From the NCBI GenBank assembly GCA_032027125.1, contig JAVSMQ010000001.1, forward strand, positions 3,241,620 through 3,305,619: a stretch of 64,000 nt of DNA, written 5' to 3'. The DNA is from Candidatus Kapaibacterium sp. (lineage in GTDB: Bacteria; Bacteroidota; Ignavibacteria; Kapaibacteriales; UBA2268). Both the position numbers and the translations under genes were made by a program. Positions within the stretch are counted from its first letter, which is position 1. Every line of letters starts with the position of its first letter. Below are positions 1 through 64,000 of this stretch, one piece after another. The notes beneath the pieces are model-generated. The model saw nothing but the letters and a program-made list of their open reading frames with translations. It searched no databases and had not been told where the DNA came from.

Positions 1-309
1 TTGCTTCTGAATTTTGAGAATCGGCAGTATCAAGAGCAAGCACAGTTTGTTTTTCAATAATTTTCTCTGCTGACTTGATTTCACTATCATTTTTTTGTTC
101 AATTATATCAAGCAAACTGTTGTATGCATCAAGCATTTCCTGTTTTGTATTCGTTGTTGATATTTTTTTGATATTTTGTTTGACAGCCATTTTATTAACC
201 TAAAATTAATTGATAAAAATTGAAAAATAAGAATACTAAAGTAATGATTATCTGATTAGTTTACAAACAATAAATGAAAATATTTTATATGAACCTAAAA
301 GATTCGGTT

Positions 310-1137
310 TTATTTCCCATACTCATAAACCAATTTTAAAGCGGGCTTATTATTCTCATCATAAGAAATACTCTCTAAAATGTTTCCGAATTTATCGTAA
401 GAATAACCGTGAATTAGTTTTGTACCGCCGATACCGTTTCTGACATCACGAATGATTTGATTTTTATCATTATACTCATATTCGTAAGTTACTTTATCAA
501 GTTCAGCAGGTGACTGCTCCTGCAATACTTCACTTTTGGAAGTGTTATTGCCTAAATCAACTTCTGCAGAAACTTCAACAGAAATTTCGCTGCTGTGATT
601 GGCACTTTCTTCAATCTTATTGCCGAATTTATCATTTTTGAAATAAGTTACTCCGGTTGCAACATCATTATCGGTATAAAATTCATGAACTTCCTTAACG
701 AGAAATTCATTTTCATCATATCTGTACGAACCTTTTGCTGTTTTTTTGTCATCTTTATCATAAGTTATGTCGGTAATTAAATTCATTTTTTCATCATAAC
801 TATACGTGAATTTTACAGTCGGATTCCCCTCAAAATTAAATAAAATCTTTTCAATTAGCAAACCTTCTGAATTATATTTGTTCTCTATCTTATTTTTGTA
901 TGTTTTTTTATTCTCACCGTAAGAAATCATCTCAATTGGATTTCCTTTCTCATCTAAAATCAGTTTGTATTGAATTTCACCCTTTTTGTTAGGTTTTCCC
1001 GCAGTGTATCTGTATTCTGTGACAGTGCAGGTTTTGTAGCCGCCTTTTACCTGAGGCTCGACCGGTTTAGATATGGTCTGATTTTGAACAACAAAATTAA
1101 AGCAGATAATCAAAGCCATCAATAATTTGAATTTCAT
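310..1137 (-). CDS. small secreted/lipoprotein with YD-repeat-like motifs
   Basis: N-terminal signal peptide (MKFKLLMALIICFNFVV). Repeated Y-x-Y-D-x-x-G-N/K motifs (YSYDEKMN, YRYDENEF, YSYDKFGN, SYDENNKP) resemble YD/RHS repeats. A similar paralog-like protein is at 23939..24817. Confidence 0.45.
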   Translation of the reverse strand: MKFKLLMALIICFNFVVQNQTISKPVEPQVKGGYKTCTVTEYRYTAGKPNKKGEIQYKLILDEKGNPIEMISYGENKKTYKNKIENKYNSEGLLIEKILFNFEGNPTVKFTYSYDEKMNLITDITYDKDDKKTAKGSYRYDENEFLVKEVHEFYTDNDVATGVTYFKNDKFGNKIEESANHSSEISVEVSAEVDLGNNTSKSEVLQEQSPAELDKVTYEYEYNDKNQIIRDVRNGIGGTKLIHGYSYDKFGNILESISYDENNKPALKLVYEYGK

Positions 1138-1347
1138 TTCATCACCTATTGTTTTAAGGAACTAAATATTTTTCTATACACAAATATAAGTAAAATATTT
1201 AAATTATATATTTATTTGATTTAAGAAAATGGTTATCATTGAATTTTAATGATGATGAATTTATAACCCCAATAATCTGAAGACTTCATAGTTTAAATAT
1301 AAAATAATGCTATTAAAAATCCGTTTAGTTAATATGAGAAATTATTT

Positions 1348-1590
1348 ATGAAATTTACAAAATATTTTGAAGTTACAAAGCAAAGACCGGATAGAAAGGA
1401 TATTCAAGAGGAATGGATAACTAAAGCTTTTTTAAATCCGATTTTTGAAGAAATTCAAAATGATGGAAGAATAAGAAGGTGGGCTAAAATTCCTGAAGCA
1501 GATGACAAATATCTAAGAATTGTTATACTTGAGGATAATGAAACTATTCACAATGCTTTTTTTGACCGTTCATTTAAGGAGAAATTATAA
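1348..1590 (+). CDS. DUF4258-like small protein (putative toxin of a DUF4258/DUF2283 pair)
   Basis: 80 aa. It overlaps its partner through a TAATG stop-start, which is typical of TA-like operons. The C-terminal ...RIVILEDNETIHNAFFD resembles the DUF4258 family C-terminus (compare 44373..44681 ...VITAYFTSK). Confidence 0.45.
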   Translation: MKFTKYFEVTKQRPDRKDIQEEWITKAFLNPIFEEIQNDGRIRRWAKIPEADDKYLRIVILEDNETIHNAFFDRSFKEKL

Positions 1591-1790
1591 TGCAGATAAA
1601 ATATTTTCAGGATACAGATACTTTATTGATTAACTTCAATAATAATAAAATTTATGAAACAAGGGATGTTAATGAGAATGTCCTTGTTGAACTTGATGAT
1701 GCCGGCAATGTAGTTAGTATGACATTTGAACATGCCAAAGACATTGCTGATGTTAATGATTTATCTTACCAGCAATTAGCTACTGCTTAA
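1590..1790 (+). CDS. DUF2283 family protein (putative antitoxin partner)
   Basis: 66 aa. MQIKYFQDTDTLLINF...VLVELDDAGNVVSMTFEHA matches the DUF2283 pattern (Y-D-x-E-x-D-x-L-Y-I ... D-x-D-x-x-G-x-V-V-G-I-E-I). Confidence 0.55.
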   Translation: MQIKYFQDTDTLLINFNNNKIYETRDVNENVLVELDDAGNVVSMTFEHAKDIADVNDLSYQQLATA

Positions 1791-1823
1791 TATTTTAAAA
1801 TTTAAATTATAAAAATGCAAACT

Positions 1824-3467
1824 TTACTTCTTTCTCCCTGACTCCAACAAGTCTAATGAATCTATCTGTTGCTGCTCAAGGAATTCATTTATATCACCCA
1901 TATATTCCTTAATCATTCCTTTTTTGAATTCAATAGTTTTGCTTGTTAATCCTTCAAGAAACTCTCTGTCGTGCGAAACAATAATCAAAGTACCTTTATA
2001 ATCAATCAGTGCATTCTTAAGCACATCTTTTGATATCATATCGAAGTGATTTGTCGGCTCATCGAGAATCAACACATTGATTGGCTGAAAGAGCATTTTG
2101 CAAAGACTTAAACGGGATTTTTCACCGCCGGAAAGTACTCTCACTTTTTTGTCAATTGAATTGCCGCTAAACAGAAATGCTCCGAGCATTGCACGTATTT
2201 TCTTTCTCATTTCCCCTTGGGCAACTCTGTCAATTGTTTCAAAAACTGTTGCGTCAGGGTCAAGAGATTCAGCCTGATGCTGAGAAAAATAACCGATGCT
2301 CAGATTTGCACCCGATTCCAAAACTCCCTCATAATCCATAATACCGGCTAAAATCTTTGATAATGTGGACTTACCTTCACCATTTTTGCCGACAAAACAA
2401 ACTTTTTCGCCACGTTCAATTTCAAAATTTATATCATTTAAAACAAGTTTTCTGTCATATTTTTTGATGAGACCCTTAGTCTCAAAAATCAATCTGGATG
2501 AGCGCGGGGGCTCAGGAAATGAAAAACGCATTTTGGATACATCTTCTTCTTCAACCTCAATCAAATCCATCTTCTCAAGCGCCTTAACTTTTGATTGAGC
2601 TCTGGCAGAAAATGCTGCTTTGGCTTTAAAACGTTCAATAAACCTTTCCTGCTGGGCTATATTTTTTTGCTGATTATTATATGCCGAAAGCTGCAGTTCT
2701 TTCTGGGTTGCTCTTTCCTGAACAAATCTTGAGTAAGGATACGGCAAATCATAAATTTTACCCAAAGAAAACTCAATGGTTCTATTGGTAATATTATCAA
2801 GGAATCTTTTATCGTGCGATACAATCATAATCGCGCCCTGATAAGTTTTCAGAAATACTTCAAGCCAGCGTATTGATTCGATATCAAGGTGGTTTGTCGG
2901 CTCATCAAGTAAAATGCAGTCATTCTGATTTAGAAGAATTTTTGCAAGATGAACACGCATCTGCCAGCCGCCGCTGAATTCATTCATATCCCTTGAAAAG
3001 TCACTACGTTCGAAACCAAGCCCAATCAGCACCTTTTCAATTTCCGCTTCAATAGACTGTCCGCCCAGATGATGGAAAAATTCACTTGCTTCTGTTAGGT
3101 TTTCGATGATTTTCATATACTCATCGGATTCATAATCGGTGCGTTCTTCAAGTTCTTTGGAATACCGGTTAATATCTTCTTCCAGTTTTTTAAATTCATC
3201 CAAAGCACTTTCAGCTTCTTCATAAATGGTTTTATCAGAATCGGTTTTGATTTCCTGCGGTAAATATCCGATTTTATATTTATTGGGTATTAAAATTTTA
3301 CCGCTTTCGGGAGATTCCAAACCGTATATGAGTTTCAGCATCGTTGATTTACCGGTACCGTTTCTGCCTATAAGACCGATTCTGTCATTTTCACCGACAG
3401 ATATAGATACATTGTCGAATAAATAACGTCCGGCAAAGTGAATTGAGACATTTTGTATATTTAGCAT
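1824..3467 (-). CDS. ABC-F family ATPase (two tandem ABC domains, no TMD)
   Basis: Two Walker A sites (GRNGTGKST; GKNGEGKST), ABC signature LSGG(W/E), two Walker B LLDEPTNHLD/ILDEPTNHFD, and a coiled linker between the domains. Confidence 0.85.
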   Translation of the reverse strand: MLNIQNVSIHFAGRYLFDNVSISVGENDRIGLIGRNGTGKSTMLKLIYGLESPESGKILIPNKYKIGYLPQEIKTDSDKTIYEEAESALDEFKKLEEDINRYSKELEERTDYESDEYMKIIENLTEASEFFHHLGGQSIEAEIEKVLIGLGFERSDFSRDMNEFSGGWQMRVHLAKILLNQNDCILLDEPTNHLDIESIRWLEVFLKTYQGAIMIVSHDKRFLDNITNRTIEFSLGKIYDLPYPYSRFVQERATQKELQLSAYNNQQKNIAQQERFIERFKAKAAFSARAQSKVKALEKMDLIEVEEEDVSKMRFSFPEPPRSSRLIFETKGLIKKYDRKLVLNDINFEIERGEKVCFVGKNGEGKSTLSKILAGIMDYEGVLESGANLSIGYFSQHQAESLDPDATVFETIDRVAQGEMRKKIRAMLGAFLFSGNSIDKKVRVLSGGEKSRLSLCKMLFQPINVLILDEPTNHFDMISKDVLKNALIDYKGTLIIVSHDREFLEGLTSKTIEFKKGMIKEYMGDINEFLEQQQIDSLDLLESGRKK

Positions 3468-3705
3468 AATAATTTTTCAGATTTGCGTTTTCAAAAGTTA
3501 CAAAAATAGTCATATTTTTGTTAATAAAGGAGAAATAAATTATGTGGATGTTGAAAATTAAAGTAATTTGTTTCAAAATTACAATATTTCTTGCTGAAAT
3601 CTTCGGCAATAAAAGCCATGCTATCATTTTTCGCAGATAACATATACTTATAAAAAACGGGTATCATAGATATTTGAAGTATAATATTAATTTATATATT
3701 ATTTT

Positions 3706-5220
3706 TTATTTACAAATTGCCTGTCTTAATTTCAAATCTTTAGATAATATGACTGTACCTCCAATAGTAGCAATCATTATTTCATTGACATTGATTTTTT
3801 TCAAAGAAATAGGTGCTCCAGGCAAAATTAGGATTTTAGTAACTAATATATGATTTGCAACCCGATGAAGTTTATAAACTATTCCTCTGTTAATATCTAA
3901 ATGAGCTGACCCAGCCAAAACAATTATATTGTTATTGAAATTATAAATGGCATGGATATTATCATCTATTAGACTTCTATGTTTGCCGTTTGAATAAATA
4001 AATTTTAAAGAACCTCCCCATTCTCCTTTATCTTCACCTATAAGCGTTCCATTCCAACAAGCTAGTCTATTTTGGTTTATATCACCTTCAAAAATACAAT
4101 TAGATATTCTATTTCCGTCGCTTTCATAATTAAAAAAATAATTTCCAAAAGTTGAATATATATTTAAATTAGTTTCTTGTTTGGAATCTGTTAATTTCAA
4201 TATTGTCTTCCTCGCAGCCTCCCGTATAAGACTATACCAATGATTTGATTCAATATTTTTAAGATGTGGAATTGCTTCTCCCGCCTGAAGCATTTCTAAT
4301 GAAAGTATAGATACATAGTTTAAACGCCAATCGTTTTCATAATATAATAACTTTTCAAGCTCAGGAATTGCAGGCTTATAATCAATAAATCCAACTGTGC
4401 GTGCCGCTGCAACACGTAAATCCCAATCTTCATCATTTAGAAATTTTAAAATAGTTTTTCCTGCTTTATTTGCAACAAAACCTAAACTCGATAAATCTCT
4501 TAAGGCAAGGATTTTATCATAAGTAGAATCCGCTTGAATTAGTTTATTTTCATACAGCTCCGATGCTAAAGGAGATTTCATTTCTAAGAGAGCAGTCGTA
4601 ACCTCTTTTGAAAACAATTGATTCTCATTTTCCCATACTTTATATAAGTCTTTATCAACGGTTTGTGCATAAATCCCAATATTCCCGAGCGATACTATGG
4701 AGAATTTTCTTGAAGTTATCGAGTTGTTTTTGGAGATAGCTAATGAATCAAGTAATGGAACTGCCGAAATAGCATCTTTCTCCAAAAATCCAAATATAGT
4801 GGAAACAGTATATAATAAACTCTCATCGCAATCTACATTACATTCTAATAACTGAATCAAAGCAGGAATACATTTAGATCCAAGTTTTTCAAATGAATGG
4901 GTTAAAGTTGATTCCTGCTCTTTATTTCTTTTTATTGCTTCAATTAAAATATTGACTGCTTTATCTGAACCTATTTTTGCAACATAAGGAGCTAACCATA
5001 GTTCGCCATTAATAAGAGCATCTCCCATATCATCAAGATATTTTTCACTTAAATTATCATATAATTCCAGAGTTCGAACAGCTCTGTATTTAATATATTC
5101 ATCTTTAACTTTCAGTAGTGCTAATAGCTTAGGTATTGCGATTTCTCCAAACTTATGAATATTTTCTGCCGTTTTCATTTCTTCATATGTTCTGTTATAG
5201 CCATTTGATTTGAAATTCAT
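3706..5220 (-). CDS. HEAT/PBS-lyase-like repeat protein
   Basis: Repeated ~30-aa units of the HEAT type with conserved aromatic/charged positions (e.g. DWDLRVAAARTVGFI, YIKYRAVRTLELY). C-terminal third has no recognisable domain. Confidence 0.4.
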   Translation of the reverse strand: MNFKSNGYNRTYEEMKTAENIHKFGEIAIPKLLALLKVKDEYIKYRAVRTLELYDNLSEKYLDDMGDALINGELWLAPYVAKIGSDKAVNILIEAIKRNKEQESTLTHSFEKLGSKCIPALIQLLECNVDCDESLLYTVSTIFGFLEKDAISAVPLLDSLAISKNNSITSRKFSIVSLGNIGIYAQTVDKDLYKVWENENQLFSKEVTTALLEMKSPLASELYENKLIQADSTYDKILALRDLSSLGFVANKAGKTILKFLNDEDWDLRVAAARTVGFIDYKPAIPELEKLLYYENDWRLNYVSILSLEMLQAGEAIPHLKNIESNHWYSLIREAARKTILKLTDSKQETNLNIYSTFGNYFFNYESDGNRISNCIFEGDINQNRLACWNGTLIGEDKGEWGGSLKFIYSNGKHRSLIDDNIHAIYNFNNNIIVLAGSAHLDINRGIVYKLHRVANHILVTKILILPGAPISLKKINVNEIMIATIGGTVILSKDLKLRQAICK

Positions 5221-5657
5221 TAATTTGTTTTTGTATTATAAACGAAATAATCTCCGGACTCAAAAAATTTGGAATCTTTTATAAAGAATTTTATATCATT
5301 AGACATCAAATATTTATAGCCATCCATATCATCGTATTCGTTTCCAATATAAAAAGTACCATCAAAAACACCTTTGTTAAAACTGCTCAAAAAATCCTTA
5401 AGATAATTTATATAAAGGCGTAAAATATTTTCATTTCTAAATTCAACATATTTTGATATAAATATTAAAGGTATGTGAACTTCTAAATCATCAACTTTAA
5501 TCAATTTAATTATGACATTATTACTATATACTTCTTTAGTTGGTGTTGATAACTTGATAGTTTTCTCCTCATTTTCTTCGATTGCAGTATAACCGCTTCT
5601 ACAGGATTGGAATAGAACTATATTTATAAAACATAAACAAATTAAAATCCTCAACAT
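5220..5657 (-). CDS. hypothetical secreted protein
   Basis: N-terminal hydrophobic signal-like segment (MLRILICLCFINIVLF). No recognisable domain. Confidence 0.3.
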   Translation of the reverse strand: MLRILICLCFINIVLFQSCRSGYTAIEENEEKTIKLSTPTKEVYSNNVIIKLIKVDDLEVHIPLIFISKYVEFRNENILRLYINYLKDFLSSFNKGVFDGTFYIGNEYDDMDGYKYLMSNDIKFFIKDSKFFESGDYFVYNTKTN

Positions 5658-5768
5658 ATTTTTCCTCTCATTTTATAATATAACAAATATATTTTTAAAT
5701 TACTCTAACAGCATACTCGAAACTTTTTCTCAGTGTAACATCATTTTCTTTCAAATTTTAAAAGCCGT

Positions 5769-5789
5769 AATTAGCTTCGCAGGTCTTCG
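5769..5789 (-). repeat. dispersed ~21-35-bp intergenic repeat, copy A (CGAAGACCTGCGAAGCTAATT, minus orientation)
   Basis: Reverse complement of 5769-5789 is CGAAGACCTGCGAAGCTAATT, identical to 23760-23780 and 1 mismatch from 24943-24963. Shares …GCTAATTACG with copy C. Confidence 0.7.
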
Positions 5790-6148
5790 ACTTCTTAATT
5801 GACTATACTTCTACTCTATTATAAAGGTTAATCAGTTAAATAATTTTCAGAATCAGGGCTATTTCGACATATTCCCAATTATGTATAATTATTTGAATAT
5901 CCACGTTGTGTTGGTAATATCATTTTATAAATAAAAATTATTTAAAAAGAATAAAAAATTCTATTTGCAAATTAAAAAATGTTAGGATATTCAAATTAAA
6001 TACCTTACATTTACTTATAGATATATAAAATATTGATTTAACATTTCATTGAATTTTAAAATGAATTGGTTTATTAAAAAATATATCTTATTAATGAATA
6101 TGATTTTTCATTAACTGGTTGAATTATTATTAACTAAGCAATAAATAT

Positions 6149-7729
6149 ATGGAAGATGAAGGTACAATTTATTTGAAAGAAAAGGCGATTTCAGAAATTG
6201 AAAATATTCTCAACCAGATAATTGAGAGTGAAATTCCTGAAGAAAAATTATTGGAACAAATGGGAATATTTAATAAAGGTCTTCCATTTGTAAAACTAAA
6301 CAGACCCTGCATTATTGCCGATGGAATAACCAAAATTCAGGAATCTGATTTTGATGCATTATTAAAATTGCACTCAAGAGTTTCAAATGATGGTAGAATT
6401 ATGAAGTTTGTTCCCGCCTCAGGAGCAGCAACACGTATGTTTAAAGATTTGATTACAACCTTCAATAATCGTCAAATAAAGTCTTTAGAAGAGAATTTAA
6501 GTAAAGAAATAGATTACACAATCGAATTTATAAAAAATATCAAAAAATTTGCTTTCTATGAAGTTTTAAATAATAAGTTATCGGAATTAGGCTATGATGC
6601 TGATAACATTATTTCTTCAGGCAATTTCAGAATAATTTTGGATTTATTATTATTTGATAAAGGGTTGAATTATTCATTACTACCAAAGGGTTTAATACCA
6701 TTTCACAGGTATAATGATGAGATTAGAACTCCTTTTTATGAGCATTTAATTGAAGCCTTGGACTATTCAGCGGATAACAATAAGAGAGCAAGAGTTCATT
6801 TCGCTGTGGCAAAAGAGTTTTTCGATGAAATTGAAAATCATTTATATGAAATTACTCAGTATTTGAAAAATAAAGGCAGTTTTGATATTAGTTTAACGAT
6901 ACAAAAGAAATCTACTAATACGATTGCCGTTGATATGAATAACGAGATTATCTTAGATGATGAAAATAATCTGATATTCCGGCCCGGCGGTCATGGTGCT
7001 TTAATTGAAAATCTCAATGAGTTAAATGGTGATTTGGTATATATTAAAAATATTGATAATATTCAGACCGATGATTTGAAAGAGACTACAATTTTTTATA
7101 AAAAGCTTCTCGGTGGTTTTCTTGTTCAAACTCAGGATAAAATATTCGAATTATTAGTTGGTTTACATTCAGGTAATTACTCCTCATCTTTATTTTCGGA
7201 AATTGCTGAGTTTTCAAAGAATATACTTTCCATTAATACCGGCGATGATTATGAGTATAAATCTATAAATGAAAAAGCTGAATTTTGGAAAAAGTGTCTT
7301 GATAAACCACTTAGAGTCTGCGGAATGGTAAGGAATTCCGGGGAGCCGGGCGGCGGTCCATTTTGGGTTGAGGATATCAGCGGAGAATTATCATTGCAGA
7401 TTGTTGAATCAGCTCAAATTGATTTAAATAATGTTGAACAGAAATTGATTTTCAATTCATCTACACATTTTAATCCGGTAGATTTGGTGTGTGGATTGAG
7501 AGATTACAAAGGCAATCCTTATGACCTGAACAAATTTATTGATATTAAAATGAGCTTTATAACAATTAAATCGGTTGGAAGTAAAGAAATCAAAGCTTAT
7601 GAGCTGCCTGGATTATGGAACGGTAGTATGGCTTATTGGAATACAGTATTTATTGAGGTACCTGATACTACTTTTACTCCTGTGAAAACAGTAAATGATT
7701 TGTTGAAGAAAGAGCATCTTCAAACTTGA
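6149..7729 (+). CDS. DUF4301-like / UDPGP-type nucleotidyltransferase-fold protein
   Basis: 526 aa. Motifs FVPASGAATRMFKDL and FRPGGHGALIENLNEL resemble the glycine-rich NTP-binding and G-H-G motifs of the UDP-glucose pyrophosphorylase superfamily. This is a tentative assignment. Confidence 0.4.
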   Translation: MEDEGTIYLKEKAISEIENILNQIIESEIPEEKLLEQMGIFNKGLPFVKLNRPCIIADGITKIQESDFDALLKLHSRVSNDGRIMKFVPASGAATRMFKDLITTFNNRQIKSLEENLSKEIDYTIEFIKNIKKFAFYEVLNNKLSELGYDADNIISSGNFRIILDLLLFDKGLNYSLLPKGLIPFHRYNDEIRTPFYEHLIEALDYSADNNKRARVHFAVAKEFFDEIENHLYEITQYLKNKGSFDISLTIQKKSTNTIAVDMNNEIILDDENNLIFRPGGHGALIENLNELNGDLVYIKNIDNIQTDDLKETTIFYKKLLGGFLVQTQDKIFELLVGLHSGNYSSSLFSEIAEFSKNILSINTGDDYEYKSINEKAEFWKKCLDKPLRVCGMVRNSGEPGGGPFWVEDISGELSLQIVESAQIDLNNVEQKLIFNSSTHFNPVDLVCGLRDYKGNPYDLNKFIDIKMSFITIKSVGSKEIKAYELPGLWNGSMAYWNTVFIEVPDTTFTPVKTVNDLLKKEHLQT

Positions 7730-7784
7730 AGAAAAAGCAGGTAAATTTTCTAAAGTTTTTTTTATTATATGATGAGGATATGAT

Positions 7785-8132
7785 ATGAATTTTGAAACTG
7801 AGATTAAGGGTAAAGTAACAATAGTTACTCTTAATGAAAAAAGATTTGATGCAAAAATTGCAGTTACATTTAAAGATGCCATGAAATCTTTAATTGATAA
7901 GGGTAGTCTATTCTTTATTGTCAACCTGAAAGCCGTAGAATTTATTGATAGCAGCGGGCTTGGCTCGATTGTTACAGTTCTAAAATTAGTCGGCAGAAAA
8001 GGTGATGTTTTTGTTAGCGGCTTAAATGACAGTGTTATGCAGATGTTTTCGCTAACAAGAATGGATAGGGTTTTTAAAATATTTCCTAATGTTGAAGATG
8101 CATTTGTTGAACTTAATAATAATTTAGAATGA
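7785..8132 (+). CDS. STAS-domain anti-sigma-factor antagonist (SpoIIAA/RsbV-like)
   Basis: 115 aa. STAS hallmarks are ...LKAVEFIDSSGLGSIV... with the phosphorylatable Ser in the DSSGLG context. Translationally coupled to the next gene (ATGA overlap at 8129). Confidence 0.8.
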   Translation: MNFETEIKGKVTIVTLNEKRFDAKIAVTFKDAMKSLIDKGSLFFIVNLKAVEFIDSSGLGSIVTVLKLVGRKGDVFVSGLNDSVMQMFSLTRMDRVFKIFPNVEDAFVELNNNLE

Positions 8133-8563
8133 ACGTGAATAATCCGGAAATAAAATTAATCATTACAAGTAACTTTGATAATGTTTCACTTATTGGTGTT
8201 ACTGTTCATCAACTCTGCAAATATTTTTATGACGATGAAGCATTTGCTTCAGAAATAGAGATTGGCATTGTTGAAGCTTGCAACAATGTTATTGAACATT
8301 CTTATCTTGCAAAGGACAATCAAGACATAGAAATGAGTTTAAAATTCTTTAAAGACAAATTAAATATTCGTTTAAGTGATTATGGTATTTTCAAAGACAA
8401 ACGAAAGAAACCCAAACTTGATTATGACCCCGATGATATTGATAATCTTCCTGAAGGTGGGATGGGGCTGTTTTTGATTTATAACATTATGGATGAGTTG
8501 TCATATTCAAGAAGTGGCGGAAAAAATACATTGTCAATGACAAAAAATATATCGGATAAGTAA
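8129..8563 (+). CDS. anti-sigma regulatory factor, Ser-protein kinase (RsbW/SpoIIAB-like HATPase_c)
   Basis: 144 aa. HATPase_c N-box VEACNNVIEHSY and G-box LPEGGMGLFLI. Sits immediately downstream of the STAS gene. Confidence 0.75.
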   Translation: MNVNNPEIKLIITSNFDNVSLIGVTVHQLCKYFYDDEAFASEIEIGIVEACNNVIEHSYLAKDNQDIEMSLKFFKDKLNIRLSDYGIFKDKRKKPKLDYDPDDIDNLPEGGMGLFLIYNIMDELSYSRSGGKNTLSMTKNISDK

Positions 8564-8980
8564 AGTGAGATTTAAATTGCTGCATATAATACTAAATTCA
8601 ATTGAAATATTACTTTCCAGTCTTTGGCAAGTTTTGTTCTTGACGAAAAATCAGGATAAATCCATATTACAAAGTTGGAGAATGACATCTTCCGGTATGT
8701 TATCTGCTGAATTTTTCTTACCAGGTGAATCGTACTTAGTGAGGAGTCATAACACATTTTTGAAAATTGAATTTTTGTTATATTCGGCGATGAATCAATT
8801 GAAACAGATTTTTCATTTCGATTTGGCATCGATTATGTTAAAGCAATAATTGGAAAAAATAAAAAGGATTTGAAGAATAGTCAATTTATAATTGTTGCCG
8901 GTGTTAATTTCTGTAATGAAAATGTGTTGGTTAAATTTAGTTTCTAAAAAATATTCTAATAGAATTACAAAATTACTTTT

Positions 8981-10786
8981 TTGATGAAAATTATGAGCTT
9001 TTACTTTGAGAAATTCGAGCATAGAAAACCTGAAAAGGCATTACCTTATTCTGCCGTAATTGAAACAATTTGGCAGTTATTTGCTACGATTAGTATAATC
9101 ATTGGTTTTTGGTATATTTCCTGGAGGTGGGGTTCATCACTTAATTACGATGCTTTATGGTTTTCCGTTCCACTGGTTCTTGCAGAAACTCTTGCTTATA
9201 TTGGATTAATTCTATTCTATATTAATATTTGGAAAGTGAAAGATTATCACAAATCAGAACCGCCTGAGTTATATTCCGAGTGTGTAGATGATAAAGCAGG
9301 AAATAACCGTCCATTAGCTATAGATATATATTTTCCTACTTATAATGAGGATGTTGAGCTTGTCCGTTTATCAATCAAAGATGCTAAAAAAATCACATAT
9401 CCACATAAGATTGATTTAAGAATTTATGTTTTGGATGACGGAAAAAGACCTGAAATGAAGCAGGTTGCCGATGAAGAAGGTGTCGGCTATATTACAAGAA
9501 ATAATAATCAGGGTTTTAAAGCCGGTAATTTAAGAAATGCAATGGAAAATACATCTGGTGATTTTATTGTCATTTGTGATGCTGATACAAGACCTTTTCC
9601 TACAATTTTGAATCATTGTATGGGGTATTTTAAAGATTCTGATGTAGCATGGGTACAGACTCCTCAATGGTTTTTCGATTTACCTGAAGGTACACCACTA
9701 CCTGTAATTATGAAAAAGTATTTAAGTTTACCTGGATTCTACTTCGGTAAACTATTTGAAAAAATTGCAGGTCCGGTTAATGTCGGACAGGACCCCTTTT
9801 GTAATGACCCTAAAATGTTTTATGATATCATTTTGAGAAGACGTAACTGGGCAAATGCTTCTTTCTGCTGCGGTGCCGGTTCAATTCATCGCCGCGAAGC
9901 TGTAATGAATGCTGCCGTAAAAACATTCGCAGACTCTATTGACGGATACATTCGTAAATATACCGAAGAAATTGAAGATGCAACACTGAAAAAGGAATTA
10001 CATGAGGCAATGGCACGTGAACTTATGATTGAAACCGAAATTACTCCTTATAAATATCATGTTTCCGAAGATATATATACTTCAATTATTATTCATTCCG
10101 AAAAATCAAGAAATTGGAAATCGGTTTTTCATCCTGATATCGAATCTAAAATGCTTTCTCCTCAGGATTTGTTGAGCTGGAGTGTCCAAAGATTTAAATA
10201 TGCAGGTGGTTCGCTTGATATCTTAATGCACGATAATCCATTATTTAGAAAGGGATTGAGTTTTGCACAAAAATTGATGTACGGCGCAACTTTTTGGTCA
10301 TATTTGTCAGGTATATGGAATATAATTTTTCTATTATCACCTATTGTTTATTTGTTTTTCGGAATTTCGCCTGTTTCTGCAGATTCTGTCGAATTTTTTA
10401 AGCATTTTCTGCCATTTATTGTTTTTATGCAGTTTTCATTTATGCTTGGAACATGGGGTATTCCTGCCTGGAAGGGCTCTTCATTTTATCTTTCATTTTT
10501 CCCGATAAATTTACGTGCAATATGGACTGTAATTAGAGGAGAAAAGATTAAATTTCCAATTACCCCAAAATCAAGACAGGAAGGGAACTATCTCATGCTT
10601 GTAATACCTCAGATTGTTGTAATGTCGCTTACTTTTCTTGGAATTCTTTTTGCAAGTGGAAAAATTATACTTGGATATTCGGATAATATTGGAGGTCTTA
10701 TTGCAAACATTTTTTGGGGCTTTGTAAACATTTTTTCACTTTGGGGTATTGTTGCCGCTTCAATTTGGAAGCCTGAAGACGAGTAA
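8981..10786 (+). CDS. processive family-2 glycosyltransferase, cellulose-synthase-like (BcsA/OpgH-like), no PilZ domain
   Basis: N- and C-terminal TM bundles flank a GT-A domain. It has DDG...DAD (VLDDGKRPE; VICDADTRP) and a Q-R-x-K/R-Y/W-A-x-G motif (SVQRFKYAGGSLDIL) matching the QxxRW processive motif. No RxxxR...DxSxxG PilZ signature at the C-terminus. Confidence 0.75.
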   Translation: MMKIMSFYFEKFEHRKPEKALPYSAVIETIWQLFATISIIIGFWYISWRWGSSLNYDALWFSVPLVLAETLAYIGLILFYINIWKVKDYHKSEPPELYSECVDDKAGNNRPLAIDIYFPTYNEDVELVRLSIKDAKKITYPHKIDLRIYVLDDGKRPEMKQVADEEGVGYITRNNNQGFKAGNLRNAMENTSGDFIVICDADTRPFPTILNHCMGYFKDSDVAWVQTPQWFFDLPEGTPLPVIMKKYLSLPGFYFGKLFEKIAGPVNVGQDPFCNDPKMFYDIILRRRNWANASFCCGAGSIHRREAVMNAAVKTFADSIDGYIRKYTEEIEDATLKKELHEAMARELMIETEITPYKYHVSEDIYTSIIIHSEKSRNWKSVFHPDIESKMLSPQDLLSWSVQRFKYAGGSLDILMHDNPLFRKGLSFAQKLMYGATFWSYLSGIWNIIFLLSPIVYLFFGISPVSADSVEFFKHFLPFIVFMQFSFMLGTWGIPAWKGSSFYLSFFPINLRAIWTVIRGEKIKFPITPKSRQEGNYLMLVIPQIVVMSLTFLGILFASGKIILGYSDNIGGLIANIFWGFVNIFSLWGIVAASIWKPEDE

Positions 10787-10881
10787 ATCTCAGGTCCATA
10801 TATTTGTAAATAGCTGATTTGAAAGTTTAATTTTGTTGTTTAAAGTAGATTTTTGCGTTCTAATTTAGTAAGGAAAAAAGA

Positions 10882-12222
10882 ATGTCTTTTAAAGAAAATT
10901 TAATTAAAGCCAGAAGCCATATCATTGTAATGTTAGGCATTATAATTGCCGGTGGTATTATTGTTGTTTTAGAAATATCTAATTTTAAAAGTGGATTTGA
11001 AAAGGAAAAATCTGAAGTGGAGAATTTAGTAGTTAAAAAAACAGCAGATATTAAACCGATATCCAAAAGCGAGTTAACAGATGAGGAAATTCAGTATGCA
11101 AAAATAGCATGGAATTTCTTTGAAAATAATTATATACCCGAAACCGGCATGGTTAATTCTACTGATAACTATAATGCATCAACAATGTGGGATACCGGCT
11201 CATATTTGATGGGCTTGATTTCTGCTTATCAACTTGGAATTATTGACCAAAAAGAATTTGATATACGGCTAACAAAAATATTGACTACTTTATCAGAGTT
11301 ACCTCTTTTTGACGGTGAAATTCCCAATAAATCATACAATACTGTATCACTCGAAATGATAGATTATAATAATAAGCTGTCGCCTCGCGGGATCGGTTGG
11401 TCAGCTATAGATATAGCGAGACTATTTATCCCTTTTCATGTAATAGCATGGAAATATCCCGAGCATAACGGGGAAATTGCACAGGTTTTAAGCAAATGGA
11501 ATTTTAGGAATATAGTAAAAGACGGTTATTTGTATTGTGCTGCTGTTGATTCAAATAACAGAAGTATATATTTTCAGGAAGGACGATTGGGATATGAGGA
11601 ATATTCGGCAAAATCATTTATCCTATTAGGGATTGATGTTTTTAAAGCCTTAAATTATGTAGATTTCCTCAAGTATATAGATATTTATGGTATAAAAGTT
11701 CCTGTTGACAGTAGAGAACATACTGAATATGGTGCTCATAACTATGTAGTAAGCGAACCGTACATTTTAAATGGTTTAGAATTTGGATTTGATGAAACCG
11801 GCGAAGAGTTTGCATATAGAGTTTATAAAGCTCAGGAATTAAGATGGAAAAATACAGGCATATTAACGGCAGTCAGCGAAGACAATATTGATTTACCTCC
11901 TTATTTTGTATATAACACTGTATATTCAAGCGGAAAAGCCTGGAATTGTATAACAGATGAAGGTGTTGATGCTTCTCAATTTAAATCCCTGTCGTCTAAA
12001 GCTGCTTTTGGATGGTATGTGATATACAAAACAGATTATACAGAAAAATTGATAGATAAAATAAAGAACAATTACGATATACAGAGGGGCTGGTACTCAG
12101 GAATATACGACAAAACAAACTTACAAAACAAATCAATAACCTGTAATACAAATGCCCTGATTCTTGAATCATTGGCATACAAAAAGTTCGGTCGTTTTAT
12201 CAATATTTTAAATATCCGGTAA
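10882..12222 (+). CDS. membrane-anchored periplasmic protein, paralog 1 of 3 (putative beta-glucan-binding/glycoside-hydrolase-like, DUF3131/glycoamylase-like)
   Basis: N-terminal signal-anchor TM. Shares with 17042..18439 and 18429..19838 the blocks IAWxxFxNNY, TGxVNSxDNY, LWDxGSY, LPNKxYNT, YQEGRLGYEEY, PVDSRxxxEYGAHN, RxKNTGILTA and PYFVYxxIYxxG. Family assignment is tentative. Confidence 0.5.
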   Translation: MSFKENLIKARSHIIVMLGIIIAGGIIVVLEISNFKSGFEKEKSEVENLVVKKTADIKPISKSELTDEEIQYAKIAWNFFENNYIPETGMVNSTDNYNASTMWDTGSYLMGLISAYQLGIIDQKEFDIRLTKILTTLSELPLFDGEIPNKSYNTVSLEMIDYNNKLSPRGIGWSAIDIARLFIPFHVIAWKYPEHNGEIAQVLSKWNFRNIVKDGYLYCAAVDSNNRSIYFQEGRLGYEEYSAKSFILLGIDVFKALNYVDFLKYIDIYGIKVPVDSREHTEYGAHNYVVSEPYILNGLEFGFDETGEEFAYRVYKAQELRWKNTGILTAVSEDNIDLPPYFVYNTVYSSGKAWNCITDEGVDASQFKSLSSKAAFGWYVIYKTDYTEKLIDKIKNNYDIQRGWYSGIYDKTNLQNKSITCNTNALILESLAYKKFGRFINILNIR

Positions 12223-12512
12223 ATAACATGATGATAAAAAATAACTATCTTCCGATATCTAACATCTTCATTTCATTGGAGGCTGGAGCGACTTTCCTAA
12301 TATATCGGGACTATTTATTTTTTGTGAACATATTTGAGCAGGAGTCTGAAAATATTTTATGATTGACATTAAAAAAAATATTATCAAACATTCTTTCTTT
12401 AAATTATTATCAGTTATAACAGTCATACGGAAATATTGTTATCATTTGATGACGTATTTTGGATTATACAGTAATTCAATTATTTTTTTCTCAATAAGTT
12501 TAAGGAATAATA

Positions 12513-13790
12513 ATGGGACATAAATTATTGGATAAATTATCTTATACTTCTACTGATTCTAATAGAGATCTGAGAATTGACTTTATCAGAGGTGTTGTTA
12601 TGTTGATTCTAATAATTAATCACCTTGAATTTAAGTCATGGTACAATTTTCTATTCAGCGAAAGAATAGGTATAGTATCAGGAGGTGAAGGTTTTGTCAT
12701 ACTTGCCGGTGTTGTGATAGGGATGATAAACCGAAAAAGGTTGGAAATAAATGGTTTTGTTATTACAACTAACAAACTGATTGACAGGGCATCAACGCTT
12801 TATATGACAAATATTTCAATAATTCTGATTATAGCTGTTCTATCTTTTGTTCCTATGATTAATACAAGTTCTGTCCAGACTTTTGTTGACAAACCGGGTA
12901 AAATTATATATTCTCTGTATCCAAAACCATTGATTGATTCCATAAAAATTGAAGATTATTCAGTCAGGTTTGAGAAAGACAGCGTCGCATTTCAAATCCC
13001 GTATCTTGCAACAGATAATATTCAAACAATAGCAGCTAAAACTGTATTGTTAAGAATTGGTCCTCATCAATACCAAATCATGGGACTTTATGTCTTACTT
13101 TTGTTTTTGACACCTTTAGCATTGCTTTTAATGAAAAATAAAAGAACTGCATTACTTTTAGCTTTATCCTGGATATTATATTTGAAAAATTGGGCTTTTC
13201 CTATCACAGGTTTCCCGCCGGGAATTACGGGATGTCAGTTCGAAAGCGGATTCCCACTTCTTACCTGGCAGCTGATTTTCTTTAATGGCATGGCTGTAGG
13301 TTATCATAAGGATAAACTGGTTGAAATAATGAAGGGAAGATTCAGATTTGCCATATTAACTTTATCATGGGTTTTATTCCTGTTTTTCTTATTTCTCGCT
13401 CAAAATAATCCTGACCCTGAAAAAGTTAACTTATATAGGTTTGCAATAATTGATACAGATTTATGGGGTAAATTATATAGTGAATATTTTCAAAAAAACA
13501 CATTAGGGATACTTCGTTTAGTGAATTATTTTGCTGTCCTTATGGTGTCTTATCATTTACTTACGAAGTTTTGGAGAGTTTTCGATAAATCTCTGGGTTG
13601 GTTCTTTGTTCCTATAGGTCAGTCATCCCTTTATGTTTTTATCATTCATATCTTTATTGTATTATTAATAAATCAGTTTCCTCAATTTTGGGATAATATG
13701 TTGTTTGGAACTTTAGGGCATACGTTAGCCCTGACAATTTCATGGCTGATGGTAAAATATAAGATATTATTTAATATTATTCCCAGATGA
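12513..13790 (+). CDS. multipass integral membrane protein (possible acyltransferase-3/OpgC-like)
   Basis: 425 aa with about 10 predicted hydrophobic helices and no soluble domain. Function inferred only from locus context (an OPG-like arrangement). Confidence 0.35.
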   Translation: MGHKLLDKLSYTSTDSNRDLRIDFIRGVVMLILIINHLEFKSWYNFLFSERIGIVSGGEGFVILAGVVIGMINRKRLEINGFVITTNKLIDRASTLYMTNISIILIIAVLSFVPMINTSSVQTFVDKPGKIIYSLYPKPLIDSIKIEDYSVRFEKDSVAFQIPYLATDNIQTIAAKTVLLRIGPHQYQIMGLYVLLLFLTPLALLLMKNKRTALLLALSWILYLKNWAFPITGFPPGITGCQFESGFPLLTWQLIFFNGMAVGYHKDKLVEIMKGRFRFAILTLSWVLFLFFLFLAQNNPDPEKVNLYRFAIIDTDLWGKLYSEYFQKNTLGILRLVNYFAVLMVSYHLLTKFWRVFDKSLGWFFVPIGQSSLYVFIIHIFIVLLINQFPQFWDNMLFGTLGHTLALTISWLMVKYKILFNIIPR

Positions 13791-13943
13791 ATCCAATTAT
13801 GATTAAAGATAATATAAATATTAAAAATCCTTTATTTAAACTGAATCTTATGACTTTAGTAAAAATGAATATTTACGGGTATATTCTTTTTTATGTTTTA
13901 TTCATTACTCTTTCTCAGGACTTAAAATTTATCAGGTGCAGTT

Positions 13944-16900
13944 ATGGAAAATAATGATACGCAATTAGAAAACTTAAGACTTGCTGAACTTAGAAGTTAT
14001 GCTCTTCTGGACACTCCTGCTCAGCAAACATTTGACGATATTACTCTAATGGCAGCACAAATATGTAATTTGCCGATAGCATTGATTTCACTAGTAGATG
14101 AAAAACGTCAGTGGTTTAAATCCAAAGTAGGTCTTGACGCAGATGAAACACCCCGTGAACATGCTTTTTGTGCACATGCTATCAAAAAGCCTGATGAGTT
14201 ATTCATAGTACCTGATGCTGAAGCAGATGAACGCTTTAAAGACAATCCACTTGTGATAGGAACACCGAATGTAAGATTTTATGCCGGTGCACCATTGGTA
14301 ACTAAAAATGGATTTGCTCTGGGCACATTGTGCGTAATTGATACAATTCCAAGAGAGCTTAATGTCCAGCAGTTGAAAGCATTAGATGCTTTACGCCGAA
14401 ACGTTATTACAGCCTTTGAATTAAGAAAAGCAATGCGAGATATTAAAGACACAGAAACTGCTTTAAAGGAAAGCCTTGCACGTCAGAATGCAATTTTCAA
14501 TAATGCGGCAGATGCAATTATATCAATTGACGCTAATGGAATTATTGATTCATTTAATCCTAAAGCGGTATCGCTTTTCAAAATCTCAGCTGAAGATGCT
14601 GTCGGACTAAATATTTCTGAATTTATGCCGCCTGAACACAGTTCAAAACATAATCAATATTTGAAGAATTATTTTGAATCGAAAGATAGTAAAGTAATTG
14701 GAAAATGTAATGAATTAACCTGCAAAAAATATGACGGGTCACTATTCATCGCCGAGTTATCTGTTGGTGAATTTGATGTCAACGGAAAGAAAATGTTTAC
14801 CGGTATTATTAGAGATATTACTGAAAGAAAAGAAATTGAAAATAACTTAAAGTACAGAGAAGAAAGATACAGAAAAATTTTCGAATTATCACCTGAAGTT
14901 ATTGTCCTGTTTGATGATAAAGGTTTTATACTGGACTTAAACGACAGGTGCTTTGATTTTACAGGCTATACGAAACAAGAATTATTAAACTTACATTTAA
15001 GTCATGTACCTTTTTTTGATAAGAAATCAAAAGAAACTGTAATGTATAATTTTTCAAACAGATTGTCTAACATATCAATTCCACCTTATGAAACTGAGTA
15101 TATCCATAAGAATGGAACAATTTGTACGGGGCTGATTTCGGCAGCGTTGATTAAAAATGAGAATGAACAGAATTTACAGATATTCGCAATGATTTCCGAT
15201 ATAACTGTGAGGAAAAATAATGAAAAGCAGATTAAACAGTCAAATGATATGATGAAGGCTATAAATTCCTTAATGGGTTTATATATTAGTGAATCGCTGC
15301 AAGAAAGTGAATTGTTTGATATTCTACTGGTTAAGCTTCTTGAAATATCCTGTTCGGAATATGGTTTTATTTCAAAGGTTTTGTATGACGTAGATGCTCA
15401 GCCTTACTTTAAAACTATATCAATTACAGATTTATCTTGGAATGAAGAAGTAAGAAAGCTCTATGATTTATATAGTAATAAAGATTTGGAATTCAGAAAT
15501 CTTAATACACTTTTCGGAAGTGTATTAAAAACCAAAAAAGCAGTAATATCAAATAATCCGGAAAATGATTCAAGGAGTGGCGGTTTACCGGAAAACCATC
15601 CGCCGCTAAATGCCTTTATCGGGATTCCGATTATGAAGAGCGATGATATAATCGGATTATACGGACTTGCTAACAGAATTGGAGGTTATGACAGGGAAAC
15701 AACGGATTATCTCGAGCCGTTTACTTCTACACTTGGGTATATACTTTTGGGATTAGATGAAAAAGATAAAAGAAAGAAAGCTGAGGAAGCTCTTAGAATA
15801 AATCAAAGAGCTATTGATTCAAGCAGTAACGGTATTGTGATTGTTGATGCTAAAGATACTCATCTTCCTGTAATTTATGTTAATAAAGGTTTTGAAAAAA
15901 TTACTGGTTATAAGTCTTACGATATTATTGGAAAGAATTGTAACATTTTACAGGGAACTGACAATGATCAACCCGGAATAACAGAGATAAGAAATGCAAT
16001 AAAAAATAATAAGCATGTTACAACTGTTTTAAGAAATTACAAAAAAGACGGAACTTTGTTTTGGAATGAATTGACGATTTCGCCGATATTTGACGATAAT
16101 AAAGATATTACTCATTTTGTAGGTTTGCAAAACGATATAACAGAAAGAAAAACATCGCAGGAAAAATTAGAAGCAGCATACAGAACAATTAAAAATGATT
16201 TTGAAGCAGCAGCTCAAATACAGAGAGATTTACTGCCTAATGTGAAATATGTTATTCCCGGACTCAGTTTTAAATGGCTTTTTATTCCAAGTGTTGAAGT
16301 ATCAGGTGATATTTTCAATTATTTTCAACTTGATGAAAATATAACGGCATTCTACCTGCTTGATGTTTCAGGTCATGGAATACCGGCTGCAATGATGAGT
16401 GTAACATTAAGCAGAATGATTTCACCCTATCAAAAACCTGAATCTCTGTTGAGAATTTTAAATCCGGTAACAAATAAGTACATAATTACTCCACCTGCAG
16501 AAGTAATCAGCCATTTAAATAGTATTTACCAATCTGAATTAGATTCAATTTCTTATTTCACTATGATTTACGGGGTAATTGATTTTGGGAAAAACAAAAT
16601 TACATTTTGTCAGGCAGGCCATCCATCACCAATGTTACTGACTTCCGGTGGTGAAGTTAAATCGGTTGGTACATCAGGCTTCCCTGTAGGTATGCTTCCC
16701 GACATGAATTATGAAAATCAGGAATTTGATTTTATTAAAGGTGATAAATTATTTATATATTCAGATGGAGTTACCGAATGTTCCAATAATCAAGATATTC
16801 TCTTTTCTGAGGAATTATTTATTAAGACAATATCTGAGAATAGAAATAAGCAGATGGAAGAAATAATTGAAAATCTGAAAATAAAACTTAAAAACTGGAA

Positions 16901-16964
16901 ATCCGGTGATGATTTTGAAGATGATATAACCATATTGGCTATTGAGAGGACTTATGATGTTTAA
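13944..16964 (+). CDS. multi-sensor PP2C-type Ser phosphatase (GAF-PAS-PAS-GAF-LOV-SpoIIE/RsbU-like)
   Basis: N-terminal GAF (…CAHAIKKPDELFIVPDAEADERF…GAPL). PAS domains carrying DITERK-type PAC ends (three times). A LOV core YVNKGFEKITGYKSYDIIGKNCNILQG…FWNELTISPIFDDNKDITHFVGLQNDITERK, close to canonical GRNCRFLQG with the adduct Cys. C-terminal PP2C/SpoIIE region (DVSGHGIPAAMMSV… DDITILAI). Confidence 0.85.
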   Translation: MENNDTQLENLRLAELRSYALLDTPAQQTFDDITLMAAQICNLPIALISLVDEKRQWFKSKVGLDADETPREHAFCAHAIKKPDELFIVPDAEADERFKDNPLVIGTPNVRFYAGAPLVTKNGFALGTLCVIDTIPRELNVQQLKALDALRRNVITAFELRKAMRDIKDTETALKESLARQNAIFNNAADAIISIDANGIIDSFNPKAVSLFKISAEDAVGLNISEFMPPEHSSKHNQYLKNYFESKDSKVIGKCNELTCKKYDGSLFIAELSVGEFDVNGKKMFTGIIRDITERKEIENNLKYREERYRKIFELSPEVIVLFDDKGFILDLNDRCFDFTGYTKQELLNLHLSHVPFFDKKSKETVMYNFSNRLSNISIPPYETEYIHKNGTICTGLISAALIKNENEQNLQIFAMISDITVRKNNEKQIKQSNDMMKAINSLMGLYISESLQESELFDILLVKLLEISCSEYGFISKVLYDVDAQPYFKTISITDLSWNEEVRKLYDLYSNKDLEFRNLNTLFGSVLKTKKAVISNNPENDSRSGGLPENHPPLNAFIGIPIMKSDDIIGLYGLANRIGGYDRETTDYLEPFTSTLGYILLGLDEKDKRKKAEEALRINQRAIDSSSNGIVIVDAKDTHLPVIYVNKGFEKITGYKSYDIIGKNCNILQGTDNDQPGITEIRNAIKNNKHVTTVLRNYKKDGTLFWNELTISPIFDDNKDITHFVGLQNDITERKTSQEKLEAAYRTIKNDFEAAAQIQRDLLPNVKYVIPGLSFKWLFIPSVEVSGDIFNYFQLDENITAFYLLDVSGHGIPAAMMSVTLSRMISPYQKPESLLRILNPVTNKYIITPPAEVISHLNSIYQSELDSISYFTMIYGVIDFGKNKITFCQAGHPSPMLLTSGGEVKSVGTSGFPVGMLPDMNYENQEFDFIKGDKLFIYSDGVTECSNNQDILFSEELFIKTISENRNKQMEEIIENLKIKLKNWKSGDDFEDDITILAIERTYDV

Positions 16965-17041
16965 CTTATATAACATTATAAAATTTAATTACATATTAAT
17001 CGCTTACGAGCAAATTATCTTAAGTTAAGGAGTAAAAATTT

Positions 17042-18439
17042 ATGAAAATAATAAATGTTAAACAAAAATTGCTTGCTATATTTGTTCTGTGTATTTTTAC
17101 TTTCTGCCCGGAAAAAATTATTTCACAAAATAATCATCACGGTAAGAATGGTGCTTTAACAGAAACTGAAATGAAAATTGCAAAAATCGCCTGGAAATAT
17201 TTTCAAAATAACTATATTGAGGAAACAGGATTAGTCAATTCTGTGGACAATTATCCGACAATTACGTTATGGGACAACGGTTCCTATCTCGGAGCATTAG
17301 TTGCTGCATTCGAACTCGGAATAATTGATAATAATGAATTTGAAAAACGTATGTCTTTGTTTTTAAAAACTACCGGTAATCTGACCTTATTTAATTCTGA
17401 ACTTCCAAATAAGGTATATAATACAAAAACATTGAATAAGGTTGATTATGTAAATAAAAATAAAGATTTAGGATATTCTGCTCTGGACATAGCAAGATAT
17501 ATTTTATGGCTCAAAATCGTAAAAGAAAGATACCCGCAGTACAGTAATACAATTGATAATATAATGTTATCCTATGACTTTTCGAAAATTATTGATAGTG
17601 ATGGAAATTTATATGGCGGGAATCTCAACGAAAAAAATGAAATAAAATATTATCAGGAAGGGCGATTAGGATATGAAGAATACTGCGGAAAAATCTTTGC
17701 TCTTTGGGGATTTAATACTGCCAAGGCATCAAAACTTGAACCCTATACTACAAAAATAATATACGATATTGAAATTCCGGTAGATTCGAGAGATTCAAGG
17801 GAATATGGCGCCCATAATGCCGTACTTGCTGAATCATTTATACTTGATGGAATTGAACTTAACTGGGACTTGCCTGATGACAAATCAACAGATGATATGA
17901 AAAGTTCTGATTCAATTCTAACCAAAGAATTAGCTGATAGAATTTTTAAAGTTCAGTATGAAAGATTTAAGAATACTGGAATTCTGACGGCAAGGAGCGA
18001 ACATCAACTGGACGAATCGCCGTATTTTGTTTATGATTGTATTTATGCAAATGGATATCGCTGGAATACTATTGATACGAAAGGGAATTTTGTTCCGGAA
18101 TATGCAGCAGTTTCAACAAAAGCGGCTTTTGGATTATGGGTATTATGGAATTCATCATATTCAGACACTCTTTTTAATAATTCAGTAAATAATTATGATG
18201 CTGAAAAGGGCTTCTATGAAGGTATTTATGAAAATAACAAAAAACCTATTAAAGCATTTTCTGCCAACAATAACGGTATAATCCTGGAATGTCTTCTATA
18301 TAAGGTACAAGGTAAACTTCTAAAATATAATTCAGACATTAATTCACTTTGGGATCAAAGTATAAATGAAGGTACTGCCGATAAAAAAAGAATTCTTGAC
18401 AGACAAATAAAATATTTAAAAGGTAAAAATGAGAAATAG
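17042..18439 (+). CDS. secreted paralog 2 of 3 (DUF3131/glycoamylase-like periplasmic protein)
   Basis: Signal peptide. Shares the conserved blocks listed for 10882..12222. Confidence 0.5.
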   Translation: MKIINVKQKLLAIFVLCIFTFCPEKIISQNNHHGKNGALTETEMKIAKIAWKYFQNNYIEETGLVNSVDNYPTITLWDNGSYLGALVAAFELGIIDNNEFEKRMSLFLKTTGNLTLFNSELPNKVYNTKTLNKVDYVNKNKDLGYSALDIARYILWLKIVKERYPQYSNTIDNIMLSYDFSKIIDSDGNLYGGNLNEKNEIKYYQEGRLGYEEYCGKIFALWGFNTAKASKLEPYTTKIIYDIEIPVDSRDSREYGAHNAVLAESFILDGIELNWDLPDDKSTDDMKSSDSILTKELADRIFKVQYERFKNTGILTARSEHQLDESPYFVYDCIYANGYRWNTIDTKGNFVPEYAAVSTKAAFGLWVLWNSSYSDTLFNNSVNNYDAEKGFYEGIYENNKKPIKAFSANNNGIILECLLYKVQGKLLKYNSDINSLWDQSINEGTADKKRILDRQIKYLKGKNEK

Positions 18440-19838
18440 AATATTATCAAGATTAATCATCATAATTTTTTTATTAAATATTACAGGATTCTCCGGATGT
18501 GCTTTTGTTATTGATTCATTTGAAAGCGGAATAAATTCCATAAAGCGTGTGTTTCATACGAATAGAACCGGAACACTTGATGATAAGGAATATAAATGGG
18601 CTAAAATAGCCTGGCAGTATTTTGATAATAACTACAACAAAAATACAGGTTTGGTAAATGGCAAGGATGGATATCAAATAGCTACATTATGGAATATGTC
18701 TGATAATATAATGGCACTTATGGCAGCCTATGATTTGAAAATAATCAGTGAACACGAATTTGAAGGAAAACTCAGTAACCAGCTTAGATTCTTAAGTAAT
18801 ATGCAGCTTTGCAGTAATCTTCTGCCTAACAGAACATATAACACAGTCACCGGATTAATGGTTGATTATTCATGGAATCCTGGTGAATCCGGATGGGATG
18901 CTGTTGATATAGGCAGAATGTTGATTGTTTTGAAAATACTTGCCCAAAAGCATTCGCAATATAATGAATTTATTGATAAAATTGTTTTAAGGTGGGACTT
19001 ATGTTCGGCAGTTGATTCAGATGGTAATCTATTAAGCAGCAGTAAATGGAATAATTCGATTTCTGCATATCAGGATGGATATATCGGAACTAAAGAATAT
19101 ATTTCCAGAGGTTTTCAGGCTTGGGGTTATAATGTAAAAAAAGCAGGTAAATTTGAAAATTTCAACAAGGAAATCATTTTCAAAAAAGTTCTTTTTGTTG
19201 ATGGAAGAGATGAACGGTTAACAAAAAGTATAAATTCATTAGTTAGTTCCCATTATTTACTTGATAGGATTGAATTTGATAATCAGAACTTTGGTTCGAT
19301 TAAGGAAATTGATTATTTAGAAATTGATGACAGATACAAAATTCAAACTGAAAATATTTACAAGATACAGAAAATGAGATTTGAAATTGATAAAGTTATG
19401 ACTGCAAGAAACACTTATCAAAGTAATTCCGAACCTTTTATAATTTATAACACAATTTTTGGAAATGGATATACTTGGAATGTTTTAGACCCGAATGGTA
19501 AATATTTGAAAAATAAGGCACTCATTTCAACACAATCAGTGTTTAGTATGTGGGTTTTATGGGATGACTATTATACTGATGAACTAATGAACTTTATGAA
19601 GAATGCATTTGACCCATTATCCGGCTGGTATGAAGGCAGGTATGAATCATCAAGCAGTTTTGAAACAACAATTGTTAGTTCCACAAATGCTGTGATTCTT
19701 GAATCGTTATGGTTTAAAACTAATGGAAGATTATATGAGCAGACTGATATAAGCAATTCATATTATCTCAAATCCATTACAAGTGAATTATCAAATAAAA
19801 CCGGTTGCATTGGTAAGATTAGAAAAATATCAAAATAA
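18429..19838 (+). CDS. lipoprotein paralog 3 of 3 (DUF3131/glycoamylase-like periplasmic protein)
   Basis: Signal peptide with a Cys (…ITGFSGC). Shares the paralog blocks (IAWQYFDNNY, LWNMSDN, LPNRTYNT, YQDGYIGTKEY). Overlaps the previous gene by 11 bp. Confidence 0.5.
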   Translation: MRNRILSRLIIIIFLLNITGFSGCAFVIDSFESGINSIKRVFHTNRTGTLDDKEYKWAKIAWQYFDNNYNKNTGLVNGKDGYQIATLWNMSDNIMALMAAYDLKIISEHEFEGKLSNQLRFLSNMQLCSNLLPNRTYNTVTGLMVDYSWNPGESGWDAVDIGRMLIVLKILAQKHSQYNEFIDKIVLRWDLCSAVDSDGNLLSSSKWNNSISAYQDGYIGTKEYISRGFQAWGYNVKKAGKFENFNKEIIFKKVLFVDGRDERLTKSINSLVSSHYLLDRIEFDNQNFGSIKEIDYLEIDDRYKIQTENIYKIQKMRFEIDKVMTARNTYQSNSEPFIIYNTIFGNGYTWNVLDPNGKYLKNKALISTQSVFSMWVLWDDYYTDELMNFMKNAFDPLSGWYEGRYESSSSFETTIVSSTNAVILESLWFKTNGRLYEQTDISNSYYLKSITSELSNKTGCIGKIRKISK

Positions 19839-19852
19839 AACAGGAAATAATT

Positions 19853-21712
19853 ATGCTGGAATCAAAGTTTAACCGAAAATATTATTTTTATTTGCTTTTT
19901 GTAAATATATGTCTGAATTTCTCAGTTGCATTTGCAGATGAAACAAAATTTGTAAAAGAAGTAATTAATATTGGGAAATATAAAAGAGAATTTTATGTAT
20001 TCATACCTTCAACTGCTAAAGATATCAATAATCCTGCTATAATCGCTTTTCACGGATTTGAAAGCAACGCAAATGCAATGAGGTATCTGATTAGTCCGGA
20101 TTTACTTGCTCAGGAATACGGTTTTGTAATGGTATATCCCCAGGGCAATAATAATAACTGGAATGTAGGGATAGGCAATGATACGCTTTTTTCTGATGCA
20201 GATGATTTTGAATTCATTTCTCAGATGATTGATACATTAATCTTTAAATACAAAATCAATAAGGATGAAATCTTTTCTCTGGGTTTTTCTGAAGGTGCAC
20301 AAATGGCTGCTTCATATACGTGCAAATTTCCCGGAAAAATCAGTGCTGTGGGAATGGTCTCATATATATATAAACCGGAATCCTGTAATTTTACAAAGAA
20401 AATTCCTATAGCTGTTATTAATTCAAAGGAAGATAAAATTGTCCCTTTCGAAGGGGGAGGTAAATTTAATCATATTTCGCACGATTCTGCAGTAAGTTAT
20501 TTTAAGTCGCTAAATCAGACTAATCCAATGTCATCGGTTGTAGTTAATAAAAATACAGCTAAGTGTATTTCATATAAAAATATTAGTGAGAATGTCGAAG
20601 TTATTGACTGTATATGCAGTAAAGGAGGACATACATGGCCCGGAGGTATTGAAATCAATGAAGCAACATTTGGAAAAGTAAATAATGATTTAAATGCTAC
20701 TGAATTTTTTATGAAATTCTTTTCAAAATACTGCAAGGAACCTTATCAAACAGAAACCGGATATACTGCTGCAAATGAATTAAAAAAAGCAAATGATAAC
20801 CAAATTAAATCAATCACACGATATGGTTTTCTTGTTTCGGATGATTTAAGCTCAGATGATAATAGGGAAGAGTCAGAATGGCAAAAAATTTTAAAGGGTA
20901 TTAAAAGCTCATTCTCCTTTAAAAGTACGAGGGAAAAGCCAAAATCCGGCTGGGATAAGCTGCTGGACGGATTCAGTGGCAATTTCTCTTTTGTTTTTCC
21001 TATTACAAAAACAGAAACATTTAATGATAAAGGAAGTAATTCACAAGGCGAACCAAATAATAATATAGCATTAAATGCTTCAATCAGATATAATCCTTTA
21101 TCGTATTGGTTTGTTGGGGCTACTTTTTATAAATATTTAAACAGTGATTTGCAGGCTCCCTGGCATCCTGATTTTACTTATACATTTGGTTATGACGACT
21201 GGCATCCCTATACTTTAAGTTTGGTTTATTCAAATTATAATGGTAATCGCTTTAATCCTGATAATAATGAATCGGTTACAAATATTTGGGAAGGTTCTTT
21301 TGCATTGGGATGGAAATTCCCGCCAATTAAGGTAATTGAAAATTTAATAAAATTTCATCCAACATCCGGTTTAGGGCATAAATTGAGTTATAATGTTGTT
21401 CCTGTTTATTATGACAATTCAACAAATTCTAAACAAGATTGGAAGCAATCAATCTCATTATATACAAAATACACAATATACAAGAGTTTCTATATAGATA
21501 TAAATATGTACTATTATTTGAACCAATCACAGCAACAGCCTTGGGATCCTGATTTTAATTATACATTTGGTTATTTCGATTGGAGGGCAGGTACATTTGC
21601 CTTCAGATATAACAACTACTCAGGTAACAGATTTTTCTGGAGAAACAGAAATGATAATACAGGGCGTTTTACTGACGGATTTTTCTCTATAGCATGGAGT
21701 TGGATGTATTAG
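19853..21712 (+). CDS. secreted alpha/beta-hydrolase (PHB-depolymerase/LpqC-type esterase) fused to a C-terminal internally duplicated domain
   Basis: Signal peptide. Esterase half has HGFESNANAM…YPQG…NWNVG and the nucleophile elbow LGFSEGAQM. C-terminal half has two copies of a ~35-aa unit (APWHPDFTYTFGYDDWHPYTLSLVYSNYNGNRF / QPWDPDFNYTFGYFDWRAGTFAFRYNNYSGNRF). Confidence 0.55.
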   Translation: MLESKFNRKYYFYLLFVNICLNFSVAFADETKFVKEVINIGKYKREFYVFIPSTAKDINNPAIIAFHGFESNANAMRYLISPDLLAQEYGFVMVYPQGNNNNWNVGIGNDTLFSDADDFEFISQMIDTLIFKYKINKDEIFSLGFSEGAQMAASYTCKFPGKISAVGMVSYIYKPESCNFTKKIPIAVINSKEDKIVPFEGGGKFNHISHDSAVSYFKSLNQTNPMSSVVVNKNTAKCISYKNISENVEVIDCICSKGGHTWPGGIEINEATFGKVNNDLNATEFFMKFFSKYCKEPYQTETGYTAANELKKANDNQIKSITRYGFLVSDDLSSDDNREESEWQKILKGIKSSFSFKSTREKPKSGWDKLLDGFSGNFSFVFPITKTETFNDKGSNSQGEPNNNIALNASIRYNPLSYWFVGATFYKYLNSDLQAPWHPDFTYTFGYDDWHPYTLSLVYSNYNGNRFNPDNNESVTNIWEGSFALGWKFPPIKVIENLIKFHPTSGLGHKLSYNVVPVYYDNSTNSKQDWKQSISLYTKYTIYKSFYIDINMYYYLNQSQQQPWDPDFNYTFGYFDWRAGTFAFRYNNYSGNRFFWRNRNDNTGRFTDGFFSIAWSWMY

Positions 21713-21780
21713 ATGCCAACTCAAATGAGCAAATATGACACTCATGTACTGCTTCAGAGAAAAATGGACCAATCAAGTAA

Positions 21781-22317
<537 letters not shown>

Positions 22318-22386
22318 TGTATTAATATAATACCTATATGATTATAATTTCCTTATTTTTGTTGTTAAAATTATAAGTATATCAGA

Positions 22387-23112
22387 TTAATGATATTTTA
22401 CTATCCTACTTTTTCCATTCTGATAATTTTTTATTTGAGGACTTGGTTTAAAAAATTGTAAGTTGTAGAAATCCATATTGATTTTACCATTTTCGAAAAG
22501 ATTTTTGACATGTTCATCATTTTTAAACATTCTGAAGCAATAAACATCGCCATAGTCCTTTTTGTGTATCATAAAAACACTACAAACTTTATAATTTTGA
22601 CCGAATTCAGGGTCAATATTACAAAATGCAGTAATGCCATAATCTGCATTAAACTGTTTCTTTACTCCTATCAAAGGAAATTCAGTGATTGATCGTTTTG
22701 CACCTGCCATGCTTGAGTCATCTTTTTTGCAAATATTAAATAAAATTGCCATAAAATATGATTTATGATAATTATTCGGGTCAACGAAGTATTCTTCTTT
22801 AATTGAATCATTTTTCTTCTTTCCGCTTGCTTTGCGTTCCAAAAAAGCATTATAATCTAATAGTGCGCTGTCTAAGGGTTGTATCAAATATCTTACTTCA
22901 ATTTCATTTTCAAGTCTATAAGCAAAGTTATAATATACCTGCTCATTTTTAACGACAGGAACATAATTAAATTTTTCAGGAAGAAATAATACCAAATCAG
23001 CTCTTTCAAGTAAATTTTGAATTTCTTTAAAATTATCTTCAGAACATTTTGAAGATATAAGAGTTAAAAATAAAATCAAAAATATTGTCAATAAAGCAAA
23101 TTTTGTTTTCAT
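22387..23112 (-). CDS. hypothetical secreted protein
   Basis: Signal peptide (MKTKFALLTIFLILFLTLISS). No recognisable domain. Confidence 0.35.
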   Translation of the reverse strand: MKTKFALLTIFLILFLTLISSKCSEDNFKEIQNLLERADLVLFLPEKFNYVPVVKNEQVYYNFAYRLENEIEVRYLIQPLDSALLDYNAFLERKASGKKKNDSIKEEYFVDPNNYHKSYFMAILFNICKKDDSSMAGAKRSITEFPLIGVKKQFNADYGITAFCNIDPEFGQNYKVCSVFMIHKKDYGDVYCFRMFKNDEHVKNLFENGKINMDFYNLQFFKPSPQIKNYQNGKSRIVKYH

Positions 23113-23113
23113 T

Positions 23114-23671
23114 TTATTTAATGTTCCGATTAATTAATGAACTATTATCTAAAAATTCAGTATTCTCATTTTTTCTTAAAGCCCATATTTTCAAATAATT
23201 AATATCAGTGTGGCTATATATTTTTTTTTCGCCTGATTCCGGAGAATCCACTATCAATATGTAACTTCCGTCAGCCCAATATGAATAGCCTTTCAGCTCT
23301 GCAGCATGAAGTTTGTTACTAAAGATATTTTTTTTCTCATATATTACAATATAACTTTCATTAATCCAAGTTATTGATAATAATGCAGTAGTATCAGGAT
23401 TATCAATTAATTTTGCTGTTAAACCAAGATTTTTCCAAATTTGTGGTAAGTCTTTTACAAATACTTTGCCTGCCGAATCTAAATTGATAAATTTCTGAAT
23501 ATTTTCATTAATTTCAAAATGATTATGGGGTTCATAATATAACATAATTCGTTTAGTACAAATTTGGATTGAACCATCATCAATAAATAGTTTCTCTTTC
23601 TCCTTATTGTAATCTATTGAAGTACATGAAGAAATGATTAAAACCATCATCAATAAATAAATTCCTTTCAT
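23114..23671 (-). CDS. hypothetical lipoprotein
   Basis: Signal peptide with a lipobox-like LIISSC. No recognisable domain. Confidence 0.35.
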   Translation of the reverse strand: MKGIYLLMMVLIISSCTSIDYNKEKEKLFIDDGSIQICTKRIMLYYEPHNHFEINENIQKFINLDSAGKVFVKDLPQIWKNLGLTAKLIDNPDTTALLSITWINESYIVIYEKKNIFSNKLHAAELKGYSYWADGSYILIVDSPESGEKKIYSHTDINYLKIWALRKNENTEFLDNSSLINRNIK

Positions 23672-23759
23672 AATTTTCCTATCAAATATTTGTTATAAAT
23701 TTTAGTTTTTTTTTAAAATTTCTTGTCAAATTCAAGAACTCCACAATCAATCACGAACT

Positions 23760-23780
23760 CGAAGACCTGCGAAGCTAATT
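23760..23780 (+). repeat. dispersed intergenic repeat, copy B
   Basis: AATCAATCACGAACTCGAAGACCTGCGAAGCTAATTTC. Extended similarity (AATCAA…GAAC.CGAAGACC.GCGAAGCTAATT) to copy C. Confidence 0.7.
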
Positions 23781-23938
23781 TCAATTTCTTGGAATATAAT
23801 TGTATCTTTCCGATATTTTAAGCAATTCTTAAAAATCTTTTACATCGTATTTTATCATCACTATGTTCAATTTAAATATATTTTAATTTTAAAAAATAAT
23901 AAATTCAACTCTTAAGTTTTCAAATATTTTTTCTATTA

Positions 23939-24817
23939 TTAATAATTTGTATATTCAATTTTGTATCTTGATTTACCAAAATCAGGATTTATATATCCAA
24001 TAATATTATCTTTTGAATCAAATTCGAATCTTTCTATCTTCTTTTCTTCTATGCGATATCCTTTGTACATTACCCACTCATAAATCCTTGTATTGTTTGT
24101 GTCGTTATTTATTTTATCATAAGAAATTTGTTTAATATTGTTTCCATCGCTATCATAAAAATATTCGGTTACAGATCCACTGGTTGAATCTTTTCCATTT
24201 AAAGTATAAATCAATTCCTTTTTGTTATCATAACGCCTGAACGTTTTTCTAACTGATCCTGAAATAATGGTTGAATCAACTTGTAATGTACATAATCCAT
24301 TTATATCATAAAAAAAATCACTAATTCCATAGAGGATATTATCTCTGTACATTTGCGTCTTGACTAATTTTTCTCCTTCTCTTGTATATACATAATATGA
24401 GGACTTATTCGACGAGGAATATGAGTCAAAATAGCCAATTTTGATATAACCCTCACTATCATATTCATAACGAGTAATAGCATAATAGCTTGAATCATTC
24501 GAATATTCAATATTTTTTATGAGGCAACCGTATTTAAATAGTGGAAGTGGGACGTTAGAACGATCTTGTTGGAGAGTACTTTGGTATTTAAAGTTTCCAG
24601 TCCAACTCCTTAACATTCTTCTGAGATATCCATCAACATCTCCATCAAAAAAATATTCTGAATTTTTAACAAAATCGTTAGTATCACCGGAATGAGAAAC
24701 ATAAATTGTTATTTTCATTTTTTGGAAAGAATTATTGACATTAATTCCATTATCACCACAAGATGAAAAAACAAGAAAGCAAAATAAACTAATAAAAAAA
24801 TAAAATGAATTCTTCAT
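23939..24817 (-). CDS. lipoprotein with YD-repeat-like motifs
   Basis: Signal peptide plus Cys (VFSSC). Repeated motifs YEYDSEGY, FFYDINGL, YFYDSDGNNIKQISYDKINN. Flanked on both sides by copies of a ~30-bp dispersed repeat. Confidence 0.45.
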   Translation of the reverse strand: MKNSFYFFISLFCFLVFSSCGDNGINVNNSFQKMKITIYVSHSGDTNDFVKNSEYFFDGDVDGYLRRMLRSWTGNFKYQSTLQQDRSNVPLPLFKYGCLIKNIEYSNDSSYYAITRYEYDSEGYIKIGYFDSYSSSNKSSYYVYTREGEKLVKTQMYRDNILYGISDFFYDINGLCTLQVDSTIISGSVRKTFRRYDNKKELIYTLNGKDSTSGSVTEYFYDSDGNNIKQISYDKINNDTNNTRIYEWVMYKGYRIEEKKIERFEFDSKDNIIGYINPDFGKSRYKIEYTNY

Positions 24818-24942
24818 AATTAACCTTTTAATGTATTATTTAACAGATTATTCAAAAATATAAATATTTTAAAGAAGAAAACAAAAAAAAATTACAAATT
24901 GACTTCTAATCATCATTTCATACGAATTTCAAATCAAGAACC

Positions 24943-24963
24943 CGAAGACCAGCGAAGCTAATT
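24943..24963 (+). repeat. dispersed intergenic repeat, copy C
   Basis: AATCAAGAACCCGAAGACCAGCGAAGCTAATTACG. Together with copy B it brackets the 292-aa YD-like lipoprotein gene in direct orientation. Confidence 0.7.
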
Positions 24964-25031
24964 ACGAGTTAATTGATGTAGATTGTATTTATATGATTTA
25001 AATTAACTTATACCAAATATTTTCTTACTTT

Positions 25032-25694
25032 TTATTTTTCTTCCAATTTTGTTACTAATGTTTCAACCCAATTCCTAAATCTCGGGCATTTTTCAATAAT
25101 TGCTTCTATTCCAATTTCCTGAGCTATAAGATTTCCATAAACAATCTTGTTGTAATCCTTAATAATATCCAATAATCTTTTTGATGGTGCAGTATTTGGA
25201 TTATCATTTATATCTTCGGGATTCGGGTATTTGTCGATAATATTTTCAATATCTTTAATAACTCTGGGTTCCGAACTCCAAAAAGAATTAAACCCTTTAT
25301 TTGATGAGAATAACAAAGCTTCAAACTCATAAAGTTGAATATAAGGTAGAAATCTGTCGTCAGATATATTATCCTTCATAGCTCTTTCTAATGCTTCTAC
25401 TTTAAGATTTGATGTTCTTAATTTCATTGATTGATCATATTTCGGAACGTTAGTTGGAATTTTAAAAAAATCTACTAAAGTTGAAACGAAAATATCTGAT
25501 TGGCTTTTTAATAATCTATTTACATCATTTTTTAAATGTTCATAATTAACAAATCCACCTTTTTGACTTTTACTAGTTTGAATCTTAATAGGATGTACAA
25601 CATAAATATTCTTTGAGATTAAATAGTTCCGCAGTATGGTTTTTACGAATTCTTCTTCAGTCTGACCTTCAACAATAATAAATAATCGTTTCAT
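25032..25694 (-). CDS. DUF4276-like protein (Toprim-like putative nuclease partner of an AAA ATPase)
   Basis: 220 aa. N-terminal MKRLFIIVEGQTEEEFV (acidic E-G-x-T-E in a beta-strand context, as in Toprim/OLD-type folds). Conserved YEFEALLFS block. Start overlaps the stop of the upstream ATPase (ATGA at 25694). Confidence 0.55.
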   Translation of the reverse strand: MKRLFIIVEGQTEEEFVKTILRNYLISKNIYVVHPIKIQTSKSQKGGFVNYEHLKNDVNRLLKSQSDIFVSTLVDFFKIPTNVPKYDQSMKLRTSNLKVEALERAMKDNISDDRFLPYIQLYEFEALLFSSNKGFNSFWSSEPRVIKDIENIIDKYPNPEDINDNPNTAPSKRLLDIIKDYNKIVYGNLIAQEIGIEAIIEKCPRFRNWVETLVTKLEEK

Positions 25695-26782
25695 TAAGGT
25701 TTGCCTCCGATTACATTCTTTTCCCAGAGTTCACCTATTGTATAATCTTCAAGCCAGTCTTTTAAATTTTCTTTTGATAATCTTTTAAAAACTGACTGTT
25801 TTTCTTCTCTATCCACAACTAAAATATTTTCAGGTTCAAAATTTTCTATTAAATTTACTGATTGTGTTGAAATAATTACCTGAGTTTTTTGTGAGGCACT
25901 CAATATTAACCCTGCAAGTTTATTTATTGCAAAAGGGTGTAATCCCAGTTCCGGTTCGTCAATAATAATCGTCTTTGGTAGATGAGGTTGTAATAATAAA
26001 GTAGCTAAACAAATAAATCTCAGTGACCCATCTGATAAATTATTAGCATCAAAATATGTATCTGTACCGGTTTCTTTCCATTCGATTTTTATAAAATCGG
26101 GATTAAGGGCTAATGGTTTTAAATCAAATTCATTAAAATAAGGTGCAACAGATTTAATTGTACTTTCGATTAAATTAAAATTCTTAGGATATTTATATTT
26201 CAATAAATATAGAAATGCTGATAAATTACTGGCATCCATTCTTAAAAAACTATTATCGTTTATATTACACGATTTCTTTACTTTAGCTGTATTACTTGTG
26301 TCATTAAAATGGAATACTTTAAATCCTCTTAAATAATCGTTAATAAATTTGTATCTACCTGTCTGCTTGTCTTTTAATGAACTTTCTGAATGACCTCGTA
26401 ACCAAGTATCATCTTTCCACTTTGGAGTTTTTTCTTTTTTGTCATAATTTGTATTAAAACCATTTGTCTCATAATCAAAGTAAAATGTTCCTGAATTTGT
26501 AGTATTTAATGATAATTCGTAGCAATTTGTATTTTCAAAGAAAATTTTTGTGTATATCCGATTTGTTACTTTTGAACCAAAATATAAAAGGTTGTCAGCT
26601 CCTCCCTGTTCTAAAGTGTAGTTTTGAAGATTTTTATCATAAATGTTACTTAACATTTCAAAAAAAGATATAAAATTGCTTTTACCCACACCATTAGCTC
26701 CTATTAGTATATTTAGATTTGATAATTCAATTTCTAAATTCCTAATCGATTTGTAACCTTGAATAAGTATTTTATTTATCAT
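25694..26782 (-). CDS. AAA_15/AAA_21-type ABC-like ATPase (OLD/PARIS-AriA/AbiLi-like)
   Basis: 362 aa. Walker A GANGVGKSN within the first 40 aa. ABC-type signature-like LSDGSLRF. Walker B IIIDEPELGLHP. The long insertion between A and B is typical of the SMC/OLD-like AAA_15/21 clade. Confidence 0.7.
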   Translation of the reverse strand: MINKILIQGYKSIRNLEIELSNLNILIGANGVGKSNFISFFEMLSNIYDKNLQNYTLEQGGADNLLYFGSKVTNRIYTKIFFENTNCYELSLNTTNSGTFYFDYETNGFNTNYDKKEKTPKWKDDTWLRGHSESSLKDKQTGRYKFINDYLRGFKVFHFNDTSNTAKVKKSCNINDNSFLRMDASNLSAFLYLLKYKYPKNFNLIESTIKSVAPYFNEFDLKPLALNPDFIKIEWKETGTDTYFDANNLSDGSLRFICLATLLLQPHLPKTIIIDEPELGLHPFAINKLAGLILSASQKTQVIISTQSVNLIENFEPENILVVDREEKQSVFKRLSKENLKDWLEDYTIGELWEKNVIGGKP

Positions 26783-26905
26783 TCCTATAATCCTCTTTAA
26801 AATCTATGGTTTTAATGTCTAAATTAAATTGTAATTATAAATTTCAATTTATGAAAGAAAAATACAATAATAGAACGTCTTAATTAAAAATCATTGTTTT
26901 TAATT

Positions 26906-28447
26906 TCATTCCCACTCTATTGTCCCCGGAGGCTTGCTTGTGATGTCATAAACAACTCGGTTTATGCCTCTAATTTCGTTAATTATACGGCTGCTGATTT
27001 TTGAAAGCACGTCGTAAGGCATCGGAAACCAATCGGCAGTCATACCGTCCACGCTTGTAACGGCACGCAGGGCGCAGGTGTTTTCGTAAGTACGTTCGTC
27101 GCCCATTACTCCGACTGATTTAACGGGCAGAAGTACTGCAAAAGCCTGCCAGATCTGGTCGTAAAGTCCGGCATTACGGATTTCTTCTATATAGATAGCG
27201 TCGGCTCTTTGGAGTGTATCAATTTTCTCACGGGTGATTTCGCCGAGTATGCGGATACCTAAACCGGGACCCGGAAACGGATGACGGTTGACAAACCAGT
27301 CCGGTACACCGAGTTCACGACCTACTGCACGAACTTCATCCTTAAATAATTCGCGGAAAGGTTCGAGCAGCTTAAGACCCATTTTTTCGGGTAAACCGCC
27401 GACATTATGATGCGACTTTATTACAACCGAAGGACCTTTTACCGAAACCGATTCAATTACATCGGGATAAAGTGTTCCCTGCGCGAGCCAGCCGGCATTG
27501 TTAAATCTTTCTGCAGCTACATCAAAGAGGTCAATAAAAGATTTTCCGATACTCTTGCGTTTCAATTCCGGGTCACTGACTCCTTCAAGAGCTCCAAGAA
27601 ATGTTTCTGTACCGTCAATTAATTCAAGCGACATTTTAAAATTTTCTTCAAAGAGCTTCATCAGTTTTAAGCTTTCGTTCAGCCGCATCAGACCGGTATC
27701 TATATGAATGCAATGAAGTTTATCCCCGATTGCCTTGTGCAGAAGTACCGCAAGAACAGTTGAATCAACTCCACCGGATAAAGCACAAATCACTTCTTTA
27801 TCACCAACCTGCTCCCGAATATTTTTAATTGCCAATTCAACAAAAGAATGTGCATCCCAATTTTCCGTACAGCCGCAAATATTTCTCAGGAAATTGTTGA
27901 GAATGATTTTTCCGTCTGGTGTATGATGAACTTCAGGATGAAACTGCACTCCCCAGATTTTACGTTTAGCAGAGCGGACAGCACAAATCGGCGCATTTGT
28001 GGTATGTGCTACAACTTCAAATCCTTCGGGAAGTTTTGTCAGTGAATCACCGTGACTCATCCAGACGGTTGAGTTTGCCGGAAATCCTTCAAATAGCGGG
28101 TCGGGTTTATCAACGAGCAAATGCGCCCTGCCGAATTCACGGTGGGCAGCTTTGTTAACTTCACCCCCCAACTGATAGGCAATTAGCTGCAAGCCGTAAC
28201 ATATCCCGACAACCGGAATATCCAGATTAAAGACATTAAAAGCAGGGTGAGGGGCGCCGTCGGCATATACGCTCGAAGGACCGCCTGATAAAATCAATCC
28301 CTTAGGATTTATCTCTTTAAGCTTTTCTTCCGTAATATTAAACGGATAAATTTCCGCAAAAACGCCGCATTCGCGGACTTTTCGTGCAATCAACTGCGTA
28401 TATTGAGAGCCGAAATCAAGGATTACAATTTTTTCTGTGTTGAGCAT
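26906..28447 (-). CDS. guaA: GMP synthase (glutamine-hydrolysing)
   Basis: Class-I GATase N-terminus ([18 protein letters not shown]…GICYGLQ). ATP-PPase SGGVDS motif. Dimerisation C-terminus …PPGTIEWE. Confidence 0.95.
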
Positions 28448-28595
28448 AGGTATTATAATTTGAATATTGTTTCATTTTATTAAAAGACTTTAAACGTTAA
28501 ATCTACTGATTTCTTTTAAAATCATTCACAAAGTTTTAAAGCCTTTGAATAATAACTGATGAAAAACAATATTCATAATTTTAATAAAATTTATC

Positions 28596-30968
28596 CTACC
28601 TGATTACTATGAACTTCTGCATAAACTTATGTTCCGATGTTTCACCCATAATAAAATACGTGCCGGAAGTAAGATTGGATACATCAATAAACTGACTATT
28701 TATTCCATTTGAGACTTCTTCACCTGAAATTGAAAAGATTGAATATTTAAATGCGAGTTGCAAAAGTTCCAGCTTTGAAAAGTGTGTTATTTCTGAATTT
28801 AGTATTTTATCACAAGTGATTCTATCAGCACTCACAGTTGTTGCCGGATCCGGTAAAACTAATTTAAATAAGCCATCATCATAAGTTGTTGACCAAAATG
28901 TATTGCCAATTTTAACAAATCTTACATAACTAACTTCGAATGAAATTCCTGTTGTATCAACCGTAAAAACACTATACGAATCCTTATCGTTTATTCTGAC
29001 CATCTTCTTATGGTTAACAATCCAGTTTTTACCATAATCATCAAATAAAATCACAGCACAATTTATATCCGGATTATAATTTAAAAAAATATTTTTATAG
29101 GTTTTATGGTCCCATGATTCTGTTAAAATATCATAAACGGAAATACCGTCATCATCTTTATAACTACCAAGTTCCCTACTCCAAACAGTACTTGCACGAA
29201 ATAATATAACTAATTGATTTTCGTTATTTAAACTCAGACTCCTTAATGTATTAACTTCAGGGTAATCTTTACCATCAGATATTTTAATATATTTAAATAT
29301 CCCATCTCTATACATAATAAAGTGTTCTTCTTCATCATCAAAAATACAAGTTCCGTCTCTCATACATATACCACTGGTAATACCGTCAACATATTTGGTT
29401 TCAAGATCGAATTTAAGTTCAAACTTTCCATTAATATATCTTCTTAAAGATTGATGATACTCGATAATTTTTGTATCGGGATTATAATCTTTTGTTGAAA
29501 TACTAAACCAGACTCCACCGAGTGAATCACGGAATAATACATTGTTATATTCATATTGATTTTCAATTATATCCGGATTTTTCAGAAAACTAATTTTTTC
29601 CCAATTTTTACCATCCCATTTTCCAAGATATTGATCAACAGATACAAAACAAATCCCATTCAAATCACACTCGATATTAGCTTTTTCATATGAATCGGCA
29701 AAAGGAACAGAAAAAGGGACTTTTAAAAAAGTCCAGTCATTTTCATCAAAAAATTGAACAAAAAAATCACGTCCTGACTGGCCAAGTGCAACTACTTTTT
29801 TGTTATAATAATCGTAAGTAATTCCATAAAATTTATTTGTAAAAACGCTATGGGAATTAAATACTTTTGGCAAGTAATTGTTGTACCACTCTATGTGATC
29901 TTCTTTTGCAATAATAATATTTTCATCCAATCCTTCGATTAAATGAATTATATCCCCATTATCATAGATTTTAATATTGGAAAGTCTGTCACTATTGATA
30001 TTATATACAAATACACTATCATCAATAACATAATAATAATTATTTTCTCCACCTATCATTTTAATTGAATTAACCGGATCTGTACTTATTTCTTTTAAAA
30101 GTGTTTCTTCTTTGGAATTAATATTATATTTGAAAATACCATATCTGTGAATTCCGTAAATTATTCCATTTTTAAATTTCCAACCATATAAATATTTATT
30201 ACTAAAAGTGTTATTGCTGTCAATTTTTGATATTATACCATCAATAAATTTATAAGTTCCATTAAAAGTATTTATCCATAATTCACCGTTTATATTATGA
30301 AGTGATATTGGAACTTTCTTTTTAAATTCTATATAATCCGGATGATTTTCATCAAAAAGGAATTCTATTCCTGTATTTAATATTTTAAAAAGAAAAGATT
30401 TATTTGAGTTTCGCAGTCTTATATATGTATATACTTCACCTTTTATATCTGTGATACTAAATACATAAGGCAAGTCATTATAACCTAAAGAAAATTCAGT
30501 ACTCTCACCATTATCAATTACCTGAACTCTCAGTTCATTACCACGGATTAAATAGAGTTTACCATTTAATACATAGTGGCCAACTACATTTTCACAAACT
30601 GATTCAGTCACTCCATTTCTTATTCTGAATAAATTTGAGTTTGTTCTGTAAAAATGAAGCTCACCATTATATTCAAAAAAATATTTGAAAGAATAATATT
30701 TGAATAATGCAGATTTAATTGGTTCTTTCACACCTGTTATTTTATTAATTTTATAAATCCCTGTCGAATTTGAAAAAACAAGTCCGTGCTCCTTGCTATC
30801 AAACATTCCGGTGATTTCAGCATAAATATTTTTGTAGTTAGTGATTTCTACTGATAAAGCAGAGAACGGGTAAATTGATATAATTAAAAGGAAACAAAAG
30901 GCAGCTATCAATTTTGAATTGGAAATCAGAGAAAGACAGAAATTATTTAGATTTTTAAATGCTCTCAT
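28596..30968 (-). CDS. T9SS-secreted repeat protein (beta-propeller-like repeats)
   Basis: Signal peptide. Repetitive Y/W/G-rich beta-strand repeats. C-terminal ~80 aa T9SS sorting domain (…FSISGEEVSNG…SNLTSGTYFIMGETSEHKFMQKFIVIR). Confidence 0.55.
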   Translation of the reverse strand: MRAFKNLNNFCLSLISNSKLIAAFCFLLIISIYPFSALSVEITNYKNIYAEITGMFDSKEHGLVFSNSTGIYKINKITGVKEPIKSALFKYYSFKYFFEYNGELHFYRTNSNLFRIRNGVTESVCENVVGHYVLNGKLYLIRGNELRVQVIDNGESTEFSLGYNDLPYVFSITDIKGEVYTYIRLRNSNKSFLFKILNTGIEFLFDENHPDYIEFKKKVPISLHNINGELWINTFNGTYKFIDGIISKIDSNNTFSNKYLYGWKFKNGIIYGIHRYGIFKYNINSKEETLLKEISTDPVNSIKMIGGENNYYYVIDDSVFVYNINSDRLSNIKIYDNGDIIHLIEGLDENIIIAKEDHIEWYNNYLPKVFNSHSVFTNKFYGITYDYYNKKVVALGQSGRDFFVQFFDENDWTFLKVPFSVPFADSYEKANIECDLNGICFVSVDQYLGKWDGKNWEKISFLKNPDIIENQYEYNNVLFRDSLGGVWFSISTKDYNPDTKIIEYHQSLRRYINGKFELKFDLETKYVDGITSGICMRDGTCIFDDEEEHFIMYRDGIFKYIKISDGKDYPEVNTLRSLSLNNENQLVILFRASTVWSRELGSYKDDDGISVYDILTESWDHKTYKNIFLNYNPDINCAVILFDDYGKNWIVNHKKMVRINDKDSYSVFTVDTTGISFEVSYVRFVKIGNTFWSTTYDDGLFKLVLPDPATTVSADRITCDKILNSEITHFSKLELLQLAFKYSIFSISGEEVSNGINSQFIDVSNLTSGTYFIMGETSEHKFMQKFIVIR

Positions 30969-31211
30969 TCTGAACCTCGAATTATTTTATTTTTATAATT
31001 GGATTTCAATATAATCAACAACAAATCAAAGTCAATAAAGTTACAAAATATTTGGTCTAACTTTAATGCAAATATTTTTTGTAACATAAAATATTAAAAT
31101 ATTATTTAATACTCTCTCAATATCCAAATATACTCCTTTTTCTCATAAACAAAAAAGGAATTCCCAAACATATCGGAAATTCCTTTTTATAAAATTTATG
31201 CCTTGAAAATA

Positions 31212-32333
31212 TTACTTTATTTCTTCTACTTCATAATAAAAGTTGTTTTTTCGGGAATCAAGCATCATTGCAGGTGTATATGTTTTGCCAATCAGGCTGT
31301 ACGGAGGCATGTGGTCGTTCAGATTTGTATTAGTAGGTCCGCCGGTAACAGGTTCATAAATCTGACCGTGTTTTTTCATCCATATTGACCACATTCTGTC
31401 AACATTTGCATGGTGAAGGAAGAATACGGGGTCGTTAGGCGAAACATTAAATGTCATTGTTCCCATAACAATCATTGTATCAACTTTAAATGCGCCGCCA
31501 ACCCAAAGGTGAACCGCATTATGCATTGCCGAGCGGATACCGTCTGCATCTGTAGAATCCGTCCAGTCATCATCGGTAACATCCATTGTACCGTTATTGC
31601 AAGGTACTTCGTGAGAACTTCTGAAGCCCTCCAGATAATTTCTGAAACTTAACAGGTGGTTTACATTAATATTATACGGTGGATGGTCGTAGCGGTCAAT
31701 TGTCATCATTTCATTGATATGCTCTTTAGTAGGAAGCTGCACTTTAGGCGGATTTTTGCCAAGCGCCCGGACAATATAAGTCCACTGGAAAGGGTCATCA
31801 TCCAAATCATCAAATATGGTAAGTACCCAATTGCCCTTTCTGAAAGGACCGGTTTTGAGAGCATAATCATCATTCGGGTCGCCGTCACCGCCCATCATAT
31901 CATCGCTGAAAACTGCTGCTGTACTTGCATCATCAGTCCAATCCCAGTAGGGCAGGGCTATATTTTTTCCCGAAACCTGACTCAGTGCTTTTTCATATTC
32001 AAGTAAAAAAGCGCGGTGCCAGGGAAGAAATGCCGGACCCATGTGGGCAGGATATTCATTAAATTGATGCTGGGGATTCATATCATCGCAAACAAATGCT
32101 TCGCGGTGCCACCATACAAACTGGTCATACCAGCTTAAAGTATCGTTGTAAGGCGATGGTGTTTCCTTTAGCTTTAAAATAGCATTAACATAATCCAGTT
32201 TCTCGGCAGCGGTAAGATTTTTCACGTTCTTCCGCAATTTCATCACATTATCAGCCGTACTTGTTGAGTCGTTACAGGAAGCAGCAAACAATAGACTTGC
32301 AGTGATTAGCAAATACAGATATAATTTAGACAT
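31212..32333 (-). CDS. tyrosinase (type-3 copper polyphenol oxidase), lipoprotein
   Basis: CuA signature H-x8-H…FLPWHRAFLLEYE and CuB signature DPVFFLHHANVDRMW. N-terminal signal with LFAASC lipobox. Confidence 0.85.
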   Translation of the reverse strand: MSKLYLYLLITASLLFAASCNDSTSTADNVMKLRKNVKNLTAAEKLDYVNAILKLKETPSPYNDTLSWYDQFVWWHREAFVCDDMNPQHQFNEYPAHMGPAFLPWHRAFLLEYEKALSQVSGKNIALPYWDWTDDASTAAVFSDDMMGGDGDPNDDYALKTGPFRKGNWVLTIFDDLDDDPFQWTYIVRALGKNPPKVQLPTKEHINEMMTIDRYDHPPYNINVNHLLSFRNYLEGFRSSHEVPCNNGTMDVTDDDWTDSTDADGIRSAMHNAVHLWVGGAFKVDTMIVMGTMTFNVSPNDPVFFLHHANVDRMWSIWMKKHGQIYEPVTGGPTNTNLNDHMPPYSLIGKTYTPAMMLDSRKNNFYYEVEEIK

Positions 32334-32622
32334 TTAGATACTCCTAAAATAAATATTAGATAATAAAATATAATAATTTATATACTGCAAATATATAAAT
32401 TTTATTTGAATTGGATATATGATATTTATGAAATATTAGTATTTTAATCTAATTTTTTTTGTAAAATGAAGATTCATAGGACTAATTGTATGTTTAATTA
32501 TTCGATAATTAATTAAGTCACTACTTTATTGTTACCTTTCAAAAAATTCCATTTTGAAATTAAATTAAAATATTATATATTGCAAAAATTGAAGTGCGGA
32601 AAATTTTATTAACAGGTGAAAT

Positions 32623-35600
32623 ATGAAAAAGATTTTGACTTTAGTATTAATATTACTTTTATCTTATGTTTCTTCATATTCTCAGATATGTAATTGGGCT
32701 GAAAAATATGTCGGTGCTTGGTCTCAAATTTTCAATATGACTACTGACGATAGCAATAACGTTTATGTATGCGGTTTTTTTGGTGATTTAACTCTTGATT
32801 TTAATAATGGGGTATCACTGTCGAGTTCAGGTTATGATCAATCAGGCTATATAGCTAAGTATAATAATTTAGGTCTTTGCCAATGGGCGCAATTAATTCA
32901 TGGCGAAAATAGTGACTTAGCTTTAGGAATTGCAGTTGATAAAAGTGGTAATGTATATGTAACCGGATTTTATAATTCTCCAAAATTGAATTTCAATAAT
33001 GGAATATTTCTTTCGAAAAATGGTACAACTAATTCATTTATAGCGAAATACAACATTAACGGAATATGTCAGTGGGCTGAAAATATTAGTGGTCCAAATA
33101 GTAACGAAGCAATTGGTCTGGCTATTGACAGTGAAGCAAATATATATATAACAGGGTATTTTACATCATCAACACTTAACTTTAATAATGGAAAGTCACT
33201 AACGAAATTGACTGCTGGTGATTATGATATTTATATCACCAAATATAATAATTCCGGAATTTGCCAGTGGGCTGAACAAATTTCAGGCAGTAATGCCGAC
33301 GACAAATCATCTTGTGTTGCATTGGACAAAAATGGTAATATTTATATATCAGGTGATTTTAAATCAGCTTCACTTAATTTTAATAATAATATAACACTTA
33401 CAAAAGGTAATAATAAAGATGCATTCATTACAAAATATAACAATAACGGCGAGTGCCAGTGGGCAGAAAAAATATCCGGAGATGGTGATGATTTTGTTGT
33501 TAGATTAGTTTTAGACGCCGGCAATAATGTATTTGTAACCGGGCAGTACGGTTCAACTACTCTCAATTTCAATAATAATAAATCTATATCAAGAATTTAC
33601 AGCCTTGACGGATATGTGGCTAAATTCAATGAAAATGGATTATGTCAATGGGCTGAAAATATTTCAGGTTCAAAGGAAGATTATTCAAGAGGAATTTCTG
33701 TTGATAGGGGTGGAAATGTTTATGTAGTTGGCAGCACTAATTCAGCCGGGCTTACTTTCAATAATAATAAATTTCTTGAAAATGATGGAAGCATGGTTGC
33801 TTACTTTGTGAAATATGATAATTGGGGAACTTGTAAGTGGGTAGAAAAAATTTATAGTTTAACAACAAGACCTGTCTATGGCGGCGGAATTGCATTTGCA
33901 AAAAGCGGACTTATTTATATTGCAGGAGAATGTGCTGCTGTAAATATTATCTTTAATAATGATAAATCAATAATAAATAGTGAGCGTGCTTGTTATATAG
34001 CCCAATACTCACTTCTTCAGGAACCGGAAATTTTAACTTTAAAACCTGTTAAAATTACAGCCACAACAGCAATGTCAGGCGGAAGTCTGGTTAATGACGG
34101 AGGTAGTCCTGTATTGAAACGTGGTATTTGCTGGTCAAAATCAGAGAATCCGACAATAAATGACAGTGTAATTGTAAATGAAACTACCGGTAACTTGTTT
34201 TTTACAGATATGTCAGGATTGAGTCCGAATACTGAATATTTTGTTCGGGCATTCGCTACCAATAATAATGGTACGGGTTACGGAAATCTTGAAAAATTTA
34301 AAACTTTGATTGAATTACCTTCAATCACTACAAAAACTATTACGAATGTAAATTACAACTCGGCAAAAAGCGGGGGAGTTATTATAAGCGATGGTGGCGA
34401 TAGTATAACTGCCCGTGGTGTATGCTGGTCTAAAAACCAGAATCCGACAGTTGCAGACTCCAAAACAGTTGACTCAAGCGGTTCGGGCAGCTTTGTAAGC
34501 TTTATCACAGAATTGAGTGCTGCCACAATATATTATGTCCGTGCTTATGCTGTAAATAGTTTTGGAACCGCTTACGGCGATGAAAAGAGTTTTAAGACAA
34601 ACGGCGTAATATATGTAAACGATGATGCTAAAGGAAAAAATAACGGAACTAGTTGGACTGATGCATTCAATTTGCTGCAATCAGCATTGGACGGAGCTAA
34701 TTCAGGTGACCAGATTCTTGTGGCTGAAGGCACTTATTATCCGACAAAGAAAGCCGGAGGCATTAATGAAAGGAACAAAGCATTTCAATTAAAGAAAGGT
34801 GTTGGTGTTTATGGTGGTTATTCAGATATTGATAGCCCTATAAACGATAGAAACTGGAATATCAACTTAACAATTCTTAGCGGGGATATAGGTGTTTCAA
34901 AGGATAGTTCAGATAATTGTTACCATGTTTTTTATCATCCTAATGGTTCGATTTTGGATACAACTTCAATTTTGGACGGATTTATAATCAAATACGGCAA
35001 TGCTGATGGATTAGGTGAATACTCACGGGGCGGTGCAGTATTTAATTTCAAATCAAGTCCTAAATTTCAAAATATTAGATTTGAAATGAATTTTGCCGAA
35101 GATGGCGGCGGTGCAATTTACAACAATTTATGTCAACCGATGATTTTATATTCAACATTTATTGCCAATTATTCGAATTCAAAAAATGTAGGTGGTGGTG
35201 GCGTTCTGAATATTGAAAGTAAAACTATAATTTCAGAATGTATATTTGTAAATAATTTTTCAAAATCGAGAGGCGGCGGTGTGTTTAATTTTGAAAGTGA
35301 GGCTGAGATTTCAAATTCCGATTTTGTTCATAATGTATCCAATGACAGAGGTGGCGGACTTGTTAATGACTACCACTCAGATGCTATCATGACAAATTGT
35401 AAATTTATTGAAAATGAATCCGGTTTTGGCGGCGGTGTTTATAATCTTTTAAGCAGTCCGACATTTTTGAATTCTTTATTCCATTCAAATGTTGCAAATG
35501 GAATTTTATTTAATGATGAAATAAGTTACGGTGGTGGTGGACTGGCTAATGATTATAATGCAGATGCGGTTATAACTAATTGTACTTTTTCAAAAAATAT

Positions 35601-36567
35601 ATCAAAAGTAAGCGGTGGTGGAATATTAAGCTATCGCAGCAATACTAAGATAAATAATTCAATAGTTTGGGGAAATAATGCTGAAGTCAGTGGAAATGAA
35701 CTGACATTTTCAGGTGAAGGAACGTCAACTATAAATTATTCGTGCTTCAGCAATAGTTCAGATGATGTTTCAGGTTCAAATTTCAATCAAATTAACTGTA
35801 TATATTCAAATCCTGAATTTTCAGGTCAAAGTAATACTTATGAATATAGTTTAGTTTCAAATTCTTCATGTATTGACAAGGGTAATAACTCATATATTGT
35901 TTTAACAACAGACATCAGAGGTGAAGGATTTCCGAGAAAACTAAATCCAAATGACGGTTCGGAAGGAATTGTTGATATTGGTGCTTATGAATATAAATAT
36001 GGTTATGATAAACTTCAGGAAACTGAACTAACAACACCATTCTTAATATCCCCATCAATCGGACAGAATAATGTTGAAACATCATTTAAATTTTTATGGC
36101 ATAAAGTTGAAGATGCATCAGCTTACAATTTACAAATTTCCGAAGATTTAACATTTAAACAAATAAACAAAACTGCACTTGTGCCTGATACTAATAAATT
36201 AATTTCAGATTTGTCAAAAAATACAAGTTACTTTTGGAGAGTAAATTCAATAAATGAAACTGATACCAGCGATTGGTCAAGTGTTTGGAAATTTATAACA
36301 GAAGATGTCCAGATACATGTTCATAACGATTATTTTTCAAAATCTGATGAATTATCAGTAAACCCTAATCCGGCTTACGATATTCTAAACATTCAATATT
36401 CGGCATTTAATTTTCCCCAAGTCTTAAAAATATATGATTTAATTGGTAATGTTGTATTACAAAGTGAAATTTCAAACTCTTCAAGCTCGATTGATGTTTC
36501 CGGTCTATACCCTGGTGTATATTTTATTTATATTAACGATAGCAAGGGGATTTTTGTGAAGTATTAA
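32623..36567 (+). CDS. large T9SS-secreted protein: SBBP beta-propeller repeats + Fn3-like domains + right-handed beta-helix + T9SS CTD
   Basis: Nine repeats of the …CQWAE…G…D…A/GIA(V)D..GN(I/V)YVTG… SBBP type. Two Fn3-like segments follow (…GICWSK…NPT…). Then a parallel beta-helix (repeated GGG(A/V)xxN… turns). C-terminal …LKIYDLIGNVVLQSE…GLYPGVYFIYINDSKGIFVKY. Confidence 0.65.
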   Translation: MKKILTLVLILLLSYVSSYSQICNWAEKYVGAWSQIFNMTTDDSNNVYVCGFFGDLTLDFNNGVSLSSSGYDQSGYIAKYNNLGLCQWAQLIHGENSDLALGIAVDKSGNVYVTGFYNSPKLNFNNGIFLSKNGTTNSFIAKYNINGICQWAENISGPNSNEAIGLAIDSEANIYITGYFTSSTLNFNNGKSLTKLTAGDYDIYITKYNNSGICQWAEQISGSNADDKSSCVALDKNGNIYISGDFKSASLNFNNNITLTKGNNKDAFITKYNNNGECQWAEKISGDGDDFVVRLVLDAGNNVFVTGQYGSTTLNFNNNKSISRIYSLDGYVAKFNENGLCQWAENISGSKEDYSRGISVDRGGNVYVVGSTNSAGLTFNNNKFLENDGSMVAYFVKYDNWGTCKWVEKIYSLTTRPVYGGGIAFAKSGLIYIAGECAAVNIIFNNDKSIINSERACYIAQYSLLQEPEILTLKPVKITATTAMSGGSLVNDGGSPVLKRGICWSKSENPTINDSVIVNETTGNLFFTDMSGLSPNTEYFVRAFATNNNGTGYGNLEKFKTLIELPSITTKTITNVNYNSAKSGGVIISDGGDSITARGVCWSKNQNPTVADSKTVDSSGSGSFVSFITELSAATIYYVRAYAVNSFGTAYGDEKSFKTNGVIYVNDDAKGKNNGTSWTDAFNLLQSALDGANSGDQILVAEGTYYPTKKAGGINERNKAFQLKKGVGVYGGYSDIDSPINDRNWNINLTILSGDIGVSKDSSDNCYHVFYHPNGSILDTTSILDGFIIKYGNADGLGEYSRGGAVFNFKSSPKFQNIRFEMNFAEDGGGAIYNNLCQPMILYSTFIANYSNSKNVGGGGVLNIESKTIISECIFVNNFSKSRGGGVFNFESEAEISNSDFVHNVSNDRGGGLVNDYHSDAIMTNCKFIENESGFGGGVYNLLSSPTFLNSLFHSNVANGILFNDEISYGGGGLANDYNADAVITNCTFSKNISKVSGGGILSYRSNTKINNSIVWGNNAEVSGNELTFSGEGTSTINYSCFSNSSDDVSGSNFNQINCIYSNPEFSGQSNTYEYSLVSNSSCIDKGNNSYIVLTTDIRGEGFPRKLNPNDGSEGIVDIGAYEYKYGYDKLQETELTTPFLISPSIGQNNVETSFKFLWHKVEDASAYNLQISEDLTFKQINKTALVPDTNKLISDLSKNTSYFWRVNSINETDTSDWSSVWKFITEDVQIHVHNDYFSKSDELSVNPNPAYDILNIQYSAFNFPQVLKIYDLIGNVVLQSEISNSSSSIDVSGLYPGVYFIYINDSKGIFVKY

Positions 36568-36655
36568 GTAGTTTTTCAATGTCCGAATTTTTTGAACGGT
36601 TTATTAATTTATTCAATAGATTCGAGGATGCAGGCAATGTTTTAAAATGGTATTT

Positions 36656-37666
36656 CTACCACCACCATTCGCTTTTTGATTGTCTGGTCATTAGGTCTTT
36701 TATAGCATCTAATGGCTTGATATTTTCAAAAAGGATGCGGGAAACCTGCTCTGTAATAGGCATTTCAACATTGTATTTTTTCCCGAGTTCCATAGCAGCA
36801 CGTGTGGTAAAAACTCCTTCAGCGACCATTTTCATAGTAGCGTTTATTTCTTCCATTGTTTTGCCGGCACCAATCATTTCTCCAACACTTCGGTTACGGC
36901 TGTGACGGCTGCTACAGGTTACAAAAAGGTCACCTAAACCAGACAGACCCGAAAAAGTGATGGCTTTTGCCCCCATTGCAACACCGAGACGGGAAATTTC
37001 TGCCAAACCCCGTGTGATAAGTGCCGCTTTTGTATTGTCGCCGAGACCCAAGCCGTCAATTATACCTGCTGCAATTGCAATAACATTCTTAAGCGAACCG
37101 CCAAGTTCACAGCCCGTTACATCATCAGATGAATAAACACGAAAATATTCATTTGAGAAAACTTCCTGAACATCACGGGCAAATGACATATTCTCTGATG
37201 CGACAACTATTGTCGTAGGCGTTTTTCTTGATACTTCCTCGGCATGACTGGGACCTGTAAGAACAGCAAAATTTTTATAGTCAAGTCCGGCTGTTTTATG
37301 AAATATTTCGGATATTCGGTTTAAAGATGAAATCTCTATACCTTTTGAACCGTTTACAACATACTTCCCATTGACAGGTATATCATACTTAACTAGTGAT
37401 TCATGAATATATTGAGTGGGTATGGCATTAACAAGCCATTGGCAATTAACCAACTCACGGCTGTCGGAAGTAACTTTTATTTTATTATTAATATTAATTC
37501 CCGGCAGAAAATCAGGATTATTTCTTTCTCTGTTGATAACTTCAGCAAGTTCCGGGTCATGCGACCATAAAGTTACATTATAACCATTGTCATTTAGAAC
37601 AAGAGCCAGTGATGTTCCCCATCCACCGGCTCCTAATACACCAATATTCAGATTATCTTTAATCAA
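36656..37666 (-). CDS. gpsA: NAD(P)H-dependent glycerol-3-phosphate dehydrogenase
   Basis: N-terminal GAGGWGT Rossmann motif and full-length GpsA similarity. ATGA overlap with plsY. Confidence 0.9.
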   Translation of the reverse strand: MIKDNLNIGVLGAGGWGTSLALVLNDNGYNVTLWSHDPELAEVINRERNNPDFLPGININNKIKVTSDSRELVNCQWLVNAIPTQYIHESLVKYDIPVNGKYVVNGSKGIEISSLNRISEIFHKTAGLDYKNFAVLTGPSHAEEVSRKTPTTIVVASENMSFARDVQEVFSNEYFRVYSSDDVTGCELGGSLKNVIAIAAGIIDGLGLGDNTKAALITRGLAEISRLGVAMGAKAITFSGLSGLGDLFVTCSSRHSRNRSVGEMIGAGKTMEEINATMKMVAEGVFTTRAAMELGKKYNVEMPITEQVSRILFENIKPLDAIKDLMTRQSKSEWWW

Positions 37667-38388
37667 TTTTTATCCTTATCAGTAGGGATTTCCGCCGTTC
37701 GGGGTTTTCGTTTAAATAGCTGTAGTTTTGAAAACTTATTCTCATTACCGTTCAGTAGTCTTTTAATGTTGGCTCTGTGGGTGTAGAATACCAAAACCAT
37801 AAGTCCGACCGCAAAGTAAATAAGAATACCGTAACCCGGTATATCTGCACCAAAAATGTTGTATCGTACAATCATTGATGACGGTATCGAAAATGCTGCC
37901 ATAATCGAACCAAGTGAAATATATCCGGAAAATATAACTGTCAGGGCAAACAAAGAAGCTGCAATAAGTACATCATAAGGCGCCAGACCAATCAGCATAC
38001 CGGCAGCAGTATTTACACCCTTGCCGCCTTTGAATCCTGCAAAAACCGACCATATATGACCTACGACAGCAAATATTCCGGCAAGTATTTTCAGTAAAGT
38101 AATATGCTCAAACATTGTGACATTAGGAAAAATCAATCCTTCACCAATTAAACCAGCAACCAGAACAACTGCCAAATAACCCTTTAAAATATCGGCTATT
38201 TGTACAAAAAGTCCCCATTTCCACCCAAGAAGCCGGAAAGCATTTGTACTGCCCATATTACCACTGCCCTTGGTACGTATATCAAATCCAAAAAATCGTT
38301 TACTTATAATTATAGCGGTTGGGATGCTGCCTATCAAGTAGCTCAGGCATGCTATCAATATGATTTTTAAAACTACTTCCATTACCAA
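37663..38388 (-). CDS. plsY: glycerol-3-phosphate acyltransferase PlsY
   Basis: GSGNMGSTNAFR motif and multiple TM helices. Classic gpsA-plsY pairing. Confidence 0.85.
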   Translation of the reverse strand: MVMEVVLKIILIACLSYLIGSIPTAIIISKRFFGFDIRTKGSGNMGSTNAFRLLGWKWGLFVQIADILKGYLAVVLVAGLIGEGLIFPNVTMFEHITLLKILAGIFAVVGHIWSVFAGFKGGKGVNTAAGMLIGLAPYDVLIAASLFALTVIFSGYISLGSIMAAFSIPSSMIVRYNIFGADIPGYGILIYFAVGLMVLVFYTHRANIKRLLNGNENKFSKLQLFKRKPRTAEIPTDKDKN

Positions 38389-38488
38389 ATACCAAAAAAA
38401 ATGAAATCAAGAACCTAAATGCGCTCTTGATTATAAGAAAAATAACAATGAACAACAAATTATTAATATAGAGTGAATTTTCGTCAAA

Positions 38489-39262
38489 TTATTTTAAAAA
38501 ATTCTTGAAATGATACATTGAAATTCCTGCTGCAATTGCAACATTCAATGACTCTGCGGAACCGTCACCTTCGATTTTGTACATTCCTTTCAAAACGTCT
38601 TCTACCTCTTTGGAAATGCCTCTTGATTCGTTCCCAAAAACCAGACCAAAATTCTTTTTGACTTTAGCAGACTTTAGAGGATTATCGGATTGCAGTGCTG
38701 CACCCAATATATCAAATCCCTTGTAATTTTCCGTTAAATATGTTTCTAAATCAGGTGCTTCATGAATTGATGTCTTGAAAATTGCTCCCATAGTAGAACG
38801 TACGGTTTTAGGGTTGAAACAGTCTGCGCAGTCTCTTCCTAAAATTATCTGGTCGAATCCGAACCATGATGCAGTTCGTATTATCGTACCCACATTGCCG
38901 GGGTCTGAAACACCGTCCAATGCGATGAACGGTTTTGTATAATCAGGTTCCAGCGTTTGTGTAGTCACAACAGCTAAAATGCTCTGCGGAGTTTTTGTAT
39001 CAGTAAGCTGGTCAAAAAGATGCTTTTGTGCAGTATATACCGGCAACCCCTGCTCTGAATAAAACTCTGCAAGATTTAGAACCTCCGGTGATGGAGAATC
39101 TCGAATGACAATAAGCTCGGTAGTAAAGTCACTTTGGGATAACTCGGTTACTAATTTTTCTCCTTCAGCAATAAATAACCCGTTCTGGTCTCTAAAGGAT
39201 TTTTGAAGAAGGGATCTTATCAATTTCTTCAGTTTTTGAGTGACTTGCATTGTATATAACAT
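38489..39262 (-). CDS. TrmH/SpoU-family RNA 2'-O-methyltransferase
   Basis: SPOUT motifs: GLVFGNESRGIS and ESLNVAIAAGI. Confidence 0.8.
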   Translation of the reverse strand: MLYTMQVTQKLKKLIRSLLQKSFRDQNGLFIAEGEKLVTELSQSDFTTELIVIRDSPSPEVLNLAEFYSEQGLPVYTAQKHLFDQLTDTKTPQSILAVVTTQTLEPDYTKPFIALDGVSDPGNVGTIIRTASWFGFDQIILGRDCADCFNPKTVRSTMGAIFKTSIHEAPDLETYLTENYKGFDILGAALQSDNPLKSAKVKKNFGLVFGNESRGISKEVEDVLKGMYKIEGDGSAESLNVAIAAGISMYHFKNFLK

Positions 39263-39374
39263 TAATCAACTTTTTTTTATTTTTCAATATTTACCATTTT
39301 CAGAATATAAAAATACGATTTAATTTTAAAAAATAATATTTTTACATGATATTAATTTACAAATTCAATTAATT

Positions 39375-40673
39375 ATGTTAACATCTGAGATTTTAAAGAA
39401 GAAAAGAGACGGTTTTGAACTGTCAAAACATGATATAAAATATTTTATTGAAGGATTAGAAAATTCAAATGTTTCGGATATCCAGGCTGCTGCATTTCTA
39501 ATGGCTTGCTGCACGAGGGGTTTGTCGCAGAGTGAAGTTTCTTCCCTGACTTTTGAAATGCGTGATTCGGGAATGAAATTTGATTTTTCAAAAATAAAAA
39601 ATAAAAAAGTAGATAAACACTCAACCGGCGGAGTCGGGGATAAAATTTCTTTACTGATTACACCTCTTTGTATGGCTTTTGATGTTGCAGTACCGATGAT
39701 TTCCGGCAGGGGGCTTGGTCACACAGGCGGAACTGCTGACAAGCTTGAATCAATTACAGGGTTCAGAATCAGGCTCGAAACCGATGAATATTTAGAATTA
39801 CTTGAAAAAAACGGTGTTTTTATGGCTTGTCAGACTGAAGATATAGCTCCGGCTGACAAAAAGTTGTATCATATTCGTGATGTTACCGGTACTGTAGAAT
39901 CGGTTGGCTTGATAACCGCTTCAATATTAAGCAAAAAATTGGTTGAAGACCTTGATGCTCTGATTATTGATATGAAAGTTGGAAACGGTGCTTTTATGCT
40001 GGATATGGAGTCTGCCCTTGAATTGGCAGGAGCAATGGCAAGCGTTGCCGGTCAGGCAGGATTAAATATGAGAATCATTTTTACTTCAATGGAGCAGCCG
40101 CTGGGTAATAATATCGGAAATTGGCTGGAAATTGAAGAAACTATGTCAGCACTTAAAGGCGACTGTCCCGATGATATAAGAGAGATTACAGAAAAACTAA
40201 CCGCAGCGATGCTTTTGAGCACAAATATATTTGATAATGAAGAGCAGGCATTGATTGAAATTAGAAAAGTCTGGGATGCAGGTACTGGATATCAAAATTT
40301 CGTAAAAATGATTGAAGCACAAGGCGGTGACCTTGAAAAAAGCAGGGAGAGTTATGCTCAATATCCCACACATACAATTTATGCTGAATCTGACGGCTAT
40401 ATAGTGCAGATTGACTCGCTTTATACCGGTTTGGCTGGTATTATGCTCGGTGCCGGAAGACGTGATGTTGATGACAGCATTGATTATGGTGCAGGGATTA
40501 TTCTAAAGAAAAAAGTAGGTGACAAAGTTGTTAAGGACGAACCAATAGCAATACTTAAAGCAAAAGACAAATCTCTATTCAGTGCTGCTGCCGAGATTCT
40601 GCAAAATTGCTTTATCATTGGTGAAAAGAGAATTACTCCGCCTCAGCTCATTATTGAAGAGTGGGTAGTATGA
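39375..40673 (+). CDS. thymidine/pyrimidine-nucleoside phosphorylase
   Basis: Signature DKHSTGGVGDK and full-length similarity to the DeoA/Pdp family. Confidence 0.9.
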   Translation: MLTSEILKKKRDGFELSKHDIKYFIEGLENSNVSDIQAAAFLMACCTRGLSQSEVSSLTFEMRDSGMKFDFSKIKNKKVDKHSTGGVGDKISLLITPLCMAFDVAVPMISGRGLGHTGGTADKLESITGFRIRLETDEYLELLEKNGVFMACQTEDIAPADKKLYHIRDVTGTVESVGLITASILSKKLVEDLDALIIDMKVGNGAFMLDMESALELAGAMASVAGQAGLNMRIIFTSMEQPLGNNIGNWLEIEETMSALKGDCPDDIREITEKLTAAMLLSTNIFDNEEQALIEIRKVWDAGTGYQNFVKMIEAQGGDLEKSRESYAQYPTHTIYAESDGYIVQIDSLYTGLAGIMLGAGRRDVDDSIDYGAGIILKKKVGDKVVKDEPIAILKAKDKSLFSAAAEILQNCFIIGEKRITPPQLIIEEWVV

Positions 40674-42055
40674 CGCTTACATTTGCCGACATTCTGGTCA
40701 TTTGTGCTTATTTTGCTATTATTCTTTATGTAGGATTTGTAATTTCACAAAAAGATAAGAAGCAAAAACCATCAAACGAAGAATACCTGCTTGCCGGAAG
40801 GAAGCTTACAATGCCTCTTTTTGTAGCTTCGCTTGTAGCTACGTGGTACGGGAGTATTCTTGGGATAGGCGAATTTGTATATACATCGGGTTTTGTTGCC
40901 TGGGTTTGTTTTGGACTGCCGTATTATATTGCAGCAGGTTTGTTTGCATTTTTTCTTGCAGGAAAAATCAGAGAGTCGAATGTAACCTCCATTCCTGAAC
41001 AAATTAATTTGAAATACGGCAAGTTTGCAGGTATCGCTGCCTCATTGATAGTATTGGTTATCACAATTCCGGCGGCTTATATTCTGATGCTTGGGATAAT
41101 TATTCAGCTTTTCTCGGGATGGACTTTATGGGTATCAATAATAACCGGTGCAATTTTATCGCTTGTATATTTATTTAACGGCGGATTTAGAGCTGATGTC
41201 TATACTAATACAGCACAATTTATTTTGATGTATCTCGGATTTGGGATTCTGCTTATTTTTACAATCATTCATTTCGGTTCATTTGGTAATATGATGAGCC
41301 AATTACCGGTAAACCATAAGACTTTTACCGGCGGATACAACTGGCAGTTCCTGATTGCCTGGTTTATTATTGCATTCCAGACTTTTGTTGACCCGAGCTT
41401 TCATCAGAGGTGCTCAGCTGCAAAATCTCCTAAAACTGCAAGAAACGGTATATTCGTATCAATAATATTTTGGGCAATATTTGATTTTATGACTTTATCA
41501 ACAGGCTTATTTGCAAAAGCTTATTTGGAAATTGATAATCCTCTAATGTCGTTTCCACTCCTTGGCGAAGCCGTATTACCTGCTTTTTTCAAGGGTATAT
41601 TTATTGTTTCGCTGCTTGCTACTGTAATGTCAACATTGGACAGCTACGCATTTATCAGTGCAGCGACAATTGGTAATGATATATTATCGCATTTTAAACA
41701 ATTGAAACGATTTTCAGCCGAGAAGCTTACAAAAGCCGGATTGATTATAACAGGGGTTATCGGAGTAATTGTAGCAATTGCATTGCCATCGGCTGTTGAC
41801 ATAATATATAAAACTGCATCAATTGCAGTACCCGGTTTGATTTTCCCGCTGACTTTAAGTATGAATAATAAAGTATTTATCAGTCCGGTTAATACAATAG
41901 TAATTATGATTGGCTCAAGTACTCTGTCATTAATCTGGACTATTCTGAAAGGTATGGAATATCCGTTTTTTAAAGAAATTGAGCCTATGTTTCCGGGCAT
42001 AATTTTTGCTTTTATACTCACATTGATTTTTATAAGAAAGGTTAAGAAAATATGA
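40661..42055 (+). CDS. sodium:solute symporter family transporter
   Basis: About 13 TM helices. SSF-like N-terminal region (…YLLAGRKLTMPLFVASLVATW…). Confidence 0.65.
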   Translation: MGSMTLTFADILVICAYFAIILYVGFVISQKDKKQKPSNEEYLLAGRKLTMPLFVASLVATWYGSILGIGEFVYTSGFVAWVCFGLPYYIAAGLFAFFLAGKIRESNVTSIPEQINLKYGKFAGIAASLIVLVITIPAAYILMLGIIIQLFSGWTLWVSIITGAILSLVYLFNGGFRADVYTNTAQFILMYLGFGILLIFTIIHFGSFGNMMSQLPVNHKTFTGGYNWQFLIAWFIIAFQTFVDPSFHQRCSAAKSPKTARNGIFVSIIFWAIFDFMTLSTGLFAKAYLEIDNPLMSFPLLGEAVLPAFFKGIFIVSLLATVMSTLDSYAFISAATIGNDILSHFKQLKRFSAEKLTKAGLIITGVIGVIVAIALPSAVDIIYKTASIAVPGLIFPLTLSMNNKVFISPVNTIVIMIGSSTLSLIWTILKGMEYPFFKEIEPMFPGIIFAFILTLIFIRKVKKI

Positions 42056-42567
42056 ATATATCAAATTCATTAAGCTTATTAAGAATAATTTTAACTGCAC
42101 CGGTTGCTTATCTGATTTATACAGGTGATTTAAATTTAGCAATTATCATTGGAATTATAGCCGGTATAACTGATTTTCTCGATGGATTTTTAGCCAGGAA
42201 ACTAAATCAAATTACTGAGCTCGGGAAAATTCTCGACCCTGTTGCAGACAAAATATTTGTTGCCGTAATAGCCTTAGTAATGATTTTAGTTGATTTAATG
42301 CCGTTATGGTTTTTTCTTGTTGTAATTGCAAGAGATATTTTGATACTTCTGGGAGGATTATATTTATCCCAAAAATATAATCTGATTTTGGCATCAAATT
42401 TCGAAGGAAAAGCAACATTTATGCTAATTATACTTACAATACTCGGAGTGCTTCTCGGTGTGCAGGATGTTGGTTTCTACGGCTATTATCTGTGTCTTGC
42501 AGCATTGATATATTCATTCGGTACATATCTAATCAGGATGATTGAGGTGCTGAGAGAGAGGAAGTGA
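42052..42567 (+). CDS. CDP-alcohol phosphatidyltransferase family protein
   Basis: D-x2-D-G-x2-A-R…G-x3-D-x3-D motif (DFLDGFLARK…GKILDPVADK). Membrane protein. Confidence 0.7.
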   Translation: MNISNSLSLLRIILTAPVAYLIYTGDLNLAIIIGIIAGITDFLDGFLARKLNQITELGKILDPVADKIFVAVIALVMILVDLMPLWFFLVVIARDILILLGGLYLSQKYNLILASNFEGKATFMLIILTILGVLLGVQDVGFYGYYLCLAALIYSFGTYLIRMIEVLRERK

Positions 42568-42583
42568 TGATTTGTTTGAATGA

Positions 42584-43186
42584 TTATCTTGACACATTAT
42601 TAATATCTATGAAACAATTTTCCAACTCTATCATTGCGTTAATAAGTATAACTCTTTTGAAATCAACCAAATCATCAACTAATATTTCTAATGGTTCGAT
42701 TCTTTTCTCACGCAATAATTGTTCTCTTTTCGTTCCCCTGAGCAACGGATTTGCGGGAGTGTAGAGTTTATTCCCGTCATCTAAAACAACATTACAGTAT
42801 GAAGTATCGGTGATTAAACCATTTCGGACTATCAATATTTCATCACATTCGCCGCGGGCTGAAAATAGTCTGTTAATGGCAGTTCTTTCCAAATATTTGA
42901 AATCATATTTCAGATTGTCAGCCTGTACAATTTTCAAAGTTTTAGTTTCATAAATTTTATAAGACAGAAATTCATATTTTTCAATTTTATCCGAATATAT
43001 AATTCTTAATTTATATAGTCCCTGTCCGTACATTGGAAAGATTATTATTTCGCTTAGATCAATTTTAGTATTTGGATAAAATTCGGATAAAGTTCTGTTA
43101 ACCCGCTCCTGATGCAGAGCGAGGTTATATATAATTCCGTTAAATACTTTTATTGATTCAATAAATAGGTACATATACCTTGTCAA
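42584..43186 (-). CDS. class-IV aminotransferase-fold protein, probable aminodeoxychorismate lyase
   Basis: Class-IV fold similarity (…RNGLITDTSYCNVV…). Overlaps a PabB-like gene. Confidence 0.55.
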   Translation of the reverse strand: MTRYMYLFIESIKVFNGIIYNLALHQERVNRTLSEFYPNTKIDLSEIIIFPMYGQGLYKLRIIYSDKIEKYEFLSYKIYETKTLKIVQADNLKYDFKYLERTAINRLFSARGECDEILIVRNGLITDTSYCNVVLDDGNKLYTPANPLLRGTKREQLLREKRIEPLEILVDDLVDFKRVILINAMIELENCFIDINNVSR

Positions 43187-44168
43187 TTAGTTCCTGATAT
43201 TCAGAATTTACTTCACTCATAGACGTAATTCCTCCACCGCTCTTGAATTCGTATCCATCATTGGTTTTTTCTATAAATCTTATTATAACAGCACTATCAA
43301 GATTTTCTCCGTCAAAAGCCCCGAAAACACCAGAATAAAAACCTCTTTCGTAACCTTCTGCTTCTTTGATTATTTCGACGGTTTTTTTCTTCGGTGCACC
43401 GGTAACCGAGCCTGCAGGCAGAAGTTTGTCAAATATATTGCCGAGATTTTCATTATAATTTCCGGGTAAATCACCGCATATTTCAGAACTGATTTGTATC
43501 AACCGTTTATTGCTGGTTTGCAGAAAATCAGCATAACGAAACTTATTTACACGAACATTCTTTGAAACAATCGAAAGGTCGTTTCGGATTAAATCCACTA
43601 TTGTATTATGCTCTGCAAACTCTTTTTCATCATTTAGAATAATATTCAATGCATCGGGTATGTCAGCATCTATTGTACCTTTCATCGGATATGAAGATAT
43701 TTTGCCGTCCCGGATTTTCACAAAAATCTCAGGTGAAAAACAGACAAAATTATCTTTCACAAAAATCTTATATTTAGCTATACTGTGATAAAAGATTTCC
43801 TCAAGTGTAAGATTCAATTCAATTTTTGTTGGAAAAGTTAAATTGAGAAGATAAGAATTGCCGTTAATGATATTATCCTGAACGTATTTAAATGCACTGG
43901 AATATTTTTCAAATGTTACCGGATGTTTTTCAAGTTTAAAATCCGGTATTTCGATTTTGCTTTCTTCAAAATTTTTGGCATCTTCTGTCTGAAATAGTAT
44001 TTCCGAACTATTGATTTCTGTTAAAAGGATAATAATCGGATTTGCAAAATCAAAATCAATAATAAATAAAAAAGGCAGTTTGAGGCTGCCGAATTTGTTC
44101 ATTGTTTGTATGAATTCTGATTTTGTCAATTGTGGTGCTAAATTTTTAGTCAATTCTTTTAGAAGCAT
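43158..44168 (-). CDS. chorismate-binding enzyme (aminodeoxychorismate synthase component I-like)
   Basis: C-terminal chorismate-binding signature …GSVTGAPKKKT…GFYSGVFG. Confidence 0.75.
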   Translation of the reverse strand: MLLKELTKNLAPQLTKSEFIQTMNKFGSLKLPFLFIIDFDFANPIIILLTEINSSEILFQTEDAKNFEESKIEIPDFKLEKHPVTFEKYSSAFKYVQDNIINGNSYLLNLTFPTKIELNLTLEEIFYHSIAKYKIFVKDNFVCFSPEIFVKIRDGKISSYPMKGTIDADIPDALNIILNDEKEFAEHNTIVDLIRNDLSIVSKNVRVNKFRYADFLQTSNKRLIQISSEICGDLPGNYNENLGNIFDKLLPAGSVTGAPKKKTVEIIKEAEGYERGFYSGVFGAFDGENLDSAVIIRFIEKTNDGYEFKSGGGITSMSEVNSEYQELIDKVYVPIY

Positions 44169-44391
44169 CTAAAAGTGTGATTCCAACTAATTCGTCATCT
44201 CTATATCTTAATAATACTCCATCTTTCAACATTTCAGAATCTGATGCTTGCTGCGGTTTTTTATAATTTATATATAAAACATCTGCATCTTTATCATAAT
44301 CTAACCAAAATTTCTTAGTCTGCATTTTTAATAAATGAGGCAACATACCGTAAAATTCGTTAATTGTATTTGTTATTGTTGAGCTTTCCAT
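44146..44391 (-). CDS. DUF2283 family protein (putative antitoxin)
   Basis: 81 aa. …LDYDKDADVLYINYK…VGITLLDASKR matches the DUF2283 pattern. Confidence 0.6.
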   Translation of the reverse strand: MESSTITNTINEFYGMLPHLLKMQTKKFWLDYDKDADVLYINYKKPQQASDSEMLKDGVLLRYRDDELVGITLLDASKRID

Positions 44392-44681
44392 AAAATTTCC
44401 TCATTTTCAATTTTAAGTTTACTTGTAAAATATGCAGTAATTACAAAACCATCTTCCTCTGAAAGTTCTTTATAAACTACTGACATATATTTTTTATCAC
44501 GAATTTCTCTTAATGCTATTTTAGCTTCCCCATATCCTCTTATAACAAAATCAGGAAATTCCAATGTATCAATAATATCATCATAATAGCCGGATAAATC
44601 ATCGTGGTTTTCAACAATATGAAACCATCGTTCTTCCGTCATTCTTATTGGTACTTTATTTACAGAGTTAATAGTTTTCAA
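44373..44681 (-). CDS. DUF4258 family protein (putative toxin)
   Basis: 102 aa. …VITAYFTSK C-terminal block typical of DUF4258. Overlaps its DUF2283 partner by 19 bp. Confidence 0.6.
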   Translation of the reverse strand: MKTINSVNKVPIRMTEERWFHIVENHDDLSGYYDDIIDTLEFPDFVIRGYGEAKIALREIRDKKYMSVVYKELSEEDGFVITAYFTSKLKIENEEILWKAQQ

Positions 44682-44758
44682 ATATTTTTACTTCAATTTT
44701 AGTAGCTAATAGTGATTTAATCTTGATTTAAAAATAACAAAATTCTATAATTGAAAAA

Positions 44759-45913
44759 CTACTGTTCCGGCTGAAATGCGTGAATCTCTTTCAGCAACTC
44801 AGAAACAATATCCGCTTCAGGTACATAACGGAGCGGTACGCCCTTTCTAAACAACAAGCCCTTGCCTTTCGCGGCTGCAACGCCTAAATCGGCTTCACGG
44901 GCTTCTCCGGGACCGTTTACGGCACACCCGAGTATTGATACTGTCATTGGCTTTTTAATATCTTTAACTGCTTCTTCAATCTGTTCGGTTATTTTGAATA
45001 AATCAACATCGAGCCGTCCGCAGGTAGGGCAGGAGATGATTTCGACATTACGCTGGGCATATCCGAGTGTACGTAAAATTTCTTTACCGACTTCGACCTC
45101 TCTTTCGGGTTCATCCGTAAGCGAAACTCTGATTGTATCGCCAATTCCTTCAGCAAGTAATGTTCCGATACCTATAGCCGATTTGATTGTGCCTACGCGT
45201 ATTCTTCCTGCTTCTGTAACACCGAGGTGGAGGGGAAAATCTGTACGTTCGGCAATTAATCTGTAAGCTTCAATCATCAGTGGAACAGATGTTGACTTTA
45301 CGGAAATAATCAAGTCTTCAAAACCGAATTCCTGTGAAATACGGACGTGCTTCATTGCCGATTCATAAAGAGCCTCGGCGGTAGGATAACCATATTTATC
45401 CAAAATTTCCTGGTCAAGCGAACCGGAATTTACACCGATTCTTATCGGAATACCGCGCTGCTTGGCTGCCATCAGTACTTTTTGCACTCTCTCAACTTTA
45501 CCTATATTGCCCGGATTAATCCTGACTTTTGCAACACCTGCTTCAATAGCCTTCAGGGCAAATGTATAGTTAAAATGAATGTCTGCTACTATCGGCACAT
45601 CTACCATTCTTACTATATCGGCAATTGCCTCGGATGCATCTTTGTTATTAACGGTTACTCTGACAATATCCACACCGGCTTCCTGACATCTTCTGATTTG
45701 TGCAACAGTTGCTGCAACGTCAGAAGTTTTGGTTTTTGTCATTGTCTGAACGGAAATCGGCGAACCTCCGCCAACCGGAATTCCGCCAATCATTATTTTC
45801 CTTGATGTCCTTCTCTGATATCTGCCGGCGGATTGAATAACGTTTCCGTTTTTATGATGTGCACCCGGACTTCCGACCACAGTCAATCCAAGCTCTTCGT
45901 TAATTAATTCCAT
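44759..45913 (-). CDS. ispG: 4-hydroxy-3-methylbut-2-en-1-yl diphosphate synthase
   Basis: Full-length GcpE similarity. 4Fe-4S ligand cysteines (SCPTCGR…GCAVNGPGE). Confidence 0.95.
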   Translation of the reverse strand: MELINEELGLTVVGSPGAHHKNGNVIQSAGRYQRRTSRKIMIGGIPVGGGSPISVQTMTKTKTSDVAATVAQIRRCQEAGVDIVRVTVNNKDASEAIADIVRMVDVPIVADIHFNYTFALKAIEAGVAKVRINPGNIGKVERVQKVLMAAKQRGIPIRIGVNSGSLDQEILDKYGYPTAEALYESAMKHVRISQEFGFEDLIISVKSTSVPLMIEAYRLIAERTDFPLHLGVTEAGRIRVGTIKSAIGIGTLLAEGIGDTIRVSLTDEPEREVEVGKEILRTLGYAQRNVEIISCPTCGRLDVDLFKITEQIEEAVKDIKKPMTVSILGCAVNGPGEAREADLGVAAAKGKGLLFRKGVPLRYVPEADIVSELLKEIHAFQPEQ

Positions 45914-45943
45914 TAATATTTCAAAATTAATCTGATAAAAAAG

Positions 45944-46924
45944 TTAAAGTGTTTTGCTCAATTGCGTTAATATATGTTTTTCTCTTTCAGTGAGATTTTG
46001 ATAACCGGATGCAGAAATTTTATCTAAAATTGTATCTATCTTCATCTGAGTAATTTCTTCGCCGTCAATTATATATTTTTTTTGATTTGATTCAATACTA
46101 ATTGCCGGTGCAGGTACTTCTTTTACTGTTTTCCATGACATTTGAAAAACGGGTGCTGCCTTTGGTTTTGAATAAGTATTTGAATAATCTCCTGATGTTT
46201 CCGTACCGTAACTGTTGTCATATACCTGACCGCCTGAAAGCCATCCGACTAATTTTTCAAATCCGACCTGCTTACCATACTTAAGCAGTATAAAACCTGT
46301 CAGCGCGCCGCCGAGATGTGCAAAATGTGCAACTCCGCTTGAACCGCTTACACCGTTTATTAGCTCAATACCTGCAAAAATCATAACGAAGTATTTTGCA
46401 GGAATGGGTATAAAAAGAGGGAACATAAATATCTGACGGTTGGGATATGTCATTCCAAATGCCAGCAGCAGTCCATATACAGCACCTGATGCACCAATCG
46501 CAGGAAGTACTTTTCCACCGATAAGAGGCATAACCGCCATGTGAATTATTGCAGCTCCGATACCGGCTAAAATATAATAAAGAAAAAATCTTTTTGGTCC
46601 CCATTTAATCTCAAGTTCACTGCCAAACATCCATAAAGCAAACATATTCATAAATAAATGCCAAAAGTCTGCATGCATAAACTGATATGTTATTAATTGC
46701 CATGGATAAAATTGATAATCGCCTGCTGAAAAAGATAAGTTATTCAAATTAATCTGCCACAAAGCAAAATATTGAATTACTTTGTCTATTAGAGGGACTC
46801 CGTTAAAAGTTAATGTACCGATAAAAAAATGCTGTATTAAAAATACTGCTATGTTTGCTATTAACAAACTTTTAATGACTGGGGGGAACATTCCTGAACC
46901 CTTTATATTACCAAATCCGCTCAT
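45944..46924 (-). CDS. rhomboid-family intramembrane serine protease with C-terminal extension
   Basis: GASGAVYGLL (GxSG) and AHxxGxxxG (AHLGGALTG) in TM helices. About 100-aa soluble C-terminal tail. Confidence 0.8.
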   Translation of the reverse strand: MSGFGNIKGSGMFPPVIKSLLIANIAVFLIQHFFIGTLTFNGVPLIDKVIQYFALWQINLNNLSFSAGDYQFYPWQLITYQFMHADFWHLFMNMFALWMFGSELEIKWGPKRFFLYYILAGIGAAIIHMAVMPLIGGKVLPAIGASGAVYGLLLAFGMTYPNRQIFMFPLFIPIPAKYFVMIFAGIELINGVSGSSGVAHFAHLGGALTGFILLKYGKQVGFEKLVGWLSGGQVYDNSYGTETSGDYSNTYSKPKAAPVFQMSWKTVKEVPAPAISIESNQKKYIIDGEEITQMKIDTILDKISASGYQNLTEREKHILTQLSKTL

Positions 46925-46997
46925 AATCTACTTATATCCTGAAATTTTTCTTGATAGACGTTGAAATTATGTTTGAATTGCTTTTGATGGTATTTCT

Positions 46998-47441
46998 CTA
47001 ATTGAGATTGATATTCTCAAATTTATTACTTTCAATCAAATTGATTGTATGTGTCCGGTATGATACCCAGTAATATATGAAATCTTTCCAAGCCTGTCTT
47101 AATCTCTCGGGGTCTTCCTCACAGAAATGAAGTGCCACCTGAGTATTATGAAGTGAATATATCAATTCATCCTTGATATTTCTCCCGTTGAGTTTTCCCG
47201 TAATGATATAAGGAAAGACTGCAATCAATTTATGATAACCATCAATCAAGCATTGAATAGATGAATGAATATTGTTGTCATACAGTCCGTAATCAATAAA
47301 AAAATCAATCAGCTTCTTTGTGGCAGGGATTGTTGATTCAAGATAATTCATACTAAACATCATTAATTCTTTCTTTTGCAAAGAAAAATTAAAACAAAAC
47401 TGGACATTTTGAGTGAATATATTTTTTAGATTTTTATACAA
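46998..47441 (-). CDS. hypothetical protein
   Basis: No recognisable motif. True start may be the internal MMFSMNY. Confidence 0.3.
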   Translation of the reverse strand: MYKNLKNIFTQNVQFCFNFSLQKKELMMFSMNYLESTIPATKKLIDFFIDYGLYDNNIHSSIQCLIDGYHKLIAVFPYIITGKLNGRNIKDELIYSLHNTQVALHFCEEDPERLRQAWKDFIYYWVSYRTHTINLIESNKFENINLN

Positions 47442-47795
47442 TTATACACTATAATTTTTTTCGGTTGATAAAAATAATTTCAACACTATTTAAAAATAAA
47501 GAACTTACAATATTTTTGTCTTATATGTTCGGACTATTTGAACTTTAAGTTCATCTTTCCAAATCTCTATTTGCTGCCAAATTGATATACATAAATCACA
47601 AAACAAAAGTAATAAATTTTATCTAAATATAATCATAAAAAAAAAATATTTCTGATAAATTAATTATTTTGTTGAAAATTGTAATATTTTTCCAAAATGA
47701 GCGATAAAAAATTATACGTGATTTTGATAAATTATTCAATAGTGACGATAAGTCTGTTTATCATTTTATTACCATGTTTCCACTTTAAATAAAAT

Positions 47796-48521
47796 TTACA
47801 CATCACAATACCTGCCGTTTTCAGCCAGCCAGTTAATATTTTTTTTATAATCAGGGACAATCTTTTCGACTATAGCCCAGAATTTGTCGGAGTGATTATG
47901 TTCGACAGTGTGGGCAAGTTCATGAATTATCACATAATCAATTACTTCAGGCGGAGCCATAACCAATCTCCATGCAAGATTAATCGTTCCGCTGCTTGAG
48001 CACGACCCCCATCTCCCTTTAGCAGGTGATATTTTTACATTTCTGATTTTGAAATCGTGCTTTTTGGCAAGTTCAAAAATGCGGTGTGCAAGATGATTCC
48101 ATGCTAGATTTTTATATAATGCGGAAATATAATTGGCTGCATCATTGCGGCAGGTCTCAGTAAGATAAAATGTACCGTTTTCATATTGAACGGCATGAGG
48201 AGAATCATTTACAATTTTAAGCTCCCGCTGAATTCCGAGATAAAGAAATTTTTCTCCTTCTGTATAAGTCCTTTCCGGCAGTTTGGCAGAGATAACCTTC
48301 AGTTTACTTTTTATTATCCAGTCTCTTTTCGACTCGACAAACCTGTTAATCTCTGATATTTGGGCATAATGCGGTGCCTTGATTACAACTTTTGCGTCCT
48401 TGTTGATTAACAGAGAAAGTCTTTTGCCTTTAACTCTTTGCAGTTCATCAACAATAGAATCTATTTTAATTGTTTTTATTGACATTTTAAAATCATATTT
48501 TTGTAAATCGTATATGTACAA
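47796..48521 (-). CDS. YgjP/DUF45-family zinc metallopeptidase-like protein (SprT/WLM-like)
   Basis: HELAH zinc motif followed by H-x2-FW (…YVIIHELAHTVEHNHSDKFW…). Confidence 0.75.
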   Translation of the reverse strand: MYIYDLQKYDFKMSIKTIKIDSIVDELQRVKGKRLSLLINKDAKVVIKAPHYAQISEINRFVESKRDWIIKSKLKVISAKLPERTYTEGEKFLYLGIQRELKIVNDSPHAVQYENGTFYLTETCRNDAANYISALYKNLAWNHLAHRIFELAKKHDFKIRNVKISPAKGRWGSCSSSGTINLAWRLVMAPPEVIDYVIIHELAHTVEHNHSDKFWAIVEKIVPDYKKNINWLAENGRYCDV

Positions 48522-48578
48522 ACATAAATGATTTTTTTCATTTAGATATTAGAAATTAATTTTTAGAAGCAGGTATTC

Positions 48579-49850
48579 TTGACAGAAAGTACAGAATTTA
48601 TCGAAAAAGCAGTAATCATCTCAGTTATAAGAAAAGGTTCGGATCGTGCAATCAGCGATGAGCATTTGGATGAACTGGAGTTTTTGGTACAGACCGCAGG
48701 TGCAGAGATTATAGAGCGGTTCGTTCAGGAGCTTGCAAAGCCCAATTCTTCTACATTGGTAGGGTCGGGTAAAGCTGAGGAGATTAAGGAGTACATCAAA
48801 GAAAACTCAGCTAATCTTGCAATCTTTGATGATGATTTATCACCTGTTCAGGTAAGAAATCTTGAAAAAATACTCGAAGTGAAGGTTATTGACCGCAGCG
48901 GTTTAATCCTTGATATCTTTGCAAAACATGCACGTACCAACGAAGCTAAAACTCAGGTTGAGCTTGCCCAGCTTCAATATGTTATGCCCCGTCTAACGAG
49001 AATGTGGACTCACTTATCCAAACAGTTCGGCGGTATCGGCACTAAAGGTCCCGGCGAAACCCAGATAGAGACAGACAGAAGGGCAATCAAGCAAAGGATT
49101 CAGATGCTCAAGGAGAAACTTGACGACATCACAAGAAATAAGGAAGTCCAACGAAAGAACAGGTCATCATTTCCGAGATTTTCGCTCGTCGGATATACAA
49201 ATGCCGGCAAATCAACATTGATGAACGTGCTGACAGATGCAGGAGTTTATGTCGAGAACAAACTTTTTGCAACACTCGACACAACCGTCCGTCAGTTTAC
49301 TATGCCTGCCGGTATGTCTGCTCTTCTTTCCGATACTGTAGGTTTCATCCGTAAACTGCCAACCCATTTGATTGCATCATTCAGAAGCACACTTGCCGAA
49401 GCAGCCGAGGCTGATGTAATAGTTCATGTTGTAGATGTTTCTCACCCTTTTTTCAGAGACCAGATTAAAGTGGTTGAGGAAACTCTTGAATCTTTGAAAA
49501 TAAAAAATAAACCGACAATTCTGGTGTTAAACAAGATTGATTTGATTGAGGATTATATCGGTATTAATGCTATTAAGCAGGAGTTTGACAAAAGTATTTT
49601 CGTCTCTGCCAAACGTCATATCAACATTCAGGCTCTTCTCGAAAAGTTTCAGGATGTTTACAACGAACAAAGCAAAGAAATAAAGTTTATTCTGCCCTAC
49701 AATAGAATGGATATGATAGCCATGCTATATAAATGTGCTGAAATAATAACAAAAAATGAGGGTGATGACGGAATTGAATTCTCTGTCCGCGTTCAGCCCG
49801 ATGATTTAGATTTTTTCAACAATAAATTTGGCGGATTTATAAAAAAATAG
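48579..49850 (+). CDS. hflX: GTPase HflX
   Basis: HflX N-domain plus G-domain (GYTNAGKSTL, DTVGF, NKID). Confidence 0.9.
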   Translation: MTESTEFIEKAVIISVIRKGSDRAISDEHLDELEFLVQTAGAEIIERFVQELAKPNSSTLVGSGKAEEIKEYIKENSANLAIFDDDLSPVQVRNLEKILEVKVIDRSGLILDIFAKHARTNEAKTQVELAQLQYVMPRLTRMWTHLSKQFGGIGTKGPGETQIETDRRAIKQRIQMLKEKLDDITRNKEVQRKNRSSFPRFSLVGYTNAGKSTLMNVLTDAGVYVENKLFATLDTTVRQFTMPAGMSALLSDTVGFIRKLPTHLIASFRSTLAEAAEADVIVHVVDVSHPFFRDQIKVVEETLESLKIKNKPTILVLNKIDLIEDYIGINAIKQEFDKSIFVSAKRHINIQALLEKFQDVYNEQSKEIKFILPYNRMDMIAMLYKCAEIITKNEGDDGIEFSVRVQPDDLDFFNNKFGGFIKK

Positions 49851-49924
49851 ATTGAAAAATTTGGATAAATAATTAGATATTTTAAATTTATAAAAAATTG
49901 AATGAATGAATTCTGCATACAATA

Positions 49925-50020
49925 ACACACCCCCTAACCCCCTCTTATTAGAGGGGGAACTAAGATTATATATATCAATGGCTTATTCCCCCTCTATCAA
50001 GAGGGGGTTAGGGGGTGTGT
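49925..50020. repeat. GC-rich nested palindromic element, copy 1 (33-bp inverted arms, each arm an 8-bp-stem hairpin)
   Basis: Left arm ACACACCCCCTAACCCCCTCTTATTAGAGGGGG (49925-49957). Right arm CCCCCTCTATCAAGAGGGGGTTAGGGGGTGTGT (49988-50020). The right arm is the reverse complement of the left except for the 4-nt loop. 30-bp AT-rich spacer. Confidence 0.85.
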
Positions 50021-50196
50021 AGTGAATTCAAGCAAAAACTCACTGAATAAGAACTTTTTCCAATTGACATTATACGCCGACGGGGGATTAAAGGGGTGGA
50101 TTTTTTGATTTCCACAATATTATTATTTTGCAATGAACAATAGAGAATTTTTAGATTTTGTTTTTTTAAGAGATACATGAAGATTACCTGAATTAA

Positions 50197-50230
50197 AACC
50201 CCACCCCCTGCCCCCGCCAGCGGGGGACAA
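50197..50230. repeat. solo/half copy of the GC-rich element (CCCCACCCCC…CCCCCGCcagCGGGGG hairpin)
   Basis: AACCCCACCCCCTGCCCCCGCCAGCGGGGGACAA shares the CCCCACCCC lead and an internal 6-7-bp GC hairpin with the arm of the 62886 copy. Confidence 0.6.
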
Positions 50231-50354
50231 TTAGTCACCTGAAAAACTGTCTGCCTTGATTTTTTTCAGAGGAACAAATCTAAAAGTGCGGTCTGATAAG
50301 ATGGATTTTAGTTAGATATCAATTATTGAAAGTTTTGACATAATTTCGAATTAA

Positions 50355-53300
50355 ATGAATAAGCAACTTAAAAATATAGAAAAATTACTCAAGCAAAGCG
50401 AATCTTTTAAAAATATAATAAGCCGTCTCGAAACCGAGAGCGAAGTGCGGATAAGAGATGCTGCTGGTTCTCTGCTGAGTTTGATGATTACATCAATAAG
50501 CGAAACAACAAACCGTAAAACAGTTTTTGTATCGAATAATATTGATAAATTAGATGATATTTATCATGATATAAAACTGATTGGTTTTGAAAGTCCGCTC
50601 AATTTGGTTAAAGAGCCGCAAGCAACTTTAAGAAGCAGGGTTAACAACACAGGCAGCGCCCTTGACTGGCTGATTGAGGGATTGATGTCTTTCAGCAGGA
50701 GTGAGTCAGGAATTTTACTCTGCCAACCTGACATATTTCAATATCAAATTCCAAGCAATGAAATTGTCGAAGGGCATTACAAAAAGATTGAAAAAGGGCA
50801 GACTTTTGATTTTGATTCGTTTATAAAAGAGTTGATTCTAAACGGGTTCGAGAGAATGGATTACGTTTCGGGTCAGGGACAAATTGCTGTTCGGGGCGGT
50901 ATAGTTGACTTGTTTCCAATAGGCTGGGATAATCCTGTCAGAATTGAATTCTGGGGAAATGACATTGAATCATTAAGGGAATTTGAAGTAATTTCGCAGC
51001 GAAGCATTCGTGAATTTGACAGCATTGAGTATCTTGACAGTATGTTCAGCGATGGACCTGATAATGAAGATTCCGATAAAAGTGCAATTGATTTCATTGG
51101 TGACGATATTCTGCTGATGATTGACGAAACTGTTGATACGGAGGAGCTTAATAATATTATAACGGGACATGATTTCAAGAAAATATTCTTAAGTCCTGTA
51201 GGAAGTTATAATCTTGGAATTAAATCTTTCAGACAGCCGCAATTTGCGAGTTCGATAAAATTCTTTATAAGTGAAATGAACAAGTTTGCTGTTGAAAATT
51301 ATAAAATATTTCTTGCCTGCGAAGGACATATTCATCTTGACAGATTCAAAAACCTTGTTTACAGTACTTTAGACGACCAAATTGAGAACGCCGAATCAGA
51401 TAATTATTTGAGTCCGAAAGTTCGTGAAAAGCTGCTTATCTGGGACACTGTGTCTTTATCACGGGGATTTTTCAGCGAAGAGCTCAAAGTTGCCTATTAT
51501 ACCGAGCATGAGGTATTTGAAAGACACAGAATTTATGATACTCAGCAAAAAAAGAAAAGCAAAGGATTAACTATTAAGGAATTGCAGGACCTGAGAATCG
51601 GTGACTATGTTGTTCACGAAGATAAAGGCATTGGCATATTCGACGGTTTCCAAACTATTACAATCGCTGATTCAAAACAAGACTGCGCCCGGGTAAGGTT
51701 TGCTGACGGAGATATGCTGTATGTTCATTTGAATTATATCGGCAAATTAAGTAAATACTCTGCTCAGGAAGGTTCGGCTCCGGTACTTACAAAACTCGGT
51801 TCCGGAGAATGGCTCAGACGAAGGGCAAAAACAAAGAAACGTCTGAAAGATATAGCCCGCGATTTGATAAAACTCTATGCAGAACGCAAAGCTCAGAGAG
51901 GATTTGCTTTTCCGGCAGATACAATCTGGCAGAAGGAATTTGAAGCTGCTTTCATTTATGAAGATACACCCGACCAGGTCTCCTCAACCGAAGATGTCAA
52001 ATCAGATATGGAAAGTATTTCTCCGATGGACAGGCTTGTATGCGGTGATGTAGGATTCGGCAAGACTGAAGTTGCAATAAGGGCTGCATTCAAAGCTGTT
52101 CAGGCTGGCAAACAGGTGGCGGTGCTTGTGCCGACTACGATTCTTGCCCAGCAGCACTATATGTCATTCAAAGACAGATTAAGCAAGTATCCGGTTAATA
52201 TTGATGTAATTTCCAGATTCCGTTCTAAAAAAGAGCAGTCGCAGATTACCGAGAAATTGCAACGAGCCGGAATTGATATTTTAATCGGCACTCATAGAAT
52301 TTTAAGCAAAGATATAATATTTAAAAATCTTGGTCTGCTTGTGGTTGATGAAGAACACAGATTTGGAGTCAGCCATAAAGAAAAACTCCGTCAGATGAAA
52401 GCAAATGTTGATACCTTGACTATGACTGCAACACCTATACCGCGAACACTGAACTTTTCGCTTATGGGAGCGCGCGATTTGAGTCTTATCGAGACTCCAC
52501 CGAGAAACAGAATACCAGTATTAACAGAAATTCTTGAGTGGGATAATAATGCTATCGTTCAGGCGATTAACAGCGAAATTGAACGAGGCGGACAGGTATT
52601 TTTCGTAAGTGACAGAATTGATGATATTGAAAAGATTGCCGCCGAAATGAAGACACTGCTGCCGCATCTTAACTTTGCAGTAGGTCACGGGCAGATGAGA
52701 CCATCCGAACTTGAAGACATTATGGAAAAATTCATCGAAGGCAAGTATGATGTACTTGTGGCTACCAAAATAATCGAGTCGGGTATTGATATACCAAATG
52801 CAAATACTATTCTGATTAACCGAGCCCACAATTTCGGACTGGCAGAGTTATACCAGCTTAGAGGCAGAGTAGGACGCTCTAATGTACAGGCATACTGCTA
52901 TCTGCTTATTCCGCCTGCTCATAAACTGCCGCAGAAATCAATTCAAAGGCTGCAGGCAATCGAGGAATTTTCCGAACTTGGCAGCGGATTTAAACTCTCT
53001 ATGCGTGATATGGAAATTCGCGGTGCAGGAAATTTACTGGGTGCTGAACAAAGCGGATTTATCATTGATATCGGATTTGAATTATATCAAAAAGTATTGG
53101 GCGAAGCAGTTAACGAACTCAAAACAGGTGAATTTGCAGATATTTTCGGGGATGCTGAAGTTGATGACAAACCCAAATATCTTAATGAAGAAATTGTGAT
53201 TGAAATTGATGAAGATGCTCTTTTTCCGGCAGATTATATCAGCGGCGATACAGAAAGATTTATGTATTACAAAAAACTATATACTCTCAATGATAATTTT

Positions 53301-53651
53301 GAACTTGATGACGTTATCAAAGAAATTACCGATAAATACGGAAAACTTCCGAAAGAAGCACGGAATCTGATATTTGTTGTCAGGCTTAGAATTGCTTCAA
53401 TGGCTACAGGTTTTTCAAGAATTATAGTTAAAAAAACCAAACTTATTTGTGAATTTCCATCTCGTGATTTAAAAGATTATTATGATGAAGTTTTCCCGCA
53501 AATTATTGACTATCTGAACCAGACAGACGGAATAATGTTAAATCAGAGCAAAGAAAAATTATTTCTCGAAATACCGCTTGATAACAGAAGCCGGGCACTG
53601 GAATATATCTGGAAAATAAAGAGAATCATTGAGATGAGTGGGGAGAAGTAA
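50355..53651 (+). CDS. mfd: transcription-repair coupling factor
   Basis: 1098 aa with UvrB-homology N-terminus. RNAP-interaction and SF2 helicase motifs (GDVGFGKTEVA, DEEHRFG) and TRG motif region. Confidence 0.95.
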   Translation: MNKQLKNIEKLLKQSESFKNIISRLETESEVRIRDAAGSLLSLMITSISETTNRKTVFVSNNIDKLDDIYHDIKLIGFESPLNLVKEPQATLRSRVNNTGSALDWLIEGLMSFSRSESGILLCQPDIFQYQIPSNEIVEGHYKKIEKGQTFDFDSFIKELILNGFERMDYVSGQGQIAVRGGIVDLFPIGWDNPVRIEFWGNDIESLREFEVISQRSIREFDSIEYLDSMFSDGPDNEDSDKSAIDFIGDDILLMIDETVDTEELNNIITGHDFKKIFLSPVGSYNLGIKSFRQPQFASSIKFFISEMNKFAVENYKIFLACEGHIHLDRFKNLVYSTLDDQIENAESDNYLSPKVREKLLIWDTVSLSRGFFSEELKVAYYTEHEVFERHRIYDTQQKKKSKGLTIKELQDLRIGDYVVHEDKGIGIFDGFQTITIADSKQDCARVRFADGDMLYVHLNYIGKLSKYSAQEGSAPVLTKLGSGEWLRRRAKTKKRLKDIARDLIKLYAERKAQRGFAFPADTIWQKEFEAAFIYEDTPDQVSSTEDVKSDMESISPMDRLVCGDVGFGKTEVAIRAAFKAVQAGKQVAVLVPTTILAQQHYMSFKDRLSKYPVNIDVISRFRSKKEQSQITEKLQRAGIDILIGTHRILSKDIIFKNLGLLVVDEEHRFGVSHKEKLRQMKANVDTLTMTATPIPRTLNFSLMGARDLSLIETPPRNRIPVLTEILEWDNNAIVQAINSEIERGGQVFFVSDRIDDIEKIAAEMKTLLPHLNFAVGHGQMRPSELEDIMEKFIEGKYDVLVATKIIESGIDIPNANTILINRAHNFGLAELYQLRGRVGRSNVQAYCYLLIPPAHKLPQKSIQRLQAIEEFSELGSGFKLSMRDMEIRGAGNLLGAEQSGFIIDIGFELYQKVLGEAVNELKTGEFADIFGDAEVDDKPKYLNEEIVIEIDEDALFPADYISGDTERFMYYKKLYTLNDNFELDDVIKEITDKYGKLPKEARNLIFVVRLRIASMATGFSRIIVKKTKLICEFPSRDLKDYYDEVFPQIIDYLNQTDGIMLNQSKEKLFLEIPLDNRSRALEYIWKIKRIIEMSGEK

Positions 53652-53655
53652 TAGA

Positions 53656-53916
53656 CTATTCGTAATGAGTCCACATTTTAAGTATTTTAATTTGCTTAGT
53701 TTCATCGAAAATTTGATATACCATTCTATGTTGGTTATTAATTCTTCTGGAAATGAATCCTTTCAATCTTCCTTTCAAAAATTCATATTTCGGTGGGTAA
53801 ACAAAAGGGTCTTTTGAGATTATTTCAAGCAGATATTCTACATTTTTCTTTAAACCTGCACTTGCAATCTTTTTTGCATCAATTCGGGCTTGATGAGTAT
53901 AATATATTTCCCACAT
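53656..53916 (-). CDS. YoeB/Txe-family toxin
   Basis: 86 aa. …LKGRLKGFISRRINNQHRMVYQIFDE…HYE matches YoeB (…L.G.WSRRI..EHRLVY…, C-terminal H-Y). Confidence 0.75.
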   Translation of the reverse strand: MWEIYYTHQARIDAKKIASAGLKKNVEYLLEIISKDPFVYPPKYEFLKGRLKGFISRRINNQHRMVYQIFDETKQIKILKMWTHYE

Positions 53917-54129
53917 TTACCAATCCAATGATTTTGAGCAATTTTTTAAATCTTCTTGAGAAGCAGTTACAATCGAATCCACGATTCCGGGAATACTCTC
54001 CAAATATTCAGTATCATTTTCCTTATGAGATTTTGCTTTTAGAAAGATTGCATAGTCGAGTAAATCTTTTAGATAATAATATGGCATATTGTTGGTCACA
54101 TTTATTATATCTGACTGCATAGTATTCAT
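53917..54129 (-). CDS. antitoxin partner of YoeB (Phd/YefM-like C-terminus)
   Basis: 70 aa directly upstream, abutting with no gap. C-terminal DTEYLESIPGIVDSIV resembles YefM/Phd ETxYLLxSPxNxxxLxxSI. Confidence 0.5.
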   Translation of the reverse strand: MNTMQSDIINVTNNMPYYYLKDLLDYAIFLKAKSHKENDTEYLESIPGIVDSIVTASQEDLKNCSKSLDW

Positions 54130-54214
54130 TTTTATCGCCTTAATTTAATTTGTAAATATTTTTTAAACGTATTTTCTGTACAGATATTTTGATTTATTAA
54201 TCTTAAAACAACAA

Positions 54215-54263
54215 CTTTTATCATATCATTATCTCCAATAAACGAATGCTCAAAAGTACAAAT
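54215..54263 (-). promoter_or_regulatory. conserved ~45-bp cassette-leader element, copy 1 (upstream of the YefM-like/YoeB operon)
   Basis: Minus-strand reading ATTTGTACTTTTGAGCATTCGTTTATTGGAGATAATGATATGATAAAAG. Shared with the copies at 55177-55225 and 56161-56196. Contains a GGAGA-N5-ATG with a short MIKV… leader ORF. Confidence 0.6.
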
Positions 54264-54485
54264 TAAAACGTTTATAATTCACAGAGTTTTAAAAATAGAG
54301 TTATTTCTTTTGAAAATATTGGAAATAGTAATTAAATCAGTAATTAGTTGCTTTAACTTTTAAAAGTCAAATAGTTTTAAATCCTCTATAAAAATAAAAT
54401 CCTTTTTGTTTAGGGTAAAAAGCTTATAATTATATTTAATTGCAGTAGCAGCTATCAAACAATCAGGAATTTTTAATTTGTGACT

Positions 54486-54749
54486 TTAACAATACTTTTT
54501 CATTAACTTAAGAAATCTATCATTTATGCTTTGATTTATTGAAACAACATTTAGGCTATCAATATCATTACAAATTTTTGTAAGTTCACTTTTATTAAAG
54601 GCACCATAAATCAATTCAGCAGCAGTTATTGAACTTATTGCAATTTTTTCAACTGATATTTGTTGTAAATTCTTTGCAACCGCTAAGTTATCTTTATAGA
54701 ATTCAATTATTACATCTGTATCGCATAAAATCATTTCTATATTTTCCAC
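54486..54749 (-). CDS. PIN-domain protein, short (possibly truncated VapC-like toxin)
   Basis: MILCDTDVIIEF matches the N-terminal PIN motif (first Asp). Only 87 aa, so the distal catalytic Asp residues are probably missing. Confidence 0.45.
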   Translation of the reverse strand: MENIEMILCDTDVIIEFYKDNLAVAKNLQQISVEKIAISSITAAELIYGAFNKSELTKICNDIDSLNVVSINQSINDRFLKLMKKYC

Positions 54750-54988
54750 GCTTCTTTCCTTAATTGCATGGCATCAATATTTCTGTTTTTCCAAATCCCC
54801 TGAGAATTCAGAAAATTATGCTTGGATTTGTTATTTTTTAAATCAATACTTATTTTTTCTTCTGAACCATTTATTTTGGCAATTTCAATACCTAATTTCC
54901 TTGCTAAACTAAGAATCAGTTCCATATCCGATATTGAATTACTTTTTAATAAAACCGCTTCCATGATAAGTCCATTATTTAATTTCAA
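54737..54988 (-). CDS. small protein upstream of the PIN gene (putative VapB-like antitoxin)
   Basis: 83 aa, overlaps the PIN ORF by 13 bp. Partner role inferred from position only. Confidence 0.35.
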   Translation of the reverse strand: MKLNNGLIMEAVLLKSNSISDMELILSLARKLGIEIAKINGSEEKISIDLKNNKSKHNFLNSQGIWKNRNIDAMQLRKEAWKI

Positions 54989-55176
54989 AATACTAATTTA
55001 AATTAATCAACGCTAAGTAATACTTTTTATTATTTTTTAAAATTATTTACCGGTACTTTTTATCAAATACATATTAATAAAGATTGCCTTTTCTGTCTTG
55101 AAAGTAAAGATATTATCATGAGTAACTATATAAACCGAATAGGCAAACTCTGAATCACACTGATTTATATCTTTAA

Positions 55177-55225
55177 CTTTTATCATATCATTATCTCCAA
55201 AGAACAGATGCTCTAAAGTACAAAT
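55177..55225 (-). promoter_or_regulatory. conserved cassette-leader element, copy 2 (upstream of the VapB-like/PIN operon)
   Basis: Minus-strand ATTTGTACTTTAGAGCATCTGTTCTTTGGAGATAATGATATGATAAAAG. Followed by a ~48-codon MIKVKDINQ… leader ORF. Confidence 0.6.
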
Positions 55226-55308
55226 AACTGAATTTTTGGCAAAAACCAGAATAACAAGAATAGATTTGTAATATAACCACTTTGATATATTGTTCTAATA
55301 ATTAAATT

Positions 55309-55650
55309 TCAAAATAATTTGAAATTAATAATTTCAGTATTCAAAATATCATCACCGTTAGTTACAATTTCCAAAAGATCAATTCTACCATTAGTGATAT
55401 TTAAAACAAAACTAAGTTCATTTTCTAAAAGATCTATGGTTAAGCATTTTGTTGAAGTCACTAACACATTAACATCATTAAATTCAAAATATTTAGAATA
55501 TTCAAAATAGACGTATATCCCAACTCCTGTATATTCTCTACTTTTTATATAAATATGAGGGAAGTGAATTTTCAAAAATGGATAATTGCTTTCATTGTCT
55601 TTAATTATTGCTTTTAAAAGTTCAATTTCCAAATTGTTTAAACTATTCAT
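55309..55650 (-). CDS. hypothetical protein downstream of the MNT gene (non-HEPN partner)
   Basis: 113 aa. No Rx4-6H HEPN motif or other recognisable signature. Confidence 0.3.
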   Translation of the reverse strand: MNSLNNLEIELLKAIIKDNESNYPFLKIHFPHIYIKSREYTGVGIYVYFEYSKYFEFNDVNVLVTSTKCLTIDLLENELSFVLNITNGRIDLLEIVTNGDDILNTEIINFKLF

Positions 55651-55713
55651 TTTAAAGTCCTTTTCTACTAAATGAAGTTAAAGTTATTTTGCCATTTATA
55701 ACTCTACTGCTTA

Positions 55714-55986
55714 TCAGGATTCATATATGACTTTACCGTATTTGGTAATTATTCTCATAAAGGGGTCGTTATAATCAAGGGGAGTGATATCAACAGGTAT
55801 TTTGAGCATTTCTTCTAATTTACTACCAAACAGAAATAAGTTTAATCCCGGAATATCGCAGGCTAAATCAATATCATTACAATTTTCGGGATTATCAAGG
55901 GCTGACCCAAACAAAATAATTTTCTTTACATCAAATTCTTTTGCTTTTTCTCTAATATTTCTAATATAATCTTTTTTAAATATCAT
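55714..55986 (-). CDS. minimal nucleotidyltransferase (MNT) family protein
   Basis: 90 aa. ILFGSALDNPENCNDIDL is the G-S…D-x-D pol-beta NTase motif. Confidence 0.7.
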   Translation of the reverse strand: MIFKKDYIRNIREKAKEFDVKKIILFGSALDNPENCNDIDLACDIPGLNLFLFGSKLEEMLKIPVDITPLDYNDPFMRIITKYGKVIYES

Positions 55987-56160
55987 TATTCAAATCTATT
56001 TTATATATTGACTACCTATATATAGACTATGAGTAATTATTTTTATTATTTTCAATCGGTATTTTAAGCACACATATTCTGCGAAATTACATAATGAACA
56101 TTTTACGTTTTGATTCAACTCAAACTCCGAATCTCACTGCGTTCTACTTTAGCCGCTTCC

Positions 56161-56196
56161 CAATCATTATCTCCAAAGACCGGATGCTAAAAATAC
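56161..56196 (-). promoter_or_regulatory. conserved cassette-leader element, copy 3 (upstream of the MNT operon)
   Basis: Minus-strand GTATTTTTAGCATCCGGTCTTTGGAGATAATGATTG. A partial copy sharing the GAGCAT/TAGCAT…TTTGGAGATAATGAT core. Confidence 0.5.
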
Positions 56197-56419
56197 TTAT
56201 TTCTGAATTTATGGTAAAATATAATTTTAAGAATTCATTTGTACTTCTTTCAACAATATTCTGCACAGGATTTAATTCCGTTTTATTTGTTTTGTTATTG
56301 TATGACAATACTCTATCTCCCGCTTTTTATTTTATCAATAGTCAGACTTGTAAATGAATTAAACTTTAAATTGATTGATTATCGTCTAATGAAGAAATTA
56401 TTAATCAATTTAAAAGAAT

Positions 56420-58426
56420 ATGACCAGGCTGTATTTAGTTTTTATCTGTTTCGTGCTTTTGACAATATCTGATTTGAAATCTGACACAATTTATTGGGCA
56501 GATAAGGTTGTCGGCATTTCTTCCCAGATGAGTAATAAGGAGTTTTCAGCATCCCAGGTTTTGGGCAAACCGAGTATCATACCTTCTCAAGGCAAGACTG
56601 CAGCAGCATGGATGCCCAAATTCCCGATTTACAGGATTGAATGGCTAAGGGTCAAATTTACGGAGAAAATATTTGTAAATCAGATTTTAATTAACGAGAA
56701 TTTTAATCCGGGTGCAATTGTCAAAATTATTCTTTATGATTCTCTTGATAACGGGATTCTTGTTTATTCAAATCACAAAGTAAGTAATTCTCCCGGTGCG
56801 GGGAAATTATCAAAATTCGATATTGATAAGACAAACTTTAGAACAGATGAATTAAAAATTGAAGTAAATTTAACTAATTATCTCGACGAATACCAGATTG
56901 ATGCCGTCGGTATTGCTGACTATATCAGCAGTTATGAAGTAAAAATTAACCATGCCGATGATACTTTGAATTATGAAAAAGAAAAATTCGGTGATAATAT
57001 AAATAGTCAGTATAGAGAACTTGGACCTATAATATCACAGGACGGCAAAACACTTGTTTTTACGCGTGAAGGACATCCTGATAATATCGGAATTCAAAAG
57101 AGACAGGATGTATGGATATCTAAAGCGGACGAAAAAGGTGAATTCCAAAAAGCATATAACATTGGTGAGCCGATTAATAATGAGATGACCAATTTTGCAA
57201 TTTCTATTTCGACAAACGCTAATTCAATATTTCTCGGTAATAAATATTTACCGGACGGAACATCAAAGCCGGGTTTTTCCGAAAGTCATTTTGATGGAAT
57301 TCGATGGTCATTTCCGGATTCAATAATCATCAGAGATTATTATAATTTATATCCTTTTTCAAGTTTTTGTCTTGGAAGTAACGGCAAAATACTCATTACG
57401 GCAATTAAACGTGAAGATAGTTTCGGAAAATCAGACCTTTATGTGAGTTTTCTGGATGATGACAGTACATGGACTGCTCCGAAAAGTCTTGGTAAAGTTA
57501 TAAATACTGCTGAAGAAGAATTATCTCCTTTTCTTGCAAGTGACAATAAAACTTTGTATTTTTCAACCCAGGGGCTGCCGGGATTTGGCAATAGTGATAT
57601 GTACGTATCCCGCAGACTTGATGAGAGCTGGACTAACTGGTCAGAACCGGTTAACTTAGGTCCCAATATAAATACCGACGGCTGGGATGCTTATTACACA
57701 GTCACAGGCGACGGACAATATGCTTATTTTGTTTCATCATTTGATACACGTACCGCAGAAGATATTTACAGAGTTAAACTGCCTGTTTCAGTAAAACCCG
57801 ATGCTGTTGTATTGGTCAGGGGTAAGGTTATAAATCAGAAAACCGGTAAACCGCTGGCTGCAGATATTCATTACGAAATTCTACCTGAAGGATTCGAAGC
57901 CGGAATTGCAAAATCAAATCCAAAGACCGGTGATTACAGTATTATACTGCCTGCAGGAAAAAACTACGGATTTCTTGCGACATCAAAAGGATTTGCATCA
58001 ATTAATGAGAATATTGATTTAAAAGACATCAGGCAGTATAATGAAATATCAAGGGATTTGTTTCTGGTTCCGATAGAAACAGGTCAGACTGTAAGAATTA
58101 ATAATATATTCTTTAATTACGGTGAGTTTGAATTGCTGCCTGAGTCATATTCTGAGTTAAACAGGCTTGTAAAGTTTCTCAATGAAAATCCACTGATGAA
58201 AATTCAAATCAGCGGACATACTGATAACATCGGCAGTGATATTTTCAACAAAGAACTTTCACTCAAAAGGGCTGAATCTGTATATGATTTTTTAAAACTG
58301 AAGAATATAAATTCTTCCAGACTTAAAATTGCAGGATTTGGAATGAATAAGCCTATTGCAAAAAACAATACCGAAGAAGGCAGAAGTAAAAACCGAAGGG
58401 TAGAGTTTCTGATACTCGAAAATTAA
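56420..58426 (+). CDS. OmpA-family protein with TolB/PD40-like beta-propeller repeats
   Basis: Signal peptide. PD40-like repeats (…YFSTQGLPGFGNSDMYVS…). C-terminal OmpA/MotB peptidoglycan-binding domain (…ISGHTDNIGSDIFNKELSLKRAESV…NRRVEF). Confidence 0.75.
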   Translation: MTRLYLVFICFVLLTISDLKSDTIYWADKVVGISSQMSNKEFSASQVLGKPSIIPSQGKTAAAWMPKFPIYRIEWLRVKFTEKIFVNQILINENFNPGAIVKIILYDSLDNGILVYSNHKVSNSPGAGKLSKFDIDKTNFRTDELKIEVNLTNYLDEYQIDAVGIADYISSYEVKINHADDTLNYEKEKFGDNINSQYRELGPIISQDGKTLVFTREGHPDNIGIQKRQDVWISKADEKGEFQKAYNIGEPINNEMTNFAISISTNANSIFLGNKYLPDGTSKPGFSESHFDGIRWSFPDSIIIRDYYNLYPFSSFCLGSNGKILITAIKREDSFGKSDLYVSFLDDDSTWTAPKSLGKVINTAEEELSPFLASDNKTLYFSTQGLPGFGNSDMYVSRRLDESWTNWSEPVNLGPNINTDGWDAYYTVTGDGQYAYFVSSFDTRTAEDIYRVKLPVSVKPDAVVLVRGKVINQKTGKPLAADIHYEILPEGFEAGIAKSNPKTGDYSIILPAGKNYGFLATSKGFASINENIDLKDIRQYNEISRDLFLVPIETGQTVRINNIFFNYGEFELLPESYSELNRLVKFLNENPLMKIQISGHTDNIGSDIFNKELSLKRAESVYDFLKLKNINSSRLKIAGFGMNKPIAKNNTEEGRSKNRRVEFLILEN

Positions 58427-58447
58427 TATATTTCTTAAAGGCACATA

Positions 58448-59068
58448 TTAAACACCGCTGTATCTGTCACCGGCATCACCCAGTCCGGGCATGATATATT
58501 TCTTTTGGTTAAGTTCGCGGTCTAAGGCGGCTGTTATAATTCTGATTTTCGGGAATGATGTTCTAATCTTATCTACACCTTCTGGAGCTGAAATAACAGA
58601 AACAATTGTCATATCACTAACTCCTTCAAGTTGTAGTTTGTTAATTGCTGCAGAAGTAGAGCCGCCGGTTGCGAGCATAATCTCAAGTAATATAACTTTG
58701 TCGTCAGGATTTATCTGCGGCATTGAAAAATAATATTCTTCAGCTTCGAAAGTAACTTCGTTTCGTCTCAAACCGATATAACCGAGCACACATTCGGGAT
58801 AAACCGTTTGAAAAGCACTTACCAGACCAAGCCCTGCCCTCAAAACCGGAACTATAACGACTTTCCCCCTGATAACTGCACCTGATGTAATTTCCATAGG
58901 AGTTTTCACATCAATAATATCCACAGCTAAATCATCTGTTGAGGAAACAGCTAAATGAATTCCAATTCTATATGCAGCATTTCTGAATGCTTCGGTGCCG
59001 GAAATTTCATCTCTTAAAATTCTAAGGTCATTCTGCACTAACGGATGATTGAGTATTGTAATCATCAA
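58448..59068 (-). CDS. upp: uracil phosphoribosyltransferase
   Basis: PRPP-binding LLEIMLATGGS and C-terminal YIMPGLGDAGDR. Confidence 0.9.
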   Translation of the reverse strand: MMITILNHPLVQNDLRILRDEISGTEAFRNAAYRIGIHLAVSSTDDLAVDIIDVKTPMEITSGAVIRGKVVIVPVLRAGLGLVSAFQTVYPECVLGYIGLRRNEVTFEAEEYYFSMPQINPDDKVILLEIMLATGGSTSAAINKLQLEGVSDMTIVSVISAPEGVDKIRTSFPKIRIITAALDRELNQKKYIMPGLGDAGDRYSGV

Positions 59069-59073
59069 AACAC

Positions 59074-60516
59074 CTATATATCAGGGTAGAAAATTAAATT
59101 AACTCGTGGAATTGAAAAGAAAGTAGAAACCTCAACAGGGTTATTTTCCTGTTTTCCCTTAGGTAAACGAGAGTCATAATCAAATTTTTGTTTTGAAAGC
59201 ATAAAGTCGAGTTTCCATTCAGCCGAAATGGTAATAAGTCCTGCACCCTGAATAGGAATATTAAAGAAAAAACCCAAACCTGTATTTATACCCAAGCTGT
59301 TTCTTTCTTCAAAACCGCCGCTTGGATTACCGTATGAATTAAGAAGATAAGACGGTCCGACAAATCCATACAGATTAATCTTACCATGCGGGTTTACTAA
59401 AAAATTTGCAGATAATTCAATCTGGCGGTGAGTATTAGGTTCGAGATTATCAAATTCTTCCTGAAGTTTTGTATTTTTTGAATACACATAACTGCCGCTA
59501 AGAATCAAATAATCGGTTAGACTATAATGTACAATACCTCCAAATGCGAACAAACCCTCGTAAGAAATGTTGTTTGGTCTGGGTGTAAAAGATTCGACAA
59601 TAGTATTTGAACCGAAAACAGGTCCAAAACCAAATGTTTTATTATATGATGCCTGCAATGGCTCCTCTTCGTCGTAATACTGGTCATCAATCTCACCATC
59701 CTGTGCATACGAACTGAGTGAAGAAAATACAAACATTAATAAAAAGCTAAGAATTCCGAAAAACTTTTTTGCATTTTGAGTAGTCATTTTAATTACCTCG
59801 TCTATTTCAATATTTTTAATTTCTGCAATTTTACCGGCAACATACTTGACGTATGAAGGTTCATTTCGTTTCCCTCTAAAAGGTACGGGAGTCATATACG
59901 GAGAATCAGTTTCAATCATAAATCTGTCCATAGGAACATTTTTAACTGCTTCTAAGGCATCAAATTTTTTAAAAGTGACATTTCCTGTAAAAGAAACATT
60001 AAAATTCAAGTCCAGCACTTTTGCAATCATATCTTCATTACCATAGAAGCAATGGAAAACACCTCTTAGGTTTCCATCTTGTGCATTACCAACTATTTCC
60101 AACAAATCTTCATCAGAATCTCGGTTATGAACAATTACCGGCAAACCTAAATCTTTTGCAATTTCCAACTGGTCGCGAAAACCCTTTTTCTGAACATCAA
60201 CGGGAGCAAAATCATAAAAGTAATCCAGTCCGATTTCACCGATAGCAACCACTTTCCTGTCATTTTTTGCCAAATCGTATATCTCATTAAGAATAGAAGA
60301 ATTTATCTCCTTAGCATTGTGAGGATGAATTCCCAGACCACAGTATATTTTATCACTTAACCGGCAAACATCAAACAGGCTGTCAAATCTTCGCGGTTCA
60401 ATTGCGGGTATTATAATTGATTCAACACCGCCATTGAATGCCCTGTCTAAAACCTCTAAACGGTCATTGTCAAAATCAGCCGAATCTATATGAGCATGAG
60501 TATCTATCAAGCTCAA
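59074..60516 (-). CDS. TatD-family metal-dependent hydrolase fused in-frame to a signal-peptide + beta-barrel-like domain
   Basis: N-terminal 255 aa is TatD (DTHAHID…, HxH, and the usual C-terminal TxxNAxxFFG motif). It runs without a stop into MTTQNAKKFFGILSFLLMFVFSSLSSYAQ. That segment is a textbook signal peptide with an internal ATG preceded by GAGGT. About 215 aa of alternating-hydrophobic OMP-like sequence follows. Confidence 0.6.
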   Translation of the reverse strand: MSLIDTHAHIDSADFDNDRLEVLDRAFNGGVESIIIPAIEPRRFDSLFDVCRLSDKIYCGLGIHPHNAKEINSSILNEIYDLAKNDRKVVAIGEIGLDYFYDFAPVDVQKKGFRDQLEIAKDLGLPVIVHNRDSDEDLLEIVGNAQDGNLRGVFHCFYGNEDMIAKVLDLNFNVSFTGNVTFKKFDALEAVKNVPMDRFMIETDSPYMTPVPFRGKRNEPSYVKYVAGKIAEIKNIEIDEVIKMTTQNAKKFFGILSFLLMFVFSSLSSYAQDGEIDDQYYDEEEPLQASYNKTFGFGPVFGSNTIVESFTPRPNNISYEGLFAFGGIVHYSLTDYLILSGSYVYSKNTKLQEEFDNLEPNTHRQIELSANFLVNPHGKINLYGFVGPSYLLNSYGNPSGGFEERNSLGINTGLGFFFNIPIQGAGLITISAEWKLDFMLSKQKFDYDSRLPKGKQENNPVEVSTFFSIPRVNLIFYPDI

Positions 60517-60983
60517 CCCTTTAATTCATTGAGTTTTGAAATAACTTCATCTACATGTCCATCAACATTTACTTTATTAAAGACGTATTCGATTTTTCCT
60601 TTTGGTGATATGATGTAAGTAGTTCGAATTACACCTAAATATTTTTTCCCGAACATAGATTTTTCACCAATAATGTCATAACTTTTACAAATCGTCTTAT
60701 CAGGGTCAGCTAATAGTGCAAAGTTTAAATCATATTTTACTTTAAACTTATCATGTGAATTTACTTTATCAGTACTTACACCTAAAACAACTGCACCCAT
60801 AGAAGTAATTCTTTCCATATTATCACGAAACTCGCAGGCTTCTTTTGTACAGCCGGATGTATCATCTTTAGGATAGAAATAAAGGATTACCCATTTCCCT
60901 GCAAAATCACTTAATTTTACAGAAAGTCCGCCGTCAGTCTGAGCAGTAAAATTCGGTGCTTTTACACCTTTTTCCAAAGCCAT
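60513..60983 (-). CDS. bcp: peroxiredoxin Bcp (AhpC/TSA family)
   Basis: FYPKDDTSGCTKEAC peroxidatic Cys motif. Confidence 0.85.
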   Translation of the reverse strand: MALEKGVKAPNFTAQTDGGLSVKLSDFAGKWVILYFYPKDDTSGCTKEACEFRDNMERITSMGAVVLGVSTDKVNSHDKFKVKYDLNFALLADPDKTICKSYDIIGEKSMFGKKYLGVIRTTYIISPKGKIEYVFNKVNVDGHVDEVISKLNELKG

Positions 60984-60984
60984 A

Positions 60985-62658
60985 TTATCTCTCCTTACTA
61001 TGGTCCATTAATAATTCCGCTCCAAAATCTTCAATCAGCATCCTTTCGACAGGATGTAAATTCGGGTCGGAAATGTTGTTTATAGTCTTTTCTTTAGACG
61101 TTGGTAGGCTGTTTAAGTTGTTTGGAATAATATCGGATTGGTAATTCGGAGTCGTTGTGGGCTTTGATTTAACTTCAATCTCAAATTTTATTATCAAATC
61201 AAATAAATTTTCAACTATTAATGAGAGTCCTTCTAACTTTCTATCTAAATAGTTCCTTTCAAATTCAGACTCACAAGTCAGAATTACTGTTCTGCCCTTA
61301 AGTTCGGGTTTAAAGGCATCAAGTTTAAATCCGGCTTTCAGAATTTCATCAAGTTTTATAAAATCGTTCCATTCAGCCAAAAACTCCTCGGGACTTAGTT
61401 TACGTTTGGGTGTTATATCCGGTATTTCTTTCACTGGCGAGGCCGATGATGTATAGGTTTTGGATTGTTCCTGTAAATTCAAATCGCTATTTGAATTACT
61501 ATTATGATTAATCAACCCCTTTTTTTTTACTGCTCTCAGTTCATTAATCAGCTCAGCAATGTCGGTTGTGGAATCAATGTGAGCAAGCTGTAGAAGAGCA
61601 AGTTCAAAACGGATTCTCGGCTGCGGGCTGTACTTCAGGGATTGTTCAGCCTGAGCAATATGATTCATCATACGGATTAAATCCAACTTGCCGAACTTTT
61701 TTGATTCCTCGAGATATTTTGCTTTCATTTGTGACGATGTTTCTAAAATTTCAGGGTCATTTGTAACTTTCACCGCCGTAAGATTACGTAAATGCTCAAG
61801 TAATCCCTGAAGAGTCTCCTGAAAATCGTAACCTTTGCGGACAACATTACCCACGAGTTCAAAAACCGAAGCTGTATTCTTTTCCAAAACAGCAGAGGTA
61901 ATACGAAAGAAAAATTCTTCATCAATTAAATGCAACGCATCAGCAAGCTCTGAATATACTACATTTTTTCCGCAAAACGAAATAACCTGGTCAAATATAC
62001 TTTGCGAATCCCGCATGGAACCGTCACCTTTTTTGGCAATAGTAACAAGCGATTCTTCATCAATCGTAACCCCTTCTTTTCCAGCTATAAATTCAATTTG
62101 CTTTTTGATGTCTTCGATTTCCATTCTTCGAAAATCGAATCTCTGGCATCGGCTTGTTATTGTTGCAAGTACTTTATGAACTTCAGTTGTAGCAAACACA
62201 AACAGTAAATGCGGGGGCGGTTCCTCCAATGTTTTTAGAAGTGCGTTAAATGCCGCATTCGAGAGCATGTGCACTTCATCAATGATATACATTTTATATT
62301 TACCAGTCGAAGGCGGATATTTTGCATTTTCTCTGAGTTTACGTATATCATCAACGGAATTGTTTGAAGCACCGTCAATTTCAATAATATCCATCGAACG
62401 GCCATCCATCACGGCACGGCAGTTATCACATTCATTACAAGGCTCTGCATCCTGAGGATTCAGACAGTTTATCGAACGTGATAAAATTCTTGCAGTTGTT
62501 GTTTTACCAACTCCGCGGGGACCGCTGAAAAGATAAGCATGATGAATCCGGTTCTTTAATACGGCGTTTTTTAGAGTTTGCGTGATATGTTCCTGACCTA
62601 CCACATCTTTAAAAAATAATGGACGCCACTTTCTGGCTGTAACTATAAAGTCATTCAT
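60985..62658 (-). CDS. dnaX: DNA polymerase III subunit gamma/tau
   Basis: Walker A GPRGVGKTTTARI, Zn module C-x-x-C…C-x-x-C, and SRC arginine-finger region. Confidence 0.9.
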   Translation of the reverse strand: MNDFIVTARKWRPLFFKDVVGQEHITQTLKNAVLKNRIHHAYLFSGPRGVGKTTTARILSRSINCLNPQDAEPCNECDNCRAVMDGRSMDIIEIDGASNNSVDDIRKLRENAKYPPSTGKYKMYIIDEVHMLSNAAFNALLKTLEEPPPHLLFVFATTEVHKVLATITSRCQRFDFRRMEIEDIKKQIEFIAGKEGVTIDEESLVTIAKKGDGSMRDSQSIFDQVISFCGKNVVYSELADALHLIDEEFFFRITSAVLEKNTASVFELVGNVVRKGYDFQETLQGLLEHLRNLTAVKVTNDPEILETSSQMKAKYLEESKKFGKLDLIRMMNHIAQAEQSLKYSPQPRIRFELALLQLAHIDSTTDIAELINELRAVKKKGLINHNSNSNSDLNLQEQSKTYTSSASPVKEIPDITPKRKLSPEEFLAEWNDFIKLDEILKAGFKLDAFKPELKGRTVILTCESEFERNYLDRKLEGLSLIVENLFDLIIKFEIEVKSKPTTTPNYQSDIIPNNLNSLPTSKEKTINNISDPNLHPVERMLIEDFGAELLMDHSKER

Positions 62659-62885
62659 ATTCTGTTAAATGAAATATATTGAATGTAAAATTTAAGTAAC
62701 GAATCAAACGGAATATAATTTATAACTTTCCAAAAATGACCGTGTTTATATTTGATTCCAAAATAATAAATCAAAAAGCAGTATATAGTTCCCGCGTGTA
62801 TCATATTGATGAATAGTATCTGAACGAAAAGTAGCAAATATATAGATTGTAAAGAATTGCAAACATTTTATCCCGCGAAGAATTA

Positions 62886-62973
62886 AGACCCCACCCCAAC
62901 CCTCCCCAAGGGGAGGGAGTAGTCAGAGCAAGGTTTTAAAGCCCTCCCCTTGGGGAGGGTTGGGGTGGGGTCT
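62886..62973. repeat. GC-rich nested palindromic element, copy 2 (perfect 32-bp inverted arms)
   Basis: AGACCCCACCCCAACCCTCCCCAAGGGGAGGG (62886-62917) and its exact reverse complement CCCTCCCCTTGGGGAGGGTTGGGGTGGGGTCT (62942-62973). 24-bp spacer. Each arm contains its own CCCTCCCC/GGGGAGGG hairpin. Confidence 0.9.
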
Positions 62974-63203
62974 GTTAATATTAAGTGATTTTTCAAAATT
63001 TACAACATAATTAACTTCTTTTAAAATATGAAAATTGGGATGTTTTCGTTCAGCCACTAAATATAAGAAAATACAGGAAAATGACAAACGAATCAAAATA
63101 ATTGAAACAAAACATTAGAAAATGGTTACTTTTGTGAATTATAGAAATTAAAAATATAATTTAGAATTTTTGTTTATCCTTAATTATTTAAGTGATTTGA
63201 AAT

Positions 63204-64000
63204 ATGAAAATAGCAGTAATTTTTGGCGGAATATCTACAGAAAGAAATGTTGCCATTACAGGCGGACATTCGGTAATTGAAGCTCTTCGGGGGCTCGGTC
63301 ACGAGGTCGTGCCTTGCGATCCTGCACTTGGAGCTGACTTTAAAGAAAAATCAGAGAATTTATTATCAGATATGTCCAAATTTAATGATATTGATGAAAT
63401 AAAGAATTTTAATCCGCGAAACTATATAAATGCAGTTAATTCAGCAGAATTTGATGATATAGAGGCTGCATTTATAGTATTGCACGGCAAATATGGTGAG
63501 GATGGTTTGATTCAGTCTCTGCTTGAACTTCGTGGAATTCCATATACCGGAAGTAATGTTAAAGCGAGTAGTCTGTCCTGCGATAAAGCTGCGTCAAAGT
63601 CATCTTTTGCTTCAGCCGGCGTTCTCACTCCGCCCTGGACAGTTGTAAACAGGGAGGATATTGATAATGAAGGCTTGGTCAAAGATATTAGAACTCAATT
63701 CGGAAAAGAAATTGTAATCAAGCCAAATGACCAGGGTTCGACTATTGGTCTTACTATTGTTAAAGGCGGAAATATTGATGATATTGAGCAGGGATTGAAA
63801 CTTGCTGCGAAATATTCACACGAAATATTAATTGAAAAATTTATTGCCGGACGTGAACTTACTGTTGGAATTGTTGATGGTGACGCTCTGCCGGTTATAG
63901 AGATTGAAATTGATGACGGTTTTTACGATTACGAGCATAAATATACAAAGGGCAAAACCAATTATATCTGTCCTGCTGAATTAAGTGAGGATATTACTGA
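63204..64000 (+). CDS. ddl: D-alanine--D-alanine ligase (5' portion, runs off the window)
   Basis: MKIAVIFGGISTERNVAITGG…ATP-grasp motifs (…LHGKYGEDG…). Truncated by the window end. Confidence 0.85.
   Translation, partial: MKIAVIFGGISTERNVAITGGHSVIEALRGLGHEVVPCDPALGADFKEKSENLLSDMSKFNDIDEIKNFNPRNYINAVNSAEFDDIEAAFIVLHGKYGEDGLIQSLLELRGIPYTGSNVKASSLSCDKAASKSSFASAGVLTPPWTVVNREDIDNEGLVKDIRTQFGKEIVIKPNDQGSTIGLTIVKGGNIDDIEQGLKLAAKYSHEILIEKFIAGRELTVGIVDGDALPVIEIEIDDGFYDYEHKYTKGKTNYICPAELSEDIT

What the first reader, a model, noticed from the sequence alone, without database searches (positions are those of the whole stretch)
53656..56200. Toxin-antitoxin islet between mfd and an OmpA gene: three minus-strand cassettes, each preceded by the same ~45-bp leader element
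There are three cassettes: YefM-like/YoeB (53656-54129), small protein/PIN (54486-54988) and MNT/113-aa unknown (55309-55986). Each is preceded, 100-200 bp upstream, by a conserved block (minus-strand consensus ATTTGTACTTT-GAGCAT-N6-TTTGGAGATAATGATATGATAAAAG). Two of the three encode a short 'MIKV…' leader peptide starting at the embedded ATG. Unrelated TA families that share an identical 5' module look like a cassette system with a common promoter/operator/leader, or a common recombination site. This is reminiscent of TA-rich integron cassette arrays, although no integrase or canonical attC is visible here.
Basis: seen in the sequence. Interest (0 to 1): 0.65.

Follow-up and report, generated by a model that had tools for sequence, protein, structure and literature searches.

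The report
Promoter-bearing junction repeat between gene modules
A small, strain-variable island of decaying toxin-antitoxin genes in a Kapabacteria genome has its gene modules separated by copies of one short repeat, which looks like a portable promoter with an invariant 14-base core at which modules are gained, lost or swapped; it is not an integron and does not encode a leader peptide.

Summary
Three minus-strand copies of one element lie at 54213-54265, 55143-55275 and 56119-56238, each ahead of an unrelated gene module. None is expected by chance.

Two sister haplotypes from other metagenomes carry different modules between the same mfd and OmpA genes. The same element sits at their module junctions too. 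All six copies share an invariant core, TTGGAGATAATGAT. Homology between haplotypes switches on or off at or next to this core in two comparisons. In a third it starts 45 nt to its right.

The left arm matches the Bacteroidota/Chlorobi-type sigma-A promoter, TTTG-N19-TAnnTTTG. The match is exact in one copy and one to two mismatches off in most others. This puts the core at about +8 to +21 of the predicted transcript.

Rejected readings:
- Integron: no attC-like fold, and no recombinase from 22 kb on the mfd side to 16 kb on the OmpA side.
- Leader peptide: the ATG is TGG or AGG in four of six copies.
- Structured RNA, and relic coding sequence.

Only the YoeB pair is intact. The PIN gene has an in-frame stop, and the MNT gene has lost its HepT partner.

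Best reading: a portable promoter/leader junction element that also serves as the recombination point of a local module hotspot. Whether recombination is homologous or site-specific is open. Modest interest; a new variant of a known kind.

The parts
56119..56238 (-). Junction element copy C. Left arm 56177-56238 with a degenerate -7 box TATTTTTA at 56188-56195. Invariant core 56163-56176. Right arm 56119-56162.
   Evidence: Homology to the sister haplotype L034 resumes at 56118, 45 nt right of the core.
55143..55275 (-). Junction element copy B. -33 TTTG at 55240-55243, 19-nt spacer, -7 box TACTTTAG (1 mismatch) at 55213-55220. Invariant core 55187-55200. Right arm 55143-55186.
   Evidence: About 86% identical to its positional orthologues E (L034) and F1 (L048) over 58-77 nt that include the left arm and core. 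Ungapped identity falls to background about 20 nt right of the core.
54213..54265 (-). Junction element copy A. Exact -7 box TACTTTTG at 54251-54258, with no -33 box. Invariant core 54225-54238. Short right arm 54213-54224, continuous with the antitoxin leader.
   Evidence: Homology to its positional orthologue F2 (L048) begins at 54238, the left edge of the core, and runs through the antitoxin gene.
55714..55986 (-). MNT (MntA-like nucleotidyltransferase, 90 aa). A TAGATTTG -7-like box lies 4 nt before its ATG.
   Evidence: Pfam Polbeta 1.8e-8. NCBIfam MntA 1e-6, below cutoff. 95% DNA identity to L034 and L048. Box found.
55704..55724 (-). Stump of the lost HepT toxin gene (ATGAATCCTGATAA, then divergence; reads MNPDKQ*).
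   Evidence: L034 has the full overlapping HepT-like_2 gene, which starts with the same 14 nt.
55309..55650 (-). 113-aa gene that replaced HepT. It belongs to an uncharacterised family and is not a recognisable toxin.
   Evidence: No Pfam or NCBIfam hit. 123 representative relatives. AF2 pLDDT 95.9 with no significant PDB neighbour. L048 has a different 177-aa gene behind the same spacer and the same first 6 codons.
55043..55186 (-). 47-aa 'MIKV' ORF after copy B. Probably not a gene.
   Evidence: The start codon is not conserved in other copies. It has no relatives in 5.8 billion proteins and forms a singleton cluster.
54737..54988 (-). Small ORF (75-83 aa) upstream of and overlapping PIN. 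Presumed VapB-like antitoxin.
   Evidence: Position only. No family hit. Singleton cluster.
54360..54749 (-). PIN-domain (VapC-like) gene interrupted by an in-frame TAA at 54486-54488. Likely a pseudogene.
   Evidence: The PIN match (1e-15) spans residues 7-116 across the stop. The truncated form is present in all assemblies.
54132..54224 (-). 30-aa 'MIKV' ORF after copy A. Part of the antitoxin leader, not a conserved peptide.
   Evidence: The orthologous copy F2 has AGG in place of ATG.
53917..54129 (-). Antitoxin of YoeB (70 aa), with a DUF2281-like N-terminus.
   Evidence: Weak DUF2281 and VapB hits. Conserved family at 66-76% identity. That the C-terminal half resembles the toxin-binding tail of YefM is my own reading from memory of the E. 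coli YefM sequence; it was not computed.
53656..53916 (-). YoeB/Txe toxin (86 aa). The only intact toxin of the islet.
   Evidence: PF06769 1.5e-11. TIGR02116 7.4e-25, above cutoff.
50355..53651 (+). mfd, the conserved left flank of the islet (convergent with the modules).
56420..58426 (+). OmpA-family/PD40 gene, the conserved right flank (divergent from the modules).

Best explanation
The stretch between mfd and the OmpA-family gene (53652-56419) is a strain-variable accessory islet of a Candidatus Kapabacteria bacterium. It is built from small minus-strand modules, and a copy of one junction element of about 50-135 nt precedes each module.

The element has three parts:
1. A left arm that is a Bacteroidota/Chlorobi-type sigma-A promoter (-33 TTTG, 19-nt spacer, -7 TAnnTTTG).
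2. An invariant 14-nt core, TTGGAGATAATGAT, which is GTTCTTTGGAGATAATGAT in four of six copies. It starts 12 nt after the -7 box, at about +8 to +21 of the predicted transcript. It holds a GGAG Shine-Dalgarno-like motif and, in four copies, a GATAA-N6-GATAA direct repeat.
3. A right arm of 10-45 nt.

Proposed mechanism: the element supplies transcription and a common 5' leader to whatever module lies downstream. Because it is the only sequence shared by otherwise unrelated modules, it is also where modules are deleted, inserted or exchanged, by recombination between copies within a genome or between strains.

Shown: the copies, the invariant core, the consensus promoter match, the junction position in three haplotypes, and breakpoints at or within about 20 nt of the core in two of three comparisons.

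Inferred: promoter activity, the function of the core, and the recombination mechanism.
For: 1. Three copies in the window against none expected. Three more lie at module junctions in two sister haplotypes: L034/L035 has MNT-HepT | E | antitoxin relic, and L048 has MNT-177aa | F1 | DUF3997-like lipoprotein | F2 | orphan antitoxin.

2. The 14-nt core is identical in all six copies while the flanks are 60-86% alike. A run of 14 invariant columns was reached in 0 of 100,000 column shuffles.

3. Breakpoints. A and F2 become homologous exactly at the left edge of the core. B, E and F1 share the left arm and core, and ungapped identity falls to background about 20 nt right of the core, where they run into unrelated cargo.

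4. Promoter match. E has exact TTTG-N19-TACTTTTG. A has an exact -7 box. B has an exact -33 box and spacer with one mismatch in the -7 box. The block conserved among B, E and F1 starts at or up to about 15 nt upstream of the -33 box.

5. TAnnTTTG is denser in the intergenic DNA of this window (2.56 against 1.51 per kb). The composite motif occurs 4 times in intergenic DNA and 2 times in coding DNA, although intergenic DNA is only 18% of the sequence. The consensus, and the -12 to -5 position of the -7 box, come from PMC9723704 and bioRxiv 10.1101/172254.

6. No other TAnnTTTG lies between the element and the x-PIN or antitoxin-YoeB start codons. In L048 the lipoprotein ATG is only 33 nt after the core, which leaves no room for another promoter.

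7. All six copies point the same way as the downstream genes. The islet has 22-28% GC against 33-45% in its flanks.
Against: - There are no transcript data, so promoter activity is a consensus match only. Four of six copies have an imperfect -7 box, yet the core is better conserved than the promoter boxes. The core must therefore do something that the promoter reading does not explain.
- MNT has its own -7-like box next to its ATG.
- Copy E in L034 has no intact gene downstream.
- The breakpoint upstream of MNT lies 45 nt right of core C, not at the core.
- Module differences bounded by direct repeats could arise from simple deletions out of a longer ancestral array. They do not prove insertion.
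- Only three haplotypes of one species-level lineage were available.
- The element was not found elsewhere in 72.6 kb of the source genome, including next to a second PIN pair. A general portable-promoter role is therefore undemonstrated.
Confidence: 0.45

Rival explanations
1. The core is the crossover site of a site-specific recombinase encoded elsewhere in the genome. Small circular modules of about 0.5-1 kb would integrate at, and excise from, the core. This would be an integron-like or rAID-like cassette system acting in trans. The promoter-like left arm would be carried along or be incidental.
For: - The core of 14-19 nt is invariant and its arms diverge. That is the usual appearance of att-type sites.
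- In L048 the two copies that flank the 490-bp lipoprotein module share little beyond about 19-22 nt. I judge this short for RecA-dependent recombination; that is general knowledge, not tested here.
- The arm pattern is what attB x attP integration would produce: left arms B=E=F1, right arms A=F2, and module-specific inner arms.
- Bacteroidales rAID-1 arrays pair repetitive intergenic sequences with a XerD-family recombinase (bioRxiv 10.1101/471110).
Against: - No recombinase, integrase or transposase domain was found in the ORFs screened: Pfam scans of window ORFs of at least 120 aa (one of 1,006 aa at 13944-16964 left out) and precomputed Pfam families of called genes from window position 45309 to 8.6 kb past the window end.
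- By eye, I saw no dyad symmetry around the core of the kind tyrosine or serine recombinases use. The repeats present are direct (TTGGA...TTGGA, GATAA-N6-GATAA).
- No single-strand fold.
- No module was found at a second location. The x, PIN, 113-aa and YoeB proteins are essentially singleton clusters among 15 billion proteins.
- One breakpoint is 45 nt away from the core.
Confidence: 0.2
2. The element is purely regulatory. The invariant core would be an operator or 5'-leader signal that puts the modules under one control, either as a regulator-binding site overlapping +8 to +21 or as an SD-plus-AUG ribosome-loading site. The differences between strains would be ordinary deletions that owe nothing to the element.
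For: - The core sits just downstream of the predicted start site, which is a typical repressor position.
- A GATAA-N6-GATAA direct repeat with 11-bp phase occurs in copies A, B, E and F2.
- GGAG is followed by ATG at 8 nt in copies A and B. The organism does use SD motifs: 22 of 44 genes, against 5 of 44 in a control window.
- GATAATGAT equals the first 9 nt of the classical Fur box. This is from my own knowledge and was not tested.
Against: - No candidate regulator is evident. From its alignment the YoeB antitoxin's conserved N-terminus looks like little more than a single short helix (my reading; no structure was predicted), and the only hits are weak DUF2281 and VapB matches.
- Homologous antitoxin loci in other lineages have no such site upstream.
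- The ATG is absent in four of six copies.
- This reading does not explain why homology between haplotypes switches at the core.
Confidence: 0.15
3. The copies are inert leftovers of past local duplication or recombination. They have no present function and are kept only because the events are recent.
For: - The element is confined to this islet in 72.6 kb of the genome.
- It was found in no other lineage examined.
- The islet is decaying: a stop codon in PIN, and HepT and YoeB lost in different haplotypes.
Against: - Neutral decay would not leave 14 consecutive invariant positions in six copies whose flanks have diverged by 15-40%.
- The conserved block begins close to the promoter's -33 box and carries a well-spaced -33/-7 pair. 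I estimate this at roughly 0.002 by chance; the estimate is post hoc and was not computed.
Confidence: 0.12
4. The element encodes a translated leader peptide (MIKV...) that regulates the downstream toxin-antitoxin genes, or it is a relic of a protein-coding gene (frame ...SVICTFEHxFFGDNDW...).
For: - A and B have GGAG-N8-ATG and open frames of 30 and 47 aa.
- One frame is open across the core in all copies.
- JGI and NCBI both called the 47-aa ORF as a gene.
Against: - The ATG is TGG in C, E and F1 and AGG in F2.
- The peptides share only MIKV.
- B and C differ by an indel downstream.
- By my count, only about 2 of 14 codon differences between B and F1 are synonymous.
- A profile of the translations finds nothing but the 47-aa ORF itself among 5.8 billion proteins.
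Confidence: 0.03
5. The element is an integron attC site or another structured nucleic acid, such as an sRNA or riboswitch.
For: Repeats lie between cassettes in one orientation, and the content is rich in toxin-antitoxin genes, which recalls chromosomal integron arrays.
Against: - Folding energies equal those of shuffled sequence, with z-scores between -0.65 and +0.69, for RNA and DNA on both strands.
- RNAalifold on six copies gives -0.09 kcal/mol and no compensatory pairs.
- No Rfam family matches at the gathering threshold or up to E = 10.
- No intI gene was found.
Confidence: 0.02

Closest known systems
Integron cassette arrays and CALINs (clusters of attC sites lacking an integrase)
   Same: A one-directional array of small, unrelated modules with many toxin-antitoxin genes. 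Copies of one repeat separate the modules. Strains differ by whole modules. GC content is lower than in the flanks.
   Different: No intI gene. The repeat has no attC-type imperfect hairpin. By eye I saw no R'/R'' GTTRRRY boxes (no pattern search was run). The repeat lies 5' of each module and looks like a promoter, whereas attC lies 3' of mostly promoterless cassettes.
rAID-1 (recombinase-associated acquired interbacterial defence) arrays of Bacteroidales (bioRxiv 10.1101/471110)
   Same: The same broad bacterial group (FCB). Arrays of small accessory genes with repetitive intergenic sequences and skewed GC. The authors describe them as reminiscent of integrons.
   Different: rAID-1 arrays have a conserved XerD-family recombinase gene at one end and carry orphan immunity genes. 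Here no recombinase was found from 22 kb on one side to 16 kb on the other, and the cargo is decaying toxin-antitoxin genes plus unknown genes. The rAID-1 repeat motif could not be compared because the figures are not held.
Minimal mobile elements of Neisseria (for example PMC1797815, PMC3082526)
   Same: Different gene cassettes occupy the same site between two conserved housekeeping genes in different strains. No mobility genes are present. Exchange is attributed to homologous recombination.
   Different: Those are defined by the conserved flanking genes alone. Here a dedicated internal junction repeat with an invariant core punctuates the modules. Natural transformation in Kapabacteria is unknown.
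pdif modules of Acinetobacter plasmids (from my own knowledge; not checked in the papers held)
   Same: Small modules, often toxin-antitoxin pairs, are bounded by copies of a short conserved site and moved by recombinases encoded elsewhere.
   Different: pdif sites are 28-bp XerC/XerD sites with inverted arms, and they flank modules in alternating orientation. The core here has direct repeats, not inverted ones, and every copy has the same orientation.
Bacteroidota/Chlorobi sigma-A promoters (TTG-N17-23-TAnnTTTG)
   Same: The left arm carries this consensus with a 19-nt spacer. The window's intergenic DNA is enriched for the -7 box.
   Different: An ordinary promoter is not copied in front of unrelated neighbouring modules. 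Nor is it followed by a 14-nt invariant transcribed core.

Membership tests
Integron / CALIN | Tyrosine integrase intI next to the array. CALINs lack one, so attC sites are then the only criterion. | tested here: not met
   No recombinase domain in the ORFs screened: Pfam scans of window ORFs of at least 120 aa (one at 13944-16964 left out) and precomputed Pfam families of called genes from 45309 to 8.6 kb past the window end.
Integron / CALIN | attC sites: imperfect inverted repeats that fold as single-stranded hairpins. | tested here: not met
   RNA and DNA folds of the elements and of whole inter-module regions, on both strands, give z-scores from -0.65 to +0.69. RNAalifold on six copies gives -0.09 kcal/mol.
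Integron / CALIN | Cassette content differs between related strains, with boundaries at the repeat. | tested here: met
   Three haplotypes carry different modules, and the element sits at every junction.
rAID-1 array | A conserved XerD-family recombinase gene at the head of the array. | tested here: not met
   None found next to the islet or within 16-22 kb of it.
rAID-1 array | Repetitive intergenic sequences and skewed GC. | tested here: met
   (22-28% GC against 33-45% in the flanks).
rAID-1 array | The cargo is orphan immunity genes. | tested here: inconclusive
   [not shown]
Minimal mobile element | Different gene content at one site between the same conserved genes in related strains, with no mobility genes. 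| tested here: met
   The mfd and OmpA flanks are conserved (OmpA protein 97% identical) while the content between them differs.
Minimal mobile element | Exchange by transformation and homologous recombination. | not testable with these tools
   This needs population genomics or experiments.
FCB-type sigma-A promoter | -33 TTG/TTTG, a 17-23 nt spacer, and -7 TAnnTTTG. | tested here: met
   Exact in E. A has an exact -7 box. B has an exact -33 box and spacer with one mismatch in the -7 box. C, F1 and F2 are degenerate.
FCB-type sigma-A promoter | A transcription start about 5 nt downstream of the -7 box. | not testable with these tools
   No transcript data are available.
Leader peptide / upstream ORF regulation | A conserved start codon and a conserved peptide or frame. 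| tested here: not met
   ATG in two of six copies, TGG or AGG in the rest. The frames diverge.
YefM-YoeB type II toxin-antitoxin | A YoeB/Txe toxin domain. | tested here: met
   PF06769 1.5e-11. TIGR02116 87 bits against a cutoff of 51.8.
YefM-YoeB type II toxin-antitoxin | An antitoxin of the Phd/YefM fold. | tested here: not met
   No Phd/YefM hit, only weak DUF2281 and VapB matches at the N-terminus. The resemblance of the C-terminus to the YefM tail rests on my reading only.
MNT-HepT (type VII) toxin-antitoxin | An MntA nucleotidyltransferase paired with a HepT toxin. | tested here: not met
   MNT is present, but only 14 nt of HepT remain in the window. The intact pair is in L034.
VapBC toxin-antitoxin | An intact PIN-domain toxin with an upstream antitoxin. 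| tested here: not met
   The PIN domain is interrupted by an in-frame TAA at 54486-54488.

The most novel reading that the evidence does not exclude
Kapabacteria may carry an integron-like gene-cassette system of a new type. Modules of 0.5-1 kb, each with its own promoter, would be integrated and excised at a core site of about 19 nt (GTTCTTTGGAGATAATGAT). That site has no hairpin and no dyad symmetry. The recombinase would be encoded elsewhere in the genome. The mfd/OmpA islet would be one landing pad of this system.
Probability: 0.15. Interest if true: 0.7.

Novelty: new variant of a known kind. Interest (0 to 1): 0.4.

Why it matters
Strain-variable islands of toxin-antitoxin and defence genes are common, but how their small modules are moved and expressed is mostly unknown outside integrons. 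This islet is a compact case from an almost unstudied lineage. One short element appears to give each module its promoter and also marks where modules are exchanged. If a trans-acting recombinase is involved, it would be a second, structurally different solution to the integron problem. If not, it is a clear example of a conserved promoter/leader acting as the homology anchor for module shuffling. The element is also a candidate portable promoter part for FCB-group bacteria.

Tried and rejected
- Known RNA families: none at the gathering threshold in the whole window, and only chance-level hits up to E = 10 in the islet.
- attC or structured RNA: folds are no better than shuffles, and there is no consensus structure.
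- Collection scans with AGCAT-N7-TTGGAGATAATGA(T) gave only chance or coding hits: 16 in GTDB species genomes and 11 in JGI metagenomes. In hindsight the pattern was too strict. AGCAT is not conserved in the sister haplotypes, and the metagenome scan did not return the source contig. Absence elsewhere is therefore not established, and both scan quotas are spent.
- Viral contigs, with two patterns: chance hits only.
- Plasmids and phages, by blastn of the whole islet: nothing relevant.
- Relic coding sequence: one frame is open across all copies. In L034 it runs in frame into the antitoxin C-terminus. However, the L034 fusion is explained by a deletion relative to L048. No protein in 5.8 billion resembles the translation. 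Substitutions are not biased towards synonymous changes.
- The element as part of the antitoxin-YoeB cassette: homologous pairs or orphan antitoxins at other loci and in other lineages have no element upstream.
- Homology of the whole leaders: beyond +50 nt, B and C are no more alike than shuffles (z = 1.5).
- Synteny in more distant relatives (OmpA 67-71% identical): mfd is not adjacent, and there is no islet and no element.
- Checked by eye and dropped: sigma-54 (-24/-12), dif/Xer-type sites and the E. coli yefM operator TGTACA. Spacing or symmetry does not fit, or the motif is not conserved in L048. The sigma-70 scan of the islet found no more promoter-like sites than shuffles (27 against 21.2); it lists one at copy B, TTTAGA-16-GATAAT, with 9 of 12 matches.
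- Identity of the 113-aa protein: no Pfam, NCBIfam or PDB sequence hit, and a confident AF2 model has no significant fold neighbour. Its hits in two giant proteins look spurious.

Full report
**What is in the window**

On the minus strand, between the 3' end of mfd (stop at 53651) and the start of an OmpA-family gene (56420), the order is:
- element copy C;
- an MNT nucleotidyltransferase gene and a 113-aa gene;
- element copy B;
- a small ORF and a PIN gene;
- element copy A;
- a 70-aa antitoxin gene and YoeB.

The pattern GAGCAT-N7-TTGGAGATAATGAT matches three times with at most one mismatch. All matches are on the minus strand, and none appeared in 100 shuffles. A and B are 90% identical over 51 nt. 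C is 63% identical over that stretch, but it shares about 75 nt more with B on the left and about 45 nt on the right. Apart from the element, the modules share no long repeat, so this is not a local triplication. The islet has 22-28% GC against 33-45% around it.

**The modules are less intact than they look**

YoeB is solid (TIGR02116 above cutoff). Its antitoxin has a weak DUF2281-like N-terminus. Its C-terminal half resembles, by my reading, the toxin-binding tail of YefM. The PIN match spans an in-frame TAA at 54486-54488, and every assembly shares this stop. MNT no longer has its HepT partner. Only the first 14 nt of HepT remain (55711-55724), followed by a 63-nt spacer and the unrelated 113-aa gene.

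**Organism and relatives**

Homologues of the OmpA-family neighbour are named Kapabacteria, Kapaibacterium or Ignavibacteria. The antitoxin is identical to a protein of an NCBI Candidatus Kapabacteria MAG with a 4.53-Mb contig. The same arrangement occurs in independent assemblies.

Two sister haplotypes keep mfd and OmpA but differ between them:
- L034/L035 (OmpA 97% identical) reads: OmpA promoter, about 600 nt, a RhuM gene on the other strand flanked by about 100-nt repeats, MNT with an intact overlapping HepT, one element copy (E), a C-terminal relic of the antitoxin, then mfd.
- L048 reads: MNT, the same spacer and first six codons followed by a different 177-aa gene, element copy F1, a 132-aa DUF3997-like lipoprotein gene starting 33 nt after the core, element copy F2, the intact antitoxin without YoeB, then mfd.

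The element therefore sits at every junction between minus-strand modules in all three haplotypes. The RhuM module on the other strand in L034 is flanked by a different repeat. More distant relatives (OmpA 67-71% identical) have neither the synteny nor the element.

**Anatomy of the element**

The six copies share an invariant TTGGAGATAATGAT, which is GTTCTTTGGAGATAATGAT in four. A run of 14 invariant columns among 30 invariant of 162 was never reached in 100,000 column shuffles.

Left arms:
- B, E and F1, the copies that follow the MNT-partner genes, are about 86% alike over 58-77 nt that include the left arm and core.
- A shares about 30 nt with them.
- F2 shares about 10 nt.

Right arms:
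- A and F2, the copies ahead of the antitoxin, are alike through the whole antitoxin gene.
- B, C, E and F1 share only 10-45 nt.

Between positional orthologues, homology begins at the left edge of the core (A against F2). For B against F1, ungapped identity falls to background about 20 nt after the core. Upstream of MNT the window and L034 become homologous 45 nt to the right of core C. The core is therefore not the only breakpoint.

**Promoter match**

The left arm contains the -7 box of Bacteroidota-type sigma-A promoters, TAnnTTTG. That box occupies -12 to -5 (PMC9723704). The full consensus TTG-N17-23-TAnnTTTG is also close to the Chlorobi motif (bioRxiv 10.1101/172254).

| Copy | -33 box and spacer | -7 box |
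|---|---|---|
| E | TTTG, 19 nt | TACTTTTG (exact) |
| A | none | TACTTTTG (exact, 54251-54258) |
| B | TTTG, 19 nt | TACTTTAG (1 mismatch) |
| F1 | TTTG, 19 nt | TGCTTGTG (2 mismatches) |
| C | none | TATTTTTA (1 mismatch) |
| F2 | none | TAGATTTT (1 mismatch) |

The F1 row is the box read at the orthologous position in the listing; the script's own best hit for F1 was a different 8-mer (GTAATTTG).

In A, B and E the box ends 12 nt before the core (11 nt in C, 9 nt in F2). The core would then be about +8 to +21 of the transcript.

In this window TAnnTTTG is denser in intergenic than in coding DNA. The composite motif is about nine-fold enriched in intergenic DNA, although the counts are small. 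No other TAnnTTTG lies between the element and the x-PIN or antitoxin starts. The conserved block of B, E and F1 begins at or up to about 15 nt upstream of the -33 box. This is a consensus match, not evidence of transcription.

**What it is not**

- Not a known RNA family.
- Not a folded element. Single copies and whole inter-module regions fold like shuffles as RNA or DNA on either strand, and the six-copy consensus fold is -0.09 kcal/mol with no compensatory pairs.
- Not next to a recombinase. Pfam scans of window ORFs of at least 120 aa (one at 13944-16964 left out) and precomputed Pfam families of the called genes out to 8.6 kb past the window end show only housekeeping, defence-like or unknown genes.
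- Not a leader peptide. The ATG is present only in A and B, and is TGG in C, E and F1 and AGG in F2.
- Not a protein relic. A profile of the one open frame finds only the 47-aa ORF itself among 5.8 billion proteins. The in-frame fusion in L034 is a deletion derivative of an L048-like arrangement.
- Not an intrinsic part of the antitoxin-YoeB cassette, which lacks the element at other loci.
- Not a general companion of toxin-antitoxin loci in this genome. A second PIN pair 16 kb away has none.

**Interpretation**

The best-supported reading is a junction element that carries a promoter and a common 5' leader for the module behind it. As the only sequence shared by unrelated modules, it also serves as the place where modules are lost, gained or swapped.

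The invariance of the core, which is stronger than that of the promoter boxes, remains unexplained. It could be a crossover site for a recombinase encoded elsewhere. The lipoprotein module in L048 is flanked by copies that share little beyond about 19-22 nt, which I judge short for RecA-dependent exchange. It could instead be an operator or ribosome-loading signal: it holds GGAG, a GATAA-N6-GATAA direct repeat in four copies, and an ATG 8 nt after GGAG in A and B, in an organism that does use SD motifs. I could not separate these readings.

**Limits**

- Only three haplotypes of one lineage were available.
- There are no transcript or read-level data.
- The two large DNA scans used a pattern that later proved too strict.

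**Comparison with known systems**

The architecture resembles chromosomal integron arrays/CALINs and the rAID-1 arrays of Bacteroidales. It fails their defining tests: no attC fold and no adjacent recombinase. It meets the definition of a Neisseria-type minimal mobile element, with variable content between conserved genes and no mobility genes, but adds an internal junction repeat. I rate it a new variant of a known kind, of moderate interest.

Noticed in passing
window 54360-54749 (-), stop at 54486-54488: The PIN (VapC-like) gene has an in-frame TAA in the middle of the domain. All assemblies share it, and NCBI and JGI call only the 82-87 aa N-terminal part. It is probably a recently inactivated toxin.
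   Followed up: yes
window 55704-55724 and 55309-55650 (-); L048 316-912; L034 5442-5903: The HepT toxin next to MNT has been replaced in two haplotypes. A shared 63-nt spacer and the same first six codons (MNSLNN) are followed by two unrelated ORFs, of 113 aa and 177 aa. This is a second conserved 5' stub in front of variable cargo.
   Followed up: partly
[not shown]
   Followed up: partly
L048 1815-1927; L034 5137-5340; L042 4213-4235: yoeB has been lost repeatedly while its antitoxin, or part of it, stays. L048 has an orphan antitoxin. L034 has only a C-terminal relic of the antitoxin. An Ignavibacteria genome keeps only an 'ATGTGG...ACACATTATGAATAG' stump of yoeB after the antitoxin.
   Followed up: partly
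L034 about 6280-6375 and 7340-7440 (minus orientation): A RhuM-family gene on the opposite strand is flanked by direct repeats of about 100 nt of a second type. The right end of these repeats (GGGGAATTTGAATCAA) runs into the MNT leader, at the point where window copy C's right arm ends. One repeat overlaps a 38-aa hydrophobic ORF.
   Followed up: no
L088 176-753 (about 16 kb beyond the islet on the OmpA side, outside the window): A second small-ORF/PIN pair (68 aa and 124 aa) lies next to AAA_16 ATPase and metallophosphatase genes. No copy of the junction element is nearby.
   Followed up: partly
window 25032-26782 (-): An adjacent AAA_21 (AbiEii-like ATPase) gene and DUF4276 gene form a two-gene pair that looks like a defence system.
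   Followed up: no
whole window: This FCB-group organism combines Bacteroidota-type -7 boxes (TAnnTTTG, enriched in intergenic DNA) with frequent Shine-Dalgarno-like motifs: 22 of 44 genes at -20 to -4, against 5 of 44 in a control window. Bacteroidia, by contrast, largely lack SD (PMC6847099 abstract).
   Followed up: partly
core of all copies, e.g. window 54225-54233: GATAATGAT equals the first nine bases of the classical Fur box GATAATGATAATCATTATC (from my own knowledge). The second half does not match, so this is probably coincidence.
   Followed up: no
L001, L003, L007, L008, L018, L019, L024-L026: Many chance hits of the scan pattern share a longer string, AGCAT(A/G)TC(N)GG(A/G)TTGGAGATAATGAT, inside GC-rich DNA of Treponema, Spirochaetes and other bacteria. 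It looks like a conserved coding motif of an unrelated gene family, not the element.
   Followed up: no

Follow-up and report, generated by a model that had tools for sequence, protein, structure and literature searches.

Conserved in-frame start signals suggest that one Kapaibacterium gene encodes a TatD hydrolase and a separately located, predicted outer-membrane barrel

A single reading frame of 480 codons on the minus strand of a 64,000-nucleotide stretch of DNA from the uncultured lineage Candidatus Kapaibacterium sp. (GCA_032027125.1, JAVSMQ010000001.1:3241620-3305619; the window) encodes a complete TatD domain that continues, with no stop codon in between, into a putative signal peptide and a predicted outer-membrane beta-barrel. 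A conserved internal ribosome-binding site suggests that this one gene gives rise to two separately located proteins. The explanation that we prefer, and consider probable, is that TatD and the barrel form an ancient overlap in which the barrel is made mainly from an internal start codon and the full-length precursor is also exported and cut. The ORF would then be two genes overlapped in frame, one for a housekeeping YcfH/TatD-type hydrolase and one for a small eight-stranded outer-membrane barrel, with the last TatD helix, MTTQNAKKFF, doubling as the positive n-region of the barrel's Sec signal peptide. From the comparisons set out below we infer that the internal start is used, that either precursor is exported and cleaved, and that TatD is located at the membrane. 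The features are listed in Table 1.

Table 1. Features of the tatD::barrel reading frame, in window coordinates
Feature	Position	Strand	Basis
Whole ORF, 480 codons	59074..60516	minus	ORF listing; full-length AlphaFold2 model
ORF stop codon	59074-59076	minus	ORF listing
TTGA overlap of the TatD TTG start with the TGA stop of upstream bcp	60513..60516	minus	Sequence; Pfam for bcp
TatD/YcfH-type metal-dependent hydrolase domain, residues 1-254	59755..60516	minus	Pfam PF01026, TIGR00010, PDB matches
Shine-Dalgarno-like GAGGT, -12..-8 from the internal ATG	59795..59799	minus	Codons Glu240 (GAG) and Val241 (GTA)
Internal in-frame ATG (Met244), candidate start of a 237-aa barrel precursor	59785..59787	minus	Sequence
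Putative signal peptide M244-A271, 28 residues	59704..59787	minus	Translation, family alignment, AlphaFold2 helix
Acidic Tyr-rich linker, Q272 to about T294	59635..59703	minus	AlphaFold2, alignment
Predicted 8-stranded outer-membrane beta-barrel, residues 295-480, ending ...SIPRVNLIFYPDI	59077..59634	minus	AlphaFold2, Foldseek

The reading frame and its predicted domains

Past TatD, the stop-free frame reads MTTQNAKKFFGILSFLLMFVFSSLSSYA|QDGEIDDQYYDEEE..., the mature side opening with QDGEIDD, and runs to the stop codon at 59074-59076, so that 237 codons beyond the TatD domain remain open. On the same strand, 28 and 60 stops per 480 codons (33% GC) interrupt the two alternative frames, and the openness of this frame is therefore not due to chance. 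The gene upstream is bcp (AhpC/TSA), whose TGA stop is shared with the TatD start as TTGA; that start is a TTG with only a weak AAAGGG upstream of it.

The TatD part matches PF01026 (TatD_DNase) over residues 4-254, covering model positions 1-253 of 253 (E 8.8e-82; 274.7 bits against a cut-off of 27), and TIGR00010 with 263.2 bits against a cut-off of 206. Aligned to 1j6o, it contains DTHAH, GEIGLD, VHNR, FHCF and ETDSPY, which we take to be the metal-ligand motifs of a TatD hydrolase in this predicted enzyme. Its PDB matches, 1j6o, 2gzx and 6l25, have E values of 1e-55 to 1e-57, and among solved structures TatD of T. maritima, TatD of S. aureus and YcfH are the nearest. The full-length domain, these motifs and the usual TTxNAxxxF helix at the domain end are all shared with the YcfH/YabD-type TatD proteins (PF01026, TIGR00010; 1j6o, 2gzx, 6l25, 1yix). 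Ordinary TatDs, however, stop 2-10 residues past that helix, whereas the ORF here continues for 226 residues, and they have Ile, Ala, Val, Lys or Gln at the junction position, where the window's clade has Met.

The putative signal peptide shows a 28-residue n/h/c layout. Its n-region, MTTQNAKKFF, in which K250 and K251 are positive, coincides with the last TatD helix; GILSFLLMFVFSSLSS forms the h-region, with a hydrophobic core of about 16-18 residues; and the c-region is S-Y-A followed by Gln272 at +1, which gives a candidate cleavage site at Ala271|Gln272 (YA|Q). In the AlphaFold2 (AF2) model the helix at 255-268 is continuous after the TatD helix. Positive charges lie on the TatD side of the segment and the acidic linker lies on the far side. 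Position -1 is Ala, Ser or Gly in all 67 family members scanned, and +1 is Gln in 63 of the 67, in a cleavage-site scan that favoured Gln where alternatives existed. Two clear secreted proteins encoded in the window likewise show S|Q. By the Q-rule, Gln at +1 marks signal peptidase I substrates, and the Q-value of Ignavibacterium album is reported to be 77% (PMC5837995). The small -1 residue and the +1 Gln of Bacteroidetes Q-rule signal peptides (PMC5837995; PMC10653852) are near-invariant here as well, but the signal peptide of such substrates is N-terminal, whereas the one described here is also internal, behind a 243-residue cytoplasmic domain. We consider the -1/+1 pattern good indirect evidence that the predicted barrel is exported and cleaved.

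By structure modelling, the C-terminal part is confidently predicted to be a closed antiparallel eight-stranded outer-membrane beta-barrel. AF2, run on a 52-sequence alignment, gave a pLDDT of 93.4 for the full-length protein and 92.1 for the internal product alone, and both models are described by a TatD TIM barrel (1-253), the helix 255-268, a low-confidence acidic linker and eight long strands (295-478). Within the barrel domain the pLDDT is 86-98 per 10-residue block, and there is an additional short stretch at 443-447. Every Foldseek match of the barrel part in the PDB is an outer-membrane barrel, and the best ten matches are all eight-stranded (E 1.5e-7 to 1e-5), led by Ail (3qrc, E 1.5e-7), OmpA-TM, NspA, OmpX, OprF-N and OmpW. 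Pfam OMP_b-brl (PF13505) scores 22.4 bits on the C-terminal part and 19.7 in the full-length protein, below its gathering cut-off of 28.7. Set against the small eight-stranded outer-membrane barrels (Ail, OmpX, NspA, the OmpA/OprF N-domains and OmpW; PF13505), the predicted fold and size agree, and both have a Sec signal peptide, putative here, and a last strand that ends in hydrophobic and aromatic residues. The differences are that sequence similarity is only sub-threshold, that an acidic, Tyr-rich N-terminal linker is added, and that the family here is confined to Kapaibacteria/Ignavibacteria-like lineages, where it occurs essentially always as a TatD fusion.

The acidic linker is predicted to be disordered: its AF2 pLDDT is 49-69 over residues 261-290, it is unstructured in the model, and both its length (about 23 residues in the window) and its sequence vary across the family alignment. 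At the other end of the barrel, most family members finish with ...[FW]YPx[F/W/L], and the motif [FYW]-P-x-hydrophobic, mostly with F, is the exact C-terminus in 37 of 75 family sequences, the others being 1-8 residues longer. The window protein ends ...LIFYPDI, so its C-terminal residue is Ile and not the aromatic one typical of barrel insertion signals, which is a point against our preferred explanation.

The same segment could be read as a permanent signal anchor, in an uncleaved bitopic inner-membrane protein with TatD in the cytoplasm and the C-terminal domain tethered in the periplasm. Single-pass N-in/C-out proteins with a large cytoplasmic domain are common, and the single continuous helix that AF2 places after the TatD helix would suit such a protein. 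We nevertheless hold this to be highly improbable, since the C-terminal domain is predicted to be a membrane-embedded eight-stranded barrel with structural matches to outer-membrane barrels only, the linker is only about 23 residues long in the window, and the short hydrophobic stretch leads into an almost universal pair of a small residue and Gln, the signal peptidase I signature of the group.

Much of the original prediction for this locus stands. It had described a TatD domain complete down to its usual C-terminal motif, and the full PF01026 model and the above-cut-off TIGR00010 score agree. It had also described a stop-free frame leading into a Sec-type signal peptide whose n-region consists of the same residues as the TatD tail, as borne out by the n/h/c layout, the S-Y-A|Q site with its conserved -1/+1 positions in the family, and the identity of MTTQNAKKFF with the last TatD helix. 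The sequence after the signal peptide, given as about 215 aa, is OMP-like as claimed, the internal product being modelled with eight long strands that match only outer-membrane barrels, but it is 209 residues long. Two positions needed adjustment: the in-frame ATG proposed at about 59788 occupies 59787-59785, and the GAGGT placed at about -9 is present at -12 to -8 (59799-59795).

Distribution and age of the fusion

A search with the 237-aa part returned four relatives, two of which carry a TatD domain; the remaining two start at a contig edge, and the codons ahead of them contain no stop and translate into a TatD tail. A genome scan that sampled one genome per species gave 22 loci, all from Kapaibacteria/Ignavibacteria-type MAGs. 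Each of these 22 is a single frame of 474-556 codons that passes from the TatD start through a hydrophobic segment into the barrel, and the continuous frame is also present in all seven metagenome loci without indel disruption. The barrel domain is 32-71% identical among the genome loci. The GC content of fused members ranges from 29% to 62%, and relatives at 53% and 62% GC retain both the fusion and the gene order bcp-tatD::barrel-upp. In an exhaustive profile search of 1.84 billion representative proteins, only 64 were found with the barrel, almost only as a TatD fusion. Every full-length protein among the 64 is 465-543 aa long with the barrel from about residue 241-270 or, in two members whose linkers are longer, from about 350-360, and the shorter matches are mostly fragments. 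Neither the 480-aa nor the 237-aa product of the window has an exact match in a collection of 15 billion proteins. The NCBI name of fused members is simply "TatD family hydrolase"; because annotation pipelines name the genes in this way, a predicted family of outer-membrane proteins, encoded only within these genes, has been missed.

Judged by this distribution, the fusion is ancient and fixed, and not a lesion. The chance of a sequencing or assembly artefact, or of a recent loss of the TatD stop in the window's genome, is negligible, and we regard both as excluded because independent loci across the GC range share the fusion and the gene order. Some relatives do have broken frames, which could be taken to favour an artefact (a long-read locus with a fragmented upp, L026, and the 1-nt deletions of L027 and L028), but the 22 genome loci and seven indel-free metagenome loci come from independent assemblies and share the open frame, the barrels are as divergent as given above, and no stand-alone barrel family exists. 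The artefact that the original prediction had allowed for is thus contradicted, since each of the 22 genome loci and each indel-free metagenome locus has the same frame. The lost stop that it had offered as another possibility fits as an ancient fixed fusion but not as a lesion, given the spread from 29% to 62% GC and a barrel that essentially never occurs alone. It had asked whether relatives have a stop after TatD, and had counted the same continuous ORF in relatives, together with a single protein product, as evidence against its reading; of these, it is the continuous ORF, with no stop after TatD, that was seen.

The broken frame of L026 lies on a long-read contig in which upp is fragmented too. 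In the sub-lineage of L027 and L028 (P0071, P0074, P0075), a Shine-Dalgarno (SD) motif GAGGAG, the ATG and the h-region are present, and a 1-nt deletion within the h-region puts the barrel in the -1 frame; the deleted base differs between contigs and the barrel frame is open. Sequencing error (the coverage is 3x) or recent decay may be the cause, or there may be some other explanation. A 250-aa TatD ending ...NAKKLF on a 127-kb contig (P0079) was at first taken for an unfused close relative with a stop. We rejected it as such, since the contig is a long-read one with pieces of the barrel in other frames and upp is fragmented there too. One 238-aa protein with an N-terminal signal peptide of its own (P0043) is a possible stand-alone barrel; its N-terminal part is unrelated, however, and the sequence could be chimeric.

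Codon and motif evidence for an internal start

All 26 loci with the junction ATG have AGGT at -11 to -8. The Glu codon at codon position -4, Glu240, is GAG in 19 of 19 cases and never GAA, counted raw across related loci with kinship ignored and with a median third-position identity of 0.39, which is near saturation. GAG makes up 21% of the Glu codons in these ORFs. Conserved Glu columns elsewhere are mostly GAA (21:0, 20:3, 17:2 and similar), and Glu before a GTN codon, with the codon-240 column left out, is encoded by 46 GAA versus 11 GAG. Where Lys or Gln stands at codon 240, the codon is AAG or CAG and AGGT is preserved, so that the third position of this codon is G in 22 of 22. Third positions are at least 95% conserved in 8 of 468 alignment columns, and codon 240 alone runs against the AT bias. 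By these codon-240 counts, with kinship ignored, the ribosome-binding site appears to be under selective constraint beyond the protein code.

Five fused relatives lack the ATG (L029, L030, L031, L032 and L033). Their junction codons are GCC, GCC, TTA, CAA and TCC, their motif sites read GAG ATC, CAC GTG, GAA ATT, GAA ACC and GAT GTT, and the motif is absent from all five. Motif and ATG therefore co-occur perfectly (26/26 with the ATG, 0/5 without it). A junction Met is found in 35 of 49 TM-fused TatDs versus 4 of 98 unfused or radical-SAM-fused ones, in which the residue is usually Ile, Ala, Val, Lys or Gln. Because the junction Met is missing in about 20-30% of family representatives (9/46; 14/49 of the TM-fused), the internal start is not essential to the architecture. 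For SD usage in general, figures from the window's genes (related loci give only 4-7 genes each) put a 4-mer SD at 53% of the crude gene starts versus 9% of internal in-frame ATGs. Real starts in the window, including those of the neighbours upp and bcp, have AGGTG, GAGGT, AGGAG or AAGGA beginning at -9 to -15. A scan of 58300-62900 for sigma-70 promoters and terminators yielded 19 promoter-like sites versus 16.2 expected, no signal above chance; one promoter-like match, at 59857-59828 upstream of the internal ATG, carries no weight.

Taken with the motif and codon data, use of the internal start at Met244 in the window's clade is likely. A nested in-frame gene had been one of the options in the original prediction, and for this clade two observations support it: an SD-like motif is conserved through a synonymous choice, and in the loci compared this motif and the ATG always occur together. 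It is unlikely that the 480-aa polypeptide is the only product, cut by signal peptidase I into an anchored TatD and a free barrel in a 1:1 ratio, with the ATG and AGGT conserved for some other reason. This would leave unexplained the 19:0 GAG column, the AGGT-preserving AAG and CAG codons, the co-occurrence of motif and ATG, and the enrichment of Met at the junction. It draws its strength from the five relatives that have neither ATG nor SD, since the open frame, the h-region and the [AGS]-Q site all persist in them, where such a route must therefore work. In a neighbour-joining tree of TatD domains, which is rough and has no support values, the ATG-less members are mostly near the base of the fused cluster. 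This placement also counts in favour of a polyprotein, and it fits, as a hint only, an order in which the fusion came first and the internal start later.

Proposed expression, export and wider meaning

In the overlap that we prefer, a stop codon cannot be placed without harming one of the two proteins, because the TatD helix doubles as the n-region: a stop before the ATG would cost TatD its conserved terminal helix, and one after the ATG would cut the barrel precursor short. Since any stop would be harmful in this way, conservation of the open frame does not itself tell the models apart. In the window's clade, the barrel would be made mostly as its own 237-aa precursor from GAGGT, seven bases and the ATG at 59787, and Sec would then carry this precursor out of the cytoplasm, signal peptidase I would cleave it at Ala271|Gln272, and the mature barrel would enter the outer membrane. 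With no stop after TatD, ribosomes that start at the TatD TTG would translate the signal peptide and barrel as well, giving the 480-aa precursor. This product probably inserts N-in/C-out and is cut at the same Ala271|Gln272 bond. TatD would thereby retain the signal peptide as a membrane segment at its C-terminus, and a second copy of the barrel would be set free.

An alternative in which the internal start alone matters would make the 480-aa read-through a by-product, with TatD soluble or loosely membrane-bound and its useless tail degraded. The contrast between the weak TTG of TatD and the SD plus ATG of the barrel is in keeping with this, and the open frame would persist regardless, because a stop would truncate the TatD helix or the barrel precursor. 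However, the ATG-less lineages would then be without a barrel, although both the barrel sequence and the cleavage motif are conserved in them, and we consider this alternative very unlikely.

In the ATG-less lineages the h-region, the [AGS]-Q site and the barrel are all retained. As they lack the internal start, their barrel can come only from the full-length precursor, and their retention of the fusion and the cleavage motif implies that export works with a signal peptide placed behind about 243 cytoplasmic residues. The objection in the original prediction that such a fusion makes no topological sense is not supported, N-in/C-out being an ordinary topology and the ATG-less relatives pointing to an export-competent precursor. 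We tentatively raise the possibility of a polyprotein that occurs naturally in bacteria and is split by signal peptidase I, in which one translation event would yield a tail-anchored inner-membrane TatD and an outer-membrane protein. It would be the sole route in the ATG-less lineages and would run parallel to the internal start in the window's clade, for three polypeptides per ORF. The literature searched describes neither a TatD-barrel fusion nor a natural bacterial enzyme-OMP precursor that signal peptidase I processes.

One ORF with a second in-frame start is known from IF2 alpha/beta, ClpB 93/79, CheA L/S, SpaO/Spa33 and two-polypeptide phage endolysins. As here, these internal-initiation proteoforms have an SD-like motif of their own at the second start and a common stop codon (in-frame internal initiation and two-polypeptide endolysins in single genes: PMC9430671; bioRxiv 10.1101/520783; review PMC13515050). 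In those known cases, the shorter product is a piece of the longer one and has a related task within the same compartment or complex. In the case predicted here, the halves are unrelated, a hydrolase and a predicted outer-membrane barrel that belong in different compartments; the short form would gain a signal peptide from the enzyme's own C-terminal helix, and some lineages have the fusion alone, with no internal start. If true, this dual coding would make the C-terminal helix of a cytoplasmic enzyme the signal-peptide n-region of an unrelated outer-membrane protein, an overlap that locks two genes into one frame. The locus would lend itself to simple mutational tests of how far an internal start within a translated ORF sets the ratio of two proteins, and of whether Sec and signal peptidase I can handle a signal peptide behind a 243-residue folded domain, which the ATG-less relatives imply.

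Other C-terminal fusions of TatD occur in the same phylum-level group. In Ignavibacteriales MAGs it is fused to a radical-SAM domain (P0099, P0104, P0152, P0174), and these fusions share the missing TatD stop and a downstream function in frame with the family described here; their partner is cytoplasmic, however, they have no signal peptide, and the junction Met occurs in 0 of 13. A further set of TatDs has a longer, coiled-coil-like linker ahead of a barrel-like region.

Gene neighbourhood of the TatD-barrel fusion

The fusion gene tatD::barrel, which joins a TatD hydrolase, a predicted signal peptide and a predicted eight-stranded outer-membrane barrel, lies in a tight run of genes, with intergenic gaps of 1 (dnaX/bcp), -4 (bcp/tatD::barrel) and 5 bases (tatD::barrel/upp). 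The order bcp-tatD::barrel-upp is found again in the relatives' loci L026, L029 and L030, even at 62% GC. In other relatives with the fusion, the flanking genes differ (ftsY/Nramp, heme oxygenase). In the window, upp is convergent with the gene for the 668-aa PD40/OmpA protein.

Features of the window and of related loci
Feature	Position	Strand	Remarks
Tight gene run, tatD::barrel included	58448-62658	minus
dnaX	60985-62658	minus
bcp/AhpC-TSA	60513-60983	minus
tatD::barrel	59074-60516	minus
upp	58448-59068	minus
PD40 beta-propeller repeat protein	56420-58426	plus	668 aa; C-terminal OmpA peptidoglycan-binding domain
AAA_21/AAA_15 ATPase + DUF4276 gene pair	25032-26782	minus
Close relative with apparently unfused TatD	L026:3001-4724		contig_33, ERZ21831144
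Frameshifted TatD-barrel relatives	L027:3721-3830; L028:2005-2135		proteins P0071, P0074, P0075; in-frame sister P0032

Interrupted relatives

In L026, TatD seems to end at ...NAKKLF. We rejected this locus as a true unfused state and attribute its appearance to long-read indel noise, because the barrel is split into pieces in other reading frames, and upp is truncated to 78 aa.

L027 and L028 retain the SD-like GAGGAG together with the ATG and with the hydrophobic core (h-region) of the junction signal peptide, but a 1-nt deletion within the h-region shifts the barrel to the -1 frame. The deleted base is not the same across contigs of this sub-lineage (CTTTT-GGAC vs CTTTTTGG-C), and the barrel frame is still open over ~230 codons. 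The deletion could reflect error, recent decay or slippage.

Other TatD fusions

Searching with window:59749-60516 (minus strand) retrieved proteins from Ignavibacteriales MAGs in which a Radical_SAM domain (PF04055) is joined in frame to TatD (P0099, P0104, P0152, P0174 and others), with CxxxCxxC directly after the ...FGIG tail of TatD. None of 13 such fusions has Met at the junction position (Met244 in the window protein). They are a second, cytoplasmic type of stop-less TatD fusion, in the neighbouring order.

In both P0151, which has 437 aa, and the shorter P0137, with 321 aa, TatD leads into a signal-peptide-like segment (...SQA|Q, ...AAA|Q), a charged, coiled-coil-like stretch of ~90 residues and then a Gly-rich, barrel-like start. 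They look like a long-linker variant of the TatD-signal peptide-barrel architecture, one that the barrel profile missed.

An accessory gene pair

Elsewhere in the window, a 362-aa ATPase of the "AbiEii-type" AAA family is followed by a 220-aa DUF4276 protein (E 3.6e-58). The ORF ends overlap by one base, and the pair looks like a two-gene accessory module.

Follow-up and report, generated by a model that had tools for sequence, protein, structure and literature searches.

[quoted passage not shown]

The 88-bp palindrome located between dnaX and ddl in the analysed stretch of Candidatus Kapaibacterium DNA (64,000 nucleotides, hereafter the window), which we call element B, is best explained as a pair of triplex motifs constituting a non-essential, unstable, REP-like structural repeat; we assign to this reading a probability of roughly 0.7. 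Each arm of the element very probably represents, as judged from the order and symmetry of its segments, a class II G/C-rich intrastrand triplex motif, and the whole element an inverted pair of such motifs, that is, a structure of an already published kind. The motifs of the window obey a common sequence rule, covary between copies and occupy intergenic positions, element B is absent from close strains, and motifs of its type recur widely among distant taxa.

Intrastrand triplex repeats have been known for about 25 years. Motifs of this kind were published as the PIT, TM and BoxC elements of bacteria, BoxC (TM/TMECO) being that of E. coli (Holder et al. 2015, PMC4666352), PIT elements being those of Hoyne and Maher (2000/2002, as cited in Holder et al. 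2015, PMC4666352). They were reported to be abundant in Proteobacteria and Cyanobacteria, with class II as the commonest type, and to be always intergenic (PMC4666352).

Results

The palindrome between dnaX and ddl

The original prediction placed a perfect 32-bp inverted repeat, with halves 24 bp apart, in a gap of about 550 bp between dnaX and ddl. A repeat search bore this out: the arms, 62886-62917 and 62942-62973, are complementary at 32 of 32 positions, and the intergenic spacer measures 545 nt and is flanked by two divergent gene starts, that of dnaX at 157 nt and that of ddl at about 140 nt from the palindrome (Table 1). The inner hairpin of each arm is CCCTCCCC-aa/tt-GGGGAGGG. Folding of both strands, which had been proposed as a check, gave -44.3 kcal/mol for DNA (z = -11.5) and -79 kcal/mol for RNA (z = -10.8); none of 200 shuffles folded as well as the real element, either as DNA or as RNA (z about -10 to -11), the computed folding being that of Watson-Crick pairing only. 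Of the two arms, only the left one is followed by the tetranucleotide GTAG.

The window has a G+C content of 33%, and the triplex-motif elements are nearly its only G/C-rich islands. The single other stretch with at least 75% G+C, 7338-7367, lies inside an open reading frame (6149-7729) and contains no palindrome. An assembly artefact was ruled out because a JGI metagenome contig, recorded independently, agrees with the window at every position over 13 kb. Three further identities for element B were dismissed on its sequence: it lacks the R'/R'' cores of an integron attC site, the regular array of a CRISPR locus and the tandem units of a telomere-like repeat. Searches of the window against Rfam at gathering thresholds and with a tRNA scan returned zero matches.

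Table 1. Positions of the elements, their arms, the flanking genes and the strain-variable block in the window
Feature	Position	Strand	Description
dnaX	60985-62658	minus	Pfam domains
Element B	62886-62973		perfect 88-bp palindrome; two inverted arms that fit the triplex motif, with a 24-nt non-palindromic spacer (62918-62941)
B, left arm as putative class II motif	62889-62917	minus	CCCTCCCC-tt-GGGGAGGG-ttg-GGGTGGGG; 8 triplets, 0 mismatches
B, right arm as putative class II motif	62942-62970	plus	CCCTCCCC-tt-GGGGAGGG-ttg-GGGTGGGG; 8 triplets, 0 mismatches
ddl	from 63204	plus	start codon faces the spacer
Element A	49925-50020		35-nt arms, 49925-49959 and 49986-50020; spacer of 26 nt; arms differ in inner loops only
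A, left arm as putative class II motif	49927-49957	minus	CCCCCTCT-aata-AGAGGGGG-tta-GGGGGTGT; 8 triplets, 0 mismatches
A, right arm as putative class II motif	49988-50018	plus	CCCCCTCT-atca-AGAGGGGG-tta-GGGGGTGT; 8 triplets, 0 mismatches
Degraded partner of C	50075-50106	plus	CGCCGACGGGGG-attaaa-GGGGTGG; read from sequence
Single arm C	50196-50228	minus	CCCCCGC-tg-GCGGGGG-ca-GGGGGTG(GGG); 7 triplets, one C-G interruption opposite T
Block absent from strains L225-L227	62816-63063		244 bp and a second copy of the 4-bp AATA; element B central
Left terminal inverted repeat of the block	62814-62830	plus	TAGTATCTGAACGAAAA
Right terminal inverted repeat of the block	63043-63059	minus	TAGTGGCTGAACGAAAA

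Related elements in the hflX-mfd spacer

A second copy sharing the architecture of B had been claimed, and element A has indeed the same build; its arms are 94% complementary, with the sole two mismatches in the inner loops. The accompanying claim that both copies have an identical outer arm did not survive comparison, as the segment, CCCCACCCC in B, is CACCCCC(TAA) in A and varies in step with the inner stem. Element A lies 75 nt past the stop codon of hflX, and hflX and mfd, which flank A and the single arm C, are both encoded on the plus strand. The sequence CCCCNCCCC occurs 3 times in the window, against 0.11 occurrences expected.

In the same spacer as element A, arm C is accompanied at a distance of about 90 nt by a degraded partner. 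The third strand of this partner faces inward, and the two together have the inward third strands known from the E. coli pair. The flank GAATTAA(G/A)ACCCCACCCC of this locus recurs at the left arm of B, with 17 of 18 positions in common.

The mirror rule and three-way covariation

In each arm, the outer segment repeats the inner hairpin's purine strand in mirror order, T standing opposite A or, in C, opposite the C-G interruption, and this third strand tracks the stem from element to element: GGGGAGGG/GGGTGGGG in B, AGAGGGGG/GGGGGTGT in A and GCGGGGG/GGGGGTG in C. It is by this rule, including the T opposite A, that each arm was identified as a candidate class II purine-motif intrastrand triplex motif. 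That the differences between copies preserve structure, as originally predicted, was thus upheld; nested hairpins alone are, however, an incomplete description of what is preserved, because the outer arm mirrors the inner purine stem, so that the covariation of A with B is three-way and includes the third strand. Read from the sequences, such a three-way covariation points to a DNA triplex, more than to a simple hairpin or a G-quadruplex, as the putative structure under constraint. The joint change of stems and third strands in two elements of one genome likewise supports a real constraint towards a predicted triplex.

The class II ITxF definition used here comprises a consecutive pyrimidine stem, purine stem and third strand, with stems of 6-15 nt, loops of 1-6 nt and at most one mismatch. 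The arms of A and B fall within it with 8 triplets and loops of 2-4 and 3 nt, and C with 7 triplets and one mismatch. The definition further asks for a mirror repeat, in which the third strand is antiparallel to the purine strand and places G against G and either T or A against A; the motifs of the window show this arrangement. A strict scan of both strands of the window (128 kb) for perfect 8-nt stems with loops of 1-6 nt gave exactly four matches, namely the four arms of A and B, while no motif was found by the same scan in 200 dinucleotide shuffles; arm C was matched once one mismatch was permitted. All motifs of the window are intergenic, being confined to the hflX-mfd and dnaX-ddl spacers.

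Since its third strand is symmetric, B alone is uninformative as to whether the third strand is a mirror or a direct repeat of the stem. Within the window only element A separates the two rules, and it obeys the mirror rule. Among related loci amounting to about 3 Mb, mirror third strands prevailed over direct ones at asymmetric stems by 44 to 1 for GGGGGAGG, 25 to 0 for AGGGGGAG and 12 to 0 for AGGGAGGG. Of 843 perfect G-rich purine/pyrimidine hairpins, 240 had a perfect third strand 3' of the purine stem and none had one upstream; part of this set was chosen with a fixed third strand, and the asymmetric stem classes are therefore the fairer test.

Signals at the two loci

An intrinsic terminator would be recognised by a hairpin rich in G+C, with a T run behind it, where a transcription unit ends. 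The terminator role suggested for B was not borne out, as B lies between two divergent gene starts and no terminator-like site was found there. The alternative suggestion of a promoter role fared no better, the number of promoter-like matches at B being equal to the shuffle mean. At element A, the search for an intrinsic terminator gave a single weak minus-strand match, not exceeding the number in shuffled sequences. A Y1 transposase domain was detected neither in the 20 small or unassigned open reading frames of the window that were scanned nor in the genes called on contig L001.

Presence and absence between strains

Strain contigs encoding a DnaX protein 99% identical to that of the window have flanking DNA about 96% identical to it; among named homologues, those closest to DnaX and HflX belong to Candidatus Kapabacteria and Kapaibacterium metagenome-assembled genomes. 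The original prediction had set against itself the absence of the element from close relatives at the same locus, without any footprint, and this is what was found: such relatives lack B and have a clean empty site, which argues against a locus-specific function of the element. A clean empty site fits a dispensable, mobile or unstable repeat. A search for short target-site duplications beside the arms, also proposed earlier, was successful in that a short flanking repeat exists (AATA, 4 bp, single at the empty site and present on both sides in the window), but what this repeat encloses is a block of 244 bp rather than the 88-bp palindrome itself.

The block ends in terminal inverted repeats of 17 nt, identical to each other at 15 of 17 positions and with CTGAACGAAAA as their common core, the sequence of the block end being TAGTRKCTGAACGAAAA. 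Inward of these ends, as far as B, the two sides of the block show a likeness of only about 55% when one of them is inverted, and the whole block folds into one long hairpin. Within the 72 kb of the source genome (about 4.5 Mb) that were covered, neither the block nor either of its ends is repeated.

The hflX-mfd spacer is also variable, measuring 504 nt in the window and 268 nt, of unalignable sequence, in more than 20 other contigs of the species. In place of A and C the 268-nt allele carries a different palindrome, which at positions 11340-11445 of contig L229, a representative of the common strain type, reads GTCACTCTGAAGCGGAGCGAAGAGTCC ... GGATGCTTCACTACGTTCAGCATGAC. The core of this palindrome, CTGAACG, is similar to the terminal repeats that close the 244-bp block containing B, and on this sequence likeness the two may be members of one repeat family of the lineage. 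No triplex motif was found in the variant and relative loci (about 65 kb in total). Both loci, that of A and that of B, thus differ among strains that are about 96% identical, an observation on two loci that is descriptive and not statistical. In distant relatives, with DnaX at 73-76% identity, other genes lie upstream of dnaX and the gene order is not kept.

Gene content also differs between strains in the region after mfd (53655-56313 of the window and 14842-17600 of L229): the window encodes there small toxin-antitoxin-like genes (YoeB, PIN, Polbeta/HepT), and the other strain type a RhuM-family gene.

Alleles of the pair in E. coli

Among 5,426 complete genomes of E. coli, 3,536 carry most of the hrpB-mrcB region together with the inverted pair, and most of the others have a shorter allele without it. 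Sequences of individual alleles comprise the full BoxC pair, a collapsed form, and a shorter form in which about 113 bp including the pair are replaced by about 12 bp. In at least one strain a 64-bp deletion between two GGGAGAGGG stems has left a plain hairpin. These alleles present a picture of decay.

Occurrence in other genomes

Arms of the B type are very common and gave at least 120 matches in viral contigs (hosts of 41% to 73% GC among the matches listed), and at least 120 in species-representative genomes when the arm was combined with the TTAA flank. Among the matches listed, Rahnella species have dozens of near-identical copies per genome, arranged in mosaic clusters; the other hosts listed are Prevotella and other Bacteroidales, Flavobacterium, Saprospiraceae, Nostoc, Scytonema, Saccharibacteria, a Clostridia MAG, Halothiobacillus and many Alphaproteobacteria. 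A pattern made from the outer arm alone performed poorly in viral contigs, where its matches were mostly due to chance in GC-rich DNA (true nested elements in about 10 of 109 stretches), and a stricter version including the AA flank had zero matches there. Four IMG/VR matches located at contig ends, with C runs followed by G runs, are likely sequencing or assembly artefacts, distinct from triplex motifs.

The exact 29-mer of B is present in 16 unrelated metagenome contigs (L356-L371) of 35-66% GC, human gut assemblies included, whose flanks have nothing in common except AG after the stem. As this 29-mer recurs without common flanks, the dispersed unit is a single arm of about 31-33 nt. Its recurrence does not demonstrate horizontal spread, for few sequences satisfy the triplex rule with G4-N-G3/4 runs, and identical arms could have arisen by convergence. 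In four of these contigs (L360, L364-L366) incomplete copies of the C-rich part, CCCCACCTAAAGCCCTCCTAAAG, stand before the 29-mer, which looks like a tandem duplication of that part. No second Kapabacteria copy of the exact 29-mer was found in the metagenome-contig collection, which does not contain the window's own JGI contig, Ga0220604_1048211, since this contig has the pattern on both its strands and was nevertheless not returned.

Where motifs were neighbours, they occupied opposite strands in 82 cases and the same strand in 2. In pairs with outward third strands the spacers cluster at 21-28 nt, a range near the 24 nt between the motifs in B and the 30 nt in A, and in pairs with inward third strands they range from 29 to 60 nt.

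The Rahnella family has the form TTAATA-CCCCACCCC-AR-CCCTCCCC-TTCGCA-GGGGAGGG-AGC and is prolific, with near-identical copies and recurring upstream flanks. Often it is paired, about 20 nt away, with a second type, CTCCTCCCCC-tgcgaa-GGGGGAGG-ct-GGGAGGGGG.

Discussion

The mechanism that we propose for element B starts from the order of segments on the G-rich strand, where, from 5' to 3', a pyrimidine stem, a short loop, the complementary purine stem, another short loop and a G-rich third segment may be distinguished. The third segment would lie antiparallel on the purine stem, held by G.GC and T.AT triplets. In B two such motifs are inverted with their third strands outermost, and for this reason the duplex is a perfect palindrome. 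When made single-stranded, at a replication fork or in a transcription bubble, each strand of B could form either one 32-bp hairpin or a local hairpin plus triplex; we infer the triplex folding of single-stranded arms from the sequence rule and from in-vitro results published for related motifs. The likeliest effect would be that replication is hindered and local rearrangement provoked, as reported for E. coli. Interference with replication would then be the cause of the local instability, and the element would lack a cellular function. Whether it should be regarded simply as non-functional, unstable DNA seems to us an evenly balanced matter. B would belong to a family of short, structure-defined REP-like repeats which are quickly gained and lost in intergenic DNA. 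That its arms match perfectly while the remaining inverted parts of the block are so much less alike could alternatively reflect a recent separate insertion or gene conversion.

The closest published counterparts are the E. coli elements. Isolated strands of the E. coli motif formed the triplex, and in-vivo footprinting was without a stable triplex; neither promoter nor terminator activity was found, and no phenotype (PMC4666352). Its loci were reported to be unusually variable between strains, and inverted pairs to be present at 5 of 18 sites in K-12 (PMC4666352). Like PIT, TM and BoxC (PMC4666352), the Kapabacteria motifs are built in the class II order, with the pyrimidine stem first, then the purine stem, and the reverse-Hoogsteen strand last; they are G/C-rich, with stems of 8-9 triplets, loops of 2-6 nt and T.AT and G.GC triplets, and they are strictly intergenic, occurring as single units or inverted pairs at strain-variable loci. 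Unlike TMECO and BoxC, they do not follow the consensus CCCTCNCCC-N3-6-GGGNGAGGG-N3-GGGNGAGGG, their stems being CCCTCCCC/GGGGAGGG, CCCCCTCT/AGAGGGGG and CCCCCGC/GCGGGGG, and their host, in contrast to that of TMECO, is AT-rich (33% GC). The arms of a pair are identical in A and in B, whereas an E. coli pair always has one motif of type A and one of type B. In elements A and B the third strands are directed outward; in the hrpB-mrcB pair of E. coli, which has the same building blocks, they are directed inward and face the spacer.

Similar sequences are known from archaea. The rPQS (repetitive potential G-quadruplex sequences) of Methanomicrobiaceae have a near-identical order of blocks, and for them a hairpin, an antiparallel triplex and G4 were obtained in vitro (Chashchina et al. 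2021, PMC8044849). They resemble the Kapabacteria motifs in being intergenic and multi-copy and in their sequence (G4-6 T G4-5, a short loop, G4 A G4-5, a loop and C3-5 T C3-4; PMC8044849), but their third strand is 5' (class I) and not 3' (class II) as here, their hosts are archaea, and inverted pairs were not described among them. The Rahnella family has a third strand and stems identical to those of element B, and outward pairs with spacers of about 20 nt. It differs in its high number of near-identical copies, in its hosts, which are Enterobacterales of about 55% GC, and in the partner arm, which is of another type (GGGAGGGGG, using A.AT). We know of no published name for this family. Our search of the literature on palindromes and on REPIN/RAYT systems found no published description of the element B sequence, and a Caulobacter paper was a false lead, containing synthetic gene sequences only.

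Among other explanations, insertion of the 244-bp block (62816-63059) as a MITE with the triplex palindrome as its core, by a transposase encoded elsewhere and with a short target duplication, is the most serious, though we consider it rather unlikely. The hallmarks of a MITE are terminal inverted repeats, target-site duplication and many copies. Clean presence and absence, AATA doubled at the filled site (one copy to each side) but single where the block is missing, the 17-nt terminal inverted repeats with their common core and the folding of the entire block as a single long hairpin all speak for it. Against it, a second copy of the block or of its ends is absent from the 72 kb, the terminal repeats and the 4-bp repeat are out of clean register, and a slippage deletion across a large hairpin between AATA repeats gives the same picture. 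Moreover, the exact 29-nt arm in the 16 unrelated contigs makes the arm, and not the block, the dispersed unit. The block may be either a MITE-like insertion in the window or a sequence lost by slippage across the hairpin in the other strains.

A separate problem is how the motifs might multiply. The triplex-motif pairs could in principle be REPIN-like mobile DNA with a single-stranded intermediate, copied by an enzyme which reads the hairpin-plus-third-strand fold and not a tag, an idea that we regard as speculative and improbable. If true, a fold-reading copying enzyme would explain the near-identical units of 29-33 nt across phyla of 35% to 66% GC, and also the almost invariably inverted partners and the clean presence or absence between strains.

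A REPIN in the established sense, that is, a doublet of repetitive extragenic palindromes copied by a hairpin-recognising RAYT (Y1/HUH) transposase, is still harder to accept. The elements resemble REP and REPIN sequences in being short palindromic intergenic units, single or in inverted doublets with short spacers, present in some strains and absent from others, and the dozens of near-identical Rahnella copies per genome in mosaic clusters, among the matches listed, would agree with such an origin. However, no conserved GTAG or CGTC tag was found beside the hairpin in the flanks of the 16 identical arms, which deprives the REPIN reading of its defining features. No RAYT was seen among the 20 small or unassigned open reading frames of the window or the genes called on L001, and the three loci of the window have three different sequences and not one master. 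To our knowledge, the third-strand rule is neither a feature of REP sequences nor of any role in known RAYT recognition.

We give an equally low probability to a functional signal, with which the element would terminate or attenuate transcription, stabilise mRNA as a hairpin or bind a protein within the promoter region common to dnaX and ddl. In favour are the very high stability of the RNA hairpin, the position of A shortly after the hflX stop codon and the T runs that follow related hairpins in GC-rich phage contigs. On the other hand, the position of B between divergent starts without a terminator-like site, promoter-like matches at the shuffle mean, strains of the same species that do without B, the absence of an Rfam match and the published tests of the E. 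coli motif, which had neither promoter nor terminator activity (PMC4666352), make a gene-regulatory signal unlikely. Finally, it is very improbable that the structure selected is a G-quadruplex of the G-rich strand or, on the C-rich strand, an i-motif, for although each B arm has four G runs (GGGG-A-GGG-TT-GGGG-T-GGGG) and the archaeal counterparts give G4 in potassium once the C-tract is removed (PMC8044849), the A arms carry only two runs of at least three G and C three, so that a four-run G4 is not the property shared by the three elements, while the mirror rule is common to A, B and C, and a G4 does not need the complementary C-rich stem.

The locus extends a known kind of repeat in several respects. 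It adds an AT-rich Kapabacteria host of a G/C-rich triplex motif, and because of this host the motif is not a by-product of base composition. It also adds two elements in one genome with joint change of stem and third strand, the pair arrangement with outward third strands and the clean presence or absence at the strain level. The Rahnella family offers a good model for how triplex motifs multiply, and the dnaX-ddl locus provides a well-defined natural allele pair for experiments.
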